Shown here piece by piece: positions 1 through 62,855 of a stretch of DNA of 62,855 nt. The notes below the pieces were generated by a model that ran no database searches, had not been told where the DNA came from, and saw nothing but the letters and a program-made list of their open reading frames with translations. Location: the NCBI GenBank assembly GCA_002309575.1, contig DBXP01000012.1:1-62855 (forward strand), in the 5' to 3' direction. Source of the stretch: a bacterium UBP6_UBA1209. GTDB lineage: Bacteria; UBP6; UBA1177. Within the stretch, counting starts at the first letter, position 1; the number at the start of each line of letters is the position of its first letter. Position numbers and translations under genes: made by a program.

Positions 1-1229
1 TCAACGGCTATGCACGCTGTTATGACAAAATTCCAGCAGGAGATTATGATGGTTTATTTGCCGATCCTAGGATTGAATCTCAAATAAAGCAAAGTCTTGG
101 ATATGATGAAGATTATGAGCTTGCCGAAGAAGATTTGGAAAAAGTCAAAGAAATAACTTTGTCTGTTAAAGACATCCGCGGTGTCGAAAAACTTGTAAAC
201 CTTAAATCTGTTAAGATTTCAACTGGAAAAATCTATGATTACACTCCACTTTCCGAATTGAAAAAATTAAAAAAGGTCGTAATTAATGCCGAAAGCATGA
301 CCTGTCTCGACGGATCGTTTTCACAGCTAACTAATCTTGAAACTCTTGAAATCAGAGAAACAAAGTTGAAGGATGTCTCTCCTGTGGAGCAGCTTGTAAA
401 TCTTACAAGTTTAGATTTGCTGGAAAACCAAATAAAATTTTTACCTGAAAATATCAGCAACCTGCAACAATTGGAATTTTTAGCTTTTTCGCACAATAAT
501 GTTCAGGATATAAATCCGCTTAAATCACTTACAAATTTAAAAAAATTATTTTTCCATTACAACTATGTCGAAGATATTTCCCCAGTAAAAGATTTAGTGA
601 ATTTGACTAGTCTCGGAGGTAGTTTCAACAAAATCAAAGACCTTTCTCCTGTCACAAATTTGGTAAACTTAACTTCTTATTTAGGGTTTCACCAAAACCA
701 GATCAAAGAAATTCCGAAAGATATAATAAATCTGAGAAAATTACAGGAACTTGATTTGACATATAACGAAATCAGCAACTTGCCTGAATTGAAAGGACTG
801 GATTCTATTGTCACGGTGAGACTTTCTTATAATGAACTAAACAATGATGATTTTATTAAACTTAATGAACTTGAAACTGTAGGATTTTTGGATCTTTGTT
901 TCAACAAAATCACAAAAGTTCCGCATTTGAAGGATTTAAAATCTTTGCAATACATGCTTTTAGTTGGAAACGAGATTACTGATCTTTCAGGATTTGCAGA
1001 CAAAGAATCGTTTCCGGTACTTAAGCAACTTGAACTTCAATACAACAAAATAGAAAATGCAGAACCGTTGAGAAAAAGAGATGGCTTGAGCCGTTTGAGC
1101 ATATACAACAATTGCATTAAAGATGTTTCTCCGCTTGAAGAATTACAAGAAAACGGAACCTATGTCTCAGGAATAGACAAGCAGCTGGAAAGCTGCGAGA
1201 ATACAATAACTTTAAGAAAAGGAGAGTGA
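1..1229 (+). CDS. Leucine-rich repeat (internalin-like LRR) protein, 5'-partial at window edge
   Basis: The frame of ORF 135..1229 stays open back to nt 3 (NGYARCYDKIPAGDYDGLFADPRIESQIKQSLGYDEDYELAEEDLEKV...), so the listed TTG start is probably internal. It contains many tandem ~22-aa units with an LxxLxxLxLxxNxIxDIsPL pattern, e.g. LVNLTSLDLLENQIKFLPENISNLQQLEFLAFSHNNVQDINPLKSLTNLKKL. GC is much lower than in the rest of the window. Confidence 0.85.
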   Translation, partial: NGYARCYDKIPAGDYDGLFADPRIESQIKQSLGYDEDYELAEEDLEKVKEITLSVKDIRGVEKLVNLKSVKISTGKIYDYTPLSELKKLKKVVINAESMTCLDGSFSQLTNLETLEIRETKLKDVSPVEQLVNLTSLDLLENQIKFLPENISNLQQLEFLAFSHNNVQDINPLKSLTNLKKLFFHYNYVEDISPVKDLVNLTSLGGSFNKIKDLSPVTNLVNLTSYLGFHQNQIKEIPKDIINLRKLQELDLTYNEISNLPELKGLDSIVTVRLSYNELNNDDFIKLNELETVGFLDLCFNKITKVPHLKDLKSLQYMLLVGNEITDLSGFADKESFPVLKQLELQYNKIENAEPLRKRDGLSRLSIYNNCIKDVSPLEELQENGTYVSGIDKQLESCENTITLRKGE

Positions 1230-1261
1230 GATGAGAAAAAATTTACGACATTTCCGATCCA

Positions 1262-1573
1262 ATGATGCCTGTTTTAGTTCCATCTTTTTCGACAAGCAGC
1301 AGAGTCAACGACCTTGAAGTTTACGGCAATGCTCTTTTTGCCGCGACAAACAGCGGACTCTACAAACTCGATGCAAGCGATCCCGATGAACTTTCGCAAA
1401 TACTTTTCGTTCCGGCACTTTGCGGAAACGGCATAGTCGAAGGTGACGAAGTATGCGACGGAGGCCAGATCGATTGTGAAGAGTTGGATTCAAATTATGT
1501 CAGTGGAACCGCAACCTGCAATTCGACCTGTGACGGCTACAACACCAATAATTGTTCAGATGACGGGTGGTAA
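1262..1573 (+). CDS. Hypothetical protein; probable remnant of a larger secreted repeat protein (LVIVD-like blade plus Cys-rich CGNG..CD repeat)
   Basis: The frame is open from nt 1235 (EKIYDISDPMMPVLVPSFSTSSRVNDLEVYGNALFAATNSGLYKLDASDPDE), which resembles LVIVD-type propeller repeats. This is followed by CGNGIVEGDEVCDGG...C, the same motif seen in the giant protein at 47574. There is no signal peptide and no convincing RBS. Confidence 0.4.
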   Translation: MMPVLVPSFSTSSRVNDLEVYGNALFAATNSGLYKLDASDPDELSQILFVPALCGNGIVEGDEVCDGGQIDCEELDSNYVSGTATCNSTCDGYNTNNCSDDGW

Positions 1574-1707
1574 ACACCAGTCATCTTGAGCAACGCGAAA
1601 CATCTGAAGAAGACTACTATCATCCCGACAGATGTCCTTACAGCGATTGCACGCCCAATCCGGATAATCCCAAAATTCCGGTGTGGAGAAAAAAGTAATC
1701 TTTAGTC

Positions 1708-3093
1708 CTACAGCTCGCTTCCTGTGATTATTGCAAGTTCGTCGAGAGCGGTTTTGTATTTGTAGAGGTTTGCGATCTCTTCAGTCTTTGATTTCTTGAC
1801 CATGAGCTGGGAGTTCAGAAGCTCGGTTTCGGTGGTCATCTGCTTTTCGTATTTCGCTTCCTGGATCTTGCGGGTGACTTCGGCGGCTTCGATCTGCGTT
1901 TTGTTCTGCTCGATCGCCTTTTCGAGGACTTTGATGTCCGCCATCAGTTTTTTGACCTGGAGCGTCATATCCTTTTTGAGCTTGATGTTTTCGAGTTCGG
2001 TCGAAACGGACGATGCTTTGACTGCCTGGTATTCGAAATACTGGCGGGCTGTGTCGAAGCCGAATTCCCACCTTGCGACTGCGCCGAAGAACATCACTCC
2101 TTCGGGGTTTATGATCGTCGAATCCCAGTTCTGCTTGAATCCGAATGTCAGCGCGACCTGCGGGATGAAGTTCTGGATGGCTTTTTTGTTTAATCTGTCC
2201 TGAATTTCGTTCTTTTTGTTGAGCATAAGCATTTCGGTCCTGTTGCTCGCCTGAGCCTCGATGATTTCATCCTCGCTTTTTGTGATTTCGCGGAATTCGG
2301 GTTTGTCGTACTTGATTTCAAAGCTGTTTTCCTCGCGGTTCATGAACATGGCGAGCGCGGCTTTGATGACCGACTGGTTGCCCATGTATTTCTCTTTTTC
2401 GACTTCGAGAGCAGCCCTTTCGACCTTGATTTTGTAGAGCGCTGTCTCATCGATAAGTCCGGCTTTGTGGAATTTTTCGGCGTTTTTCTCGTAGCGCTCA
2501 AGTTGCTCGAAAGATTCGTCGAGAAGTTTCAGGATGTCGCTCAGCATGTTGTATGAGTTGTAGACTTTGACGATCTCGAGCTTGATTTTGTCCTTGGTAA
2601 GTTCCGATTTGAGCTTGGAAATTTCCGATTTCAGTTCAAGCGCCTTGTAACCCTGATAGATCCCCCAGAGCGGCGTGAGCGGCTGAACAAGCGTGAGGTC
2701 GAGCGTCCTCTGGTGTGTCGGCACGCCTAGGTCGATCGTCATCGGAGGAAGCTCTGTCGGGAGCGTGATGCTGATGGGAAGTCCCGCCATCGATTCGTCG
2801 AGAGACTGCTGGAGCATGCCGAGTACCGGCGAGAGGTCGACGGTGAGTTTTTCGGGCTCTGGGAAGTATTCAAGTTTCAGAAGTTTCGCCTCGAGCGAGA
2901 TCGTCGGGAAGAAGCGCATGAAAACGGCTTTTCTTTCGTATTCGTCCTTTCCGGACTTCGTATCCTCCGCCTTTATCGCCTCGCTGTTTTCTATCGCGAT
3001 CGAGATGATCTCGTCTATGCCGAGTTCTTCGGCGTTTAGGCCAAAAACAAGTATCGTTAATAAACAAAGTGTTGAAATGATTGAACGTTTCAT
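1708..3093 (-). CDS. TolC-family outer membrane efflux protein
   Basis: It has a signal peptide (MKRSIISTLCLLTILVFGLNA) and long coiled, helix-rich sequence typical of the OEP family. It is the last gene of the RND operon. I chose the start at 3093 (GGAGGAATAAGATG: RBS, then the upstream gene's stop, then ATG) rather than the ORF-track start at 3126. Confidence 0.85.
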   Translation of the reverse strand: MKRSIISTLCLLTILVFGLNAEELGIDEIISIAIENSEAIKAEDTKSGKDEYERKAVFMRFFPTISLEAKLLKLEYFPEPEKLTVDLSPVLGMLQQSLDESMAGLPISITLPTELPPMTIDLGVPTHQRTLDLTLVQPLTPLWGIYQGYKALELKSEISKLKSELTKDKIKLEIVKVYNSYNMLSDILKLLDESFEQLERYEKNAEKFHKAGLIDETALYKIKVERAALEVEKEKYMGNQSVIKAALAMFMNREENSFEIKYDKPEFREITKSEDEIIEAQASNRTEMLMLNKKNEIQDRLNKKAIQNFIPQVALTFGFKQNWDSTIINPEGVMFFGAVARWEFGFDTARQYFEYQAVKASSVSTELENIKLKKDMTLQVKKLMADIKVLEKAIEQNKTQIEAAEVTRKIQEAKYEKQMTTETELLNSQLMVKKSKTEEIANLYKYKTALDELAIITGSEL

Positions 3094-3094
3094 C

Positions 3095-3415
3095 TTATTC
3101 CTCCTTTTTTTCATCGGAATAGACATAATTCTCGCATTCCCATGAGGCAGCCAGAATACGCTCGTTTTCGTTCACGATCTCGGTGTTCATCCTGCGGATC
3201 GTGTTCAGAAACTCGCTGCATTTTTCGGGCGTTACCTGAAGGAAAACAACAGCGTTCGTGCCGGGCCAGACCGATGTGTTCATTCTCGGATTGCCGTTTT
3301 CAAAGGACCCGGCGGTGTTTTCGACGATCTGGAAAGTCTTTATTCCGAGTCCCTTTATCTCCTCTGTCAGCTGTTCGAGTTTGGAGATGTTGCAGCTTAC
3401 ATATATGAATTTCAT
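3095..3415 (-). CDS. Small P-II-like transporter-associated protein (DUF3240 / PG0541-like)
   Basis: This is a 106-aa ORF wedged between the RND pump (ATGA overlap at 3412-3415) and TolC. MKFIYVSCN...GNPRMNTSVWPGTNAVVFLQV matches my recollection of the small P-II-fold proteins found in RND/Czc operons. The assignment is from memory and not HMM-verified. Confidence 0.65.
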   Translation of the reverse strand: MKFIYVSCNISKLEQLTEEIKGLGIKTFQIVENTAGSFENGNPRMNTSVWPGTNAVVFLQVTPEKCSEFLNTIRRMNTEIVNENERILAASWECENYVYSDEKKEE

Positions 3416-6400
3416 TCTTCGCCTCCTTCTTCTGCAGCGGCCTTTGCGGCCTTTGCCTCCTTGATCATCTCCCTTGTGTGCATTATCGCGTATATCGCAG
3501 GGATGAGAAGCAGTGTTACGATCGTCGAAACGGTGAGTCCGCCGATTACGGTGATACCGAGCGGTTTCCAGATCTCGGAACCTGCGCCGTTGTTAGCCGC
3601 CATCGGGATCATTCCTACGATGGTTGTTATCGCTGTCATCAGAACGGGTCTGAGTCTCGATCTGCCGCCCTCCTTGATGGCTTCGACTATCGAATAGCCT
3701 CTGCCGCGCAGAAGGTTCGTGTAGTCAACAAGAACGATACCGTTGTTGACGACGATACCCAGAAGCATGATGATACCGACAAATGTTACCGCGCTGAGAG
3801 TCGTCCCCGTGAGGATGAAGGCCCAGACGACGCCGATGATCGAAAGCGGGACCGTGAACATGATGATGAACGGGTCGCGAAGTGATTCGAACTGGCTCGC
3901 CATGATCGCGTAAATCAGGAAAAGGCTTATCAGGAAGAGGATCTTCATATCGCCGAAGGTAGACTGCTGGTCGACGACCTGACCGCCGAGCTCGATGTAG
4001 ACATCGGGGTCGATAGTCTCGTTTTTGATGATCTCCGTGACGTTTTTAGCAGCCTCGCCGAGCGAGATGTTGTTGAGACCGAGCTTCAGGTAGACGATCC
4101 TCTGCTGCGTTTCGTGGAGGATCTTCATGGGGCCGCTTGTCTCCTCGATGATGCCTACTGCGCTGAGCGGGATGAGCTCGCCTGTCGCCGAAGTGAGCAT
4201 GATGTTCTTCAGATCGCTGATCTTGCTGCGTTTTGCTTTGTCGTAGCGGATCACGATCTTGTATTCGTCGTTATCCTGCTTGTATTCGCCTGAATCTGCG
4301 CCGTAGAGGCTTTCACGCACCGCAAGCGCTGCCATTCCGGCGTTGATCCCGAGTCTGGCGAGCTTTACACGGTCGAATTTGACGGTGATCTCGGGTTTGC
4401 CGCGGTCGGCGGTCGATTCGATGTCCTGAAGATATGGCTGAGCTTCAAGAATCTTCTGAAGACGGTCGCTCGTTTCGGCAAGTTTGCCGAGGTCGTGACC
4501 TTTGATTTTGATCTCGATCGGTTTGCTTGAACCGAGTATCGCGCTCTGGAGGAGCGATCCTGCGTTCATCGAGAAGGAGACGATTTCGGGGATCTCCTCG
4601 ACTTCTCTCCTTATCTTCGCGGCGACATCCTTGACATGGTACGTTCTGTGGTTGCGGTTTACGATCTTGACCATGACCGTCGCGACGTTTTTGCCCTCCG
4701 AAAATCCGAAAAGCGAAAGGAGACCGCTGTCAGTCTGACCGGTGATCGAGTAGTAGGTCCTGACATCGTCCATGTTTACGTTTCTTTTGACTATCTCTTC
4801 AATCTTCCGTGCCACATCGACAGTGCGGTCCGGATCAACACTCGTTTCGAGTTCGGCTGTCGCTACCATATCGCCCATATCGAACTCCGGGATGTAGTCG
4901 GTCCCGGTGCCGAGAGCGGCCTTGATAGTGAAGAAGAATACGACCGCGACGGCAAGAACAACGAGCCATCTGAGCTTGATCGAAAGCCCGAGCAGCGACT
5001 TGTAGAGTTTTTCGATAAGTACGAAGAGCTTTTCCGAAGCGTTGTACAAAAATCCGTGTTTTGTCTCCTTGATTTTTCTCTTCATCAGGACAGAGCTCAG
5101 CATCGGAGCAAGCGAAAGCGAGACGAGAAGCGATGCCGCGATCGTTACCGATGCGACGAACGCCAGCTGTTTGAAGAGAAGTCCGACGATCCCGCTGACG
5201 AAGGCAAGCGGGATGAAAACCGCGACGGTCGTCAGGGTCGAAGCCGAAATGGCCGAAGTCATCTCGCCGGAACCGAAAATCGCCGCTTCGGCCGGACGCG
5301 AGCCCTCCTCGATGTGCCGCGTGATGTTCTCGAAAACGACGACGGTGTTGTCGACGACCATTCCGAGCGTTATCGAAAGCGCCATGAGCGAGAAGATGTT
5401 TATCGTATATCCGCAGACATACATGAAAATCAGACCGATGATGAGCGAGAAGGGGATCGTAAGCGTAATGATGAGGCTTCCGCGCCATTCACGCAGGAAA
5501 ACAAGGATGACAAGAATGACGAAAACCATCGCGTAGGCTGCCGTCGTCCCGAGGTTTTTGATAGACATCTCGATCATTTCCGAAGTGTCGTTGAGCTCCT
5601 CGATCACAACGTCGGAGGGTACGTTTTTGCGTATCTCCTCCATTGCCGCCTTGATGTTTCTTGCGACCTCAAGTGTATTTGCGCCGCTCTGCTTCTGCGT
5701 CATGATGACGGCCATCGTCTTTCCTTTTGCCGTGGCCGTGAAGTCCTGCTCTTTGAGCTTGTCCCTGATTTCCGCGATAGAGGAGAGTTTCACCATGCTG
5801 CCGTCTTTCGCGGGGATCATTATCTCGCCGATCTCGTCGACCGAGTCGAATTCTGCCGGGACACGTACCGAAATATCCATTCCGCCGGTCTTTATGCTGC
5901 CGCCGGGAACGGAGATATTCTGCGTCTCCAGGAGTTTTGCTATCATGCTGACCGATATCCCGCTGGAACGGAGCTTTACCGGGTCGACCACTATTTCGAT
6001 CTCTCTTTTCGGTGCGCCGAGTGTTATAAGTCCGCCGATTCCGTCGACCTGTTTAAGCCTTCCTTCGATCCTGTCGTCGATGATTTTCGCAAGTCCCATC
6101 GCGCTCTCTTTCGCTGAGATGCCGTACATGATGACGGGGACCATCGAGCTGTCGACTTTGACGATCATCGGGTCGTAAGAATAGGATGGAAGCACCTTTT
6201 TGACAGGGTCGATCCTGTCGCGGACGTCGTTTGTCGCTTCGCCGATCTGCGTTCCGAAGTTGAATTCCAGCATGATGAAGCTGACGTTTTCCTTTGAAAC
6301 CGATTTCAGCGATTTGATTTTTGGAACGCCGGCAAGCTGTTTTTCAAGCGGTTTCGTGACCTGCTGTTCGACATCTTCCGACGAGGCGCCGGGAAGGATC

Positions 6401-6546
6401 GTGACAACGGTGAGCGACGGGTATTCGACCTCAGGCAGGATGTCGAGCTTGAGCGCGTAGAATGCGAGAAGACCGAAAATCAGGATGCCTGTGAATATCA
6501 TCGATATCGTGACAGGCTTTTTTACTGCAATCTGTGACAGTCTCAT
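3412..6546 (-). CDS. RND efflux permease (AcrB/CzcA superfamily)
   Basis: The protein is 1044 aa with the typical 12-TM, two-large-loop layout. The N-terminus (IAVKKPVTISMIFTGILIFGLLAFYALKLDILPEVEYPSLTVVT) is typical. The conserved TM4 region (MALSITLGMVVDNTVVVFENI) and the C-terminal repeat (LGIVVNNGIVLVDY) are present. Confidence 0.95.
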   Translation of the reverse strand: MRLSQIAVKKPVTISMIFTGILIFGLLAFYALKLDILPEVEYPSLTVVTILPGASSEDVEQQVTKPLEKQLAGVPKIKSLKSVSKENVSFIMLEFNFGTQIGEATNDVRDRIDPVKKVLPSYSYDPMIVKVDSSMVPVIMYGISAKESAMGLAKIIDDRIEGRLKQVDGIGGLITLGAPKREIEIVVDPVKLRSSGISVSMIAKLLETQNISVPGGSIKTGGMDISVRVPAEFDSVDEIGEIMIPAKDGSMVKLSSIAEIRDKLKEQDFTATAKGKTMAVIMTQKQSGANTLEVARNIKAAMEEIRKNVPSDVVIEELNDTSEMIEMSIKNLGTTAAYAMVFVILVILVFLREWRGSLIITLTIPFSLIIGLIFMYVCGYTINIFSLMALSITLGMVVDNTVVVFENITRHIEEGSRPAEAAIFGSGEMTSAISASTLTTVAVFIPLAFVSGIVGLLFKQLAFVASVTIAASLLVSLSLAPMLSSVLMKRKIKETKHGFLYNASEKLFVLIEKLYKSLLGLSIKLRWLVVLAVAVVFFFTIKAALGTGTDYIPEFDMGDMVATAELETSVDPDRTVDVARKIEEIVKRNVNMDDVRTYYSITGQTDSGLLSLFGFSEGKNVATVMVKIVNRNHRTYHVKDVAAKIRREVEEIPEIVSFSMNAGSLLQSAILGSSKPIEIKIKGHDLGKLAETSDRLQKILEAQPYLQDIESTADRGKPEITVKFDRVKLARLGINAGMAALAVRESLYGADSGEYKQDNDEYKIVIRYDKAKRSKISDLKNIMLTSATGELIPLSAVGIIEETSGPMKILHETQQRIVYLKLGLNNISLGEAAKNVTEIIKNETIDPDVYIELGGQVVDQQSTFGDMKILFLISLFLIYAIMASQFESLRDPFIIMFTVPLSIIGVVWAFILTGTTLSAVTFVGIIMLLGIVVNNGIVLVDYTNLLRGRGYSIVEAIKEGGRSRLRPVLMTAITTIVGMIPMAANNGAGSEIWKPLGITVIGGLTVSTIVTLLLIPAIYAIMHTREMIKEAKAAKAAAEEGGEE

Positions 6547-6554
6547 GGCAGCCC

Positions 6555-7607
6555 CTACTTGTCGCTGACAGTAACAGGAACGTTGTCTCTGAGTTTAGTC
6601 TTGCCTGCACTGACCACCTTTTCGCCGCTTTCAATGCCTTTGACAGCATAGAATTCGCCTAAATCTTCAATGATTTCGACCTCTTTTCTGATCGCGACGT
6701 CGTTCTCGACAACAAAGAGATGGTGCTGGTTCGTTCCTGCCTGACGGGCGACCGCAAGACGCGGGACCATGACAGCCTTGATTTCGGGAAGCGAGATCCT
6801 GACCCTGCCGAACATGCCGGGTTTTATCTGTTTTTTCGCGTTGTCTATCTCGATTTTGACGACCGCCGTTCTCGAAATTACCGAGACGAGCGTCTCCGTG
6901 GAGTAGATCTTGCCCTTGATTTTCGTGTCGGGGTAGGCATCGGCGACAACTTCGATATCCTTTATCTTCCGGATCAGCGGAAGTTCCTTTTCGTCGACCT
7001 GGATCTCAAGGAAGAGCCTGTTCAGATCCATGAAGCGTATGATCCCGTTCGCATGGGAAAAACCCGGAGTGAGTCCCGGATTTATCAGCATGAACTCCTC
7101 GCCTTCGCGGAGCATGTGTTCCGCGACCATTCCGTCGAAGGGGGCGATGATCTCCATATTTTCTTTCGTCATTTTGACCTTTGCCTTGGTCGCGTTGAGC
7201 TTCGCCTCAAGGTGGTCGAGCTGCTGCTGCGGAAGAACTCCGGAATCGACGAGGTCTTTGACTCTTTCGTAGTCTTTTTCGACTGCCTCGAGCTCAGCTT
7301 CCGCCGCTTCAGCCATTTCGCCTGAAAGCGTAACGATCACAGAACCTTTCGGAACTGTAGCGCCCTCGCGGTAGTGGATCTTCTTGATCTTCCCGGGCAT
7401 CCTCGCCGAGAGGTTCGCCTCTCTGAATGGTTTGAACGAGCCGCCGAACTCAAGGACCGGCGAGTAACTTTCCTCCTTGGCCTCGACTACCGCGACTATA
7501 GGCTTCTTTTCCGCGACGGGTGCCAGCTGTTGCTGTTCAGCCTGATTGTCCTCAACGCAGCCAACCAGCGCTGTTAAGAAAAACGTGAGAAGAACGATCT
7601 TTTTCAT
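6555..7607 (-). CDS. RND periplasmic adaptor (membrane fusion protein, HlyD/AcrA family)
   Basis: It has a lipobox signal (LTALVGC), coiled-coil hairpin and beta-barrel segments, and sits directly upstream of the RND permease. An AGGAG RBS lies 8 nt before the ATG. Confidence 0.9.
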   Translation of the reverse strand: MKKIVLLTFFLTALVGCVEDNQAEQQQLAPVAEKKPIVAVVEAKEESYSPVLEFGGSFKPFREANLSARMPGKIKKIHYREGATVPKGSVIVTLSGEMAEAAEAELEAVEKDYERVKDLVDSGVLPQQQLDHLEAKLNATKAKVKMTKENMEIIAPFDGMVAEHMLREGEEFMLINPGLTPGFSHANGIIRFMDLNRLFLEIQVDEKELPLIRKIKDIEVVADAYPDTKIKGKIYSTETLVSVISRTAVVKIEIDNAKKQIKPGMFGRVRISLPEIKAVMVPRLAVARQAGTNQHHLFVVENDVAIRKEVEIIEDLGEFYAVKGIESGEKVVSAGKTKLRDNVPVTVSDK

Positions 7608-7617
7608 TTGTGCACTC

Positions 7618-8211
7618 CTATTTTAAAATTCCTGAATTAAATACGGTTGTTACAGTCTTTTTCACAGCGTCATAGTTGTCCGCTTCAGGTGAAATTTCAT
7701 CTGTCAGAAAGAAGAGGTTCGATACGACGTCGATCATCTTTACGAGGACTTTCGTGTCTATCCCCTGTCTGATCTTGCCTTTTTCGGCATTCTCTTCGAG
7801 CTTTCTGCAGATGTTCTGCATCTTCTGGGCATGGATCGTGTGAAAGAGCGAAACCATGCGCTCCGGCATCTCGATGAGAGCCTTGGTGACAAAGAGGTAG
7901 GTCTCCTTGTTTTCCGAATAGTAATCCTTGTGGGCGTCAAAAAGCGTCTCGACGAACTGGTCCGGATCAGTGTTTTCAAGCTTCGCCGAAATGAAGTCGT
8001 ACATTTCGTCCGTGCAGAACTTCACTGATTCGAAAAAGAGCTCCTCCTTGTTGCTGAAATAGCGGTAGATAGCACCTTTCCCGACTCCTGCCGTCTTAGC
8101 TATTGCACCGATGTCTGAGAGATGGAAGCCGGAGTTGGCAAAGCTTGCAATAGCGGCCTTTAGGATCTTGAGCTTTCTTTCGATCTGGTTTTTTGTCATC
8201 TTGAAAAACAT
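7618..8211 (-). CDS. TetR/AcrR-family transcriptional regulator
   Basis: The N-terminal HTH (IAKTAGVGKGAIYRYFSNKEELF) is classic TetR_N. It is the first gene of the efflux operon. Confidence 0.9.
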   Translation of the reverse strand: MFFKMTKNQIERKLKILKAAIASFANSGFHLSDIGAIAKTAGVGKGAIYRYFSNKEELFFESVKFCTDEMYDFISAKLENTDPDQFVETLFDAHKDYYSENKETYLFVTKALIEMPERMVSLFHTIHAQKMQNICRKLEENAEKGKIRQGIDTKVLVKMIDVVSNLFFLTDEISPEADNYDAVKKTVTTVFNSGILK

Positions 8212-8360
8212 TTTGCCTCACTTATGAAACCTGCGGGTTCTAAAAAAAGGAACTCTGACGGGCTGTTTTTTAGTACTGCATAGTCAGAAGTCAAGGGAAA
8301 AAAAGGAAATGTTTGAAAAGACTGCTGAAAGGATCTCTGAAAATGTTTGTTGCGGCGGAA

Positions 8361-8891
8361 TTAGTCGGCAGGATTCGTTGCGGGCTGGTTTTTTGACTTG
8401 CTCTCTGTAGTCAATCCGGGATTCTCTTTGGACTGCCTGAATTTGTCCCGGGCGTTTTTGAACATGCCGTTGAGACGCTTTCTGTTCGACTTGTCCGGCT
8501 GCGGCTTTTCGAATTTCGGAAGCGTCTTGAGCCTGAGCTTTGGGCTGGTCAGAGGTACGACTCTTCTGGTATTTTTCTCCATGCGCATTTCGTCCATCTT
8601 TCGGATATCTTCGTTGGTATAGACGCGGGGCTCAAGAGTTTTAGGCTCTCTCTTTTCGATCGCTTTCGGAGGATTTTCCCGTTTTACAGGGATGTTAGGA
8701 GCTTTTTTCGGCTCTCCTTTTGAGAAAAACTCGTCTACCTGGCGGTCAAGATCGGAATACTTTTTCCGCTGGAGCTCTTCGATGCGTTCTCGCTCCTTGT
8801 CCCGGTTTTTCATGTAGGCTGAGCCGATCTGCCAGACAATAAAGAGCAGAGCGAAGGCGGCCGTGATGACCGCAATCTTATTTACCTTCAA
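8361..8891 (-). CDS. Hypothetical membrane-anchored, highly basic protein
   Basis: It has a single N-terminal TM (IAVITAAFALLFIVWQIGSAY) followed by a K/R/E-rich low-complexity tail. Its start overlaps the lgt stop by 14 nt. I recognised no family. Confidence 0.55.
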   Translation of the reverse strand: MKVNKIAVITAAFALLFIVWQIGSAYMKNRDKERERIEELQRKKYSDLDRQVDEFFSKGEPKKAPNIPVKRENPPKAIEKREPKTLEPRVYTNEDIRKMDEMRMEKNTRRVVPLTSPKLRLKTLPKFEKPQPDKSNRKRLNGMFKNARDKFRQSKENPGLTTESKSKNQPATNPAD

Positions 8892-9717
8892 TGATTGCCT
8901 CCTCTTTTACAAAAAATATCAAATAAATACCAATACTTAAAATACCAATATCCATAAATTGCCCGAGTGTCAGAAAGTTGAAGAGAAGCGGCTCTTCCCT
9001 TAAAAACTCGATCAGAAAGTTTGCGAAACCGTAGCCTGAAAGAACTGTCCCGGCAATAATGTTTTTTCTGACGCCGAGGTGATTCATCAGAACGACCGCG
9101 CCGTAAAGCAGGAGCATCGACGCGATGATGTAGAGCTGCGTCGGGTGTACGGGCATGGATTCGAGAAATCTGGATGCGCGCTGAAATTTTATGAAATGGG
9201 CTCTGGAAGCCGGGCTTCCTGCCGGGTAAGTTATCGAAAACAATGACGATTCAGTGGCGGGGCTCCCGAAGCAGCATCCCTTGAGAAAACAGTTTATCCT
9301 CGCGAGCGCTGCAAAGAGCGGGAAGGGGTAAAGGATCGCAAACGTCATCTTTCTTGCCTCCTTCACGACAAGGACGAGCAAAACCGAGAGGAAGAGCAGC
9401 CCGCCTGTGATCGAAAATCCCTTGAAGATCACATCGGTCAGCCGGATAAACGCGCTGAAGCTTGTGATCGATTTGAAAACTGTGCCGAGTCCCGAGAGAA
9501 AATTGAAGAGGTTGCCTGAAAGCACGATGATGAAAAGAGGTGCCAAGGCAGCCGCTATAAGAGCGTAAATAGCTGTTTTGACTAGAACTTTCCTGTTTTT
9601 CTTCAGGTCGAGATTCTTCTTTACAAGGCGGTACCAGATGAAAAGCCAAAGCAGAAACAGCGGCGGATTTACATATTTTGTAATGTCGATATAGCCTTTC
9701 GTCAGCCAGTTGAGCAT
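8878..9717 (-). CDS. lgt: Prolipoprotein diacylglyceryl transferase family protein
   Basis: It is polytopic with RINCFLKGCCFGSP and VHPTQLY motifs like those of Lgt. I chose the ATG at 9717 (MLNWLTKGY..., GGAGA RBS 5 nt upstream) over the TTG at 9783 in the ORF track. Confidence 0.7.
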   Translation of the reverse strand: MLNWLTKGYIDITKYVNPPLFLLWLFIWYRLVKKNLDLKKNRKVLVKTAIYALIAAALAPLFIIVLSGNLFNFLSGLGTVFKSITSFSAFIRLTDVIFKGFSITGGLLFLSVLLVLVVKEARKMTFAILYPFPLFAALARINCFLKGCCFGSPATESSLFSITYPAGSPASRAHFIKFQRASRFLESMPVHPTQLYIIASMLLLYGAVVLMNHLGVRKNIIAGTVLSGYGFANFLIEFLREEPLLFNFLTLGQFMDIGILSIGIYLIFFVKEEAIIEGK

Positions 9718-9815
9718 CAGTATCTCCAAGTAAAAACATACAATTTTACTTAAAAGCCGAGTTAGAGCAAGTCTGGATCTCAATTCTTGCCGCCGGATCT
9801 CTATTTGCGTTTTTG

Positions 9816-9843
9816 TTGATTTAAAAGCTTTAAACCTTAATAT
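9816..9843 (+). promoter_or_regulatory. Putative sigma70-like promoter upstream of tpiA (TTGATT-16 nt-TAATAT)
   Basis: The hexamers were read by eye in the 209-bp intergenic region between divergent lgt and tpiA. There is no experimental or statistical support. Confidence 0.25.
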
Positions 9844-9926
9844 ATCCGCTCGAAGGTTAGCCGGCTTCGATTTTCAGTTCTTTCGGAGGTCGGCTTTGCT
9901 TTGAGGCTGAACTTTGGGGAGGAGAT

Positions 9927-10664
9927 ATGAGAAGAGAGATTATTGCCGGCAACTGGAAAATGAACAACCTTACTTCTGAGGTCGAAACTTTCTTTAAGGA
10001 TTTCGGAGCTTTATCTGCAGATACAAAACGGCAGGTGATCGTAGCGCCCGCCTATCCGTATCTTAAAACGGCAGGCGAACTTGCCAGGGAGTGCGGCATC
10101 GAGCTTGCGGCTCAGGATCTCTATCCGCAGCCAGAAGGGGCCTTTACCGGCATGATCGGCAGCAAAATGCTGAAGGATCTCGGCGTTTCGGCGGTTATCA
10201 TCGGTCACAGCGAGAGACGTCACATCCTCCATGAACCGCTCGATCTTATCCGTGAAAAGGTCCGTTTCGCGCAGGAAGAGGGTTTTCATCTGATTTTTTG
10301 TGTCGGGGAGACTCTTGAGGAGCGTCAGAGCGGAGAGATGCTGAATGTCCTCACGACGCAGATCACTTCGGCCTTCGACAACAACCTGACGGCGGCTCCG
10401 GAGATGGTGACGATCGCATACGAGCCTGTCTGGGCTATCGGTACGGGCGTTGTTGCGACACCGGAACAGGCGGAGGAGATGCACAGCTTCATCCGCAAGC
10501 TGATAACTGAAAAATACGGCTACGGAGATTCGAGAATCCTCTATGGCGGCAGCGTTAAGCCCAACAATATCAACGGCTTGATCTCGCTTGAGGATATCGA
10601 CGGAGCTCTGGTCGGAGGTGCAAGCCTCAAGGCGGAATCCTTCCGTGCCCTTGTAAATGCCTGA
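9927..10664 (+). CDS. tpiA: Triosephosphate isomerase
   Basis: IAGNWKMN, IGHSERR, AYEPVWAIGTG and YGGSV motifs are present. A GGAGG RBS precedes the start. Confidence 0.95.
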   Translation: MRREIIAGNWKMNNLTSEVETFFKDFGALSADTKRQVIVAPAYPYLKTAGELARECGIELAAQDLYPQPEGAFTGMIGSKMLKDLGVSAVIIGHSERRHILHEPLDLIREKVRFAQEEGFHLIFCVGETLEERQSGEMLNVLTTQITSAFDNNLTAAPEMVTIAYEPVWAIGTGVVATPEQAEEMHSFIRKLITEKYGYGDSRILYGGSVKPNNINGLISLEDIDGALVGGASLKAESFRALVNA

Positions 10665-10680
10665 TTTGGAAGGAGTCAAA

Positions 10681-11712
10681 ATGATAGGAAGGGTAAAAAT
10701 CAGCAACCTCAACCCGGGAGAGATAATCATTCCCGATTCCAGGCTCTTTCTGCTCGTGAGGCGCTCCGCGGTCCGCAGCAGCAAGACCGGGCAGCGCTAC
10801 ATCGACCTTGATCTTTTTGACGGCGAGACATCGGTCAACGGCAAGATCTGGGATGTCGACGACGATAACGAGACGGCTGCACAGTCCGGAAACATAATTC
10901 ACGTTTTAAACGGAAAGGTCACGCTTTACCAGTCGCTCAAGCAGATCTCGATCAACGATATCGAGGCGCTTCCGTTTGATAAGATCGACGAGCTCTGCCC
11001 CGATATCCTGCCGGAATCGTTTTACAAAACAGAGCAGCTCCGGCAGTATTGGGACGACATTGTCGAACAGCTGGAACCCAAGCACCGCCTGCTTATCGAC
11101 AAATTCATGGCGGACGAAAAAATGTGGTCGCTCTTCACGACGATCCCCGGCGGAAGGAGTATGCACCATGCCTGCCGTCACGGGCTCTGGGAGCACTCGA
11201 TCTCCGTTGCGGAGACCGCTATGGCGATCTCGCAGCTCTTCGCCGAAAAGTACGAAGTGAATGTCTCGCTTACGGTCACGGCTGCGCTCCTGCATGATGT
11301 CGGCAAGCTTTTCGAGTTCCAGATCAACCGCTCGACCTCGATGGTCGAACGCTACACCGACCGCGGCCGGCTGCTCGGTCACATCTACATGGGGGCTTCA
11401 TGGATCGAAAAGTTCGTCGCGGGCTGTTATCCGGACGACGAGGATCTGAAGATCGACCTGATCCATATCCTGCTGAGTCACCACGGCGAATACGAATTCG
11501 GCTCACCGAAGCTTCCGTCGACGATCGAGGCGCTTATCGTTTCGACCTGCGACAAGCTCGATGCAGACTGCGATGCGATCCGCTCGGAACTGGTCAGCGG
11601 GCAGCCTGACGGCAACTGGACGAAGAAGGTCTTCATGCTTGACCGGGAGTTCTTCAAACGCAGAACGGATGCAGACGAGGGGGCACCTCAGCCTGATGAT
11701 GACCACAACTAA
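10681..11712 (+). CDS. OB-fold + HD-domain protein, YhaM-like 3'-5' exoribonuclease
   Basis: The N-terminal OB-like segment (RYIDLDLFDGETSVNGKIWD) is followed by an HD domain (MHHACRHGLWEHSISV...ALLHDVGK...SHHGEYEFGSP). I chose the start at 10681 (GGAAGGAG RBS, MIGRVKISN) rather than 10657. Confidence 0.75.
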   Translation: MIGRVKISNLNPGEIIIPDSRLFLLVRRSAVRSSKTGQRYIDLDLFDGETSVNGKIWDVDDDNETAAQSGNIIHVLNGKVTLYQSLKQISINDIEALPFDKIDELCPDILPESFYKTEQLRQYWDDIVEQLEPKHRLLIDKFMADEKMWSLFTTIPGGRSMHHACRHGLWEHSISVAETAMAISQLFAEKYEVNVSLTVTAALLHDVGKLFEFQINRSTSMVERYTDRGRLLGHIYMGASWIEKFVAGCYPDDEDLKIDLIHILLSHHGEYEFGSPKLPSTIEALIVSTCDKLDADCDAIRSELVSGQPDGNWTKKVFMLDREFFKRRTDADEGAPQPDDDHN

Positions 11713-11734
11713 CTGACAATATAGGAGAAAAATC

Positions 11735-12736
11735 ATGACAAAAATTCGTGTTGCAATCAACGGTTTCGGTAGAATCGGCAGAGCAGTTTTCAGGATCGCG
11801 GAAGACGATCCGCAGGTCGAGATCGTGGCTATCAACGACCTCACCGATCCCAAGACCCTGGCTCATCTTCTTAAGTACGACTCGGTCCACGGGATATGGT
11901 CCCACAACGTAAGTTCCGGCGAGGATTCGATCTATGTCGACGACCGCGAGATCCACATTTTCGCCGAGAAAAACCCTGAGGATCTTCCGTGGCGCGACCA
12001 GAAGATCGACGTCGTTCTCGAGTGCACAGGCAAATTCACGGCCCGCGAGAAGGCTAACCTTCACATCGAGGCTGGTGCCAGCAAAGTCCTCATCTCCGCT
12101 CCGGCAAAGGGCGAGGATATGACGATCGTGCTCGGCGTAAACGATTACCTCTACGACAAGAACAAACACCACATCATTTCGAACGCAAGCTGCACGACAA
12201 ACTGCTATGCGCCGATCACATATGTTCTTCACAAGCATTTCGGCATCAAATACGGCTTTATGACGACGATCCACTCGTACACGAACGACCAGAGGATCCT
12301 CGACCTTCCGCACAAGGATCTGAGACGTGCCAGAGCCGGTGCTGTCAGCATGATCCCGACCACGACGGGCGCAGCGAAGGCTATCGGACTCGTTATCCCC
12401 GAGCTCAAAGGCAAGCTTGACGGTATTTCGATACGCGTCCCCACGCCGAATGTAAGTGTTGTCGACGCTACCTACATGATCGAGACAGAGACAACGGCTG
12501 CCGAGATCAACGCGAAGATGAAGGAGTATGCCGAAGGACCGCTCAAGGGTATCCTCAGATACTGCGACGAGCCGCTTGTTTCCCACGATTTCAACGGCGA
12601 TCCGCACTCCTCGATCCTCGATGCGCAGAACACCGCGGTCATGCAGGGCAACATGGTCAAACTGCTCAGCTGGTATGACAACGAATGGGGCTACAGCAAC
12701 AGGATGTTCGATGTTTTAAAGAAACTTTTTGAATAG
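11735..12736 (+). CDS. gap: Glyceraldehyde-3-phosphate dehydrogenase
   Basis: INGFGRIGR, the active site SNASCTTNC, and WYDNEWGYS are present. Confidence 0.97.
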   Translation: MTKIRVAINGFGRIGRAVFRIAEDDPQVEIVAINDLTDPKTLAHLLKYDSVHGIWSHNVSSGEDSIYVDDREIHIFAEKNPEDLPWRDQKIDVVLECTGKFTAREKANLHIEAGASKVLISAPAKGEDMTIVLGVNDYLYDKNKHHIISNASCTTNCYAPITYVLHKHFGIKYGFMTTIHSYTNDQRILDLPHKDLRRARAGAVSMIPTTTGAAKAIGLVIPELKGKLDGISIRVPTPNVSVVDATYMIETETTAAEINAKMKEYAEGPLKGILRYCDEPLVSHDFNGDPHSSILDAQNTAVMQGNMVKLLSWYDNEWGYSNRMFDVLKKLFE

Positions 12737-12747
12737 CCGGAGGGGTT

Positions 12748-13950
12748 ATGAGCTTCCTGGAAACTCTGAATGTCAGGTGCATCAACGAGCTGGCGCTGAG
12801 GGAAAAACGCGTTTTTTTAAGGACCGATTTCAACTTCCCGACCGATCTGCAGGGCAAAGTTCTCGATATGGACCGGCTGGACCGCTGCGTCCCGACAATC
12901 AGGTACGCGATCGACCACAACGCCAGGCTGATCATCGCGTCGCACTTCGGCAGACCGTCCGGCGCGAAGGATGTCGAGTACACGCTTGAACCCTTTGCCG
13001 CAAAGCTTGCCGAGCTTCTTGATATGGATATCTACTTTTTTGAAGACTGCTACGGAATGGGTGCGCTCCAGATGGTCAAGGATCTTAAGCCCGGCCAGAT
13101 CCTGGTCCTCGAAAATCTTCGCTTCAACGAAGACGAGAAGAAGAATTCGACCGCCTTTGCCCGCGAGCTGGCCAAGATGTGCGATGTCTACATCAACGAT
13201 GCATTCGGAGTTTCCCACCGCAGGGACGCATCGATCGTTTCACTTCCGAAATTCGTCGATACACGCGGTGCAGGGCTCAGCTTCAAGGATGAGGTCGAGC
13301 AGCTTGCAGGGCTTGTCAGCCTCCAGCGCGGCGACGGTTTTTATGCTGTTATCGGCGGGACCAGAGCCGAGGAGAAGATCGGCATAATCAGACCTCTCCT
13401 TGAGATCGCGGACAAGATCCTGCTCGGCGGAGCGATCGCAAACCTTTTCCTGGCGGCTAAGGGTTATGCGCTCGGCGGTCAGAACTTTGACAAGGAGAAG
13501 CTCTTGCTGGCTGAAAACATCCTGAAGAGCGCCAAGGCACGGAACGTCGAGATCGTCTTGCCTGCAGACTGTGTCACTGCGGAGAGCGTAAATTCGACCG
13601 AGACGGTTGTCTGCGATACCGACAAAGTACGCGAGGGAATGCGTATCCTCGACATCGGTCCGAAGAGCCTGAAACTGTTCGAGTCCGAACTTAAGGACTG
13701 CAAAACCCTCTTCTGGAGCGGATCGATGGGGCTTTATGAGCTTGAACGCTTCGCTCAGGGCAGCGCCGGTCTTGCCCGCCTGGTCGCGGCGTCCGGATTC
13801 CGCAAGATCGCCGGCGGCGGCGACACGGCGTTTGTAATCAAAAAAGCAGGTCTTGCCGAGAGCTTTGACATGATTTCGACAGGCGGGAGCGCCGCTCTTG
13901 AATTTTTGAAAAACGGCGGGATGCTTCCGGGTATTGAGGCTTTGAAATAA
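12748..13950 (+). CDS. pgk: Phosphoglycerate kinase
   Basis: RTDFNFP, ASHFGRP, DAFG..HR and STGGGA(L)EFL-type motifs are present in a 400-aa protein. Confidence 0.97.
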   Translation: MSFLETLNVRCINELALREKRVFLRTDFNFPTDLQGKVLDMDRLDRCVPTIRYAIDHNARLIIASHFGRPSGAKDVEYTLEPFAAKLAELLDMDIYFFEDCYGMGALQMVKDLKPGQILVLENLRFNEDEKKNSTAFARELAKMCDVYINDAFGVSHRRDASIVSLPKFVDTRGAGLSFKDEVEQLAGLVSLQRGDGFYAVIGGTRAEEKIGIIRPLLEIADKILLGGAIANLFLAAKGYALGGQNFDKEKLLLAENILKSAKARNVEIVLPADCVTAESVNSTETVVCDTDKVREGMRILDIGPKSLKLFESELKDCKTLFWSGSMGLYELERFAQGSAGLARLVAASGFRKIAGGGDTAFVIKKAGLAESFDMISTGGSAALEFLKNGGMLPGIEALK

Positions 13951-13962
13951 CAGGTGGTTTAA

Positions 13963-14304
13963 ATGGGAGAAAAACTGTCGCTGAGGCCTTCCCGGCGTGA
14001 AAGGAAGGTCCACAACACGCTGAATCTGAACTCGGATCTGAGCAATTCGGGCTTGAGAACCCAGCCTAAGGATTCGAGCGCTCCGAAGACCGACCCCGTG
14101 CGCAACAGCCGTTCGCAGATGCGGGCAAAGCTTTCGATCAGCGACCTCAGCACCGATATCAGGCTTCTTGAGGAGTCGTCGAGACAGGAGTACAGGCGCT
14201 TTATCATTCTGATGGTCCCTGTATTTTTGTGTGCGGTATTCGCTTTTTTCATCAACAGCGGGTTTTACAACGAGCTTTTGGTGTGGCTGATTAAATTTTT
14301 TTAG
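13963..14304 (+). CDS. Hypothetical small membrane-anchored protein
   Basis: The 113-aa ORF has an AGGTGG RBS-like sequence 6 nt upstream and a C-terminal TM (FIILMVPVFLCAVFAFFI). I recognised no family, so coding status is uncertain. Confidence 0.35.
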   Translation: MGEKLSLRPSRRERKVHNTLNLNSDLSNSGLRTQPKDSSAPKTDPVRNSRSQMRAKLSISDLSTDIRLLEESSRQEYRRFIILMVPVFLCAVFAFFINSGFYNELLVWLIKFF

Positions 14305-14346
14305 GACTTCTTTAAACAACATCTAATTTGTCAGACGGAGATAGAA

Positions 14347-16035
14347 ATGGCAAAAATCGTAGAGTGTGTTCCCAATTTTTCGGAGGGCAGAGACCTCGGC
14401 GTAATCAATAAAATCACGGCTGAAATCGAAAAAATCAAGGGCGTAAAGCTGCTTGACGTAGATCCAGGCTACGACACGAACAGAACCGTCGTGACCTTTG
14501 TCGGCGAGCCTGAGGCGGTCAAAGAGGCTGCGTTCGCCGCGGTCAAAAAGAGCCACGAACTGATTGACATGCGCAATCACAAAGGGGCGCATCCGAGATT
14601 CGGCGCCTGTGATGTCTGTCCGGTGATCCCGGTAAGCGGCGTGACGATGGACGAGTGTGTCGAGATCGCCCGCGATCTCGGCAGGAGACTTGGCGAGGAA
14701 CTCGACTATCCGATCTATTTTTATGAGTATGCGGCGACATCTCCCGAGCGCAAAAACCTTGCGAATGTCCGCTCCGGCGAATACGAGGGACTTGAAGCGA
14801 AACTTAAGGATCCGAACTGGAAGCCCGATTTCGGTCCGGCAGAGTTCCGTCCGACCAAGGGTGCGACAGCCGTTTCGGCAAGGGATTTCCTCATTGCCTA
14901 CAACATAAATCTGAACACCTCAAACGCGAAAAAGGCCAACGCGATCGCACTCAGACTGCGCGAACAGGGTTATCCCAAAAAGGATGAAGCGGGCAATCCT
15001 GTCCTTGATGAAAACGGAAAAAAGATAATGATCCCCGGACTTTTCAAGAACTGCAAGGCGATCGGCTGGTACGTAGACGACTACAAGCGCGCTCAGATTT
15101 CGATCAACCTGACGAATTACCATGTGACCAACATGTTCCACGTTTTCGACGCGGCGACAAAACTCGCGGCAGAGAAGGGGCTTCGCGTTACGGGCAGTGA
15201 GATCGTCGGAGTCCTGCCGAAGGAGGCTCTCCTGCAGGCCGGTGTCCATTATCTTGAAGCTCAGGGCAGCTGCGCGGGGCAGAGCGAGAGCGAACTTATC
15301 CGCATCGCTGAGCAGTCTCTCGGACTGAGCGATATCGTTCCCTTCAAGCCAAGCGAAAAAATCATCGACTTTATGGTAAGCGACGAGAAGCTTATGACAG
15401 ATTCGACAGTTTCGGATTTTGTCGATCTTCTGGCGAGCGACGCTCCGGCACCGGGCGGCGGTTCGGTTGCTGCTCTCTGCGGAACGCTTGCGGCATCTCT
15501 CGGAAGTATGGTCGCGAACCTGACCTTCAACAAAAAGGGATACAAAGAGCACAACGAGACAATGAACCGTGTCGCGAAGGAGATGCAGCTCAAAAAGACC
15601 GAGCTTCTTCACCTTATCAACGAGGATACCAACGCCTTCAACATCATGATGGCGGCTATGAAGGCCCAGAATGCAGCCCGCAAAGGCGGAAACGAAGCCG
15701 AAACGGCAGAGGCTGACAAAAAGATGTACGAGGCGAACAAATACGCGATCTCTGTTCCGATGCACATTCTCGAAACAAGTTTCTCACTTCTTCCGAACCT
15801 CAAAACCGTCGCCGAGTACGGCAATGTCAACGCGGCGAGCGATGCAGGAGTGGGCGCGCTGTTAGTCCAGTCTGCGGTCAAGGCAGCGGCTCTGAACGTG
15901 AAGATCAATCTCAAGAACTTTGAAAAGAGTGATCCGTTCTATGCCGATACAAGGAAAAATATGGACGATATCCTCGCGAAGACAGATCCTGCCGCCGAGG
16001 AGATCATCGCGATAGTCGAGGGCAAAATCGCCTGA
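14347..16035 (+). CDS. ftcD: Bifunctional glutamate formimidoyltransferase / formimidoyl-THF cyclodeaminase
   Basis: The N-terminus MAKIVECVPNFSEGRD is the hallmark of formiminotransferase. The C-terminal part has the cyclodeaminase motif APAPGGGSVAALCGTLAASLGSMVANLT. At 562 aa it has the length of the fused enzyme. Confidence 0.9.
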   Translation: MAKIVECVPNFSEGRDLGVINKITAEIEKIKGVKLLDVDPGYDTNRTVVTFVGEPEAVKEAAFAAVKKSHELIDMRNHKGAHPRFGACDVCPVIPVSGVTMDECVEIARDLGRRLGEELDYPIYFYEYAATSPERKNLANVRSGEYEGLEAKLKDPNWKPDFGPAEFRPTKGATAVSARDFLIAYNINLNTSNAKKANAIALRLREQGYPKKDEAGNPVLDENGKKIMIPGLFKNCKAIGWYVDDYKRAQISINLTNYHVTNMFHVFDAATKLAAEKGLRVTGSEIVGVLPKEALLQAGVHYLEAQGSCAGQSESELIRIAEQSLGLSDIVPFKPSEKIIDFMVSDEKLMTDSTVSDFVDLLASDAPAPGGGSVAALCGTLAASLGSMVANLTFNKKGYKEHNETMNRVAKEMQLKKTELLHLINEDTNAFNIMMAAMKAQNAARKGGNEAETAEADKKMYEANKYAISVPMHILETSFSLLPNLKTVAEYGNVNAASDAGVGALLVQSAVKAAALNVKINLKNFEKSDPFYADTRKNMDDILAKTDPAAEEIIAIVEGKIA

Positions 16036-16036
16036 G

Positions 16037-16681
16037 ATGAGGCTTGTTTCGATATTTAATTCACTTCAGGGCGAGGGCCGGTTCCAGGGATATCCGTCGG
16101 CCTTTGTCAGGCTTTACGGCTGCAATCTCAGATGCCGCTACTGCGATACGCATAATTCGCTTGTCGGCGGAAATTACTTTGAAAAATCACCATCGGAAAT
16201 CGCCGGAGATATAAACTCGAACGCTATTTACGACCTTTGTGTCACGGGCGGGGAGCCGCTTTGCCAGAGAGAGGAGCTCTCGGAGCTGCTAAGGCTCCTG
16301 AAGGGTAAACGGATCGATATCGAAACCAACGGAAGTATGGATGTTTCACCTGTTTTTGAGGACTTCCGTGCGTACAACACCTCGTCGGAGATTTATTTTT
16401 CGATAGACTGGAAGTGCCCCGGTTCAGGGAATCCTGTTTTTGATCCTAAAAATATCGGTTTTCTCAAAAAAAGCGGGGCAGGATGGCTCAAATTCGTTGT
16501 TTCAGATGAGGCGGATCTGCGTTTTGCCGAGGAGAAGCTGCCGCTGCTTGAAGGCGTTGAAACCTTTATCAGTCCGGTCTTCGGTGAAGGAAAAAGTTTT
16601 AAAGGCGCGGCCGATTTTGTCGGAAACCACAAAAATGTCAGACTTCAGCTCCAGCTGCATAAAATCCTCGGCATCGAATAG
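16037..16681 (+). CDS. queE: 7-carboxy-7-deazaguanine synthase (radical SAM)
   Basis: SLQGEG, RLYGCNLRCRYCDT (CxxxCxxC) and TGGEPL are present in a 214-aa protein. Confidence 0.85.
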   Translation: MRLVSIFNSLQGEGRFQGYPSAFVRLYGCNLRCRYCDTHNSLVGGNYFEKSPSEIAGDINSNAIYDLCVTGGEPLCQREELSELLRLLKGKRIDIETNGSMDVSPVFEDFRAYNTSSEIYFSIDWKCPGSGNPVFDPKNIGFLKKSGAGWLKFVVSDEADLRFAEEKLPLLEGVETFISPVFGEGKSFKGAADFVGNHKNVRLQLQLHKILGIE

Positions 16682-16771
16682 CAAAAAACGTCCTTCTGCT
16701 GGCAAATTTTAAACTAGAAAAACGATAGAAAAAGTGGTATATGTTTCCGTCCTTTTTTTAAGAGGTTTTTT

Positions 16772-18058
16772 GTGGAATATTTCGACATAAACGGTTCAGG
16801 CACGATACACGGCGAAATAACGCCGTCCGGCAACAAGAACGAGGCATTACCGGTCATCGCGGCATCGCTCCTTTGTCCGGAACCGGTCCGGATCGACAAC
16901 GTCCCCGACATCCTTGATGTCCGGAATATGCTGAAGATAGCGGCTGATCTAGGAGCAGAGGTCTCATACCTGTCGAAAAACAGCATTGTGATCAATGCGG
17001 AAAAGGTGCACTCCAAACCGCTTGACCGAGACCTTTGCGAGCTCGTCAGGACTTCTATTCTCTATGCAGGACCCATGGTCGCAAGGTTCGGAAAGATCAT
17101 TCTTCCGCCTCCGGGAGGCGATGTCATCGGCAGACGGCGGCTGGATACGCACTTCACGGGGCTTCAGCAGCTCGGCGCATCCTACGATTTTAACGGTTTT
17201 GTTTACGAAATAGAGGCCAGGGAGCTTGTCGGAGCCGATGTCTTTCTTGACGAGGCGAGTGTCACGGGGACCGAAAATATCGTTATGGCGGCGGCTCTCG
17301 CAAAGGGGAAATCCTTCATCCGCAACGCCGCAACGGAGCCTCACGTCCAGGGACTTTGCCGTTTCCTCAACAAAATGGGGGCAAAAATTGCCGGGATCGG
17401 GACGAATCTGCTTGAGATCGAAGGTGTCGAGGAGCTTCACGGCTGCACTCACGCGATCAGCTTTGACTATATCGAGGCAGGCAGCTATATCGCCCTCGCC
17501 GCGATGACGAAGGGTGAGCTCCTTATCCGCGGAGCTGCGGCAGACGACACTATGAGATCTGTTTTGAACACCTATAAAAAGCTCGGGATCTATACCGAAA
17601 AGCGGGGCATAGACCTCTTTGTGCCGAGACACGAGAGGCTTGAGATCGCCAGGGAGATGAACAACGCGATCCCGAAGATCGATGACGGGATCTGGCCATC
17701 GTTCCCGTCTGATCTGATGTCAATCGCGATCGTTGCCGCGACACAGGCGGACGGATCGGTCCTCTTTTTTGAAAAGATGTTCGAGAGCCGTATGTTTTTT
17801 GTTGACCGGCTGGTCGGGATGGGAGCACAGATCATTCTTTGCGATCCTCACCGGGTTGTCGTTTCGGGAGCGACGAAACTTCACGGTTCAAAACTTGATT
17901 CGCCGGATATCCGTGCCGGAATGGCTCTTTTGATGGCAGCGGCTTCGGCAAAGGGGGAGAGCAGGATTTTTAACATCCGCCAAATAGACCGCGGTTATGA
18001 ATCTATTGAGGTAAAATTGGCAAGCATTGGTGTTTTAATAAAGAGGAAAAATGACTAA
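16772..18058 (+). CDS. murA: UDP-N-acetylglucosamine 1-carboxyvinyltransferase
   Basis: It has a GTG start with an AAGAGG RBS. GEITPSGNKNEALPVIAASLL aligns to the MurA N-terminus. LPPPGGDVIGRRRLDTH aligns to E. coli LPGGCTIGARPVDLH, with Asp at the Cys115 position. Confidence 0.95.
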   Translation: MEYFDINGSGTIHGEITPSGNKNEALPVIAASLLCPEPVRIDNVPDILDVRNMLKIAADLGAEVSYLSKNSIVINAEKVHSKPLDRDLCELVRTSILYAGPMVARFGKIILPPPGGDVIGRRRLDTHFTGLQQLGASYDFNGFVYEIEARELVGADVFLDEASVTGTENIVMAAALAKGKSFIRNAATEPHVQGLCRFLNKMGAKIAGIGTNLLEIEGVEELHGCTHAISFDYIEAGSYIALAAMTKGELLIRGAAADDTMRSVLNTYKKLGIYTEKRGIDLFVPRHERLEIAREMNNAIPKIDDGIWPSFPSDLMSIAIVAATQADGSVLFFEKMFESRMFFVDRLVGMGAQIILCDPHRVVVSGATKLHGSKLDSPDIRAGMALLMAAASAKGESRIFNIRQIDRGYESIEVKLASIGVLIKRKND

Positions 18059-18147
18059 AAGAGAGAATAAAACAGCTCTTTTTATCACTAATGATATATC
18101 AGTTATGTGTTAATTGTGTTAATTTTTGGTTTTTTTTGTAAAAAAAC

Positions 18148-18176
18148 TTGATTTTTATGTTGAATGCCATTAATTT
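18148..18176 (+). promoter_or_regulatory. Putative sigma70-like promoter of the HTH-pil operon (TTGATT-17 nt-TAATTT)
   Basis: The hexamers sit in the AT-rich 152-bp gap after murA, 35 nt upstream of the ATG at 18211 (AAGGAG RBS). This was read by eye only. Confidence 0.3.
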
Positions 18177-18210
18177 AGAGCAACTTTTTTGATTTTTTAA
18201 GGAGAAGAAG

Positions 18211-18420
18211 ATGGCAAACAACCTCAGAAAAATGAGAGAAAAGCTGCTTATGAGCAAGTCTGAGCTTGCACGCAAGGCCGGTGTTTCCGTGCTAACGATC
18301 GACAGGATCGAAAAGGACGGTAAATGCAGAATGGAGACCAAGCGCAAGATTCTGATTGCATTGGGGCTCTCGCTTGATGAGAAAGATAAGATATTTTCAG
18401 ATGATAGTGATGAAAATTAG
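18211..18420 (+). CDS. XRE-family helix-turn-helix protein
   Basis: LRKMREKLLMSKSELARKAGVSVLTIDRIEKDG is a canonical HTH_3 motif. The protein is 69 aa and ends 8 nt before pilM. Confidence 0.8.
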   Translation: MANNLRKMREKLLMSKSELARKAGVSVLTIDRIEKDGKCRMETKRKILIALGLSLDEKDKIFSDDSDEN

Positions 18421-18428
18421 CTCAGGAG

Positions 18429-19490
18429 GTGGGTATGTTTTTCTATAACAAGCAACTTCTTGGACTTGACATGGGTTCGTACTTGATCAAGGCTGCCCAG
18501 CTTCAGAAGAAACGGGGCAAGTACCAGCTCAAGAAATTCGGCTCCATACCAATTCCAGTGAACACAATCGTCGATGGCAGCATTATGAACACCTATGAAA
18601 TGAACGATGCCGTAAAGACACTCATGGCGAAGGAACATTTCAAGGATAAATACTGCTCAATCTGCATCTCCGGTCACGGAATCATCAACAGAGTCATCAG
18701 CGTGCCTAAGGTCGCCGACGATGAGTTCTACAATGTTCTCAAAGTCGAAGCAGAGACTCATATTCCCAATGATATCAAGGATATTTACCTTGATGGAATC
18801 AAGACGGGAGTTGTCGAGGACGGGCGTGACAGAGTTATCCTTATTGCAGCAAGGAAGGATCTCGTAGGTGACTTTTTCCAGGTTGTTAACGATGCCGGCG
18901 TAAGACCGATGTCTGTCGAGATCGACGCAACGGCTCTTGCGAACATCTTCAACGTCAACTATCCTGAAGAGCGAGATAAGACAGTTGCTCTCCTCAATGT
19001 CGGAGCCTCAAAGACGAACATCGTGATCCTTTCAAACGGCGATCTTCGTTTCTTCAGAGAGGTCATGACAGGCGGTAACTTCATCACTGAGGAGATCACC
19101 CGTCGTCTGAAGGTCAGTTTCCAGCAGGCAGAGAGCCTTAAATCGGGTTCACATGCAGCCGGCGACTCGATCCTTCCGAACCAGGTCGAGGAGATCGTTG
19201 CCGACGTGGCGAAGGGAATGGTTTCGGATATTGCCAGAGTCTTCGATTACTACACCAATTCCAATCCCGAGGGTGCCGTTTCGAAGGTTTATGTCACGGG
19301 CGGCGCTACAAGGAGCTTCACTTTCATCGAAACAATCAAATCCAACCTCTCGATCCCGGTTGAAAAGTTTAATCCTTTCAAGGAGATAACGGTCCCGGGG
19401 CAGGTTATGACAAGAGAAGAAGTTGAAAATTGCAGTCATATCGCAGCAATCAGTTTAGGTTTAGCATTACGGAGGATGGACGAAGAATGA
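18429..19490 (+). CDS. pilM: Type IV pilus assembly protein PilM (actin-like ATPase fold)
   Basis: LGLDMGSYLIKAAQL at the N-terminus, NVGASKTNIVIL and YVTGGATR are present. It is followed by pilNOPQ. Confidence 0.9.
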   Translation: MGMFFYNKQLLGLDMGSYLIKAAQLQKKRGKYQLKKFGSIPIPVNTIVDGSIMNTYEMNDAVKTLMAKEHFKDKYCSICISGHGIINRVISVPKVADDEFYNVLKVEAETHIPNDIKDIYLDGIKTGVVEDGRDRVILIAARKDLVGDFFQVVNDAGVRPMSVEIDATALANIFNVNYPEERDKTVALLNVGASKTNIVILSNGDLRFFREVMTGGNFITEEITRRLKVSFQQAESLKSGSHAAGDSILPNQVEEIVADVAKGMVSDIARVFDYYTNSNPEGAVSKVYVTGGATRSFTFIETIKSNLSIPVEKFNPFKEITVPGQVMTREEVENCSHIAAISLGLALRRMDEE

Positions 19491-20119
19491 TAAAAATTAA
19501 TCTGTTACCCGTAAAAGAAGAAAAGCTCAAAACGGAAGCCAAGGGTTTCCTTGCTGTTTGTGTTGTTGCCATTGCAGTTGTTGTTGTCCTTATTTTCCTC
19601 AACAGCTCTGTTCTTGAGGAGCAGGAAGAGGCGAGCAAGGCCGAGATTGCCAAGATGGATGCCGAGATTGCCAAGTTAAAGTCGATTATGGGCGAAATCA
19701 AATCCCTCAAGGAGAAAAAGGCAAAGCTTCAGGAAAAGATGGATATGATCGTGAAGCTGCAGGAACAAAACATCGGTCCGGTAAGAGTTCTTGACGAACT
19801 TTCTCTCAAGCTTCCCTCCAACAAGATTTGGGTCGAAAAGCTCACAATCAAGGGAAACAAGCTTGATCTTGACGGAAAAACTCTGGAAAACCAGGAAGTT
19901 GCCGGCTTTATGAAGCAGCTTGAGAATTCGACCTTCTTCTCCGGAATAAACCTCAAGAAGGTGACCAAGGACAAGGCTGTTCAGGGTGTCACGATGCTTT
20001 CCTACGGCTTGAACACAACAGTTCACTTCGCAGGCAGGGAACCTGAACCGGCAGCTAAGCCTGCTCAGGGCGCACAGGGCGAACAACCCGCTGCTGCTAC
20101 GGCACAGGCTAATCAGTAG
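19487..20119 (+). CDS. pilN: Type IV pilus assembly protein PilN
   Basis: MIKINLLP, then a TM, then a coiled coil. It has an ATGA overlap with the pilM stop. The ORF-track start at 19430 is rejected. Confidence 0.85.
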   Translation: MIKINLLPVKEEKLKTEAKGFLAVCVVAIAVVVVLIFLNSSVLEEQEEASKAEIAKMDAEIAKLKSIMGEIKSLKEKKAKLQEKMDMIVKLQEQNIGPVRVLDELSLKLPSNKIWVEKLTIKGNKLDLDGKTLENQEVAGFMKQLENSTFFSGINLKKVTKDKAVQGVTMLSYGLNTTVHFAGREPEPAAKPAQGAQGEQPAAATAQANQ

Positions 20120-20129
20120 GAGGTCAAAG

Positions 20130-20795
20130 ATGAATTTAAGCAAACTCTTAATAAGTATCGGAAAACTGAAACCGTCATACAAGTACGGTGCTCTGCTTGT
20201 AATTTTAGTTCTCATTACGGTTGCATATTACTTTATGGTATATCAGCCTCATGTTGAGAGAATGGAACAGCTTTACAGAGAGTTCTCCTCGAAAAAGGCG
20301 GAATTTTCGAAGACGGTTGTCCTTGTTCGTGACAAGGGTCAGTTCCTCGAAGAGGTCGAGGCGCTCGACAGAGATCTCAAGGTCGCGATCAGTATGCTTC
20401 CGGACAAGAGAGAGATTCCTTCTCTTTTGAAAAAACTTTCCGACGAGGCTGAAAAGTTCGGACTTGAGGTTTATTACTTCGAGCCGCTTGCTGAAAGAAG
20501 GCAGGAATTTTATGCTGAAGTTCCCGTCTCGATCAAGGTCAGAGGCAGCTTCCACGAGGTTCTCGGCTTCTTTGACAGCGTCAACAAGCTTGCAAGAATC
20601 GTCAATGTAAGCGATCTTGACATCAAAGCTGACGCAAAGAGCCAGCAGCCGAAGGCAAAGGATCCGAAAAAGGGAAACGTCACCACTTCGTCGGCGTTCA
20701 GCGGTTTCCAGCCGAACAAAACGAACCTCGATATCGCTTTCAGGGCAACGACCTATCGTTTCCTTTCACAGTCTGAGATGGGAGGACAAAAATGA
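20130..20795 (+). CDS. pilO: Type IV pilus assembly protein PilO
   Basis: It has an N-terminal TM, a coiled coil, and a ferredoxin-like C-terminal region (IPSLLKKLSDEAEKFGLEV..., VPVSIKVRGSFHEVLGFFDSVNKLARIVNV). Position in the cluster and a GGAGG RBS support the call. Confidence 0.8.
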   Translation: MNLSKLLISIGKLKPSYKYGALLVILVLITVAYYFMVYQPHVERMEQLYREFSSKKAEFSKTVVLVRDKGQFLEEVEALDRDLKVAISMLPDKREIPSLLKKLSDEAEKFGLEVYYFEPLAERRQEFYAEVPVSIKVRGSFHEVLGFFDSVNKLARIVNVSDLDIKADAKSQQPKAKDPKKGNVTTSSAFSGFQPNKTNLDIAFRATTYRFLSQSEMGGQK

Positions 20796-21421
20796 TAAAA
20801 ACTAATATGCGCCTGCTTTTCAGCCTGATTTTGCTGGCAATGCTTGCCGGATGCGCAAACGAATATCAGATCGAACCTTTTGACTTTAAGGCTGAGTACG
20901 ACAAAATCAGCAAGACCAAGACGACCGAAACCAAAACGAAGGAGATCAATATCTCCGATATCGCGCAGAGAAAGTCGAATTACCGCTACTCAGCAGTCGG
21001 AAAGAAGGACCCCTTCAGAAGTTATTTCGGCGATATGGCTGCGATGAACAAAGAAAAAAAGATTGTCAGTGAGCTTCAGAACTTTGATGTTTCCGATTTA
21101 AGGCTCACTGCGATCGTTTGGGGCATTTCCGAGCCGAGAGCCACGATCGTCGCTCCGGACGGAAAGAGCTATATCGTAAAGACGGGAAGTTTTATCGGAA
21201 AAAACTGGGGAAAGATAAGCCGTATTCTTCCCGACAAGATCGAAATTGTTGAAACTTACAAGGATCCGCTCGGCAGAAAGATCATCAACAAGCTTTATCT
21301 GGAGCTTCCGGTCAAGACCAACCTGACGAAGGATGAAGACGATGAAACGGAAAGCGCTGCGGACTTTGAAAGTGAAAACAGCGGTGCAAATAAGAAAAAA
21401 TCGAATAATAACAATAACTAA
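20792..21421 (+). CDS. pilP: Type IV pilus assembly lipoprotein PilP
   Basis: It has a lipobox (LLAMLAGC), a KDPFRSYF motif, and LRLTAIVWG...ATIVAPDGKSYIVKTGSFIG typical of PilP. It has an ATGA overlap with pilO. Confidence 0.7.
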   Translation: MIKTNMRLLFSLILLAMLAGCANEYQIEPFDFKAEYDKISKTKTTETKTKEINISDIAQRKSNYRYSAVGKKDPFRSYFGDMAAMNKEKKIVSELQNFDVSDLRLTAIVWGISEPRATIVAPDGKSYIVKTGSFIGKNWGKISRILPDKIEIVETYKDPLGRKIINKLYLELPVKTNLTKDEDDETESAADFESENSGANKKKSNNNNN

Positions 21422-21436
21422 GCGACGGAGCTCGGA

Positions 21437-23800
21437 ATGAAAAGTCTCAGAGTTACAATTGTTCTTTCGTTAGTCTTTGCGGCATTCGCAGTTTATGCTG
21501 AATCATTGTCGGTAGAACTTAACGGGGACAAAATCGTTTCAGAAAGTTTGAATGGGATCTCCTTCAATTTGGCTGAAGATCATCTTGAAATTTTAGGTCT
21601 CGGCGAACTTAATTCAAAAGACCTTGCCAACGCAAAGCAGGGCATGCTTGACGGTAAAAAGGCTGCGAAACTGCAGATCCCGTTGAGCCAGAACGACATC
21701 GTTTTTGAGTCGGTAGCTGAAAACACGACTGTTAAACTCGGCAGCTTTGAAAATCTTGTAACGCTTGGCGATGAAAAATCGCTCGCAGAGAGCAGCGTTA
21801 AGATGAGCATGAAGGGTTCAAAGATAAGCTTCAGCTTCTCCAGACAGCCCGAATCGGCAAGATTTTTCGCGCTCAGGAACCCTGACAGACTTGTCTTCGA
21901 TTTCATAGGCATCAAGGGTTCGATGAAGGCTCCGAAGAGCGTCAGAAGCGCGAACCATCCTTCAGGCTTCCGCGTAGTTGTAGAGGGCCGAATCCCGCAG
22001 TTCTTCGCAATCGACAGCACGAAGGGTTACACTTTCAACGGCAGCGAAGATAAGCGTTTTGCATCCTTCTCGACCGAAAAGGGAGCAGAAAAGGCTCTTG
22101 CAAAAGAGGAGGCTGCAGCTCCTGCGAAGGTAGAAATCACAGAGATAGCATTTGTCGGCGAGGATCCGGAAATTCTTAAGATCGTTGCAGACGGTAAGCT
22201 TGAGATTTCCAGAAAGGTCAACGGAAAGGATGTAGAAGTTGTCGTTGCCAATGCAAGGATCGCAAAGGATAAGGAGCAGGTTATTGATGCAACATCGCTC
22301 AACGGTCCTGTTTCCGAGATCGCTGTTTTCAATGACGGCGACAATGTAAAAATTGCAGCAAAGCTTAAAGATGCCAAAAACAGCCTCAACATTGAAACCG
22401 CAAGCAACGGCACTGAACTCGTTTTTAACTCGAATGTAGAGAAAAATCAGGGTGTCGCAGGTTATTCCGAGGCTCAGATCGTAAGACTTCCGCAGTCGGC
22501 AGTCGCTCAAGAGGCCGGTGAAAGCGGTTCATTCAATGTCGAAGATGCTCCGGTCCAGTATACAGGCAAGAAGATCAATCTCGATTTCAAAGAGGTCGAT
22601 ATCCTCGATATCCTTCGACTTATGTCTGATATCAGCAAGCTCAACATCATTGCCGGCGACGACGTCAAGGGTAACGTAACGGTAAGACTTGTTGATATTC
22701 CCTGGGATGAGGCTCTTGATGTTATCCTTAAGAGCAAATCGCTCAGCAAGGAGAGATTCGGCAACATCATCCGCGTTGCAACGACCAGGACGATGCAGCG
22801 TGAAAAAGAGGAACAGCTTGCGAAAGAGAACGCTCAGAAGAAGCTGGAACCTGTAAAAGTAAGACTTGTTCCTGTAAACTATGCTATGGCAGACCAGCTT
22901 GTACCGCAGATCAAGGAACTCCTTACCGACAGAGGTACCGTCAGCTTCGACCAGAGAACCAATGTTCTTATCGTTAAGGATGTCGAAGAGGTCCTTGACA
23001 AATCAGAACAGCTTGTTGATTTCCTTGATGCTCAAACTCCGCAGGTCCTTATCGAGTCCAGAATCGTTGAGGCGACTTCGACTTCCGCTCTTGGTCTCGG
23101 TATCGAATGGGGCACGACCCACACATACACGGATGCAAACGGTCACCCGACAAACGCAATATTCCCCTACAACCTGGGTGTAGGCGGCAGCGTTTCAGTT
23201 CCCGGTCCGGCAGATCCGACAGGATCGCTTGGCTTCACCTTCGGCAGCGTCGGCATGATCAACGACCTTAACCTCACGCTCAACGTAATGGAGAGTGAAG
23301 GTAAAATCAAGATCGTAAGCTCTCCGAAAGTTGCAACTCTTGACAACAAAGAGGCTATGATCCAGCAAGGTACGAGTATTCCGATCACCACGAGAGGTAC
23401 ATCAGGCGATATTACCACGAAATATGTAGATGCTACACTTGTTCTGAAGGCGACACCTCACATCACGGCTGACGGTTCGATCCTTCTCAACATCGAAATC
23501 AACAAGAGTGAGCCTGACTGGTCGAATGCCAACTACCTCGGCGAGCCTTCAATTATCAAGAAGGAGGCAAAGACGGAAATCCTCGTAAAGAGCGGCGACA
23601 CTGTTGTTATCGGCGGTGTCTACACCAACAAGACCTCATATACAAAGAGAGGTGTTCCTGGCATTTCCAAGGTCCCGGTACTTGGCTGGCTCTTCAAATC
23701 AGAGGATCACAGAGTCGAGAGAAGCGAACTTCTTATCTTCCTCACTCCGAAGATCATGAACAGGGTTAAAACGGCAATGCCGCAGGAACCTGAAGAGTAA
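21437..23800 (+). CDS. pilQ: Type IV pilus secretin PilQ with N-terminal AMIN domains
   Basis: AMIN-like segments are present (ARFFALRNPDRLVFDFIGIKG). The secretin N0 domain is NLDFKEVDILDILRLMSDISKLNIIAGDDVKGNVTVRLVDIPWDEALDVIL. The C-terminal secretin core is VIGGVY...VPVLGWLF...ELLIFLTPKI. Confidence 0.93.
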   Translation: MKSLRVTIVLSLVFAAFAVYAESLSVELNGDKIVSESLNGISFNLAEDHLEILGLGELNSKDLANAKQGMLDGKKAAKLQIPLSQNDIVFESVAENTTVKLGSFENLVTLGDEKSLAESSVKMSMKGSKISFSFSRQPESARFFALRNPDRLVFDFIGIKGSMKAPKSVRSANHPSGFRVVVEGRIPQFFAIDSTKGYTFNGSEDKRFASFSTEKGAEKALAKEEAAAPAKVEITEIAFVGEDPEILKIVADGKLEISRKVNGKDVEVVVANARIAKDKEQVIDATSLNGPVSEIAVFNDGDNVKIAAKLKDAKNSLNIETASNGTELVFNSNVEKNQGVAGYSEAQIVRLPQSAVAQEAGESGSFNVEDAPVQYTGKKINLDFKEVDILDILRLMSDISKLNIIAGDDVKGNVTVRLVDIPWDEALDVILKSKSLSKERFGNIIRVATTRTMQREKEEQLAKENAQKKLEPVKVRLVPVNYAMADQLVPQIKELLTDRGTVSFDQRTNVLIVKDVEEVLDKSEQLVDFLDAQTPQVLIESRIVEATSTSALGLGIEWGTTHTYTDANGHPTNAIFPYNLGVGGSVSVPGPADPTGSLGFTFGSVGMINDLNLTLNVMESEGKIKIVSSPKVATLDNKEAMIQQGTSIPITTRGTSGDITTKYVDATLVLKATPHITADGSILLNIEINKSEPDWSNANYLGEPSIIKKEAKTEILVKSGDTVVIGGVYTNKTSYTKRGVPGISKVPVLGWLFKSEDHRVERSELLIFLTPKIMNRVKTAMPQEPEE

Positions 23801-24834
23801 TGAATTTTGTTTCGGCCGGCGAATCCCACGGGAGCGCGCTAGTTGCAATCCTCAGCGGGTTTCCGGCAGGTTTGAAGTTTGATAGTGTTCTTTTTGAGTT
23901 TGAATTAGGCCGGAGACGCAGGGGGGACGGTCGATCCGCGAGATTGGATCTCGAGGACGATGCAGTCCAGATCGTTTCCGGAGTTGTCGGGTCTGTTACG
24001 ACAGGGGCGCCGATTGCGTTCCTTTTGAAAAACAGAGCCGGCAGACAGCTCTTTGAAAACGGATTAACAGATTCAGGGTTTCCGCGTCCGGGGCATGTCG
24101 ATTTCGGTTCGTTCCGGAAGTTCGACTACGATGCCGTAACGCTCGGAGCGGAGAGATCAAGCGCGAGAGAGACCGCTATGCGGGTCGCGGCAGGGGCCTT
24201 CTGCAAGATGCTCCTTGCCGGATTTGGTATCGGTTTTTCTTCGGAGATCGTCGAGATCGGAGGGATCCCGTATGCTCAATTCGATCCGCAGAAGGCTTTG
24301 GCCGACAGCGGAAACGGGAGCTACGGCGGTGTCGTCCGGCTGAAGGTCTCCGGGGTTCCGGTCGGGCTAGGCTCAAATTCCCAGTGGTTTACACGCATCG
24401 ATTCGCAGCTTTCCTCGGCTCTTGTTTCGATTCCTTCTGTCAAGGGAGTCTATTTCGGCGATACCGCTCTCCACAAAATGCGCGGCAGAGAGGCGCTGGA
24501 TTCATTTACGGACAGGTTCGGGACTAGATCCTCAAACATGTGCGGCGGTATCGAGGGCGGGATAACCACCGGTTCGCCGATTGAGGCTAATGTATATTTT
24601 AAGCCGATTCCATCACAGCCGTTCGAGGTCGCTTCGATATCTCCGAAAACCGGTGGACACGGCGTATGTCCGGCAGGCGTGAATGACCTTTGGTGCATAG
24701 AACGGGCGGGAGTTATCGTCGAGAGTGCGGCGGCGTTTGTTGTCGCCAATGCTTTCTGCGACAAGTTCGGCTATGACTGCATGAGTGACATCAGATCGGC
24801 CTATGACGCCTACATCGCGAGGATTTCGAAATGA
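23800..24834 (+). CDS. aroC: Chorismate synthase
   Basis: SAGESHG at the N-terminus, RRRRGDGRSARLDLEDD and GGIEGGITTG are present. It overlaps the pilQ stop by 1 nt (TAATG). Confidence 0.9.
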   Translation: MNFVSAGESHGSALVAILSGFPAGLKFDSVLFEFELGRRRRGDGRSARLDLEDDAVQIVSGVVGSVTTGAPIAFLLKNRAGRQLFENGLTDSGFPRPGHVDFGSFRKFDYDAVTLGAERSSARETAMRVAAGAFCKMLLAGFGIGFSSEIVEIGGIPYAQFDPQKALADSGNGSYGGVVRLKVSGVPVGLGSNSQWFTRIDSQLSSALVSIPSVKGVYFGDTALHKMRGREALDSFTDRFGTRSSNMCGGIEGGITTGSPIEANVYFKPIPSQPFEVASISPKTGGHGVCPAGVNDLWCIERAGVIVESAAAFVVANAFCDKFGYDCMSDIRSAYDAYIARISK

Positions 24835-25334
24835 GGCGGCTGGCGCTTATCGGCTTCTCGGGAAGCGGTAAAACATCGCTTGCCGGAATGGCCTGGAGCA
24901 TCGGTTTGAAGAGTGCCGATTCAGATGCCGAGCTTGAGCGTCTGACCGGCAGGACGATTGCCGGGATCTTGGACTCGGGTGATGAGTGCGGTTTCAGACA
25001 GCTCGAGAGCGAAGTGATCAGCGGGCTTCTGGCACAGGATTTTTCGTTTCTGGCATTCGGTGGCGGCGTCCATGCGGCGCATCCGGTGTGGGGCGAAATT
25101 CTGCAAAGCCGGGTGCCGGTTCTCTACCTGCGCGGCTCGTTTGACGAGTTCCTGGCGAGAGCGGCGGACAGACCGCTTTTAAGGCAGCTCGGTGTCGACG
25201 GTTACCGCGATTTATATGAAAAACGGTTGCCGCTTTACGAAAGGTCCGCCAACTTCACGGTCGATGTCAGTCATAGAACTTTGGGCGAAATATGGAGTGA
25301 GATAGAGACGTTATGGAAATACATCTCCAGGTGA
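24831..25334 (+). CDS. aroK: Shikimate kinase
   Basis: It has a Walker A (LIGFSGSGKTS), a D-S-D segment and FRQLESEV in a 167-aa protein. It has an ATGA overlap with aroC. Confidence 0.85.
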   Translation: MRRLALIGFSGSGKTSLAGMAWSIGLKSADSDAELERLTGRTIAGILDSGDECGFRQLESEVISGLLAQDFSFLAFGGGVHAAHPVWGEILQSRVPVLYLRGSFDEFLARAADRPLLRQLGVDGYRDLYEKRLPLYERSANFTVDVSHRTLGEIWSEIETLWKYISR

Positions 25335-26311
25335 GTTTTTCATCGCGCTTGACATTTTCGGCCTCTTTGGCTGAGCTGAAGGGTCGATTAGGCGGAGATT
25401 CGCTCTTTGTGATCGACAGCTCGATAGTGCACCTTTTCCCGGATATACCGGCTGAGCGGATTTTTTTGTTCAACGGCGAAAAGGAGAAGGATTTCGAAAC
25501 GGTCGGACGATGCCTGACCTGGCTTTTGAGCTGCGGTGCGACCCGCCAGACGAAACTTGTTGCGGTCGGCGGCGGTGCGACAACGGACTTCGCGGCCTTT
25601 GCCGCTTCGGTTTTTCATCGAGGGATGCGGCTGGTTATGGTCCCGACAACGCTTTTGTCCATGGTCGACAGCGCGGTCGGAGGCAAGACGGCGGTAAATC
25701 TGGCGGCAAAAAACACAGTCGGCAGCTTCTATCCGGCAGAGGAGATCGTCATCGTTCGGGAGTTCCTTTCGACACTCGGTCCGGTCGAAAAGGCGTCAGG
25801 CAAGGCCGAGATGGTCAAGCTTGCGCTGATTCGCGGAGGCGAGCTTGCACGGAAGGTGCTGCGCGGCGACGATTTGACGACGGACGAAAGTATCAGGCTT
25901 GCAATCAAGGAGAAGCTCGAGATTGTGAGCGAGGATTTAACGGATACCCTGGGAAAGAGAATTGTTCTGAACTGGGGGCATACATTCGGTCATGCGATCG
26001 AACATGCCTACGGTTTGCCGCACGGTCTTGCTGTCGCGGCGGGGATGGTTCTCGAACAGAGGTGGGCGGAGAAAGCCGGTGCGTGCGATCTTTTCCCGTC
26101 TGAAAAGGTCGAGTATCTGCTGGCTCTCAACGGAGTCGGTACCGATACCCGGACCTACATTGAAGATAACTTATGGAAAAAGTTGGTTTTTATGGATAAA
26201 AAAAGGGAATTTGAAAAAATTTCAATAGTTTATTTGGTTGATTTAGGAAAAACAGGCATTATTTGCAGAGACTTGAACGACATATTAAAAGATTTGGAGG
26301 ATTTGAGATGA
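25313..26311 (+). CDS. aroB: 3-dehydroquinate synthase
   Basis: GGGATTDFAAFAASVFHRGMRLVMVPTTLLSMVDSAVGGKTAVN and GHTFGHAIE are present. An alternative GTG start at 25331 would give a GTGA overlap with aroK. Confidence 0.92.
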   Translation: MEIHLQVSFSSRLTFSASLAELKGRLGGDSLFVIDSSIVHLFPDIPAERIFLFNGEKEKDFETVGRCLTWLLSCGATRQTKLVAVGGGATTDFAAFAASVFHRGMRLVMVPTTLLSMVDSAVGGKTAVNLAAKNTVGSFYPAEEIVIVREFLSTLGPVEKASGKAEMVKLALIRGGELARKVLRGDDLTTDESIRLAIKEKLEIVSEDLTDTLGKRIVLNWGHTFGHAIEHAYGLPHGLAVAAGMVLEQRWAEKAGACDLFPSEKVEYLLALNGVGTDTRTYIEDNLWKKLVFMDKKREFEKISIVYLVDLGKTGIICRDLNDILKDLEDLR

Positions 26312-27345
26312 AAAGGATTTTCATTGTTACCCTGATGATCGTTTCGATGATGATGGTAGCTTGTGTCGAGAGAAGAAATCGTGTAATCATTGAAAAGTTT
26401 ATACCGATTTCGGAAGAGGACCAATGTATAGTCAAACCCGGCGGCACCAGATACGAAACGAAAGGACATATCGATCTTGCGTTGACAAGCAGGTATCAGC
26501 TCGCGTTCGAAATGACGAACTACATTTCATCCTCGAAAGCAGGCGCGGCAGGTTCGTCGGCTGCACCGATTGAGGGCGGCGAGGCAAATAATTACTATGT
26601 ACAGTGGGCTGAGATTAAATATGAATGGGATCCTAAGGCTCAACCGAACGGAGCGCAGATCAGACTTACCCAGGATCTTTGGAACAAGGCGAAGAAGACT
26701 GAGATCCACGGTGTAGTTATCGAGCCGGAAGGCGGTCAGGCGGCTGCTGTTATCGATATCTTTACGGAGGCTCAGGCAAGAGATCTTCTTGATGCTGTTA
26801 AGAACTCTCCGACATTCGACTGGATCGCAAGTCCTATTCTTGTAAAGGTAAAGGTTCACGGCGAGCTCTCGAACGGAGAGGATGTCAATACCAACACGCT
26901 GACCTACAACATTGTTCCGAGCTACGGCGAATCGATCCAGCAGGGATCGGTTTATTATATCCCTCCGGAGGGTTTCGGAGATCCGAATTCCGAGGATAAG
27001 CAGAAGGCTTACGAGGCTCAAAAGGCTGAGTATGATGCAATTGTGAAGCAGTGCGGTTTCCTTGATCCGATTTACAACGGTTGCCTTGCAGGTCAGGACA
27101 CAGCCATTTCAAACTGCTATGCCGGCGATTCCGATTGGCAGAGGGAGATACTTGAGAGCGAAGGCATGACCTATATCCCTGGTTATGCAGCTGCCGGCGT
27201 TGTCGAGGCAATATACAACAATCACAAGAAAAATTCTTCGATCACCGGTTATTATGCATGTTGTCCGATTTCAGAGCCGGAAGAGCCTGAAGAGCCGGAA
27301 AAGGAGAATGAAGAAAATAATTCAAATCCTGCAGGCGGAGAGTAG
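26308..27345 (+). CDS. Hypothetical lipoprotein
   Basis: I chose the start at 26308 (GGAGGA RBS, ATGA overlap with the aroB stop). It has a lipobox signal (MKRIFIVTLMIVSMMMVAC) and an acidic C-terminal tail (EPEEPEEPEKENEEN). I recognised no family. Confidence 0.65.
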   Translation: MKRIFIVTLMIVSMMMVACVERRNRVIIEKFIPISEEDQCIVKPGGTRYETKGHIDLALTSRYQLAFEMTNYISSSKAGAAGSSAAPIEGGEANNYYVQWAEIKYEWDPKAQPNGAQIRLTQDLWNKAKKTEIHGVVIEPEGGQAAAVIDIFTEAQARDLLDAVKNSPTFDWIASPILVKVKVHGELSNGEDVNTNTLTYNIVPSYGESIQQGSVYYIPPEGFGDPNSEDKQKAYEAQKAEYDAIVKQCGFLDPIYNGCLAGQDTAISNCYAGDSDWQREILESEGMTYIPGYAAAGVVEAIYNNHKKNSSITGYYACCPISEPEEPEEPEKENEENNSNPAGGE

Positions 27346-27418
27346 ATCTGACAGCTAGTTCGGTTTTCATTGATTCTTTTCCGAATCCAATTTGCGATAT
27401 TTCGTTTGTCTGCTTTCA

Positions 27419-27446
27419 TTGACTGTATTCAATAAATCTATATGCT
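27419..27446 (+). promoter_or_regulatory. Putative sigma70-like promoter (TTGACT-16 nt-TATGCT)
   Basis: It lies in the 145-bp gap upstream of the lipoprotein gene at 27491 (AGGAGG RBS). This was read by eye only. Confidence 0.3.
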
Positions 27447-27490
27447 ATAAAGATTGAAGGTCTTTCAACAATGTTTTTTAGGAGGTCACA

Positions 27491-28345
27491 ATGAGATTTT
27501 TATCAGCAGTTCTTGCTGTTTGCATGATTTTTATGGTTTCCTGCGGGAGCAGTGAACAGAAGGGCAAACAGTCGCTTATCGAAAAGAAGATAGAGATGGT
27601 CAAAACGGACAACCAGAAAAGACCTGTCCTGTCGATGGCTAAACTTCTTGAACTCAAGGGCGAGGATGAGGCTCTGGTCAAGAAGAATATTTTGGGGATC
27701 TACAAGGATATTACCTCCAGGGTAAAGCCGCATCATCTTTCCGATTTCAAGGAGTCTCCGAACAGAGAGATCCAGGTCCCCGGCGACGTTTCCAGGATCC
27801 ATATCAAAAGCGACTATGTCCAGAGCGCAAACGTAATGCTCTTCCTTATGAAAGGCAACGAGGCGGTCGTATGGGACGTTCTGGAGTTCAATACCGAGAA
27901 AAAGTATGACTTCGCTCCCGGAAATTACAGCTTTATCATGGTCGTTGACAGACCGGACAACGAAAATATCTATGTTTTCCAGTATGACGGCAACTTCCTG
28001 GGCGGAAAGCTTTACCTCGGCGAATTCAAGATCAGCGGCAAGTACAGCAACTCAGGCGAGTGCCAGCAGGGTTACATCCGTGATGACGCAGAGACATGCA
28101 TCGCTCCGTCGTTCAAGATTTTTGACAACTGCAAAACGGGAACTCACCTTGTCGAGCACCTTTGCTGCGAAGAGGGATTCAACTTCATTATGGACGGTCA
28201 GTGCTCGAGATACAGCGACACCGTTGAAAACGTAATCTGCCCGGCAGGATATCACGAGGGCGGAAAAGGCAGATGCTGCCCGAACGGAACGCTCTTTATC
28301 GACGGCCAGTGCCAGGTCCCGCCAAAAGAGGATGCGGCGAAATAA
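27491..28345 (+). CDS. Hypothetical lipoprotein with Cys-rich C-terminal region
   Basis: It has a lipobox (VCMIFMVSCGS). The C-terminal ~100 aa contain 13 Cys (CQQGY..C..C..CC..C..C..CC..C). Confidence 0.65.
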   Translation: MRFLSAVLAVCMIFMVSCGSSEQKGKQSLIEKKIEMVKTDNQKRPVLSMAKLLELKGEDEALVKKNILGIYKDITSRVKPHHLSDFKESPNREIQVPGDVSRIHIKSDYVQSANVMLFLMKGNEAVVWDVLEFNTEKKYDFAPGNYSFIMVVDRPDNENIYVFQYDGNFLGGKLYLGEFKISGKYSNSGECQQGYIRDDAETCIAPSFKIFDNCKTGTHLVEHLCCEEGFNFIMDGQCSRYSDTVENVICPAGYHEGGKGRCCPNGTLFIDGQCQVPPKEDAAK

Positions 28346-28351
28346 TTTCCC

Positions 28352-28687
28352 ATGGAAGGTTGTTTCAGTTCTGACCTAAAGCCTTTTTACGACCGTTTTT
28401 TCGAGCTCCTTGGTGAGGAGTCGGAGGTCAACGGGAAGTTTGTCGTCAAGGAGGTGATTTATCACTTCGCGATGGTTCAATTCCGCAACACGCACGGTTT
28501 TGGATCCGGCAAAGTTGAGTACAACGAGAAGGTTTTTGAGGAGATCCAGAGCGAATTCGGCAGGATTTTCGAAGAATTCGCCGGTTTTTGCCTCCGGAAG
28601 GGCGGTGACGAAACCTATATCAATTCGGTGATGAGAGAATGGCTGATCGATTTTTCGGAAAAACTGGGGCTAAACGATTTAAATTAG
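28352..28687 (+). CDS. Hypothetical cytoplasmic protein
   Basis: The 111-aa ORF starts 6 nt after the preceding stop. It has no signal peptide and I recognised no family. Confidence 0.45.
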   Translation: MEGCFSSDLKPFYDRFFELLGEESEVNGKFVVKEVIYHFAMVQFRNTHGFGSGKVEYNEKVFEEIQSEFGRIFEEFAGFCLRKGGDETYINSVMREWLIDFSEKLGLNDLN

Positions 28688-29718
28688 CCGTTTTTCTTCT
28701 GCTCTCCCTTCTCTTTCACTCTCTTCTTCTGCTTTTCAAGGTCGATTTGACGGGCGACTCCGATGAGGACGAGCTTGTCTCAATCAAATATTACGACGAT
28801 TCCGCCTTCGCCCAAAGCTCTGAAAAGAGGCTGGAGGAGGCTCTTCCGGAAAAAAAAGATAAGGATGAGCTCAACAAAACCGGCCAAATCGTCGATATCG
28901 CCAAGCCGAAAGTCGAAAAAAAGCCGAGAAAGAGCAGATTCCTTGCGGAATACGACAGCGCGGTCGAGAAGGAGACTACCTCTGATTCCGACCCGAACAT
29001 CACCGAGAGGGGGACCCGCCTGCAAAAGAAGCTCGCGGAAAACATCTCTCAGAAAAATGTCGATGCTGATATCGATTCTCCTGTCGTTTCGGATGAAAGT
29101 GACCGCCTGAACGATGCCGAAAAGACTCTCGAAAAATTCAAAAAGGGGGTCATGAAGGGTTTCGACGGAACTGACGGCAAGCTTGCAGCCGGCGAAGAGA
29201 AGGAGGTGGCAGGGAAGCTTACCGGCGAGGATGAAATCGACCGCACGGGTTCGACTTTTGTCGGCGGTAGAAGGATCCCGAAGCGCTACCTCCCGTACTT
29301 CAACGGCACCGACATGGCGCTGATGACGCCTTCAAGCGACTTCCTGGAGGATGTAAAGCGCGGAAACGAGACCTATCTGAACACGAAAAAGTTTCTCTAC
29401 GCGGCATACTTCAACAAGATGAAGCAGGCTGTTTCCAGGAACTGGTCGCCGGGTGCGGTGATGCTGATCAACAATCCCGGAGGCAAAATCTACGGCAGAG
29501 AGGACCGCTTTACAAAGCTTCTGGTCCACATTTCTGCCAAGGGCGAGCTTGTGAGCGCAAAGGTAATTACCAGCAGCGGTGCCGATTTTCTGGACAAGGA
29601 GGCTATCAACGCTTTCAAAATGGCGGCTCCCTTTTCTCCGCCGCCCGAGATTCTGCTGAATGAAAAAAAACTTTTGGAGATTCGTTTCGGATTTATGGTG
29701 ACGACAAGCAATGAGTGA
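28639..29718 (+). CDS. TonB C-terminal-domain protein (energy-transducer-like)
   Basis: It has an N-terminal TM (LAVFLLLSLLFHSLLLLF), a long charged K/E/D linker, and a C-terminal ~90 aa resembling TonB_C (YFNKMKQAVSRNW...LVHISAKGELVSAKVITSSGADFLDKEAINAFKMAAPFSPPP). Confidence 0.6.
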   Translation: MADRFFGKTGAKRFKLAVFLLLSLLFHSLLLLFKVDLTGDSDEDELVSIKYYDDSAFAQSSEKRLEEALPEKKDKDELNKTGQIVDIAKPKVEKKPRKSRFLAEYDSAVEKETTSDSDPNITERGTRLQKKLAENISQKNVDADIDSPVVSDESDRLNDAEKTLEKFKKGVMKGFDGTDGKLAAGEEKEVAGKLTGEDEIDRTGSTFVGGRRIPKRYLPYFNGTDMALMTPSSDFLEDVKRGNETYLNTKKFLYAAYFNKMKQAVSRNWSPGAVMLINNPGGKIYGREDRFTKLLVHISAKGELVSAKVITSSGADFLDKEAINAFKMAAPFSPPPEILLNEKKLLEIRFGFMVTTSNE

Positions 29719-30382
29719 GAAGTGTATCGTTTTATTCAGCGGCGGACTGGATTCAACTACGGTCCTGGCATATGCGCTTAGCCAGGGTTATGATGTCTGG
29801 CCGCTTACATTTTTGTACGGGCAGCGGCATGAAGTCGAGGTCGCGAAATCAGAAAAAACGTTGGAAAAATACGGGCTTACAGAGCGAAGGCGAATCTTCA
29901 GGATGGATCTTTCGCTCTATTCGAAGTGTTCGCTCACAAACAGCGAGCTGGAGATCCCGGAATACGATCCGTCGCATATCCCGACGACTTACGTTCCTGC
30001 CCGCAACATAATTTTTCTTTCGATCGCGACAGGTTATGCAGAGACGATCGGTGCAAAAAAGATCTTTATCGGGGTAAATTCAGTCGATTATTCCGGCTAT
30101 CCCGACTGCCGTCCGGAGTTTATCGAGGCATTCAACAAGACGATCTCGGTCGGTACGAAACAGGGCTGCGAATCAAAAATAGAGGTCGTTTCGCCCATTA
30201 TGAGGATGTCAAAGTGCGAGATCATCAGGCTCGGCACCTCTCTCGGCGTCGATTATTCGCTCACACACAGCTGCTATGATCCGACTCCGGAGGGGCTCTC
30301 ATGCGGTGTCTGCGACAGCTGCCGGCTTCGTCTTGAGGGATTCCGCCAGGCCGGTCTGACCGATCCGGTGAAATATCGTTAA
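29711..30382 (+). CDS. queC: 7-cyano-7-deazaguanine synthase
   Basis: It has the PP-loop (VLFSGGLDSTT), YVPARN, and the Zn-binding tail SCY...CGVCDSCRLR. Confidence 0.93.
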   Translation: MSEKCIVLFSGGLDSTTVLAYALSQGYDVWPLTFLYGQRHEVEVAKSEKTLEKYGLTERRRIFRMDLSLYSKCSLTNSELEIPEYDPSHIPTTYVPARNIIFLSIATGYAETIGAKKIFIGVNSVDYSGYPDCRPEFIEAFNKTISVGTKQGCESKIEVVSPIMRMSKCEIIRLGTSLGVDYSLTHSCYDPTPEGLSCGVCDSCRLRLEGFRQAGLTDPVKYR

Positions 30383-30517
30383 TACCGCCGCGCACCTTTT
30401 TGATGTTACGTCGTCACGTCGTTTCGGCGTTACGATGAAAGTGGCGCCGCAACAAAACTTGTTTTATTTCCGATATTATTTAAACTCCCGCCGTTGATCT
30501 TTTTTTGGGAGGAAAAA

Positions 30518-31645
30518 ATGAAAAAATTTCTTATCGTAACATTTGCTTTGGCTATCGCCTTTTTTGCAACGGCTTGCGGCGGAAACAGTACTCACACCGG
30601 CGATTCCGAACCGGATTCGGAGCCTGCGGATGGGGAACTGTCAAATGACACTGACCAGGCAGAGGAGCCAGCGGAAACTGATGAAGAACCATCGGACGGT
30701 CCTGATGAGAACACGACTCCTGAGAACTTCAACCCTGAAAATCCGGGCTATTTCGTTGAATTTATAATTGCCGACATAAATATGGCAAACCAGCCTCAGA
30801 CCTTGGCTACCGGCTATTTCATGAAGGCGGCCAGAGAGGATCTCAACCCGCACGCCGGAGTCGATGAATCGACGTTTGACACCTGCACCTTCGGCGAGTC
30901 GGTCGAAAACGTTCCTCAGTGCACTTCAAAGGCTGACTGCGCTCCGGAGCAGGACTGCGTTCCTGAATACGACAGCAACAGCGGTCAGGCTATCGCAAAC
31001 AGCGAGCACTGCGAAACTCCCGGCAGAGAGTCGCTTGATGTCGGTCCGGTCATGGTTTCAGGCTTCAACGGCGGTCCCTATCAGTTTGCATACGAACCCG
31101 GCGATCAGGCTTACAAGCTCAACGGGACCGGCGACGGTTCGATCCCGGCGGATATGATCGCTTACGGTGTCGACTATACGATCACCGGTGAAAATATGCT
31201 TCCGGATGATCTGGATTCACTTTCGGCGACCTTCACGATGCCGCCATCATTCGCTATCGTAGAGCCTGCTCCGCAGCCCAATACAAGCGGTGGTTTCGGC
31301 GACATCATCAACGTGACTCCGGGTGAGCCGCTTACGCTTAAATGGGCTGGAAACAACGGTCAGGGTTATATCGACGTCAACTTTATGGTTATGAAGAGCC
31401 TTATGGAACAGGTGGCGATCACATGCAGAATGGTCGATGACGGCGAGTTTACCGTCCCGGCTGAGTTCACGACCGAGATGCGCCTTTCCGAGGCTGATTC
31501 AAGTAATCCGTTCGGCGAGATGCTCGGTATGATGAACATGATCACAGTAAACCGCCATGTCGAAGCCAGGATCACCGGCAAGGGGATCACGGCAGGAACC
31601 TTCTCCGCCGAGCAGATGGTCCTCTACACCCTTGGTAACAACTAG
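30518..31645 (+). CDS. Hypothetical lipoprotein with acidic N-terminal linker
   Basis: I chose the start at 30518 (GGGAGG RBS). It has a lipobox (FFATACGG) followed by a D/E/P/S-rich linker (GDSEPDSEPADGELSNDTDQAEEPAETDEEPSDGPDE). I recognised no family. Confidence 0.65.
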   Translation: MKKFLIVTFALAIAFFATACGGNSTHTGDSEPDSEPADGELSNDTDQAEEPAETDEEPSDGPDENTTPENFNPENPGYFVEFIIADINMANQPQTLATGYFMKAAREDLNPHAGVDESTFDTCTFGESVENVPQCTSKADCAPEQDCVPEYDSNSGQAIANSEHCETPGRESLDVGPVMVSGFNGGPYQFAYEPGDQAYKLNGTGDGSIPADMIAYGVDYTITGENMLPDDLDSLSATFTMPPSFAIVEPAPQPNTSGGFGDIINVTPGEPLTLKWAGNNGQGYIDVNFMVMKSLMEQVAITCRMVDDGEFTVPAEFTTEMRLSEADSSNPFGEMLGMMNMITVNRHVEARITGKGITAGTFSAEQMVLYTLGNN

Positions 31646-31698
31646 TGAGTCTGAATTAGATAACTGTTCTTAATCATTAAAATTTTTCTTAAAACATT

Positions 31699-32253
31699 GT
31701 GAAGCTGAAGATCATTGAAATATCAGACGAGCTCTCTCTGAAACCACTTGAGGAGGGTGATGAAAAGCATATTTTCGCTGCATTGGATTCTGAACGCAGA
31801 TACTTCGGCGAATGGCTTCCGTTTGTTGAATTTACGAAGAGCGAAAGCGATTCACGCGACTTTGTGAAGTCAGTTGTTTCGATGCCCGAGGCCTTTTACG
31901 AGCCGGTCTTTACGGTTTGGTACAAGTCTGAATTTGCAGGGCTCGCCGGCTTCAAGGGAACCGATTTCTTCAACAAAAAGAGCGAAATAGGCTACTGGCT
32001 GTGCGAGGAGTTCCAGAAAAAGGGGATCATGACCCGTTCGGTGGCGGCGCTTCTGCGTTTTGCCTTTGAAGAGCGCGGGATCAACCGGATCCAGATCAAG
32101 GTGGCTCCTGAAAATCTTCGGAGCCGCAGGATCCCGGAGCGTCTCGGTTTCAAGTTCGAGGGGATAGAACGCGACAGCGAGCTTGTAAAGGGTGATCTCT
32201 TCCGTGACGCTGCAGTCTACAGTATGCTGAAACGGGAATTTGTCCTTAAATAG
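31699..32253 (+). CDS. GNAT-family N-acetyltransferase (RimJ/RimL-like)
   Basis: The pattern IGYWLCEEFQKKGIMTRSVAALLRFAFEERGINRIQIKVAPENLRSRRIPERLGFKFEG is typical of Acetyltransf_3/RimJ. The start is GTG with no clear RBS. Confidence 0.8.
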   Translation: MKLKIIEISDELSLKPLEEGDEKHIFAALDSERRYFGEWLPFVEFTKSESDSRDFVKSVVSMPEAFYEPVFTVWYKSEFAGLAGFKGTDFFNKKSEIGYWLCEEFQKKGIMTRSVAALLRFAFEERGINRIQIKVAPENLRSRRIPERLGFKFEGIERDSELVKGDLFRDAAVYSMLKREFVLK

Positions 32254-32256
32254 AGA

Positions 32257-33000
32257 TTATTTCTTCGGTTCTTCTGCCTGAGGAGCCTTTTTGAACGATA
32301 TGAGTTCGACTTCGAAAATGAGTGTTTCGTTCGGTTCGATCGGACCAGCGCCGCGCTCGCCGTATGCAAGTTCGCCGGGGATGAAGAGTTTGAACTTTGC
32401 GCCCTTGTTCATGAGCTGAACGCCCTCTGTCCAACCTTTGATCACGCCGTTGAGCGGGAACTTGATCGGCTCGTTGCGCTTGTAGGAGCTGTCGAATTCG
32501 GTGCCGTCGAGGTGTGTTCCTGCATAGTGGACCTGTACGATGTCCGTAGGACCCGGGTTCGGGCCTTCGCCCTCCTTCTCAACGATGTACTGAAGACCGG
32601 ACTCGGTGGTTTTTACACCCTCTTTTGTCTTGTTTTCAGCAAGGAATTTATCGCCCTTTTCCTTGTTGGCTGCAGCCTTCTTGGCAAGTTCGGCCTGCAT
32701 CTTTTCGATCATTTTTGTCTGAAATTCCTGAAGTGCGGTGTTGACCTCCTCCTCGTTCAAAAGAGGAGCTTCGCTCTTGTACGATGCCGAGAATCCTGCG
32801 ATGAATGCATCAAGATCGAAATCAAAATCTCTCTCTCTCAGGTTCTTGGCAACGTCGGTCCCGAGTGCATAACCGTACTTTGCGGATTCGTTCGAGAGTT
32901 TTTCTTTAGTAAATCCGGAACTCTGGCAGTTCGAAACATCGCCGCAGGCAGCAAATACGAGCGCTGCCGACGCAACTACCGCGAAAAGGACTTTTTTCAT
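32257..33000 (-). CDS. FKBP-type peptidyl-prolyl isomerase lipoprotein (FkpA/Mip-like)
   Basis: I chose the start at 33000 ([27 protein letters not shown]) rather than the ORF-track 33123. The FKBP_C core is [19 protein letters not shown]...[13 protein letters not shown]...LAYGERG. Confidence 0.9.
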
Positions 33001-33154
33001 TTTGTACTCCATAAAAAAAGAATTAATAAGCGTGAGAAGGTAACCAAAACCGGACAGATTGCAACCAGAAACGACAATAATCAAATAGTTTTTTACATTT
33101 TTGTTCCGGGAATTAAGATGCACTGTTTTTTGAGTTATTTTGAGGGAGACTGAT

Positions 33155-34618
33155 ATGAACGAAAAGAGAGTCAGAACAAGATTCGCGCCGAGTCCGACGG
33201 GCTACATGCATGTCGGAAACCTCAGGACCGCGCTCTATGCGTGGCTGATCGCCAGGAAGTACAACGGGACATTCGTGCTCCGCATAGAGGACACCGACCA
33301 GGAGCGCAAGGTCGAAGGCGCAGTCGACCTGATCTACAGGACGCTGGCCGAGACAGGGCTTACGCACGACGAGGGGCCGGATATCGGCGGCGATTTCGGA
33401 CCTTATGTCCAGAGCGAGCGAATGGCCGCGGGGATCTACATGAAATATGCCGAGGAGCTGATCGAAAAGGGATTTGCATACCGCTGTTTCTGCACGAAGG
33501 AGCGTCTTGACGAGCTTCACAAAGAGTGCGAGGAGCACCATCTGCAGACAAAATATGACAGGAAGTGTCTCAATCTGACGAAGGAGGAGATCCAGAAAAA
33601 TCTCGATGCCGGGGTTCCGTATGTCATCCGCCAGAAGATGCCGGATACCGGCGTGACGGGCTTCCACGATGAGGTCTACGGGGATATCGAGGTCGAAAAT
33701 TCGACGATGGACGACCTTATCCTCATCAAATCGGACGGCTATCCGACCTACAACTTTGCCAACGTCATCGACGACCACCTTATGGGGATCACGCATGTCG
33801 TCCGCGGCAGCGAGTATCTCATTTCGACGCCGAAGTACAACCTGCTTTACGATGCTTTCGGCTGGGAAAAGCCGGTCTATGTCCACGTTTCTCCCGTTAT
33901 GAGAGACGCTCAGCGCAAGCTTTCGAAGCGTGACGGTGATGCGAGCTACGCCGATTTCATCAATAAGGGGTGCCTGAAGGAGGCTCTTCTCAACTACATC
34001 GCGCTCCTTGGCTGGAATCCGGGCGACGACCGCGAGAAGTTTACGCTTTCAGAGCTTGTCGAGGCGTTTGACATCTCGAGGATCAACAAGTCTCCCGCGA
34101 TTTTCGACGAGGCGAAGCTGCGCTGGCTGAACAGCGAATATATCCGCGAAATGAGCCAGGAGGAGTTCCTCAAAAATGCGATGCCCTTCATCAAAAAGGC
34201 TGTGAAGCGCGAGGATGTGAACTTCGACGTTATTGCCGCCGGACTTCACAAGAGGACCGAATACTTCAGCGATGTTATTCCCCAGCTCGACTTTGTCGAC
34301 GAGCTGCCGGAGTACACGAAGGAGCTCTACATCAGCAAAAAGATGAAGACAGACCCGGAAAATTCGCTCCAGGCTCTGAAGGTCCTGAAGCCCGAGCTCG
34401 AGGCTTTTGACGAGTGGGAGCACGAAAAGCTTTACTACAAGGTCCTGGATATCGCCGAAAAGAGCGGGATCAACAAGAAAGTCCTGCTCTGGTCTCTGCG
34501 TGTCGCGCTCAGCGGAAAGGAGCTGACTCCCGGCGGCGGGACCGACATCGCAGCGATAATCGGCAAGGCCGAGTCGCTGAAACGGCTCGAAAAGGGTATT
34601 GAGATTCTATCGGCTTAA
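33155..34618 (+). CDS. gltX: Glutamyl-tRNA synthetase
   Basis: [22 protein letters not shown] carries the HIGH motif and KLSKRDG is the KMSKS-type motif. I chose the start at 33155 (GAGGGAG RBS). Confidence 0.96.
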
Positions 34619-34673
34619 ACTTTGAAAATGGCGCTGTATTCCTATAATGCGGCGTTTTTAAGGAGGTGAATAG

Positions 34674-35558
34674 ATGGCAGAAGAGAAAAAATCGGCGTGC
34701 GCTACCTGTTCAAGCAAGACGTGCAGCGCCAAGAACAGGCACGAAAACGAGAACGACGAGCAGTTTGTCACAAGGCAGCAAATCGCTGAAAACCTGTGCA
34801 AAATCAAACACAAAGTAATTGTTATGTCAGGAAAGGGCGGCGTAGGAAAGAGCTCGGTCGCGGTGAATATCGCGATGTCGCTTTCGCTCGACGGCAAAAA
34901 TGTCGGCCTTCTTGATATCGACCTTCACGGTCCGAGTGTCCCGACGATGTTCGGGCTCACCGACGCCAAGATCGTCTCGAAAGACAACAAGCTTGTTCCG
35001 ATAACATTCGGAGGGCTTAAAATCATGTCGGTCGGTTTTTTCCTGCCCGACAGAGACGATGCCATAATCTGGCGCGGACCTTTGAAACACGCCATGATCC
35101 AGCAGTTTTTCAAGGATGTCGACTGGGGGACCCTCGATTATCTCATCATTGATTCGCCTCCCGGAACCGGCGACGAGCTCCTTTCGCTTGTCAGCACGGT
35201 CAGTGATCTGACGGGCGCTGTTCTTGTGACGACTCCTCAGGAGGTCGCGGCTGCCGATGTCAGAAAATCGGTGACATTCTGCGAGAAGGCTAACGTCAGA
35301 GTCCTCGGGATCGTTGAAAATATGAGCGGCTATGCCTGCCCGCACTGCGGTGAGATCACGCAGATCTTCAAAGTCGGCGCTGGTCAGAAAATTGCCGAAA
35401 AATACGGTTTCCCTCTTCTCGGAAAGATTCCGATCGACCCCGCTATCGGAGACTCTGGTGACAGCGGTGTCCCCTTTGTTTATGCAGACAATCATTCGGC
35501 TTCGGCTAAGGAGATCGAGTCGATTACCAATAAAGTGATAACTATATGCGAGCAGTGA
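34674..35558 (+). CDS. apbC: Mrp/NBP35-family Fe-S cluster carrier ATPase
   Basis: It has the deviant Walker A (VMSGKGGVGKSS), DSPPGTGDE and GIVENMSGYACPHCGE (CxxC). The short Cys-containing N-terminus is CATCSSKTCS. Confidence 0.9.
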   Translation: MAEEKKSACATCSSKTCSAKNRHENENDEQFVTRQQIAENLCKIKHKVIVMSGKGGVGKSSVAVNIAMSLSLDGKNVGLLDIDLHGPSVPTMFGLTDAKIVSKDNKLVPITFGGLKIMSVGFFLPDRDDAIIWRGPLKHAMIQQFFKDVDWGTLDYLIIDSPPGTGDELLSLVSTVSDLTGAVLVTTPQEVAAADVRKSVTFCEKANVRVLGIVENMSGYACPHCGEITQIFKVGAGQKIAEKYGFPLLGKIPIDPAIGDSGDSGVPFVYADNHSASAKEIESITNKVITICEQ

Positions 35559-36505
35559 AAGTAATATTTTCAATCAGTCATATTCTTTTTATCGTTTTTG
35601 CCATTTCGGTTTCCTTTCTCTCCTGCAGCAGCGGGAAGACGGAGCCGGAGAGCTCTGTTCTGCAGGTCACGGTCAGTATCCCGCCTCAGGCCTTCATCGT
35701 TAAAAATATAGGCCGCGAAAAGGTCTCGGTTTCAGTCATGATGCCGCCGACAGCGAGTCCTGAAACCTACGAACCGGGACCGGCAAGGATGGCGGAGCTG
35801 AAAAATTCGGCGGTCTACTTCACGCTGGATGTTCCCTTCGAGGATGCATTTATCGGAAAGGTGAAAGGTGAATATCCGAATGTCAGGTTTGCGGAGATGC
35901 GCAAAAACATTCAGCTTTTGAAGATGGCCGGACACCATCACCATCATGAGGCAGAAGAGCGCGAAGAACACCGCGGGCATCACCATCACGATGGCGAGGA
36001 GGATCCGCACGTCTGGCTGGACCCGGTGAATCTCAAAATCATGGCGGACAACTGCGCTGAGGTCCTGATCGCGGCTGACCCCGGAAACGCCGGGAGTTAC
36101 CGTGCCAATCTGGCCGATCTGAAGAACCGTCTCGATGCTCTGCACGAGAAGCTGAAAAACGAGCTCGCCGGTTCGGAGGGAAAGGCGTTTATGATCTACC
36201 ATCCGTCGTGGGGCTACTTTGCGAACAGGTTCGGTCTCAGACAGGTCGCTGTCGAGGTCGATGGCAAGGAACCGAGTGCGGCTGAGATGGCTAAGATAGT
36301 TGATTTTATTAAAGAAAACAATGTAAAACAGATCCTTTCGCAGGTCCAGTCTCCTGAATTTGTAGTCCGCTCGATCGCAGAGGCAAATTCCGTGCAGATC
36401 CACGCGCTTGACCCGCTGAAGGAGGATGTCGTCGAAAATCTGCTTGACGCGGCGGCGGAGATAAAAAATTCGCTGGTCACACTTCATGAAACGGAGAAAA
36501 AATGA
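35546..36505 (+). CDS. ZnuA/TroA-family metal-binding lipoprotein with His-rich loop
   Basis: It has a lipobox (VSFLSCSS), cluster-9 SBP motifs (EPGPARMAELKNSAVYF, DPHVWLDP, YHPSWGYF) and a loop GHHHHHEAEEREEHRGHHHHDGEED. An alternative GTG start at 35555 would give a GTGA overlap. Confidence 0.8.
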   Translation: MRAVKVIFSISHILFIVFAISVSFLSCSSGKTEPESSVLQVTVSIPPQAFIVKNIGREKVSVSVMMPPTASPETYEPGPARMAELKNSAVYFTLDVPFEDAFIGKVKGEYPNVRFAEMRKNIQLLKMAGHHHHHEAEEREEHRGHHHHDGEEDPHVWLDPVNLKIMADNCAEVLIAADPGNAGSYRANLADLKNRLDALHEKLKNELAGSEGKAFMIYHPSWGYFANRFGLRQVAVEVDGKEPSAAEMAKIVDFIKENNVKQILSQVQSPEFVVRSIAEANSVQIHALDPLKEDVVENLLDAAAEIKNSLVTLHETEKK

Positions 36506-37335
36506 AAAAATTCACGCTTTTGCTTTTAGTTTCGGCATCGCTTTTCTACTTTGCGGCATGCGGAGATTCAAAAAAGGATGATTCGCCTGCAACTGATTCA
36601 GATACCGCTCCGGCGGCTGATTCCGATCAGCTTTCTCCGTCTGATGACGAGCCGGAAGACGACGGCGATCCCGATGATGTAGACGACACGCCGGATCCGG
36701 ACGCCGCTGAACCGCAGGATTCCGATCCTGTTTCGGACGACGAGCCTGAACCCGACGACGGTTGCGTCGAGCTTGATGTGCCTACGATCACAAGTGCCGG
36801 ATATTACGACGAAATCAACGGCTTCTTCTCGCCGGCTATGGGTGACAGCACGGTCGATATCGTCAAAATTTTCCTGATGGACACAAATCCGCAGACTGAA
36901 GAGTACGATATCGAACCCGGAACTTACGATCTGGGAAGCTATCCGAATTCCGCCTATGCGACCTGCCTGCAGTGCGTCATGGTCTGGATCGATGTGGCGC
37001 TGGGAGAGCCTGCCGAGGCATATTTCCAGACCGAAGGGTCGCTTACGGTAACGGCGGTCGCAGGCGGTGACAGGGATACCAGAACAGACGGATATATCGA
37101 GAATGTAAAGCTTGTGAAAGCTGAATTTCCGGGTTTCACGCCCATTCCGGAGGCTGCCGGGTGCATACGGATCCCCTACGCCGACTGGTCGCTGACCTCG
37201 ACTGTAGCTGTGCCGGATTCCGATGTTATGCCGGATGAGGATTCCGAACCTCTCCCAGCTCCCGATGCCGAGCCTGACGCAGAACCCGACACCGACGCTT
37301 CGGAAAACGATACAGACTCTGAGCCAGACGAATAG
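36502..37335 (+). CDS. Hypothetical acidic lipoprotein
   Basis: It has a lipobox (LFYFAACG) and D/P/S/E-rich low-complexity regions at both ends. It has an ATGA overlap with the upstream stop and a GGAGA RBS. Confidence 0.65.
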   Translation: MKKFTLLLLVSASLFYFAACGDSKKDDSPATDSDTAPAADSDQLSPSDDEPEDDGDPDDVDDTPDPDAAEPQDSDPVSDDEPEPDDGCVELDVPTITSAGYYDEINGFFSPAMGDSTVDIVKIFLMDTNPQTEEYDIEPGTYDLGSYPNSAYATCLQCVMVWIDVALGEPAEAYFQTEGSLTVTAVAGGDRDTRTDGYIENVKLVKAEFPGFTPIPEAAGCIRIPYADWSLTSTVAVPDSDVMPDEDSEPLPAPDAEPDAEPDTDASENDTDSEPDE

Positions 37336-37337
37336 AA

Positions 37338-38624
37338 ATGTCGTTTCTTTTCTGCCTCTTTTTCGCAATTCAGACTATCAGCACAGAGGGAGAGATCTTC
37401 CTTTTGCTGAACGGAGACAGCGATCCGATCACCTTTTCCTCATACCGTTTGACAAACCCGGACAGGATCGTCCTCGAGGCCGATTCCAGCTTCCTGGAGT
37501 CCGCCGAGGCAGTCGGCGATATGGTGAAAGAGGTGAAAAAGAGCGTAAAAAACGGTTCGACGCGCTTTATTTTTTATGTTGAGCCTGAAACCCAGTATAC
37601 GATCCTGAATAGGAAAAATGTCATAATCGTCGGCTTCAGCCGGCAGATCTTTGTCAACAATATCGAATTCGAACCGCTCTATTCCGGCTTTGTCGACAAG
37701 CAGAATCAGGAACTTCTGGCAAAAAAGCGGGAAGAGGAGGCGCGTCTTGCAGAGATGAAGCGCATCGAGGAGGAAAAGCGCCTTGCCGAGGAGAAACGGC
37801 TCGAGGAGGAGCGGCTGGCAAAGGCGAAAATCGAGGAAGAGAAACGACTGGCCGAAGAACGGCGTCTTGCTGAAGAGAGGCGGATCGCCGAAGAGAAGCG
37901 CAGGGAGGAGAACGAAAAGGCGATGGTCGCGGCACTTCTCGGGAACCTTGAAACTGAAGAAAAGCGCATAGCTGAAGAAAAGCGTATCGCTGAAGAAAAG
38001 CGTATCGCTGAAGAAAAGCGTATCGCCGAAGAAAAGCGTATCGCCGAGGAAAAGCGTATCGCTGAAGAAAAGCGTATCGCCGAAGAAAAGCGTATCGCCG
38101 AAGAAAAACGTATCGCCGAGGAAAAACGTTTGGCCGAGGAAAAACGTTTGGCCGAGGAGCGTTCAAAAATCGAAAAGAAAAAGGCGATCGCAACTGAAAA
38201 CGGTGAAGTACGGAGCCTTAAAGTCGTCAAGGCTGAGAAGGAGAAGCCTCTCTCCGAAACGATGGCCCATCTTCCGGTCAGAAAGCTTGAGAGAAAGGGA
38301 CAGCTCAAGAATATCTTCTTCCGCAGGTTCCCGGAATTCAGCCGTATCACAGTCGAGGTCGACGGCGATATCGACTACCAGTTCCGTGAGATCATCGGCG
38401 GCTTTGTCATAGACGTAAACAACTTCTCGAAGGTCCCGAAGCGCCTACTCAACATCATCGACGCACGTGCGTTCAAAGCGGAGGTGACCTACATCTATCC
38501 CCAGAAGAGTGATGAAAACAGGCTCAAGATCTACATAAAAACCAAAGACGGAATGGCTGTCCGCAAGAGCGAAGAGGGCAAGTACATCAACTTCGATTTC
38601 TTCAAACCCACGCTGGAAGAGTGA
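37338..38624 (+). CDS. Secreted AMIN-like / charged coiled-coil / AMIN-like repeat protein
   Basis: It has a signal-like N-terminus. The N-terminal segment ITFSSYRLTNPDRIVLEAD resembles the PilQ AMIN motif NPDRLVFDF in this same window. The centre is a ~190-aa E/K/R/A region including (EEKRIA)x9(EEKRLA)x2. The C-terminal segment FSRITVEVDGDIDYQFREIIGGFVIDV is also AMIN-like. Confidence 0.65.
   Translation: MSFLFCLFFAIQTISTEGEIFLLLNGDSDPITFSSYRLTNPDRIVLEADSSFLESAEAVGDMVKEVKKSVKNGSTRFIFYVEPETQYTILNRKNVIIVGFSRQIFVNNIEFEPLYSGFVDKQNQELLAKKREEEARLAEMKRIEEEKRLAEEKRLEEERLAKAKIEEEKRLAEERRLAEERRIAEEKRREENEKAMVAALLGNLETEEKRIAEEKRIAEEKRIAEEKRIAEEKRIAEEKRIAEEKRIAEEKRIAEEKRIAEEKRLAEEKRLAEERSKIEKKKAIATENGEVRSLKVVKAEKEKPLSETMAHLPVRKLERKGQLKNIFFRRFPEFSRITVEVDGDIDYQFREIIGGFVIDVNNFSKVPKRLLNIIDARAFKAEVTYIYPQKSDENRLKIYIKTKDGMAVRKSEEGKYINFDFFKPTLEE
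37956..38153 (+). repeat. Tandem repeat, 18 bp x 11 copies (GAAGAAAAGCGTATCGCY), in frame
   Basis: I counted the copies directly. Copies differ at only 0-4 positions, and the last two carry CGTTTGGCC. Degenerate copies of the same period extend upstream to about 37740. Confidence 0.95.
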
Positions 38625-38641
38625 TCTTTCGGCTGAAGATC
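38623..38641. terminator. Weak hairpin between convergent genes (GATCTT-7 nt-AAGATC)
   Basis: This 6-bp inverted repeat is the only one in the 39-bp gap between the stops at 38624 (+) and 38664 (-). It has no U-tract. Confidence 0.2.
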
Positions 38642-38663
38642 CTTAAGAAATACAAGGTTTTGT

Positions 38664-39764
38664 CTATCTGAATTTGATCGTCATTATAGCAAGTGCCGCC
38701 ATCATTATGCTGATGATCCAGAATCTGGTGACGACCTTTGCCTCGGCAAGGCCTTTATGCTGGAAATGGTGGTGGATGGGAGCTCTATAGAGGATCCTGC
38801 GTTTCAGGAACTTGAAGCCGACGACCTCCTGGACGAAGGTAGAGGTTATCTCGATCACAAAGATCGCTCCGGCGATGATGAAGACGACCTCCTGACGGAT
38901 GAGGACGGCTGCCGTGCCCATCACCCCTCCGAGAAAGAGGCTTCCTGTGTCACCCATGAAGACCTCGGCCGGGTGCGTGTTGAACCAGAGAAAGCCGATC
39001 GCCGCGCCGATAATGGCTCCGCAGAAGACGGTGATCTCTCCGCATCTCGGGATGTATTCGTAGAGCAGGTGCTGGGAATGGACAATGTTTCCGATGATGT
39101 AGGCAAAAGTGCCGAGGACGATGAAGACGCATATCGAGGGGACAGTCGTCAGGCCGTCCATGCCGTCGGCAAAATTAACGGCGTTGGCGGAATAGACGAT
39201 TATGAAAACGATGAATGCCGCTGTAAACGGTGTCGAGTTGAAGAGGATACCCTTGAAAAACGGGATCTGGAACGAGTTCGCGATCTCCGGCGGAAGCGGC
39301 GAAATGTCCGGATTCAGCACAAAAAACGCCAGAAAGAGACCGAAGCCGATCTGAACGGCGAACTTGAAGCTCCTGGAGAGACCGCTGTCCGGGTCGCGGT
39401 ATTTGATTTTGAGAAAGTCGTCGATCGCGCCGAAAAGGGCGAACCAGACCGCTGCTGCTATCAGCACCAGGACAAAGGGGTTGGTGAGGTCGCACCACAT
39501 CAGGACGCTGCCGATCCCCGTGATGAAGATGATGAGTCCGCCCATCATCGGGGTCCCGGTCTTCTTCTGGGAGTTGACTTCGCCGTAGCTGCGTTCAAAG
39601 GAGCGGAGTCCCTTCCGGTAGAGCATGTTTATTATCGGTCTGCCGATCGCCAGCGAGATCATAAAGGCGGTCACGAAGGCTATCAGGGCTCTGGAAGTGA
39701 GGTATTTGAAAACCGCGAAGCCGCGTGCGTTTTCGAAGAGAGAGCTTAAAAGTGTGTAAATCAT
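38664..39764 (-). CDS. mraY: Phospho-N-acetylmuramoyl-pentapeptide transferase
   Basis: NAVNFADGMDGL, FMGDTGSLFLGG and APIHHHF motifs are present in a 366-aa polytopic protein. It has an ATGA overlap with murG. Confidence 0.95.
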   Translation of the reverse strand: MIYTLLSSLFENARGFAVFKYLTSRALIAFVTAFMISLAIGRPIINMLYRKGLRSFERSYGEVNSQKKTGTPMMGGLIIFITGIGSVLMWCDLTNPFVLVLIAAAVWFALFGAIDDFLKIKYRDPDSGLSRSFKFAVQIGFGLFLAFFVLNPDISPLPPEIANSFQIPFFKGILFNSTPFTAAFIVFIIVYSANAVNFADGMDGLTTVPSICVFIVLGTFAYIIGNIVHSQHLLYEYIPRCGEITVFCGAIIGAAIGFLWFNTHPAEVFMGDTGSLFLGGVMGTAAVLIRQEVVFIIAGAIFVIEITSTFVQEVVGFKFLKRRILYRAPIHHHFQHKGLAEAKVVTRFWIISIMMAALAIMTIKFR

Positions 39765-41746
39765 CTGGACTCCGTTGAAATGGCGGTTTTTACGGTTTTG
39801 TAGACCTGCTTCAACTCGTATTCGGTCGTATAGCCGGTGCTTGTGATCAAAATTTTGTCAAGTTCCGTCAGGGCTGTTTCCGGTGTGATCGTTCCGTTTT
39901 CAGAGAGGTGCCGGAGCGCCTTCATGACTGAGATCCTGACTTTCCAGCAGGGGTCGTAGTAGCATCTCTGCAGCATTTTCATGATCACGGAGGAGTCCGA
40001 ATCGATGAACGAGGCGGCAGAGACGGCCTCTGTCCTCACTTCGAAGGCTCTGTCTCTGAAATTTTTGTAAAGTATCTCAAGAAGCCTCCTTTTTTCTTCG
40101 CCGCTGAAGCCGAAACGCTTTTCAAATACGGGTATGCAGCGTTCTGCGTTGAATCTCGTTTCGTAGTAACCGTTTCGGATCCCGAGCAGGACCGCTTCGA
40201 CGATCTCGTCTCTGAATCTCTCTTCGCATCCGGTCATAAGCATACTCAGGGCTTGGAATGCATCGCGGCTGGTGAAGGGTTTGCTTTCAGGATTTTTCGC
40301 AAAACCAAGGACCGAAGGCAAGAGGTCGCAAAATCCCGCGATCCCCGCGATCCTGCACGCTCTGGCGTTGAAGATCGGATTTTTTGAGACAAAGAGGAGC
40401 CTGATTTTTGATTTGATGAGCCTCTCTTCGTCGGGATCAAGGGGCCTTTCCGTTCCGTTGGATACTTTCCGCATGAAGCTTTCGAGAGTCACCGAGTTGA
40501 GTCCTATCAGGCGGTCGTTGAAAAGAAGGGTGCATCCGACAGGTTCAGGTTTCGGAGCCTCTCCGATCATATATTTGATATTGCTGATGATTATCTCTGC
40601 AGGATTGCCTGGGAAGATGTTTTTCGCCTTCTCTGACATCTCCTTCAGGGCATCTGCATCGCCTTTGAGCTCCGAAACCGTCCGGATGAATTCGTTTTTG
40701 TCGGCAAAGGCGATCCCTGTCGGGCTCAGCGCCTCAGGTTCCTCGTAGACCACCCTGGCTGCGCCGAGTTTCCCGATGAATCTTGCGTTCCCGACCTGAT
40801 GATCGTTTGCGAGGTTCGTTATCGGAATGATGACCGAAGGTTTCCCCTGACGGCAGACCTCCATGATCGAGCCGGCGCCTGCACGGATGACCAGAAGGTC
40901 GCTCGCTGCGTAGTAAAGCCCCATGTCGTCGATGAAATCCTTCAGTAAATACCGGTCGTTGTCTGCAAGCCCCTCCTTTTTGAGGATCTCTCTGACATCC
41001 TTGCAGCCGTCGTATCCGCCGGAGCTCCCGAAGGGTTTCCCGGCACCGTTGATGATGAAGATATCGGGATCTTTCAAAAGCTCGGGAGCAGCCTCTGCGA
41101 GCACGCGGTTTATCGTTCTCGACCCCTGTGAGCCTCCGAACGCAAAGATCACGAAGCTCTTTTCAGGGATCCCGAGGGTCTTTCTTGCCTCGGATTTGTC
41201 GTGCCGCGATATCGTGCTTCTGACCGGATAGCCGGAGTAAAAGCTCTTTTCCGCCTTCAGGCTCTTTATCGTTTCAGGGAAGGAGACCGCAATAAAATCA
41301 GCTGCATGAGCCGCCATTTTGTTCATCTTGCCGAGGTCGACGTTCGATTCGTGAAGCAGTATTTTTGTCTTGAAAAGTCCGAAGGAGATCTTTCTCAGGA
41401 TCCATGCCCCGAAGACTGTCGGTGCGCTGACATATCCGCCTGTCGCAAAGACCAGATCAGGCCTGAAGCTGAGCAGGATCCCGATAGCCTTGAGGATCCC
41501 CAGGGTAAGCGTGACTGCGAATTTTGCGAGCTGGACCGGCGATTTCCCGGCAGGCATCGGCGCGCTTTTTACGAGCCTTAGCGGAACTCCCGCCTTCGGG
41601 ACCATCGCGCACTCGGCTTTGCCTGCCATTCCGACGTAAAGGATCTCGGAATCGGGCATTTCGCGTTTAAGTTCGGTGATCACCGCCAGCGCAGGGCTGA
41701 CATGCCCCCCGCTCCCGCCTCCGGTGAAAATAAATCTTTTTCCCAT
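39761..41746 (-). CDS. murG: MurG glycosyltransferase fused to a ~270-aa HEAT-like C-terminal domain
   Basis: The N-terminal ~385 aa are MurG-like (FTGGGSGGHVSPALAV, FGGSQGSRTIN, VIRAGAGSIMEV). The remainder contains HEAT-like helices (RAFEVRTEAVSAASFI, DPCWKVRISVMKALRHL). Typical MurG is about 360 aa. Confidence 0.88.
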   Translation of the reverse strand: MGKRFIFTGGGSGGHVSPALAVITELKREMPDSEILYVGMAGKAECAMVPKAGVPLRLVKSAPMPAGKSPVQLAKFAVTLTLGILKAIGILLSFRPDLVFATGGYVSAPTVFGAWILRKISFGLFKTKILLHESNVDLGKMNKMAAHAADFIAVSFPETIKSLKAEKSFYSGYPVRSTISRHDKSEARKTLGIPEKSFVIFAFGGSQGSRTINRVLAEAAPELLKDPDIFIINGAGKPFGSSGGYDGCKDVREILKKEGLADNDRYLLKDFIDDMGLYYAASDLLVIRAGAGSIMEVCRQGKPSVIIPITNLANDHQVGNARFIGKLGAARVVYEEPEALSPTGIAFADKNEFIRTVSELKGDADALKEMSEKAKNIFPGNPAEIIISNIKYMIGEAPKPEPVGCTLLFNDRLIGLNSVTLESFMRKVSNGTERPLDPDEERLIKSKIRLLFVSKNPIFNARACRIAGIAGFCDLLPSVLGFAKNPESKPFTSRDAFQALSMLMTGCEERFRDEIVEAVLLGIRNGYYETRFNAERCIPVFEKRFGFSGEEKRRLLEILYKNFRDRAFEVRTEAVSAASFIDSDSSVIMKMLQRCYYDPCWKVRISVMKALRHLSENGTITPETALTELDKILITSTGYTTEYELKQVYKTVKTAISTESR

Positions 41747-41862
41747 TTACTCCTCACGAAAAGATGAACGAAAAACGCTCCACTATAAATAATTTTGCGG
41801 AAAAGCAACCATTTTATACTATATTATGGCGTTTTTTGTAGTTCGATAAGGAGATTTTCCCG

Positions 41863-43971
41863 ATGGCGAGATATTTTTATTCCGAAGAGAAGGGCCTGCA
41901 GCTTGAAGTCCAGCCGATCCCCGAGATAGGCGCTTACGACTTTCCCTCTCTCAGCGACGAAGAGAAGGCGCGTTACCAGAGGCTCCGCTCGATCGTCAGG
42001 GATGTTGAAAAGATAGAGCGGAATCAAAGCGTAGCCCAGGATGACGGGGAGCTTGAGAGATTCTACCGGAGAGAGCTGAACCCTGAGCAGTGCGAGGCGG
42101 CGTTCGCCCTTTCGGGACCGACGCTCGTCATTGCCGGCGCCGGCAGCGGAAAGACGCGGACGATCGTCTACCGGACGGCATACATGCTCCAGAAGGGGAT
42201 CCCGCCGGAGTCGATACTTCTTCTAACCTTCACGAGACGGGCAGCGGGAGAGATGATCGAGCGCGTAAAGGCTCTTGTCGGTTCCGATACCGCCTCCAGG
42301 ATCACGGCGGGGACCTTCCATTCGTTCGCGAACCTCCAGCTGAGAAGATACGGCCGCGAGATCGGTGTCGAACCGAACTTCACGATCTGCGACGAGGAGG
42401 ATTCGGCGGATATCGTAGAGCTCATCAAGAGCGAGCTCGATATCAAAAGTCTCGGCAAACAGTTCCCGAAAAAGAGTGTCGTCGTTGAGATGATAAGCCG
42501 TGCGAGGAACCACGGGATCACGATCGAAAAGGCGGTCTCCCTGCATTATCCGAAGTATGCCGACTCGATCCCCGAGCTTGAGAAGATCGCTGAGCGCTAC
42601 GGGATCTTCAAAGGCGAAAGAGGTATGCTCGACTATGACGACCTTTTGGATAAATTCCTGGAATTGCTTGAAAAATCGCCGCAGACGCTTGAGAGGCTCC
42701 AGAACCGTTACAGCTATGTCATGGTCGACGAGTACCAGGATACTAATCTGGTCCAGGGGAAGATCGCGGACAAAATCGCCGCCGCCAGCGGCAACATCAT
42801 GGTCGTCGGGGACGATTCGCAGAGCATCTACGCCTTCCGCGGAGCAAACTTTGAGAATATCCTGCGCTTCCCGGAGCGATGGAAAGACTGCCGGCTGATA
42901 AAGCTGGTCCGGAACTACCGCTCGCAGTGCCTGCTGCTTGATTTCACAAACGATATCGTCAGGAATTTTTATGTTTCGTACGACAAGAAGCTCTTTTCGG
43001 AGATGCGTGACAGCACCCTCAAGCCGAAGATCTTCCGGGCGGGTTCCCAGGAGCAGGAGGCGGAGCTGGTCGTAAGCAAGATCGAAGACTTGATCGACAG
43101 AAAGGGGGTGGAGCCGAAGGATATAGCCGTGCTCTACCGCTCGAGTTTCCATGCCAACGCGCTCCAGACGGTCCTTCTGCGCCGCGGGATCGACTTCGCC
43201 ATGTTCGGCGGGGTCAAATTTACCGAAAGACGCCACGTCAAGGATCTTCTGAGCTACCTGAGGATCATCCAGAATCCGAAGGAGGCTGTGGCTCTCAACC
43301 GCGTCGTCAGGCTCCTGCCCGGTGTCGGTGCCTCGACTGCCGCGAAGATAGCGAACGAGTTTACGGAGAGCGGGAGGCTGCCGCTTGAAAAGTATGCCAA
43401 AAAGAAGTTCTACCAGCCGCTGTGCGAGCTTTCCGAACTTCTGGACGAGGCTTCGAAAGAGGAACTTTCGACCAGGCAGCTGATCGATATCGTCATCGAT
43501 TTCTACAAGCCGATCCTCAAGGAGCTTGAAGAGGATTACGACGAGCGCATAGAGGATTTCGCCGTGCTCAGGACAGTCGCGTCGGCTTACAGGACGCTCG
43601 AGAGTTTTCTTACGGACTTCTCGCTTGACCCGCCCAATTCGCAGCTCAACGGCTCGAAAATCGACATCCGCGACGCCTCGAAGAGCGACAAGGTCGTTCT
43701 TTCGACGATCCACAGCGCGAAGGGGCTCGAGTGGAACACCGTTTTTGTCATCAACATGGCCGAGGGCGCCTTCCCGAGCGAAAAATCCGCCGGAAATCTC
43801 AGTATGCTCGAAGAGGAGCGCCGGCTCTTTTATGTCGCCTGTTCACGGGCCAAGGAGCGGCTTTTCATCTCCTATCCGGAGAAACTCGCCTTCTGTCAGG
43901 GCTTCGGTCCAGCCATGCCGAGCCGCTTTCTGGCCGAGATCGATGAAGCGCTTTACGACTTCGGAAGGTGA
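41863..43971 (+). CDS. UvrD/PcrA/Rep-family DNA helicase
   Basis: VIAGAGSGKTRTIVYR (motif I), VDEYQDTN (motif II), GDDSQSIYAFRGA, NYRS, STIHSAKGLEW and LFYVACSRAKERL are present. Confidence 0.93.
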   Translation: MARYFYSEEKGLQLEVQPIPEIGAYDFPSLSDEEKARYQRLRSIVRDVEKIERNQSVAQDDGELERFYRRELNPEQCEAAFALSGPTLVIAGAGSGKTRTIVYRTAYMLQKGIPPESILLLTFTRRAAGEMIERVKALVGSDTASRITAGTFHSFANLQLRRYGREIGVEPNFTICDEEDSADIVELIKSELDIKSLGKQFPKKSVVVEMISRARNHGITIEKAVSLHYPKYADSIPELEKIAERYGIFKGERGMLDYDDLLDKFLELLEKSPQTLERLQNRYSYVMVDEYQDTNLVQGKIADKIAAASGNIMVVGDDSQSIYAFRGANFENILRFPERWKDCRLIKLVRNYRSQCLLLDFTNDIVRNFYVSYDKKLFSEMRDSTLKPKIFRAGSQEQEAELVVSKIEDLIDRKGVEPKDIAVLYRSSFHANALQTVLLRRGIDFAMFGGVKFTERRHVKDLLSYLRIIQNPKEAVALNRVVRLLPGVGASTAAKIANEFTESGRLPLEKYAKKKFYQPLCELSELLDEASKEELSTRQLIDIVIDFYKPILKELEEDYDERIEDFAVLRTVASAYRTLESFLTDFSLDPPNSQLNGSKIDIRDASKSDKVVLSTIHSAKGLEWNTVFVINMAEGAFPSEKSAGNLSMLEEERRLFYVACSRAKERLFISYPEKLAFCQGFGPAMPSRFLAEIDEALYDFGR

Positions 43972-44090
43972 CGTAAATTCCTTTTTGCGGGCCCGACCCC
44001 TGAAAACTTGAAATAAAGGGGATTTCGGAGACAATTGACGGCTTAAATTATTTATTAGGTTAGATGATTTTATAGTTTGATGTTTCGGAG

Positions 44091-47000
44091 ATGAAAATGA
44101 GAAGATTTTTTCTTGCAGCGTTCGCCGTTTTTGCAGCTCTTCTGCTGGCGGTAGGATGCAGTTCAAAAAAGACCCCCGAAAATCTGCCCGACGGCGATCT
44201 CGATTCGTCGGATCTTGACGCGATCGAAGTTCATGATCCAGACGGTCAGGAGCCTGACGCCGACGAGACCGATGCGGATTCTGCACAGGATGCGGATGCA
44301 GATTCGGAGAATGACGAGGATTCCGTCCATGATCCCGAGGGGATCGTTTCGGGAAGCTATATGATGCCGGATGGCGCCGACGGCAAAAAGGCGGCTCTTT
44401 TCGAGTGCGGAGAGAGCGAAGAGCTTGCTTCGGCTGAGATCAAAAACGGCGGATACGAGCTTAAATACGACCTGGAAGAGGGCAAAAGCTACTGCGTCGA
44501 GGCGAACGGCTACAAGAGCTGCTTCGAGGGCGGAAGCTACAGACACGGCAACATTTCGCCGATGACCCACCTTGTCGCGCTTTCGTCAGATACGTTCTGC
44601 GGTGATCTCCGCGGCTCCGAGACGGCTGTCAGGTCATATCTGAAGGTCGCGACGGGGATCTGGCTCGGCGAACTCGACTATGCAAATTTCGGCCAGATAT
44701 CTTCGGGATTCCAGAAGGTCAAGTCGCTTCTGCCTTCGGATAAGAACTCGACGAAGGAGATCCTTGAGGCAGTAGGCGGAGATATCATGGCGGAGAGTCC
44801 GCTTTACCGCGATTTCTTCAACGGCTTTGAGATCAAGGGCGACAAAAAGGAGATCCACATCACCGGAGAGAGCAGCGAGGAGGATCTGACCGCAAACTTC
44901 GAGGTCGGAGGCGGAAACGCTGTGCTTGCGCCGGGCTTCAAGGTCGTCTGGACAGCAATGAACAAAAATACGGAGGGGCTTAAAAACTCGGTAAAGAGCT
45001 CGACAGCGGGCCAGTTCGCCGTCAGAGCCAGACTTTTCGAGGGCGGAAGCGAAGATACGATGCTGACAGAAGCCTCCGGAACGATACTCTATTTCACCGT
45101 CAAGGAGAGCGGCACGATCGATGTCAGCGATATGTCCAAAAACATCTCGCAGCGCGTGGCGAACGGAATTTACGCGATAATCCCCCACGGCACGGCCATC
45201 ACGAACAACGGCTCGAAGCTCGACACGATCACCTACAAAGTCCTTGCGTCGGGTGACGGAGAGAGCGTCGCCAAGATCGACTTCGGTCCTGACGGGACGA
45301 GCTTCTCCGGCGATTCGATGTACCTTCTTTTCGATGCCGGAACGCTTTACGGCGGCGATGCGACGATGCTTTCAGCCAAGCGCCAGGAGGCCGACGGCTC
45401 GGTCTCGGTGCTCAATTCCGCGATGGGCGACCCGATCATGATGACTACCGGGATGGGCGATCCGATCATGGGCGCAGCGATGGGCGACCCGATCATGGGT
45501 TCCGCGATGGGCGACCCGATCATGGGCGCAGCGATGGGAGACCCGATCATGATGGGTACCTGCTCGAGCGCGGCTATGACCCAGACCCAGCACTATTCGA
45601 GCTTCCTTCTTGACGCGCAGGCTCTTCTCCCGACGGCTGCCGCGATCATCGAAAAGTGGTGCTCGGGCTCATACTATCAGGATTTTACGCCTCTCAGCTT
45701 TGTCGCAGAGGCGATCGAGGCATACAAGGCCGACGGCGGCGAAAAGGATGACCTTCTGTCGTACTTCGAAGACTGCTCGAAGCTTCCGGCTATCGCTTCG
45801 GAGCTTTCGGATCTGCTTCAGAAGAGGGTCGGAAAGAAGTCGAACCTTTCGGTCCTTGAGAACCTTTACTATGTGACCGAGCTGCTCCGCCGCTTCGAGG
45901 GCAGACACTCCCAGAACGGTGCCGCAGCTGTCAGAAACGGCATCGACCTGAGGGCCGCGATAAACGCTCTTTACTCGCAGACCTTCATCTACAACCGTGA
46001 CTCGGCTGTGAACGATCTTTTTGATCCGGCGCTCACTCCGAGAGCCTTCCTCGAGAAGAACTCTTCGAGGATCGCGGATCTCAGCAGCCTTGCGAAGAGC
46101 GCTGTGACCTCGCTTTCGTCCGACAGCTTCAATGCGGGCTATATCGCCGAAAAGAAGAGCGTCCTTGCGCTTATGAACTATATCAGCAACACGCACGGCC
46201 CGGATTTCAGGAATGTTACGAGCCCGCTTACGGCTGACCAGCTGATCTGCGCATGGTTCGAGCCCGAGAACGATCCGGCATCCTGCAGTACGGTCTACAC
46301 GGTCAACGAAAACGGCAGAGTCGCCGGCAACGGCACCGAGGTCGGGATTCTGGCGGCCGAACATATTTTCGAAAAGCATCTCACGATGATGAACACAAGG
46401 CTTTCGGACGACGAGCGTTACGAGCTTTTAAGAACGCTCTATGTCGTTCTGAAGTATGCCGGCACACTCTATGAAAACGCTGACGCGGCTGCCGAGCTGA
46501 AGGGCGGGATCCTCAAGAACGTCGCTCTCATGTTCGACGGCGTGAACCTCAGCGGCAATGCGGTCTCTATCGTAGACGATTTCGATACGTCGAGCCATAC
46601 CGTTGCTGTCAGAGAGGGCGGACAGATCGTCGAAAAGCGTTATGTTTCGGATCTTTCTGAGCTCGCTGAGAGCCTTGCGGTAAGCCTTTCTGATCCGGCA
46701 AATACAGATCTCAACAAGGTCATTTTCTCGATCGAGGGATACGGATACTCAATCGAGGAGGGCGACTCGCGCCCGGTCTACACGCCGGCAGGCGAGCCTT
46801 TGAGCCTTGACGTCGACGTCACTCCGGCTTCGACCGGCTCCGCCGAGGTGATCACGCTTTCGGAGCTTCTCGAGGCATCCGGCAGGAACCTTAACGAGCT
46901 CGGAAATATCGTCGCAAAGGTATCGCTCATCGTAAATTCCGAGGCTGACGGCAAAAAATCGATCGCCCGGAAGAACTTCGAGGTGGTAGTCGACAACGGC

Positions 47001-50000
47001 GAGCATGTCGCGGTCAACACGAAGCCGGCAGGCGCCGATGTCTCTGTCAGGCTCGTCGGCAGCGACGGCAGTCCGATCGAGGCGGATGCCAACCCGGCAC
47101 TTCTTGTCAACCCCGGCAACAAGGTCTTCTACCTCGGCGAGGATGGCCTCCTCTCAGTCAGCGACGTCACTCCGGCGACCTACACGATCACCGGTCAGGC
47201 TGACGGCTACTACACCGCCAGCGTCTCGATCAACGTCTCGGAGGGTTCGGCCCACGACGTCGAGCTCAAGCTTGACCGCGAGGTCACCGGCTCGGGTACG
47301 GCGGATCTGACCATCAACACGCTGATCAACTCGCTCAAGCGCCCGCAGATCGTCTACATCCAGCTCTACAACGACGATATGGAGATGATCGCGAACGCTC
47401 AGGCACAGGTCAACAGCGACGGCGGCTACGCTCCGGTCGTTCTGAACGAGATCGGCTACGGACGCTACACGCTGGCGGCTGTCGGTCAGGAGATGTTCAA
47501 CTATGTTTCGGCTGTCACCGTCTCCGAGGAGGGCGACAACGAATTCGATATGCTCATCGTGGCTGAAAACGCGTGCGGAAACGGCATCGTCGACGGCGGC
47601 GAGGATTGCGATCCGGGCTCAGGAACGACCCAGTCGCTTACATGCGGAGCGCTCTTCCCGAACACTCCGAACAAATCCGCGGCTGTCTCCTGCGACCCGG
47701 TAAGCTGCGTCTACGACAAGTCAGGCTGCGGCAAGGAGCCTCTCTGCGGCGACGGCATCCTGGATGCGGGCGAAACCTGCGACGGCGGTACCAAAAACTG
47801 CAGCGACGTCATGGGCGAGATAGGTTTGAGCGGCAACGCGGCCTGCAAGTCCGACTGTTCCGGCTGGAACACCGAAAGCTGCGCAAAACAGGCGACATGC
47901 ACGGTCCCGGAACTTCCGGACCACGCTATGCCGATCGTTGTCGAGGAGACTCTTACACGCAACGGCGAAAGCTGGTCCGAACCGTCACTCTGCGAATGGC
48001 AGTGCCAGAACGGCTTCGAGAAGGTCGATGAAGAGTGCCTCTGCCCGGACGGCCAGCACGATGACGGAGACGGCTGCGTTTCAAATACCGGCGAAGCTCT
48101 CGAGTGCGAAAACCTTCCCGAGAACGCACACTGGACAAACGGGACCTACACGCCTGTCTGGAATGACGGATGGACGACGGCTCCTGATCCGGTCTACGAC
48201 GAAGCGGGTGCTTCTGCCTGCTCGTTTGCCTGCGGATCGGGCAGCCACTACGACGGTTCTCTCTGCGTTTCCGATAACGGCGGCACTCAATCCTGCGGAA
48301 CGCTTCCGGCGAACGCGGAGTGGGTAAACGGCGAGACCTACGAATCTGTCTGGGACGGTACGGCGTACACGACCGCATCGGCTCACTACGCAGAAGAGGG
48401 CGACTGCGCCTTCATCTGCAAACCGACATTCACCTGGTCGGAAGACAACGCTGGCTGCGTATGTCCTGAGGATGAGCATCCCGAAAACGGAAGCTGCGTA
48501 TCCGATACCGGCGACGCGCAGAACTGCGAAAACCTTCCGGCTAACGCAGAGTGGGTTATCTCGACCTACACGCCTCACTGGGCAAACAGTGCATGGTCGA
48601 ACGAACCGGCTGCGACATATACTGAAAACGGCGGCGACGAGTGCACCTACGACTGCGCGGACAACTTCCACTTCGACGGAAACAACTGCGCGTCGGATAA
48701 CGGCGGCACCGTCTCATGCGGAACGCTTCCGGCAAACGCGGCGTGGGTAGACGGCGACACCTACGAGTCAGTCTGGGACGGATCGGCATACACGAGCGCA
48801 TCGGCTCACTACGCAGAGGAGGGTGACTGCGCATTCCTGTGCAATGCGACCTACGAATGGATCGACGGCGCCTGCACCTGCGGAAGCGGCAAGCACGTCG
48901 AGGGCGGCCTCTGCACCTCCGACACGCAGGCTGCGGCAAGCTGCGGAACACTCCCCGACAACGCTGAATGGGTAGGCGACGGGACCTACATCCCGACCTG
49001 GAACGGTACCGGCTACTCAACGGCTGAACCGACCTATTCGGATTCCGGCGAGTGCGCTTTCCAGTGCAGACCTACCTTCACCTGGAACAATAACAACAGG
49101 AGCTGCGGTTGCCTGAGCAGCCAGCATGTGAACGAGGGTTCATGCGTCTCCAATACAGGAGAAACTCAGAACTGCGAAAACCTTCCGGCTAACGCAGAGT
49201 GGGTTATCTCGACCTACACGCCTCACTGGACTAACAGCGCATGGTCGACCGAACCGGCTGCGACATATACTGAAAACGGCGGCAGCGAGTGCACTTTCGG
49301 GTGCGTTGAGAACTTCCACTTCGACGGGAACAACTGTACGTCTAATAACGGCGGCACCGTCTCCTGCGGAACGCTTCCGTCGAATGCATACTGGGTAAAC
49401 GGCGAGACATACGAATCCGTCTGGAACGGTTCGGCATACTCGAGCGCATCGGCTCACTACGCCGAAGAGGGCGACTGCGCATTCCTGTGCAATGCGACCT
49501 ACGAATGGACCGGAACTCTCTGCGACTGCGCGGATGGGACACACGTCGAAGAGGGCGTCTGCACATCCGACACACAGGCTGCGGCAAGCTGCGGAACGCT
49601 TCCCGACAACACGGAATGGGTAGGCGACGGAACATACATCCCGACCTGGAACGGTACAGGTTACTCGACTGCATCGGCTCATTACGCCGAAGATGGCGAC
49701 TGCGCATACAAGTGCCTTGCGACATACACATGGACGGGCTCGGGGTGCAACTGCACGGATGCACAGCACGTCGAAAACGGCAGCTGCGTTTCAAATACAC
49801 AGGCTGCTGCAAGCTGCGGAACACTTCCGGACCATGCGGCATGGGTGAACGGCTCGACCTACATCCCGACCTGGGACGGCAGCGAATATTCGAGCGCATC
49901 GGCTCACTACGCCGAAGACGGCGACTGCGCCTTCAAGTGCGATGAAACCTTCGAATGGATCGACGAATCCTGCACCTGCGGAAGCGACATGCACATCGAG

Positions 50001-52343
50001 GGCGGCGTCTGCACCTCCGACACGCAGGCTGCGACAAGCTGCGGTACGCTTCCCGACAACGCTGAATGGGTAGGCGACGGAACATACATCCCGACCTGGA
50101 ACGGTACAGGCTACTCAACGGCTGAACCGACCTATTCGGATTCCGGCGAGTGCGCTTTCCAGTGCAAACCCACCTTTATGTGGAACAACAACAGCAGGAG
50201 CTGCAGGTGCCCGAGCAGCCAGCACATCGAAGAGGATTCCTGCGTCTCCAATACAGGAGAAGCTCAGAACTGCACGGCGCTTCCGGCGAACGCGATCTGG
50301 GTAAATTCGACCTACACGCCTCACTGGGCAAACAGCGCATGGTCGACCGAACCTGAGGCGGAATATTTCGAAAACGGCGGTAGCGAGTGCACTTTCGAGT
50401 GCGTGGCGAACTTCCATTACGAGGGTTCAAGCTGCCAGTCCGACTCCAAGCCCGCTCAGTCCTGCGGAACGCTTCCCGACAACGCGGAGTGGCTGTTCGG
50501 AAGTACCTACATCCCGGTATGGACCGGCGAAGGTTACACATCCGCTTCACCGACATATCTCGAGAGTAGCCCCGAGGTCGTTGACTGCGCATTCCGCTGC
50601 AAATCGACATACAGCTGGATCGATTCGAACTGCACCTGCACGGGCGACCAGCACGTCGAAGGCGGTCTCTGCACATCCAACACAGGTGAAGCGCAGAACT
50701 GCGCAAACCTTCCGGCTAACGCTTCTTGGGTAGCTTCGACCTACACTCCGGTCTGGAACGGCAGCGCATGGACGTCAGAACCTGCTGCGACATACTTCGA
50801 GAATCAGAGCAACGAGTGCACCTACGAGTGCGTCACGGATTACCACTACGAGGAGGAGAGCTGCCAGTCCGACACGAAACCGCCGGAGTCCTGCGGCGAA
50901 CTTCCGGATAACGCTTCGTGGGTGAACGGTTCGACCTACATCCCGACCTGGAACGGCAAGGGATATCCGTACCTTACGGCTCATTACGCGGAAGAGGGCG
51001 ACTGCGCATTCAAGTGCGTCGACGAGTTCGTATGGAACCTTGATACTGTCTCGTGCGAACCTGAACCGCGCTGCGGCGACGGTATACTCAACGGCGATGA
51101 AGAGTGCGACGACGGTGATGGACAGAACGGCGAATACGGTTTCTGCAAACTCGATTGCAGCGAGTGCACCGACGATGAATTCCACATCGAAAACGGTCAC
51201 TGCCTTTCGAATGCAGGAAGGCAAACCGAGTGCGAGGGCGAGCTTCCGCAATACTCCCGCTGGATAAACAACACCTATTACAGTTACTGGATAACTACCG
51301 GCAATTTAGGCAGCGGCGACGGGTACTGGTACACGCCTGAACTCACCTACAGCTATGAAGACGAGTATGCAGAGTGCTCCTTCAGATGCCTTGACGGCTT
51401 CGAGTGGAACGAAGAGGATGAGGTATGCGAATGTCCTGAAGAGAGACCGCTCAACACCAGCGATCCGGAAAACCCGTACTGCGAGCTTGTCGGACAAAAT
51501 GTCACAGCGTGCTCTCCGAAACCTGAAAATACTGTCTGGACAGACAACGGGCAGCAGGGCATGTATATTCTCGAAATGACAGGAGTGCCCACGACGCATT
51601 ACAGCTACGGCGAGATCTGCGACTGCTGCTATTCATGCGCCGAGGGCTTCCACTATCTCGACGATCAGGGCGTATGCGAATCCGACACCCGTGATCCTGA
51701 GCCCTGCCCGGACCTGCCGGATAACGCCGTGTGGGTAGGAAGCGGCTACTACACGCCAGTCTGGACCGGTGAGATCTGGACTATGCCGAACGCGGTCTAT
51801 GACGAATCCGGCGAATCCGACTGCTCCTTCAGATGCCCGGAATACTACGAATGGAGCTATGCTTCCGGAATGTGCGGACTCTCCATCCCCGAGTGCAGCC
51901 AGTCGAGCGGCACCCCGTGCCACGATACGACAAACAAGATAACATGGTCTCCGCTGTCGGCCGGGACCATGGATTGGGATAGCGCGGTCTCGTACTGCGA
52001 CAACCTTGACATGATCGGCTATACCGACTGGCGTTTGCCGACGATCGACGAACTCAGGACGCTTGTCCGGAGCTGCAGGAACACTCAGACAGACGGCGCC
52101 TGCGCGATATCCGATCCGAACGCTCTGGCATACGGCAACTATGTCGCCAACGACTGCCAGTGCGAACTCGTGGAGAGCAACGAAGGTCTCTACAGCATAT
52201 TCGGCGACGACGACACCGTCACTCTCTGGTCATCTTCCGAGTACACGAGTGTCGCCGATTTTGCATGGTATCTGGATTTCGCCAATGCCGGCATCAGCAG
52301 CCACAGTATGGGCGGCAGCTACAATGTCCGTTGTGCAAGGTAA
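44091..52343 (+). CDS. Giant (2750 aa) modular Cys-rich surface lipoprotein with DUF1566-like C-terminus
   Basis: It is a single uninterrupted ORF. It has a lipobox (ALLLAVGCSS) and an acidic linker. About 1100 aa are unassigned and include MGDPIM repeats. A CarboxypepD_reg-like segment lies around 47040-47275. There are three CG[ND]GI..G.E.CD repeats. About 17 modules of 63-77 aa start with C-x2-LP-x-NA-x-W. The C-terminus is WRLPTIDELRTL...NVRCAR. The true start may be the second ATG at 44097, which has better spacing from GGAG. Confidence 0.85.
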   Translation: MKMRRFFLAAFAVFAALLLAVGCSSKKTPENLPDGDLDSSDLDAIEVHDPDGQEPDADETDADSAQDADADSENDEDSVHDPEGIVSGSYMMPDGADGKKAALFECGESEELASAEIKNGGYELKYDLEEGKSYCVEANGYKSCFEGGSYRHGNISPMTHLVALSSDTFCGDLRGSETAVRSYLKVATGIWLGELDYANFGQISSGFQKVKSLLPSDKNSTKEILEAVGGDIMAESPLYRDFFNGFEIKGDKKEIHITGESSEEDLTANFEVGGGNAVLAPGFKVVWTAMNKNTEGLKNSVKSSTAGQFAVRARLFEGGSEDTMLTEASGTILYFTVKESGTIDVSDMSKNISQRVANGIYAIIPHGTAITNNGSKLDTITYKVLASGDGESVAKIDFGPDGTSFSGDSMYLLFDAGTLYGGDATMLSAKRQEADGSVSVLNSAMGDPIMMTTGMGDPIMGAAMGDPIMGSAMGDPIMGAAMGDPIMMGTCSSAAMTQTQHYSSFLLDAQALLPTAAAIIEKWCSGSYYQDFTPLSFVAEAIEAYKADGGEKDDLLSYFEDCSKLPAIASELSDLLQKRVGKKSNLSVLENLYYVTELLRRFEGRHSQNGAAAVRNGIDLRAAINALYSQTFIYNRDSAVNDLFDPALTPRAFLEKNSSRIADLSSLAKSAVTSLSSDSFNAGYIAEKKSVLALMNYISNTHGPDFRNVTSPLTADQLICAWFEPENDPASCSTVYTVNENGRVAGNGTEVGILAAEHIFEKHLTMMNTRLSDDERYELLRTLYVVLKYAGTLYENADAAAELKGGILKNVALMFDGVNLSGNAVSIVDDFDTSSHTVAVREGGQIVEKRYVSDLSELAESLAVSLSDPANTDLNKVIFSIEGYGYSIEEGDSRPVYTPAGEPLSLDVDVTPASTGSAEVITLSELLEASGRNLNELGNIVAKVSLIVNSEADGKKSIARKNFEVVVDNGEHVAVNTKPAGADVSVRLVGSDGSPIEADANPALLVNPGNKVFYLGEDGLLSVSDVTPATYTITGQADGYYTASVSINVSEGSAHDVELKLDREVTGSGTADLTINTLINSLKRPQIVYIQLYNDDMEMIANAQAQVNSDGGYAPVVLNEIGYGRYTLAAVGQEMFNYVSAVTVSEEGDNEFDMLIVAENACGNGIVDGGEDCDPGSGTTQSLTCGALFPNTPNKSAAVSCDPVSCVYDKSGCGKEPLCGDGILDAGETCDGGTKNCSDVMGEIGLSGNAACKSDCSGWNTESCAKQATCTVPELPDHAMPIVVEETLTRNGESWSEPSLCEWQCQNGFEKVDEECLCPDGQHDDGDGCVSNTGEALECENLPENAHWTNGTYTPVWNDGWTTAPDPVYDEAGASACSFACGSGSHYDGSLCVSDNGGTQSCGTLPANAEWVNGETYESVWDGTAYTTASAHYAEEGDCAFICKPTFTWSEDNAGCVCPEDEHPENGSCVSDTGDAQNCENLPANAEWVISTYTPHWANSAWSNEPAATYTENGGDECTYDCADNFHFDGNNCASDNGGTVSCGTLPANAAWVDGDTYESVWDGSAYTSASAHYAEEGDCAFLCNATYEWIDGACTCGSGKHVEGGLCTSDTQAAASCGTLPDNAEWVGDGTYIPTWNGTGYSTAEPTYSDSGECAFQCRPTFTWNNNNRSCGCLSSQHVNEGSCVSNTGETQNCENLPANAEWVISTYTPHWTNSAWSTEPAATYTENGGSECTFGCVENFHFDGNNCTSNNGGTVSCGTLPSNAYWVNGETYESVWNGSAYSSASAHYAEEGDCAFLCNATYEWTGTLCDCADGTHVEEGVCTSDTQAAASCGTLPDNTEWVGDGTYIPTWNGTGYSTASAHYAEDGDCAYKCLATYTWTGSGCNCTDAQHVENGSCVSNTQAAASCGTLPDHAAWVNGSTYIPTWDGSEYSSASAHYAEDGDCAFKCDETFEWIDESCTCGSDMHIEGGVCTSDTQAATSCGTLPDNAEWVGDGTYIPTWNGTGYSTAEPTYSDSGECAFQCKPTFMWNNNSRSCRCPSSQHIEEDSCVSNTGEAQNCTALPANAIWVNSTYTPHWANSAWSTEPEAEYFENGGSECTFECVANFHYEGSSCQSDSKPAQSCGTLPDNAEWLFGSTYIPVWTGEGYTSASPTYLESSPEVVDCAFRCKSTYSWIDSNCTCTGDQHVEGGLCTSNTGEAQNCANLPANASWVASTYTPVWNGSAWTSEPAATYFENQSNECTYECVTDYHYEEESCQSDTKPPESCGELPDNASWVNGSTYIPTWNGKGYPYLTAHYAEEGDCAFKCVDEFVWNLDTVSCEPEPRCGDGILNGDEECDDGDGQNGEYGFCKLDCSECTDDEFHIENGHCLSNAGRQTECEGELPQYSRWINNTYYSYWITTGNLGSGDGYWYTPELTYSYEDEYAECSFRCLDGFEWNEEDEVCECPEERPLNTSDPENPYCELVGQNVTACSPKPENTVWTDNGQQGMYILEMTGVPTTHYSYGEICDCCYSCAEGFHYLDDQGVCESDTRDPEPCPDLPDNAVWVGSGYYTPVWTGEIWTMPNAVYDESGESDCSFRCPEYYEWSYASGMCGLSIPECSQSSGTPCHDTTNKITWSPLSAGTMDWDSAVSYCDNLDMIGYTDWRLPTIDELRTLVRSCRNTQTDGACAISDPNALAYGNYVANDCQCELVESNEGLYSIFGDDDTVTLWSSSEYTSVADFAWYLDFANAGISSHSMGGSYNVRCAR
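45420..45553 (+). repeat. Tandem 27-bp-period repeat encoding (A/G)MGDPIMG(A/S) x5
   Basis: Read directly: AMGDPIMMTTG MGDPIMGAA MGDPIMGSA MGDPIMGAA MGDPIMMGT. The DNA copies of atgggcgacccgatcatgg are near-identical. Confidence 0.9.
48105..51890 (+). repeat. Array of about 17 in-frame 63-77-aa Cys-containing modules (C-x2-LP-x-NA-x-W ... Y-x-E-x-G-x-C-x-F-x-C)
   Basis: I counted the modules by eye from the translated ORF: CENLPENAHW, CGTLPANAEW, CENLPANAEW, CGTLPANAAW, CGTLPDNAEW and so on through CPDLPDNAVW. The boundaries are approximate. Confidence 0.8.
48522..49817 (+). repeat. Higher-order tandem duplication, 648-bp period (three modules per unit)
   Basis: The string aactgcgaaaaccttccggctaacgcagagtgggttatctcgacctacacgcctcactgg occurs at 48522 and again at 49170. 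Flanking sequence stays highly similar for several hundred bp. A further near-identical block, about 48900-49175, matches about 49998-50273 (offset 1098 bp). Confidence 0.8.
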
Positions 52344-52361
52344 TTTAAATTAGGAGGTCAA

Positions 52362-52868
52362 ATGTCTAAAATTAAAGCTGAAATTTTCGTTTTGAAAGAT
52401 AATGGCGGCGATCTTGTCAACGATATCGACACCGACATGATTTTTCACAACAAGTATCTTTCGATCGTCGATATCAGACAGATGGGACAATATTCGCTCG
52501 ACAATCTCGAGGGCTACGAGGACTTTGCGAAACGCGCAAAACCGGGCATGGTGGTAGTTGCCGGCGAGAACTTCGGTGCAGGCAGCAGCCGTCAGCAGGC
52601 GGTCGACTGCTTCATTTCGCTCGGGCTTCAGGGTGTCGCGGCGAAGTCGTTCGGCGCGATCTATAAGCGCAACATCATCAACAGCGGCTTCCCGATGATC
52701 GAGCTTCTGGATATCGATCCAGCCTCGCTCGAGACGGGCAGAGAGCTCGTTTTCGATACCGAGACCGGAGAGATCTCCGACGGCGGCAAACCGGCCGGTC
52801 ACTTCAAGAAGTTTTCGACTGTCCAGCGCGACATCATCGAGAAAAAAGGACTTTTAAACTGTTTTTAG
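52362..52868 (+). CDS. Aconitase-family small subunit (LeuD-like swivel domain)
   Basis: NDIDTDMIFHNKYL and VVAGENFGAGSSRQQAV...SFGAIYKRNIINSGFP match the LeuD/aconitase C-terminal domain pattern. An AGGAGG RBS precedes the start. No large subunit is in the window. Confidence 0.75.
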   Translation: MSKIKAEIFVLKDNGGDLVNDIDTDMIFHNKYLSIVDIRQMGQYSLDNLEGYEDFAKRAKPGMVVVAGENFGAGSSRQQAVDCFISLGLQGVAAKSFGAIYKRNIINSGFPMIELLDIDPASLETGRELVFDTETGEISDGGKPAGHFKKFSTVQRDIIEKKGLLNCF

Positions 52869-52877
52869 AGGTAAACA

Positions 52878-54398
52878 TTGAACAGCATCAACAAAAATCC
52901 CCGGGCAGCCGGGGTGATACTTCATCCGACATCGCTCCCGTCACGCTTCGGCGTCGGCGATATGGGCGGTGAGGCACGCCGCTTCGTCGATTTCCTGGCC
53001 GAGTCTCAGGTCACGGTCTGGCAGATCCTGCCTCTGACTCCTACAGGCGGAGACGGCTGCCCCTACAACTCATGCAGCGCCTTTGCAGGCAACGAGATCC
53101 TGATCGACCCGGTCCCTCTCATGGAGCAGGGTTTGCTCGACGAAGACCTGCAAGTACCTGAATTTAGTGATATCCGTGTCGATTACGATGCCGTTATCAA
53201 GTTCAAGTCCGATATCCTTGCGGCTGCTTCGGAGCGCTTTTTTGCCGGAGAGTACGACAAGTCTGCATTCGACGGATTTGTCGAAAAAAACAGCTGCTGG
53301 CTTGACGATTACGCCCTTTTTATGGCTATCCGCGCCGAAAACGGCGGCGAATCGTGGGTAAACTGGCCGGAGAGGCTCAAAAGGCATGACGGACGGGTCC
53401 TCTCGAGCTACGAAAAGAGCCATTCAGGCGAGATCCGCCGCTACAAGTTCGCACAGTGGATCTTCTCCTGCCAGTGGAGCGGGCTGAAGGAGTACGCAAA
53501 CAGCCGTCACATCGACATCATGGGCGATATCCCGATCTTCCTCTCGCTCGACAGCGCCGATGTCTGGGCAAACCAGGAGCTTTTCCTGATGGAGGACGGC
53601 AGGCTTTCAGATGTAGCCGGAGTTCCGCCGGATTATTTCAGCGCGGACGGTCAGCTCTGGGGCAACCCGCTCTACAACTGGCGTCATCTCAAAAAGAGCG
53701 GTTTCGGCTGGTGGATCGACAGGTTCCGCAGAAATTCGGAGCTCTACGACATCATCCGTCTCGACCATTTCAGAGGTTTCAGCGCCTTCTGGGCTGTCCC
53801 TGCCGGCGAGACGACCGCTAAAAACGGCGTCTGGAAAAAGTGTCCGGGAGACGAGCTCTTCCTGAAGCTCAAGGCAAAGCTCGGCAAGCTCCGTATAGTG
53901 GCTGAAGATCTCGGGAATATCGATGAAAGTGTCATCGAACTGAGGGAAAGACACGGCTTCCCGGGTATGAAGATCCTCCAGTTCGCCTTTGCCGAAGGTA
54001 CCGATCACCCATTCCTGCCGCACAACTTCACCGACACGAACTGCGTGATCTACACAGGGACCCACGACAACGACACGACGGTAGGCTGGTACTGGTCGTC
54101 GGATCCAAATACGAAGGCGTTTGTCAACAACTACCTCGACACCGACGGTCAGAATATCCACAAAGCCTTTATCCGCCTTGCCCTGAGCTCGATCGCGAAA
54201 CTGGCGGTCTTCCCGCTTCAGGATGTCCTGGGCTGGGGAAGCGACTGCCGCCTCAACACTCCCGGAACGACCGGGAACTCTAACTGGACATGGCGTTTCA
54301 GGGCCGGCGACATCAGAAAGGAGCACTCCGACTGGCTTCGCGGCGAGATAGTCGCTTTCAACCGTATGCCGCTTGCCGATACCGGTGACAATGAATAA
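52878..54398 (+). CDS. malQ: 4-alpha-glucanotransferase (amylomaltase, GH77)
   Basis: RAAGVILHPTSLPSRFGVGDMG at the N-terminus, IRLDHFRGF, IVAEDLG and YTGTHDNDT are present. The start is TTG with a GAGG RBS. Confidence 0.93.
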   Translation: MNSINKNPRAAGVILHPTSLPSRFGVGDMGGEARRFVDFLAESQVTVWQILPLTPTGGDGCPYNSCSAFAGNEILIDPVPLMEQGLLDEDLQVPEFSDIRVDYDAVIKFKSDILAAASERFFAGEYDKSAFDGFVEKNSCWLDDYALFMAIRAENGGESWVNWPERLKRHDGRVLSSYEKSHSGEIRRYKFAQWIFSCQWSGLKEYANSRHIDIMGDIPIFLSLDSADVWANQELFLMEDGRLSDVAGVPPDYFSADGQLWGNPLYNWRHLKKSGFGWWIDRFRRNSELYDIIRLDHFRGFSAFWAVPAGETTAKNGVWKKCPGDELFLKLKAKLGKLRIVAEDLGNIDESVIELRERHGFPGMKILQFAFAEGTDHPFLPHNFTDTNCVIYTGTHDNDTTVGWYWSSDPNTKAFVNNYLDTDGQNIHKAFIRLALSSIAKLAVFPLQDVLGWGSDCRLNTPGTTGNSNWTWRFRAGDIRKEHSDWLRGEIVAFNRMPLADTGDNE

Positions 54399-55536
54399 AA
54401 TAGTCTCTATCGTCAGCATCCTGACAGTTTTTGCCTTTGCCTTCGCGCTTCACTTTTTTTTGAAGCCGGCTCCTCCAGAGGGTTGTAAAATCGCCCAGGA
54501 ATATGTCGGGCAGTTCTTTGCCGGTTTTGAAAAATTAGAGCAGACCGATGGCGAGAGCTGTTTTTTTGAGGTCATCGGCAAAAACGGTGAAAAGGTCGGG
54601 CGTATCCTCTACAAAAAGCCTGACGAGGAGAGCCTTATGGGCTACGGAGGCCTTGTCAGGGTCGTCGTTGCTCTGACTTTAGACAACAAGATCATCGGCA
54701 CCGAGCTTGCCGAAAACAGCGAAAGCAGAGGCTACATCGCACGAGTCCGGGATTCCGGCTTTTTCAGGAGATGGAACGGGATGAGTGCCGAAAAGGCGCT
54801 TGCAGCCGGGGTCGACGCTGTCGGCGGAGCAACGATGTCAAGCACGGCTTACCGCGAAATGGTGAAGCAGAACCTTTCAGAATATCTTTCTGCCGCACCT
54901 GTCGAAAGGTCTGCAAAGATCGACCTTTTTCTATTGATCCCGGCGATCGTTCTTCTGGGCTATGCGCTCTTTTCGTCGTTTTTCCCGAAGAAAACGGCAA
55001 AATTCCGCGTTTTTCAGCTTGCGGCTCTTGTCGCGTTTTTCGGCTTTGCCGGCGGACTTGCCTTTTCGCTCGAATCCTTCAAGAACTGGCTTGCCAGCGG
55101 CGAGGTCCCGCTGATATCGATGATCCTGCTTGCCTCAGCGGTTTTAGTTCCGGTCCTCTCCGGCAGAAATATCTACTGCCAGCAGCTCTGCCCCTTCGGC
55201 GCGGCTCAGGAACTTATGGGGAAGATCCCTCTTCCGAAGGTCACGCTGCCGTCGCTTCTGCTGCGGATAATGAATGTCGTCAGGATCTTTGCTGCAGCCG
55301 CTTTGATTATCCTCGTGATCCTCAAGATAGTCGAGGATCTGACCCCCTTCGAGCCCTTCACCGTTTTCCAGTTCCAGACAGCCGGAGCGGCGGCGTTTGT
55401 TCTCGGCGGCGTCATCCTGGCGGCTTCTGCTGTGATCGCCAGACCGTGGTGCAGGCTTGTCTGCCCGACAGGGACGGTTTTCAATCTGCTCAGATTTAAA
55501 AGAGGCCGGAGATCTTCCGGCAAGGAGGAAAGGTGA
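54394..55536 (+). CDS. Membrane protein with FMN-binding domain and NapH/NosR-like 4Fe-4S Cys motifs
   Basis: I chose the start at 54394, which overlaps the malQ stop. After the N-terminal TM comes an FMN_bind-like segment (VDAVGGATMSSTAYREMV). Several TMs follow, flanked by CQQLCPFG and RPWCRLVCPTGTVFN. Confidence 0.7.
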   Translation, partial: NKIVSIVSILTVFAFAFALHFFLKPAPPEGCKIAQEYVGQFFAGFEKLEQTDGESCFFEVIGKNGEKVGRILYKKPDEESLMGYGGLVRVVVALTLDNKIIGTELAENSESRGYIARVRDSGFFRRWNGMSAEKALAAGVDAVGGATMSSTAYREMVKQNLSEYLSAAPVERSAKIDLFLLIPAIVLLGYALFSSFFPKKTAKFRVFQLAALVAFFGFAGGLAFSLESFKNWLASGEVPLISMILLASAVLVPVLSGRNIYCQQLCPFGAAQELMGKIPLPKVTLPSLLLRIMNVVRIFAAAALIILVILKIVEDLTPFEPFTVFQFQTAGAAAFVLGGVILAASAVIARPWCRLVCPTGTVFNLLRFKRGRRSSGKEER

Positions 55537-56084
55537 GCAATCTTTCGGAGCCTTTGAAGGTAAATCTTACGATCGCTGTGATGTACAGGGATCCGCGCCT
55601 GCTTGAAGAGGTCAGGAGCCTCCTTGAAGAGAGGTACGGAAAGATCGACACGGTCTCGGAGGCCTACAGCTTCTCGTCGATCTCGGAATATTACGATCCC
55701 GAGATGGGAAGCGGCATCCAGAAGGTGATATTCAGCTTTGAAAACTGCATCGGACGTGACGAACTTGCAGATGTGAAGCTCTTCTGCGCGGAGCTCGAGG
55801 GGCGTTATGCCGAATCCGGAAGCCGTTCAGTAAACCTTGATCCGGGGCTTCTGAGTCTGGAAAATTTTATCCTTGCGACAGGCAAGAACTACAGCCACAG
55901 GATCTACCTGCGTGACGGTGTCTTTGCCGAGGTGACGCTGATCTTCGGCAAAAAGGGGGTGATCCGCGAGCTTCCGTGGAGCTACCGCGACTACCTTCTG
56001 GAGCCTGCAAGATCTTTTCTGCTCACGGTCCGCGAGCTTTACCGCGAAAAACGCGAAAGGCTTCTCGGAAAGGGGGCGCTTTGA
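55533..56084 (+). CDS. DUF4416-family protein
   Basis: FSSISEYYDPEMGSGIQKVIFSF...SVNLDPGLLSLENFILATGKNYSHRIYLRDGVFAEVTL matches my recollection of the DUF4416 pattern. It has a GTG start with an AAGGAGG RBS and a GTGA overlap. Confidence 0.65.
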   Translation: MSNLSEPLKVNLTIAVMYRDPRLLEEVRSLLEERYGKIDTVSEAYSFSSISEYYDPEMGSGIQKVIFSFENCIGRDELADVKLFCAELEGRYAESGSRSVNLDPGLLSLENFILATGKNYSHRIYLRDGVFAEVTLIFGKKGVIRELPWSYRDYLLEPARSFLLTVRELYREKRERLLGKGAL

Positions 56085-56629
56085 GAGTCATCTTTTTTGC
56101 GATGAAAGCGGAGAACCCTTTCCCGGTCAAGGTCTCAACGGGTGAATCGGTCAGGATATCCGAAAATCTCACCATCTGCTGCACAGGCATGGGAAGTGCC
56201 GGTGCCGTGGTCTTCAGGAGGCTCCTCGAGGAGAACCCCGACTTCACGGAGCTTTATGAATTCGGCTCAGCGGCGGCTGTAGAGAACGCGGAAACCGGCG
56301 AGATCTACGAGTGCTGCTCATTTTTTGACGGCGACGGAAGATTGACGGCGGAATCTCCGAAAAAGACGCGCTTCAAAACGGCCTCGGTGACGGGCAACGA
56401 TGATCTGTTCCTTGGCGTGAAACCTCCATGGACACTAGGTTTCAAGGCGCCTCTGCTCTACACGATGGAGAGCCTGCGCTTTAAAAAAGCTGCCGGTGAG
56501 CTTGGCCGGGAGTTTACCTCCGTACGTCTTGTTACGGACAGCGGCGAGGGCGATATCCGGGCGGCTGTCAGACGGAGCCTTGAGCTGAACAGGGCCCGGG
56601 TCCTGACTTTTTTTAACTCCCTGAAGTAG
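56081..56629 (+). CDS. Phosphorylase-superfamily (PNP_UDP_1 / MTAN- or MqnB-like) protein
   Basis: I chose the TTG start at 56081 (TTGA overlap with the upstream stop), giving MRVIFFAMKAE...CCTGMGSAGA, which is reminiscent of nucleosidase or futalosine-hydrolase N-termini. The assignment is weak. Confidence 0.5.
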   Translation: MRVIFFAMKAENPFPVKVSTGESVRISENLTICCTGMGSAGAVVFRRLLEENPDFTELYEFGSAAAVENAETGEIYECCSFFDGDGRLTAESPKKTRFKTASVTGNDDLFLGVKPPWTLGFKAPLLYTMESLRFKKAAGELGREFTSVRLVTDSGEGDIRAAVRRSLELNRARVLTFFNSLK

Positions 56630-56636
56630 GTGCAGC

Positions 56637-59600
56637 ATGGCTTTGTTTGTTCATTACGGACTTCGTGCGGATTCGTTTGTAGATCCGGTGATCAGGATTT
56701 TTGAGAAGATCGAGAGGGATAACCCGCTTGCAAAAAAGGTCGTCATCTCGCAGAACCAGAGCATCGCGAAGTGGATCTCGCTCGCGGTCGCCGAAAAAAA
56801 GGGTGTATGTGCCTCGGTTCAGCACTTTCTGCCGGAGGTCTACCTCAAAAAGTTTGCCGCAGAGCGCCTCGGGATCGATACGGAGGGCTCCGTTTTTGAA
56901 AAGAGAAGACTCGTCTGGGCCGTTTACGGTGTTTTGGATGCGATCAGCAGCGGGAGCGACCCCGATCTTGCATCTATCCGCGGATATATGGCCGACAGCG
57001 CTCTCAAACCCTTCCAGCTCGCAGGGAAGGTCGCCTACCTTTTTGACCAGTACTGTGCCTACAGGCCCGATCTGATCGAAAGCTGGAAGCGCGGAGTGCC
57101 CTTTGACCCCTCGGACAGGGACGAGATCTGGCAGTTCAAGCTTTTCCGTATGCTCCTGGAGAGGTATCCTGACTCGCTGACAAAGTACGACTTCTACAAA
57201 CTTTTTGCGCTCAGATGCCAGGAAAAGAGGGGAAAATTCAACTCCGGTGAACGCGTGATCCTGCTCGATGTCTCGCTCGACGAGTATCTTTTCCCGCTTT
57301 ATCAGAGTCTCTCAGGGCTTGTCGATGTCTATATTTTCTCTTTCTATCCGAGCTCCGAGATGCTTGACCGCGACAGCCTGAATCCTGTTTTGAACCGTTT
57401 CTGCAGGGGGGAGCGCTACTTTTTCGAGCAGACCTGCGGGCTCTTCGGAAACGATCTTGACGCTGTTCCGGAGGGTGAGACCCGGCTTTCGCTGCTTCAG
57501 CAGTCTGTTTTTCACGATGAGGTGAGTTTTCCGGAGTGCAAGGCGGACGGATCTTTCAAAATCAAAGCCTGCTGGAGCAAAATGCGGGAGGTGGAGGAGC
57601 TGAAATCGGAGCTTGTCAGGCTCTTCAGATCGGATCCTGCGCTTTCGCCGGAGGATGTGGCAGTCGCTGCGCCGGATATCTCCGAATATGCGGCCGAGCT
57701 TGAGGCTCAGTTTGCCGGTTTCGACGAGATCCCTCTTTCGCTGCCGCTTCTGAGAGGCTCCGGAGTGTGCGAGACCTTCACTCGTCTGCTTGATATCTGC
57801 GGATCGAACTTTGAAAGGACGCGTGTCCTGGAGATCTTCGGGAATCCTTCGGTCCTGCAGCGTTTCGGCGTGAAGCCGGAATCCTGCCGCGATCTCTTCG
57901 AGCTGATCGGCTCGAGCGGCGTAAAGTGGGGGATCGACGAGGCTCACCGTGAAAGAACCGGCTGCGCCGAGGTCTTTCAGAACACCTGGAAAATGGGGAT
58001 GAACCGCCTCTTTGCAAGCTGCGTCATGCCGCTGACGGATAACCTGGACGACTTTGACGGCGCGATCCCTGTCGGGGATCTGACCGGCGAAAAGGCCGAG
58101 GATTTCGCAAAGTTTTCGCTCTTTTTCAAAGCCCTTGCCGAGCTTGACGCACTCTGCTCCAGGCCCCGCCCGATATCCGACTGGCAGAAGATATTGCAGC
58201 AGTCTGTAGTCGACACCTTTTTCGGCGAGGACGACACTTCGTCCCGTGAGCTCAAGCTTGTGAGGGAGTCTGTTGCCGGTCTTGCCTCCGGTGAAGGTAT
58301 TGCGCCGGAGAGGATCCCTTTCGAGGCGGTCCGCGACTGTCTGAAGCGCGGGCTCAAGAGGGCACAGGCATATTCCCCAGCTGTTACGGGGCGTGTCACC
58401 TTCTGTTCGATCCGTTCGCTTTCGATGATCCCGTTCAAGACGATCTTTTTGATAGGCATGAGCGCCGAAGCCTTTCCCAGAGAGGACCGCAGGCTTGCGT
58501 TCGACCTTACGCGAAAGGGAAAACAGTCGTTGAGGTCTCTCAGGAACGACGACCTTTTCATGTTCCTCAAGGCGCTGATGACGGCGCGGGAGTCGCTTGT
58601 GATAAGCTATGTCGGCAAGAGCCAGAACAACTTCTCGGGAGGCGGTTCGTTCCTTCCTGTCTCGAGCGCGGTTTCAGAGCTCTGCGAATATATGACGGGC
58701 AGGCCGTCGAGCCTTTCTGAACTCGCTTCGGTGATGCCGATGAACTCCTGGTCGTTCCTTCCGCAGGGTGCGGGCGATCATATCGAGGCGCATTTTGAGG
58801 AGAAAAGATACGAATCGGAAACGGCCGAGGTCTCTCTTGACGATCTGGCTTCATTTTTCAAGGACCCTGCGAAGTGGTACCTGACGAAGCGTGCCGGGAT
58901 CGTTCTCCCGAAATTTGACGAGCCTGAGGATGACGACGAAATGTTTGATTTTGATCACCTTGCCAAGTGGAAGTTCACCGACGATTACCTGCACGAGCTC
59001 AGCGAAGAAGAGATCCTGCGGCGAGCAAGGCTGACAGGGAAGATCCCCTTCGGAGAATACGGCTCCGGGCAGATCCGCGGCGAGCTCGTCGGGCTTACGG
59101 GTCTTCTTGAAGCGGCGGAAGCCGTCCGCAGCTGGGGCGCGTCGGAGCCTCTCTATTTCGACAGGACTTTTGATGTCGGAGGGAGGAAACTCAGGCTCTA
59201 CGGCAGGATCGATTCGATCTACGAAAACGGTCTGCTCTATATCACCGCTTCGAAGTGCAAGAGTCTGAAACACAAATTCAAGCCGCTGATTTACGCCTAT
59301 GCTCTCGGATACGAAAAGGGTGACTGGAGGCTGGCAGTCGTCTCTCCCGATGCCAGTACGGACGGTGTGCCGGGTGTGGTTCTTGAGAGTTCGGATTGCC
59401 CGGATTACAAAAGCCATCTTAGGGCAATGCTTGAAATTTACTGCGACGCGCTGGACGAGCTGCCCTTTTTCTCTCCGAAGACTGTCGAGATGGCCGGCAA
59501 CAAAAATATCAATATCGATGACGACAAGCTCGAGAGGGCGGTCTACGAGTATGTTTCCGCGGGGTCGGACGGCGGACAATTTGACTTTTCGTCCGAATAC

Positions 59601-59744
59601 TCGCAATTTATCTCCGACCACTGGAGTTTCTTTGCGCCGGTCTTTGATGAGGCTAGGCTGATAAAGACCTGCGGCTACTCAAAGAAACTGGCTGAAATTG
59701 TTAAAGTCTTGGTTGTTGGTAAGAAAACGAAAAAGAAAAAATGA
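56637..59744 (+). CDS. recC: Exodeoxyribonuclease V gamma subunit (RecC)-like protein
   Basis: The N-terminus (LFVHYGLRADSFVDPVIRIF...VVISQNQSIAKWISLAVAEKKGVCASVQHFLPEVY) parallels E. coli RecC. RVTFCSIRSLSMIPFKTIFLIGMSAEAFPRED and NDDLFMFLKALMTARESLVISYVGKS match conserved RecC blocks. The protein is 1035 aa. Confidence 0.88.
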   Translation: MALFVHYGLRADSFVDPVIRIFEKIERDNPLAKKVVISQNQSIAKWISLAVAEKKGVCASVQHFLPEVYLKKFAAERLGIDTEGSVFEKRRLVWAVYGVLDAISSGSDPDLASIRGYMADSALKPFQLAGKVAYLFDQYCAYRPDLIESWKRGVPFDPSDRDEIWQFKLFRMLLERYPDSLTKYDFYKLFALRCQEKRGKFNSGERVILLDVSLDEYLFPLYQSLSGLVDVYIFSFYPSSEMLDRDSLNPVLNRFCRGERYFFEQTCGLFGNDLDAVPEGETRLSLLQQSVFHDEVSFPECKADGSFKIKACWSKMREVEELKSELVRLFRSDPALSPEDVAVAAPDISEYAAELEAQFAGFDEIPLSLPLLRGSGVCETFTRLLDICGSNFERTRVLEIFGNPSVLQRFGVKPESCRDLFELIGSSGVKWGIDEAHRERTGCAEVFQNTWKMGMNRLFASCVMPLTDNLDDFDGAIPVGDLTGEKAEDFAKFSLFFKALAELDALCSRPRPISDWQKILQQSVVDTFFGEDDTSSRELKLVRESVAGLASGEGIAPERIPFEAVRDCLKRGLKRAQAYSPAVTGRVTFCSIRSLSMIPFKTIFLIGMSAEAFPREDRRLAFDLTRKGKQSLRSLRNDDLFMFLKALMTARESLVISYVGKSQNNFSGGGSFLPVSSAVSELCEYMTGRPSSLSELASVMPMNSWSFLPQGAGDHIEAHFEEKRYESETAEVSLDDLASFFKDPAKWYLTKRAGIVLPKFDEPEDDDEMFDFDHLAKWKFTDDYLHELSEEEILRRARLTGKIPFGEYGSGQIRGELVGLTGLLEAAEAVRSWGASEPLYFDRTFDVGGRKLRLYGRIDSIYENGLLYITASKCKSLKHKFKPLIYAYALGYEKGDWRLAVVSPDASTDGVPGVVLESSDCPDYKSHLRAMLEIYCDALDELPFFSPKTVEMAGNKNINIDDDKLERAVYEYVSAGSDGGQFDFSSEYSQFISDHWSFFAPVFDEARLIKTCGYSKKLAEIVKVLVVGKKTKKKK

Positions 59745-62700
59745 GCGATATAAAAAGCAATAGCGGAAATTTCCGGCCGGCGCTCGATACGGGGTCGGTC
59801 ATTGTTCCGGCTTCTTCCGAGCCCACCGAGGGCGTCGAACGGTCGAAAAGCCGTGTGACTCCCGAGACTCCCGGGCGCTACACGCCGAAGGTGGAGTGGG
59901 GAAGAGGCGGCGCAGGCAGAGTCATGATCGTCGCCGACAAGCACACGGGGCGCGAGATCGCGATGAAGGAGCTGCTTGTCGATCTGCAGAAAAAGCCGCA
60001 CGGAGACGTGCTCTCAGATGTTATCCGGAACCGGTTCCTGCGCGAAGCCAGAATCACGGCCCAGCTGGAGCACCCCTCGATCGTTCCGGTCTACGAGATT
60101 GGCTGCCACGAAGACGGCGCCTTTTACTACACGATGCGGTTCGTGAAGGGCAAAACGATGTCCAAGGCTCTCAAAGGCTGCGCCACGCTTGAGCAGAGGC
60201 TCGAGCTGATGCCGCACTTCATCGACGTCTGCAACGCCGTGGCTTACGCTCACAGCAAGGGGGTGATCAACCGTGACCTGAAGCCGTCTAACGTCATGCT
60301 CGGAGAGTTCGGAGAGACGGTCGTCCTTGACTGGGGACTTGCCAAGCTCAAGAGCGAAAACGAGATGATCGTTTCGCGCAGCGGCGACGGCGATGTCGGA
60401 CACACGGTCGTCGGTCACGCGATCGGGACACCCGCCTACATGTCGCCGGAACAGGCTCAGGGTAAGATCGGTGATATCGACGAGGCTTCGGATGTCTATT
60501 CGCTGGGCGCGATGCTCTATCAGATCCTGACGGGAGCTACGCCCTTCAACGGCCGGTCGGCGGAGGATATCATCCAGCAGGTGCTTTTTGTCGTCCCGCA
60601 GAATCCCTGCGAGATCGATCCCCAGATCCCGCCTGAGCTTGCGGCTGTCGCCATGAAGGCGCTTTCAAAATCGAAGGATGACCGCTACCGTTCGGCGACA
60701 GAGTTCCGCGAGGATCTCAAGACATACCTGACCGGCGGCAAGGTCAGCGCCTACCGCTATTCGACATTCGAGGATCTGAGACGTTTCGCGTCGGCCCACA
60801 AGACGATCGTTTTTTCGTCGATAGTCTCGCTTTTGGTTGTCCTTGTCGCTGCGGTCGCGATCGCAGTTGCCTTCCGCCAGGAGGTCAAGGCGCTCGAGGA
60901 GGCGCAGGACGCACGCTATTCCGCGCAGTACCGAATGGCGCAGGCCTACAACGAAAAGGCGAACAAACTTGATGCCGAAAAGAGCTACATCACTTCGCGG
61001 GTCTACGCTGCGGCTTCGATGTACTACAACCCGGCAAACCCGAACAGCCCCGAATACGACGAGGATTTCCGCTTTCAGAACCCGGCAGCCGATACGATGC
61101 TTTCGGATGCGATCTCAAAGTTCTTCGTCATGAATTTTCACCGCGGAGCCGTCATCAAAAGCGGCAAGAGGTTCAACTGCCGTATCGTCCGCGCCGCCTT
61201 TTCCGCTGATGAATCGATGTTGGCGCTCGGCTGCGAAAATGGAGAGCTCATATTTGTCAACTACCGCAATCTTCAGGAGATCTCGCGCTTCAAGATGGAG
61301 AGCCAGGTCTCGGATATCCGCATAGACGATTCAAAGCAGCTCTGCTACGTTATGGATACCGCTAACCGCAGCTGCGTTATCAATTACGAAAAGAATATGA
61401 TCGAATCCTGCGGAAACTTCAGTCTCGACGAGCAGAACAGCGAAGTCGACCTCAAAAACAGCCTCAACTACAAAACTGAAAACGAAATCGTCGAGATCGC
61501 CGGCCCGCCTGACGGTTCGATCATCCTTGCCGGGACGAAAAACGGCGAGATCCTGGTCTTTTCCGGCAAAAGCAGGGAGGTCTTGCGGACGCTGGCGTTC
61601 CAGAACAGCCGGATAACATCGATCGATTTTTCGACGGACGGGACGCTCTTCGCCGCTTCGGAGCAGGCGGGGCGCACGGTCGTCTGGGACACGAAGCTTA
61701 TGGAGCCGCTTTTTGCGCTGGAGGGGCACGAGGACGAGGTCACAAGCGTATTTTTCGCGAGCGGCGACCACGATATCGTCACCACCGGACGTGACGGCCT
61801 GCTCCGCGTCTGGACAAGAAAGGCGAAACCCAGCTTTGAACGCTACACCTTCGGTCAGCAGGCGCTGAAAAGGATCTCTGTCGCGGAGAACCGTTCGGTC
61901 GCCGGACTTTCGGCAGACAACTCGGTGGTTGTCCTGAATGCCGCGAAAAAGGAGATCTTCCGTATCCAGCCGCAGGTCCCGGTGCTCGATATCAGGCTCT
62001 CGCGGAACGGCGAGACGCTTGCTGCGCTGGAGTCCGGGGCATCTGTCAGGATCTTTGATGTCAAAACTGGAAACCAGAAGAACCTCTTTGCTTCTGACAA
62101 GGAGTCGATCCTCTCTTTTGACGTCGCCAGAAACGGGCAGGTCGCAGTCTTTTCCGAAAATGACGGCAGCGTAAAGCTTGTTTCTGATACGAATCCGGTC
62201 GGCGCGACCTATCTCTGCCAGTCCGAGTCGGCCGGGAAGGTAGCATTTGCGCCGGACGGCAAATCCGTGGTCGCGGTCTGCGACAAAAGGCAGATCGTCC
62301 ACCTCTCGATCCCGGAGCTCTCGCTGCTCAGCAGCAGGGATTTTGAAAACAGGACGATCGAAACCTTCGCCTTCTCACACGATTCGAAAGGGGTATTTGC
62401 CGGCTTTGCCGACGGAACGCTTTCCTACATCAGCCTCAGCGACTTTTCGGAAACCGTCGTCAAGGGACAGTTCGATGCAGCCGGCGAGTTCAGTGTCTCC
62501 TACGACAGCAGATTTGTCGCTTCGACGACCGGAAAGGACACCATAAAGATCTGGAACGTCGACCTCCGCAAGCTCTTTTATTCGGTATCTGTCGGAACGG
62601 AGGCCCCCTGCCTCTCCTTCATGCCTGACGGAAATTTTGTCGGCATCTGTTCGGGAGCGGCTCTGACCCTCTATCCGCTGGATACTTCAAATTTCAACTT

Positions 62701-62797
62701 CAACTCGCTGAAACTGCTCAGGCAGATGGAAAGCGAATCCGGAATGAGGCTCCGCGACTTCTATCTTGAGGTCAAGGAAGAGGATCTGGAGAAATAA
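59741..62797 (+). CDS. Ser/Thr protein kinase - single TM - WD40-like beta-propeller protein
   Basis: The kinase motifs are GRGGAGRV, IAMKEL, VINRDLKPSNVML, DWGLAK and GTPAYMSPEQ. The TM is IVFSSIVSLLVVLVAAVAIAVAF at about 60805-60873. The ~620-aa C-terminal region has WD40-like blades (GHEDEVTSVFFASGDHDIVTTGRDGLLRVWT, TGKDTIKIWN). It has an ATGA overlap with recC. Confidence 0.9.
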   Translation: MSDIKSNSGNFRPALDTGSVIVPASSEPTEGVERSKSRVTPETPGRYTPKVEWGRGGAGRVMIVADKHTGREIAMKELLVDLQKKPHGDVLSDVIRNRFLREARITAQLEHPSIVPVYEIGCHEDGAFYYTMRFVKGKTMSKALKGCATLEQRLELMPHFIDVCNAVAYAHSKGVINRDLKPSNVMLGEFGETVVLDWGLAKLKSENEMIVSRSGDGDVGHTVVGHAIGTPAYMSPEQAQGKIGDIDEASDVYSLGAMLYQILTGATPFNGRSAEDIIQQVLFVVPQNPCEIDPQIPPELAAVAMKALSKSKDDRYRSATEFREDLKTYLTGGKVSAYRYSTFEDLRRFASAHKTIVFSSIVSLLVVLVAAVAIAVAFRQEVKALEEAQDARYSAQYRMAQAYNEKANKLDAEKSYITSRVYAAASMYYNPANPNSPEYDEDFRFQNPAADTMLSDAISKFFVMNFHRGAVIKSGKRFNCRIVRAAFSADESMLALGCENGELIFVNYRNLQEISRFKMESQVSDIRIDDSKQLCYVMDTANRSCVINYEKNMIESCGNFSLDEQNSEVDLKNSLNYKTENEIVEIAGPPDGSIILAGTKNGEILVFSGKSREVLRTLAFQNSRITSIDFSTDGTLFAASEQAGRTVVWDTKLMEPLFALEGHEDEVTSVFFASGDHDIVTTGRDGLLRVWTRKAKPSFERYTFGQQALKRISVAENRSVAGLSADNSVVVLNAAKKEIFRIQPQVPVLDIRLSRNGETLAALESGASVRIFDVKTGNQKNLFASDKESILSFDVARNGQVAVFSENDGSVKLVSDTNPVGATYLCQSESAGKVAFAPDGKSVVAVCDKRQIVHLSIPELSLLSSRDFENRTIETFAFSHDSKGVFAGFADGTLSYISLSDFSETVVKGQFDAAGEFSVSYDSRFVASTTGKDTIKIWNVDLRKLFYSVSVGTEAPCLSFMPDGNFVGICSGAALTLYPLDTSNFNFNSLKLLRQMESESGMRLRDFYLEVKEEDLEK

Positions 62798-62855
62798 AAT
62801 CCGCACCGCACAGCTATTTAATGCTGCACTGATCCGATTTGCTCTTGTCTTTTTT

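Follow-up and report, generated by a model that had tools for sequence, protein, structure and literature searches.

A giant repeat lipoprotein of an uncultured diderm bacterium with the features of a lipid-anchored and possibly self-cleaving stalk adhesin

The window analysed here, a stretch of 62,855 nucleotides, encodes a giant protein whose order of domains, from an N-terminal lipobox to a C-terminal C-type-lectin-like domain, is best explained as that of a lipid-anchored, probably autoprocessed stalk adhesin that could be shed. We put the probability of this explanation at roughly 55%, and we infer the exposure, cleavage and ligand that it entails. The giant is specified by a single ATG-to-stop open reading frame of 2750 aa on the + strand (44091..52343); all features described below lie on that strand. 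An earlier, sequence-only reading of the window had described this single frame as a giant surface lipoprotein. The frame is real: 49 homologues of 1744-4364 aa in other assemblies show that it is not the product of chance. A search of the whole giant against PDB sequences returned only noise, and an IS3 transposase match in the NCBIfam scan is noise too, since it reaches 15.8 bits where 160 are required. The possibility of a polymorphic toxin or an enzyme was rejected, there being no toxin, RHS or hydrolase domain in the Pfam and NCBIfam scans.

The homologues, at least 49 in rumen and gut MAGs of UBP6/UBA1177-like type, have a common order in which an N-terminal base is followed by cysteine-rich modules and then by an Lcl_C domain. 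The best-conserved part of the family is the N-terminal region, where aa 1-1300 of the giant are about 40% identical in 45 relatives. The sequence-only reading had seen about 1100 aa without a recognisable motif here, a description that has to be abandoned: this region forms the core that is conserved throughout a family of giant "DUF1566 domain-containing" proteins, and it holds the ZU5-like cassette described below. The window also encodes outer-membrane machinery (a TolC-like OEP, AcrB, HlyD and a secretin), which indicates a diderm host, best explained as an uncultured rumen or gut bacterium of a UBP6/UBA1177-like lineage.

The signal peptide (aa 1-23, 44091..44159) ends in the lipobox MKMRRFFLAAFAVFAALLLAVG followed by C23 (...LLAVG, then C23). 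This cysteine is conserved in at least 90% of 42 aligned homologues, within the consensus ...xxxCGGxKK, and the short paralogues share a Cys-Gly/Ser start after the signal peptide. The giant is thus a predicted bacterial lipoprotein, as its lipobox had already suggested, and C23 would be the lipidated residue. It is followed by an acidic low-complexity tether (aa 24-85, 44160..44345) with 24 D+E against 2 K+R and a pI of 4.05, also as previously read. The base was modelled with AF2 as a 1080-aa segment (m766dc6e0d6a4), in which residue i corresponds to aa i+80. Its first part (aa 86-250, 44346..44840) is predicted to be a beta-sandwich followed by a helical bundle, the strands lying within model residues 5-66 and the helices within 77-152 (pLDDT 72-89), and has no Pfam match when scanned as an excised segment.

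The next region (44841..45410) is all-beta in the AF2 model with a pLDDT of about 75-84, and has a ZU5-like core at approximately aa 335-425. The relationship of the giant to ZU5 is a transitive one, drawn through paralogues in sequence comparison: Pfam ZU5 (PF00791) has no match in the giant at E<=1, either in the whole protein or in excised segments. However, BLASTP aligns the giant with the Pfam-ZU5-positive paralogue P0049 at E 1e-14, an alignment that includes the GDPIM repeats. When the part before the repeats was compared with ZU5-positive paralogues by hhalign, the P value was 3.6e-4 with a probability of only 35-37%. Judged by sequence, dozens of shorter paralogous lipoproteins share the cassette with the giant and match Pfam ZU5. 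All six of the short paralogues in alignment A4 do so (best E 1.2e-9), as do nearly all of 80 further cassette-sharing clusters, and their layout is a lipobox, a Pfam ZU5 domain, seven GDPIM repeats, GHF[S/T] and a variable passenger. A cassette profile had no match among PDB sequences, and no ZU5 or GAIN entry was seen among the top 50 Foldseek matches of the 1080-aa model, which are dominated by generic tandem beta-sandwiches.

The beta region is followed by five tandem x3-GDPIM repeats (aa 445-488, 45423..45554), the MGDPIM repeats of the sequence-only reading, which TRF resolves as 4.8 copies with a period of 27 and 83% matches. They are predicted to be disordered, and for model residues 337-413 the pLDDT of the AF2 model does not reach 50. 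The copy number in relatives ranges from 3 to 12 and is most often 7. Immediately beyond the repeats lies a predicted beta-hairpin with the motif H501-Y-S503-x-F505 (45570..45614), in which the H-Y-S motif sits in a turn between one strand at aa 494-499 and another at aa 504-508. None of 42 homologues departs from H501, S503 or F505. The 78 related loci contain 95 distinct GDPIM arrays, and H[FY][ST] comes after 85 of them, in the variants HFT, HFS and HYS, and the remaining arrays are internal mini-arrays or are accounted for by contig ends or frameshifts.

Conservation, the structural model and analogy together indicate that the Y502/S503 bond is probably a site of autoproteolysis. PIDD cleaves at HF/S immediately after its ZU5 domains and its fragments stay associated (PMC3210808), and large bacterial surface proteins contain ZU5 autopeptidases (PMC3482391). 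For MAIN domains of bacteria, self-cleavage at HFS has been shown experimentally, and it sets free adhesion or enzyme domains that had been anchored (bioRxiv 10.64898/2026.05.12.724683). The giant may nevertheless be the same stalk adhesin in an uncleaved form, with a purely structural role for the ZU5-like domain and its H-Y-S hairpin and a fibre that stays covalently anchored. Many eukaryotic ZU5 domains, such as that of ankyrin, are non-cleaving; moreover, no ZU5 HMM matches the giant directly, the giant has tyrosine (Y502) where the canonical motif has phenylalanine, giving HYS instead of HFS, and the profile-profile support for ZU5 is weak. We consider an uncleaved fibre unlikely, because the histidine, the serine or threonine and the aromatic residue at +2 are invariant across paralogues that are only about 30-40% identical, and because the nucleophile position in the motif that follows those 85 arrays is only ever S or T. 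An invariant H-x-S/T pattern is what catalysis predicts, and not what packing alone would predict.

The autoprocessed adhesin that we favour resembles the ZU5 autopeptidases PIDD, Nup98 and the FIIND of NLRP1/CARD8 in having a beta-sandwich and then H-[F/Y]-[S/T] in an inter-strand loop. It resembles bacterial ZU5 domains of surface proteins and polymorphic toxins in their location near the N terminus of very large secreted proteins (PMC3482391). It differs from known ZU5 domains in that its own copy has diverged beyond the reach of the Pfam model, in the disordered array of 3-12 GDPIM units inserted just before the motif throughout its family, and in that the cassette directly follows a lipobox and is accompanied by no RHS, SpvB or toxin domains. 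MAIN domains, whose proposed role is force-dependent release, similarly have an autoproteolytic HFS-type beta-turn that separates large adhesion passengers from an envelope anchor (Brogan and Rudner, bioRxiv 2026). However, the polarity is reversed. In MAIN proteins a signal peptide is followed by the passengers, the MAIN domain and a C-terminal wall anchor, whereas in the giant the lipid anchor is followed by the cassette and then the passenger. The HX(S/T) turn is present in the giant, but the AF2 model places the helical domain after the beta domain and its motif, and not before as in MAIN and GAIN.

This helical domain (aa 511-820, 45621..46550; helices at model residues 436-735) is conserved in the family, with many almost invariant alignment columns, and has no Pfam match as an excised segment. 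It is followed by approximately four tandem beta-sandwiches (aa 821-1160, 46551..47570). The CarboxypepD_reg-like sandwich proposed earlier is upheld by its fold and by a PEGA match. CarboxypepD_reg itself scores 19-25 bits on the giant, below its cut-off of 32.3 (E 2.2e-5 on the excised segment), but PEGA, for which 20.8 bits suffice, reaches 24.4 bits at aa 1015-1063, scanned as an excised segment. Foldseek matches the 1080-aa model to the transthyretin-like domain of carboxypeptidase D/N (3mn8_B and 2nsm) with a probability of 1.00. The rmsd to transthyretin-like domains is 2.2-2.9 A over about 85 columns, and to carboxypeptidase D 2.2 A over 84. Other matches of the same model include a TIE protein (E 6e-12) and pilins.

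The remainder of the giant is dominated by cysteine-rich sequence, with 120 of the 130 cysteines located after aa 1150. Two CGxGIxDxGExCD repeats with cysteine-rich linkers (aa 1161-1263, 47571..47879) precede fifteen tandem modules (aa 1264-2322, 47880..51056), a third CGDG repeat (aa 2323-2370, 51057..51200) and three further, more divergent modules (aa 2371-2594, 51201..51872). The motif CG[DN]GI.D.GE.CD occurs three times, in agreement with the three Myxococcus-type repeats of the sequence-only reading, but every score for the named families falls short of its cut-off: TIGR02232 gives 20.0 bits at aa 2326-2347 against 20.8, and DUF4215 gives 17.4-20.1 bits on the CGDG repeats against 27, with E 8e-4 in two stretches at aa 1161-1263 and E 0.0055 at aa 2308-2352. 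The earlier core motif and cysteine numbers of the main module are retained, and its count and sizes are revised from about 17 modules of 63-77 aa to 18, of 63-79 aa with one of 93 aa. A short type (63-65 aa) has four cysteines and a long type (75-79 aa) has six. Individual modules score 45-104 bits in hmmsearch, the three divergent C-terminal modules scoring 59-81 bits. In an AF2 model of aa 1455-1625 (pLDDT 90) the modules are all-beta, formed by chains of short antiparallel strands.

The earlier verdict that the module belongs to no named domain has been sustained. Scanned one by one against Pfam at E<=10, the 18 modules gave no Sushi, EGF, CBM or lectin match, and NCBIfam has no match to the module. 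A Foldseek search with the pLDDT-90 model found no significant PDB match (TNFR E 0.04, CCP 0.26), and the best match in BFVD was to adenovirus fibres at E 0.09 with a two-and-a-half-module rod, a poor query. FXa_inhibition reaches E 0.013 on 4 of the 18 modules, far below cut-off. Identity with Sushi/CCP (PF00084) was rejected: when 855 modules were compared with 109 Sushi domains, hhalign gave a probability of 33% over 39 columns. CCP proteins found with the module profile among PDB sequences were also rejected as members, the E-value of 7e-7 being a sum of weak stretches with a per-stretch i-Evalue above 7. HIV gp41 matched the same profile via a chance C..VPWNASW string. Other proteins that carry the module match DUF5874, DUF6087 and MBG_3, but only by scores summed over the whole protein in which no single stretch passes, and none of the three matches the giant.

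The module is unrecognised in the sense that no model has been named for it, but it is not unique to the giant, since about 497 representative proteins or clusters carry it, and its C-terminal half is weakly Sushi/EGF-like. Those module-bearing clusters that were looked up are all from unclassified, uncultured MAGs. Like Sushi/CCP and EGF domains, the modules are small (about 60-75 aa), all-beta beads with predicted disulfide staples, strung together in long arrays. The CCP hairpin Y.C..GY.L.G...C can be aligned with the C-terminal half of the module (Y..E..C.F.C..Y.W....C), and the C-x-C...H...C tail of the long module appears, on an alignment reading, to fit the EGF C4-C5-C6 spacing. In contrast, the cysteine spacing C-10-C-36-C-3-C is unlike that of Sushi, and the N-terminal half, C..LP.NA.W...TW, has no counterpart in Sushi or EGF. 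If the cysteines are paired, there would be about 60 disulfides. The rumen is strongly reducing and fits poorly with such a number.

CCP modules are binding domains, and the cysteine-rich modules could themselves be multivalent CBM-like or Sushi-like binders of carbohydrate or protein and not a passive spacer, so that the whole length of the giant would bind plant cell-wall, protozoal or microbial glycans, which would be compatible with the stalk adhesin that we favour. This would be consistent with the conserved aromatic residues of the module (W20, Y42 and W/Y at the TW.G..W positions), with its CCP-like C-terminal half (eukaryotic Sushi proteins found by the profile, factor H at the summed E of 7e-7) and with its presence in those roughly 497 varied proteins, often without Lcl_C. 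We nevertheless regard binding by the modules as rather unlikely. Aromatic residues that are conserved in a disulfide domain of 65 aa probably serve to build its core; the modules match none of the CBM or lectin models in Pfam, and their number is free to vary between near-identical orthologues, as it is for spacers.

This variation is seen in orthologues that are 99% identical to the giant over the N-terminal 1080 aa and whose arrays consist of 17 and 15 modules. A block of three modules in the window's array is missing from theirs, and in one of them a two-module block is duplicated. The differences are in-frame blocks of whole modules, a pattern typical of stalk repeats, and all versions are intact ORFs. 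The same differences between assemblies would be expected if the length or repeat count were an artefact of collapse, expansion or chimerism of the array. That is quite improbable, given that every version differs by whole in-frame modules within an intact ORF and that the plan recurs in more distant homologues, whose lengths reach 4364 aa. Furthermore, collapse is not obviously expected in this assembly because identity between DNA copies of the module in the window is only 60-87% over stretches of 160-300 nt. The exact module count of the giant is uncertain, and it is this count that an artefact would affect, not the existence or the nature of the protein.

The DUF1566-like domain that had been recognised at the C terminus is confirmed by PF07603 (Lcl_C; aa 2611-2750, 51921..52343 with the stop codon), which matches with E 2.2e-17 and 63.8 bits against a cut-off of 34.9. 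It contains a DWRLP motif and is present in one copy; paralogues with at least six Lcl_C copies exist. The closest likeness in overall plan is to Lcl of Legionella pneumophila, a "lollipop" adhesin of anchor, stalk and DUF1566 head in which the repeat number is variable and the head has a C-type-lectin-like fold (PMC11162425). Lcl and the giant share a membrane-associating N terminus, a stalk whose repeats vary between strains and a C-terminal DUF1566 head (PMC11162425), so that the adhesin-like surface fibre proposed from sequence fits the lipobox, long repeat stalk and head. The components differ, since the anchor is an amphipathic helix in Lcl and a lipobox in the giant, and the stalk is a collagen triple helix in Lcl and a series of putatively disulfide-rich beta modules in the giant. 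The Lcl head is basic on top, has no disulfides and binds sulphated GAGs (PMC11162425), whereas the head of the giant is acidic (pI 4.05, 7 K+R against 21 D+E) and has 9 cysteines. "Lectin-like" is therefore a fair term for the fold, but because of its acidity the GAG-binding mode of Lcl does not transfer to it. Binding to prey or to a host, as suggested by the sequence-only reading, is conjecture.

The genomic setting provides no operon partner, because none of the neighbouring genes in the window is found at the other 14 full-length loci; the upstream GT4/MurG-like genes are common to only one other locus, L004. Lipoproteins of diderms are periplasmic by default. With a diderm host, and no recognisable surface-export signal or partner gene, the giant could be a spacer or scaffold in the periplasm or on an inner leaflet of the envelope that is never surface-exposed. 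We consider this very improbable: a length of 2750 aa, rod-like repeats, a lectin-like tip and repeat numbers that differ between strains are all characteristic of surface fibres, and the many paralogues with diverse passengers are like repertoires of surface proteins.

We propose a hypothetical model for the giant as a surface adhesin. The lipidated N-terminal cysteine would hold the protein on the membrane, followed by the acidic tether and the conserved base of about 1100 aa, in which the last hairpin of the ZU5-like beta domain would present H-Y-S. Four beta-sandwiches and 18 disulfide-stapled beta modules would form a long, stiff rod bearing the single Lcl_C head at its tip. Ser503 would attack the Tyr502-Ser503 peptide bond, as occurs in ZU5 domains of the PIDD/Nup98 type and in bacterial MAIN/GAIN domains, and would leave two parts, a lipidated one of about 500 aa and a passenger one of about 2250 aa, held together only via a shared beta-sheet. 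The tip, and possibly also the modules, would bind a ligand on another surface, and under load the latch would part and the stalk would be released.

A broader version of this model is possible, and we advance it tentatively and with more doubt than conviction. The lipobox, ZU5, (GDPIM)n and H[F/Y][S/T] would together constitute an undescribed, lineage-wide release latch by which UBP6-like rumen bacteria would attach many different surface passengers to their membrane, at least three giants and at least four shorter proteins per genome, with a polarity opposite to that of MAIN/GAIN and with the disordered Met/Pro-rich GDPIM array acting as a spring or tuning element; the 65-77-aa cysteine module would be a new fold family and not a diverged Sushi or EGF domain.

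Giant repeat adhesins with lectin-like tips are already known, and the module described here is new to the curated libraries. The more useful result is the anchor-side cassette, which ties a whole repertoire of paralogous rumen lipoproteins to autoproteolysis of the ZU5/GAIN type. If cleavage does take place, these results would provide a specific signature for rumen metaproteomics and would be grounds for two new domain models, one for the module and one for the GDPIM-HxS cassette. In that case, display that is anchored and yet able to be shed would also extend to diderm lipoproteins, with the opposite polarity and in a candidate phylum without cultured members.

The giant protein is the product of a single ATG-to-stop ORF of 2750 aa at 44091-52343 (+), with a G+C content (0.55-0.59) similar to that of the surrounding DNA. 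Most of the architecture described in the sequence-only reading is present. The N-terminal signal peptide ends LLAVG before the lipobox cysteine C23, the acidic tether follows (24 D+E versus 2 K+R within 62 aa), five units of the Met-rich MGDPIM repeat occupy aa 445-488, and the DUF1566-like C-terminal domain is Lcl_C (formerly DUF1566; aa 2611-2750, 63.8 bits versus a cut-off of 34.9), the only Pfam family over its curated cut-off in a scan of the whole giant. The suggested CarboxypepD_reg-like β-sandwich is sub-threshold on the whole protein, but its excised segment scores 24.4 versus 20.8 with PEGA and by Foldseek resembles the transthyretin-like domain of carboxypeptidase D/N. The models named for the Myxococcus-type Cys-rich repeats, DUF4215 and TIGR02232, are likewise sub-threshold on the whole giant. 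Cysteine is concentrated beyond aa 1150 (120 of 130 residues), and the Cys-rich modules number 18, not about 17.

The stretch of about 1100 aa in which no motif was recognised proves to be the conserved core of a family. The giant has 49 homologues of 1744-4364 aa. Three are close, two of these being 99% identical to it over aa 81-1160; the others share about 40% identity from aa 1 to about 1300, beyond which they have between 1 and 18 modules and as many as six or more Lcl_C domains. Among GTDB species genomes, the family is represented, with several giant paralogues per genome, by MAGs named "bacterium" from the rumen and gut of yak, buffalo, goat, reindeer, red deer and cattle, by "bacterium UBP6_UBA1177" and by some "uncultured Spirochaetales" MAGs; a more distant member, of about 30% identity, is encoded by a Candidatus Sumerlaeota MAG. 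The rumen is a reported source of UBP6/UBA1177 MAGs (PMC7820578).

The organism is diderm, since the window encodes a TolC-like OEP, AcrB, HlyD and a secretin. The RND efflux operon (TolC-like OEP, AcrB, HlyD; 1708-7607, -) and the PilM-to-secretin (PilQ-like) cluster (18429-23800, +) are signs of an outer membrane together with a T2SS-like machine or type IV pilus. In a cell with such an envelope, a periplasmic location of the giant is a rival to surface display. The genes around the giant are housekeeping (GT4/MraY-like, MurG-like, UvrD, LeuD-like, MalQ, RecC), and a comparison of neighbors across related loci found any in common at just one locus. The MurG-like glycosyltransferase (39761-41746, -; 661 aa, GT28 N- and C-terminal domains) is about 300 aa over the usual length, with a weak HEAT-repeat match in its C-terminal extension. 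Directly downstream of the RecC-like gene lies a 1018-aa fusion of a Ser/Thr protein kinase domain and a WD40 β-propeller (59741-62797, +). The one part of the window with markedly low GC (0.39 over positions 1-2000 versus about 0.52 elsewhere) encodes a 364-aa leucine-rich-repeat protein (135-1229, +), whose gene may have been horizontally acquired.

The key to the N-terminal region comes from short lipoproteins encoded by the same genomes (P0049, P0059-P0065), in which the lipobox is followed directly by a Pfam ZU5 domain (best E 1.2e-9), about seven x3-GDPIM repeats, the sequence MMTTGHF[S/T] and a variable passenger. A profile search recovered 80 further clusters of such proteins, nearly all with a precomputed ZU5 match. 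Related genomes encode several each (loci L035-L078, for example L041:6001-9635 and L054:6001-9568; P0059-P0065, P0230-P0306), with passengers that include Cys-rich regions, DUF1566 and PF19789. Lipobox, ZU5, about seven GDPIM repeats and GHF[S/T] thus form a lineage-wide N-terminal cassette. The giant family has the identical order of elements: first a β domain alignable to the ZU5 core (about aa 335-425), next the GDPIM array and then H501-Y-S503-S-F505, of which H501, S503 and F505 are invariant in 42 aligned sequences. The 78 related loci contain 95 distinct GDPIM arrays (3-12 copies, Met/Pro-rich, predicted disordered), and for 85 of these H[FY][ST] (HFT 45, HFS 29, HYS 11) comes no more than about 30 aa after the array; the other ten are internal mini-arrays or involve contig ends or frameshifts. 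In an AlphaFold2 model of the N-terminal 1080 aa (pLDDT 73), the array is disordered and H-Y-S lies in a turn between strands at aa 494-499 and 504-508. A conserved α-helical domain of about 310 aa directly follows (aa 511-820, window 45621-46550), without a Pfam or PDB-sequence match.

This pattern is the signature of ZU5-superfamily autoproteolysis, and cleavage is predicted on that analogy. In PIDD, cleavage occurs at HF/S right after each ZU5 and the fragments remain associated (PMC3210808). In large bacterial surface proteins, ZU5 autopeptidases were noted close to the N-terminus by Zhang et al. (PMC3482391), and bacterial GAIN-like "MAIN" domains cleave between F and S of HFS, a cut proposed to let force release the adhesion and enzyme domains that are anchored through them (Brogan and Rudner, bioRxiv 10.64898/2026.05.12.724683). 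A rival explanation is a fibre that stays uncleaved. Pfam ZU5 gives no score against the giant's own ZU5-like region, hhalign of its pre-repeat part alone gives P of about 4e-4 at a probability of only about 36%, a cassette search of PDB sequences was empty, and the Foldseek list for the 1080-aa model is swamped by generic β-sandwiches.

The modules lie on both sides of the third CGDG repeat, 1-15 N-terminal to it (aa 1264-2322) and 16-18 C-terminal (aa 2371-2594). There are four Cys in each short module (63-65 aa) and six in each long one (75-79 aa), the additional pair sitting in a C-x-C...H...G tail; C1, C11, P15, C48 and C52 are invariant, and L14, W20 and Y42 nearly so. That the module could not be assigned stands: no curated Pfam or NCBIfam model covers it, and when the 18 modules were scanned one by one against Pfam at E<=10, only marginal EGF-type noise appeared. 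Modeled by AlphaFold2 from an alignment of 45 module pairs from the family, aa 1455-1625 form a chain of short antiparallel strands (pLDDT 90), for which Foldseek found nothing significant in PDB (best matches TNFR1, E 0.04, and factor H, 0.26) or BFVD. The module profile matches factor H in PDB at 7e-7, yet with an i-Evalue >7 for every single stretch; in a library of 1.84 billion proteins, matches confined to profile positions 36-72 are Sushi proteins. Because an hhalign comparison of 855 modules with 109 Sushi domains reaches just 33% probability over 39 columns only, we treat the C-terminal half as a probable Sushi/EGF-like hairpin and file the whole module under neither family. Cysteine spacing suggests disulfides C11-C52 and C48-C1' (1-3, 2-4) in short modules and, for the long type, a third that is EGF-like; the giant would hold about 60, in a rumen anaerobe. 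The module is rare, not unique to the giant: it occurs in 497 representative proteins at E<=1e-3, or 215 if the limit is E<=1e-10, a single protein having as many as 42 copies, and all named clusters looked up are "hypothetical protein [bacterium]" from MAGs. P0066 (4790 aa) has a far larger array of 42 stretches, P0088 (5685 aa) is a still larger metagenomic protein with a module set inside, and P0075 combines the module with SBBP β-propeller repeats.

The repeat count could have been inflated by assembly, as two 99%-identical orthologues (P0001, P0002) lack a three-module block of the window (48912-49559, aa 1608-1823, long-short-long) and P0001 has an extra two-module block, a duplicated long-short pair. 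Against this, the differences are whole, in-frame module blocks and the DNA copies in the window are only 60-87% identical. The block differences could be real copy-number polymorphism or stem from assembly; the module count is therefore uncertain, and the protein is not in doubt.

With these corrections the original observation is confirmed, and its interpretation as a binding fibre is partly supported. For stalk and head, the nearest functional analogue is Legionella Lcl, a "lollipop" built of anchor, stalk and DUF1566 whose repeat number varies by strain (PMC11162425). The giant's head differs in being acidic and Cys-rich, so its ligand is not predictable from Lcl; a rival explanation makes the modules themselves the binding units. 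We class the giant as a known kind of protein, a giant repeat adhesin, to which it adds a repeat family covered by no model and a probable latch of divergent ZU5 type. Our preferred mechanism, held at slightly better than even odds (roughly 55%), is a lipid-anchored latch, stalk and lectin-like head. The lipid-anchored base would bear the self-cleaving latch, followed by a stalk of four β-sandwiches and about 18 disulfide-stapled beads and, at the tip, the C-type-lectin-like Lcl_C head. After cleavage, β-sheet hydrogen bonds alone would retain the passenger (about 2250 aa), and load could shed it.
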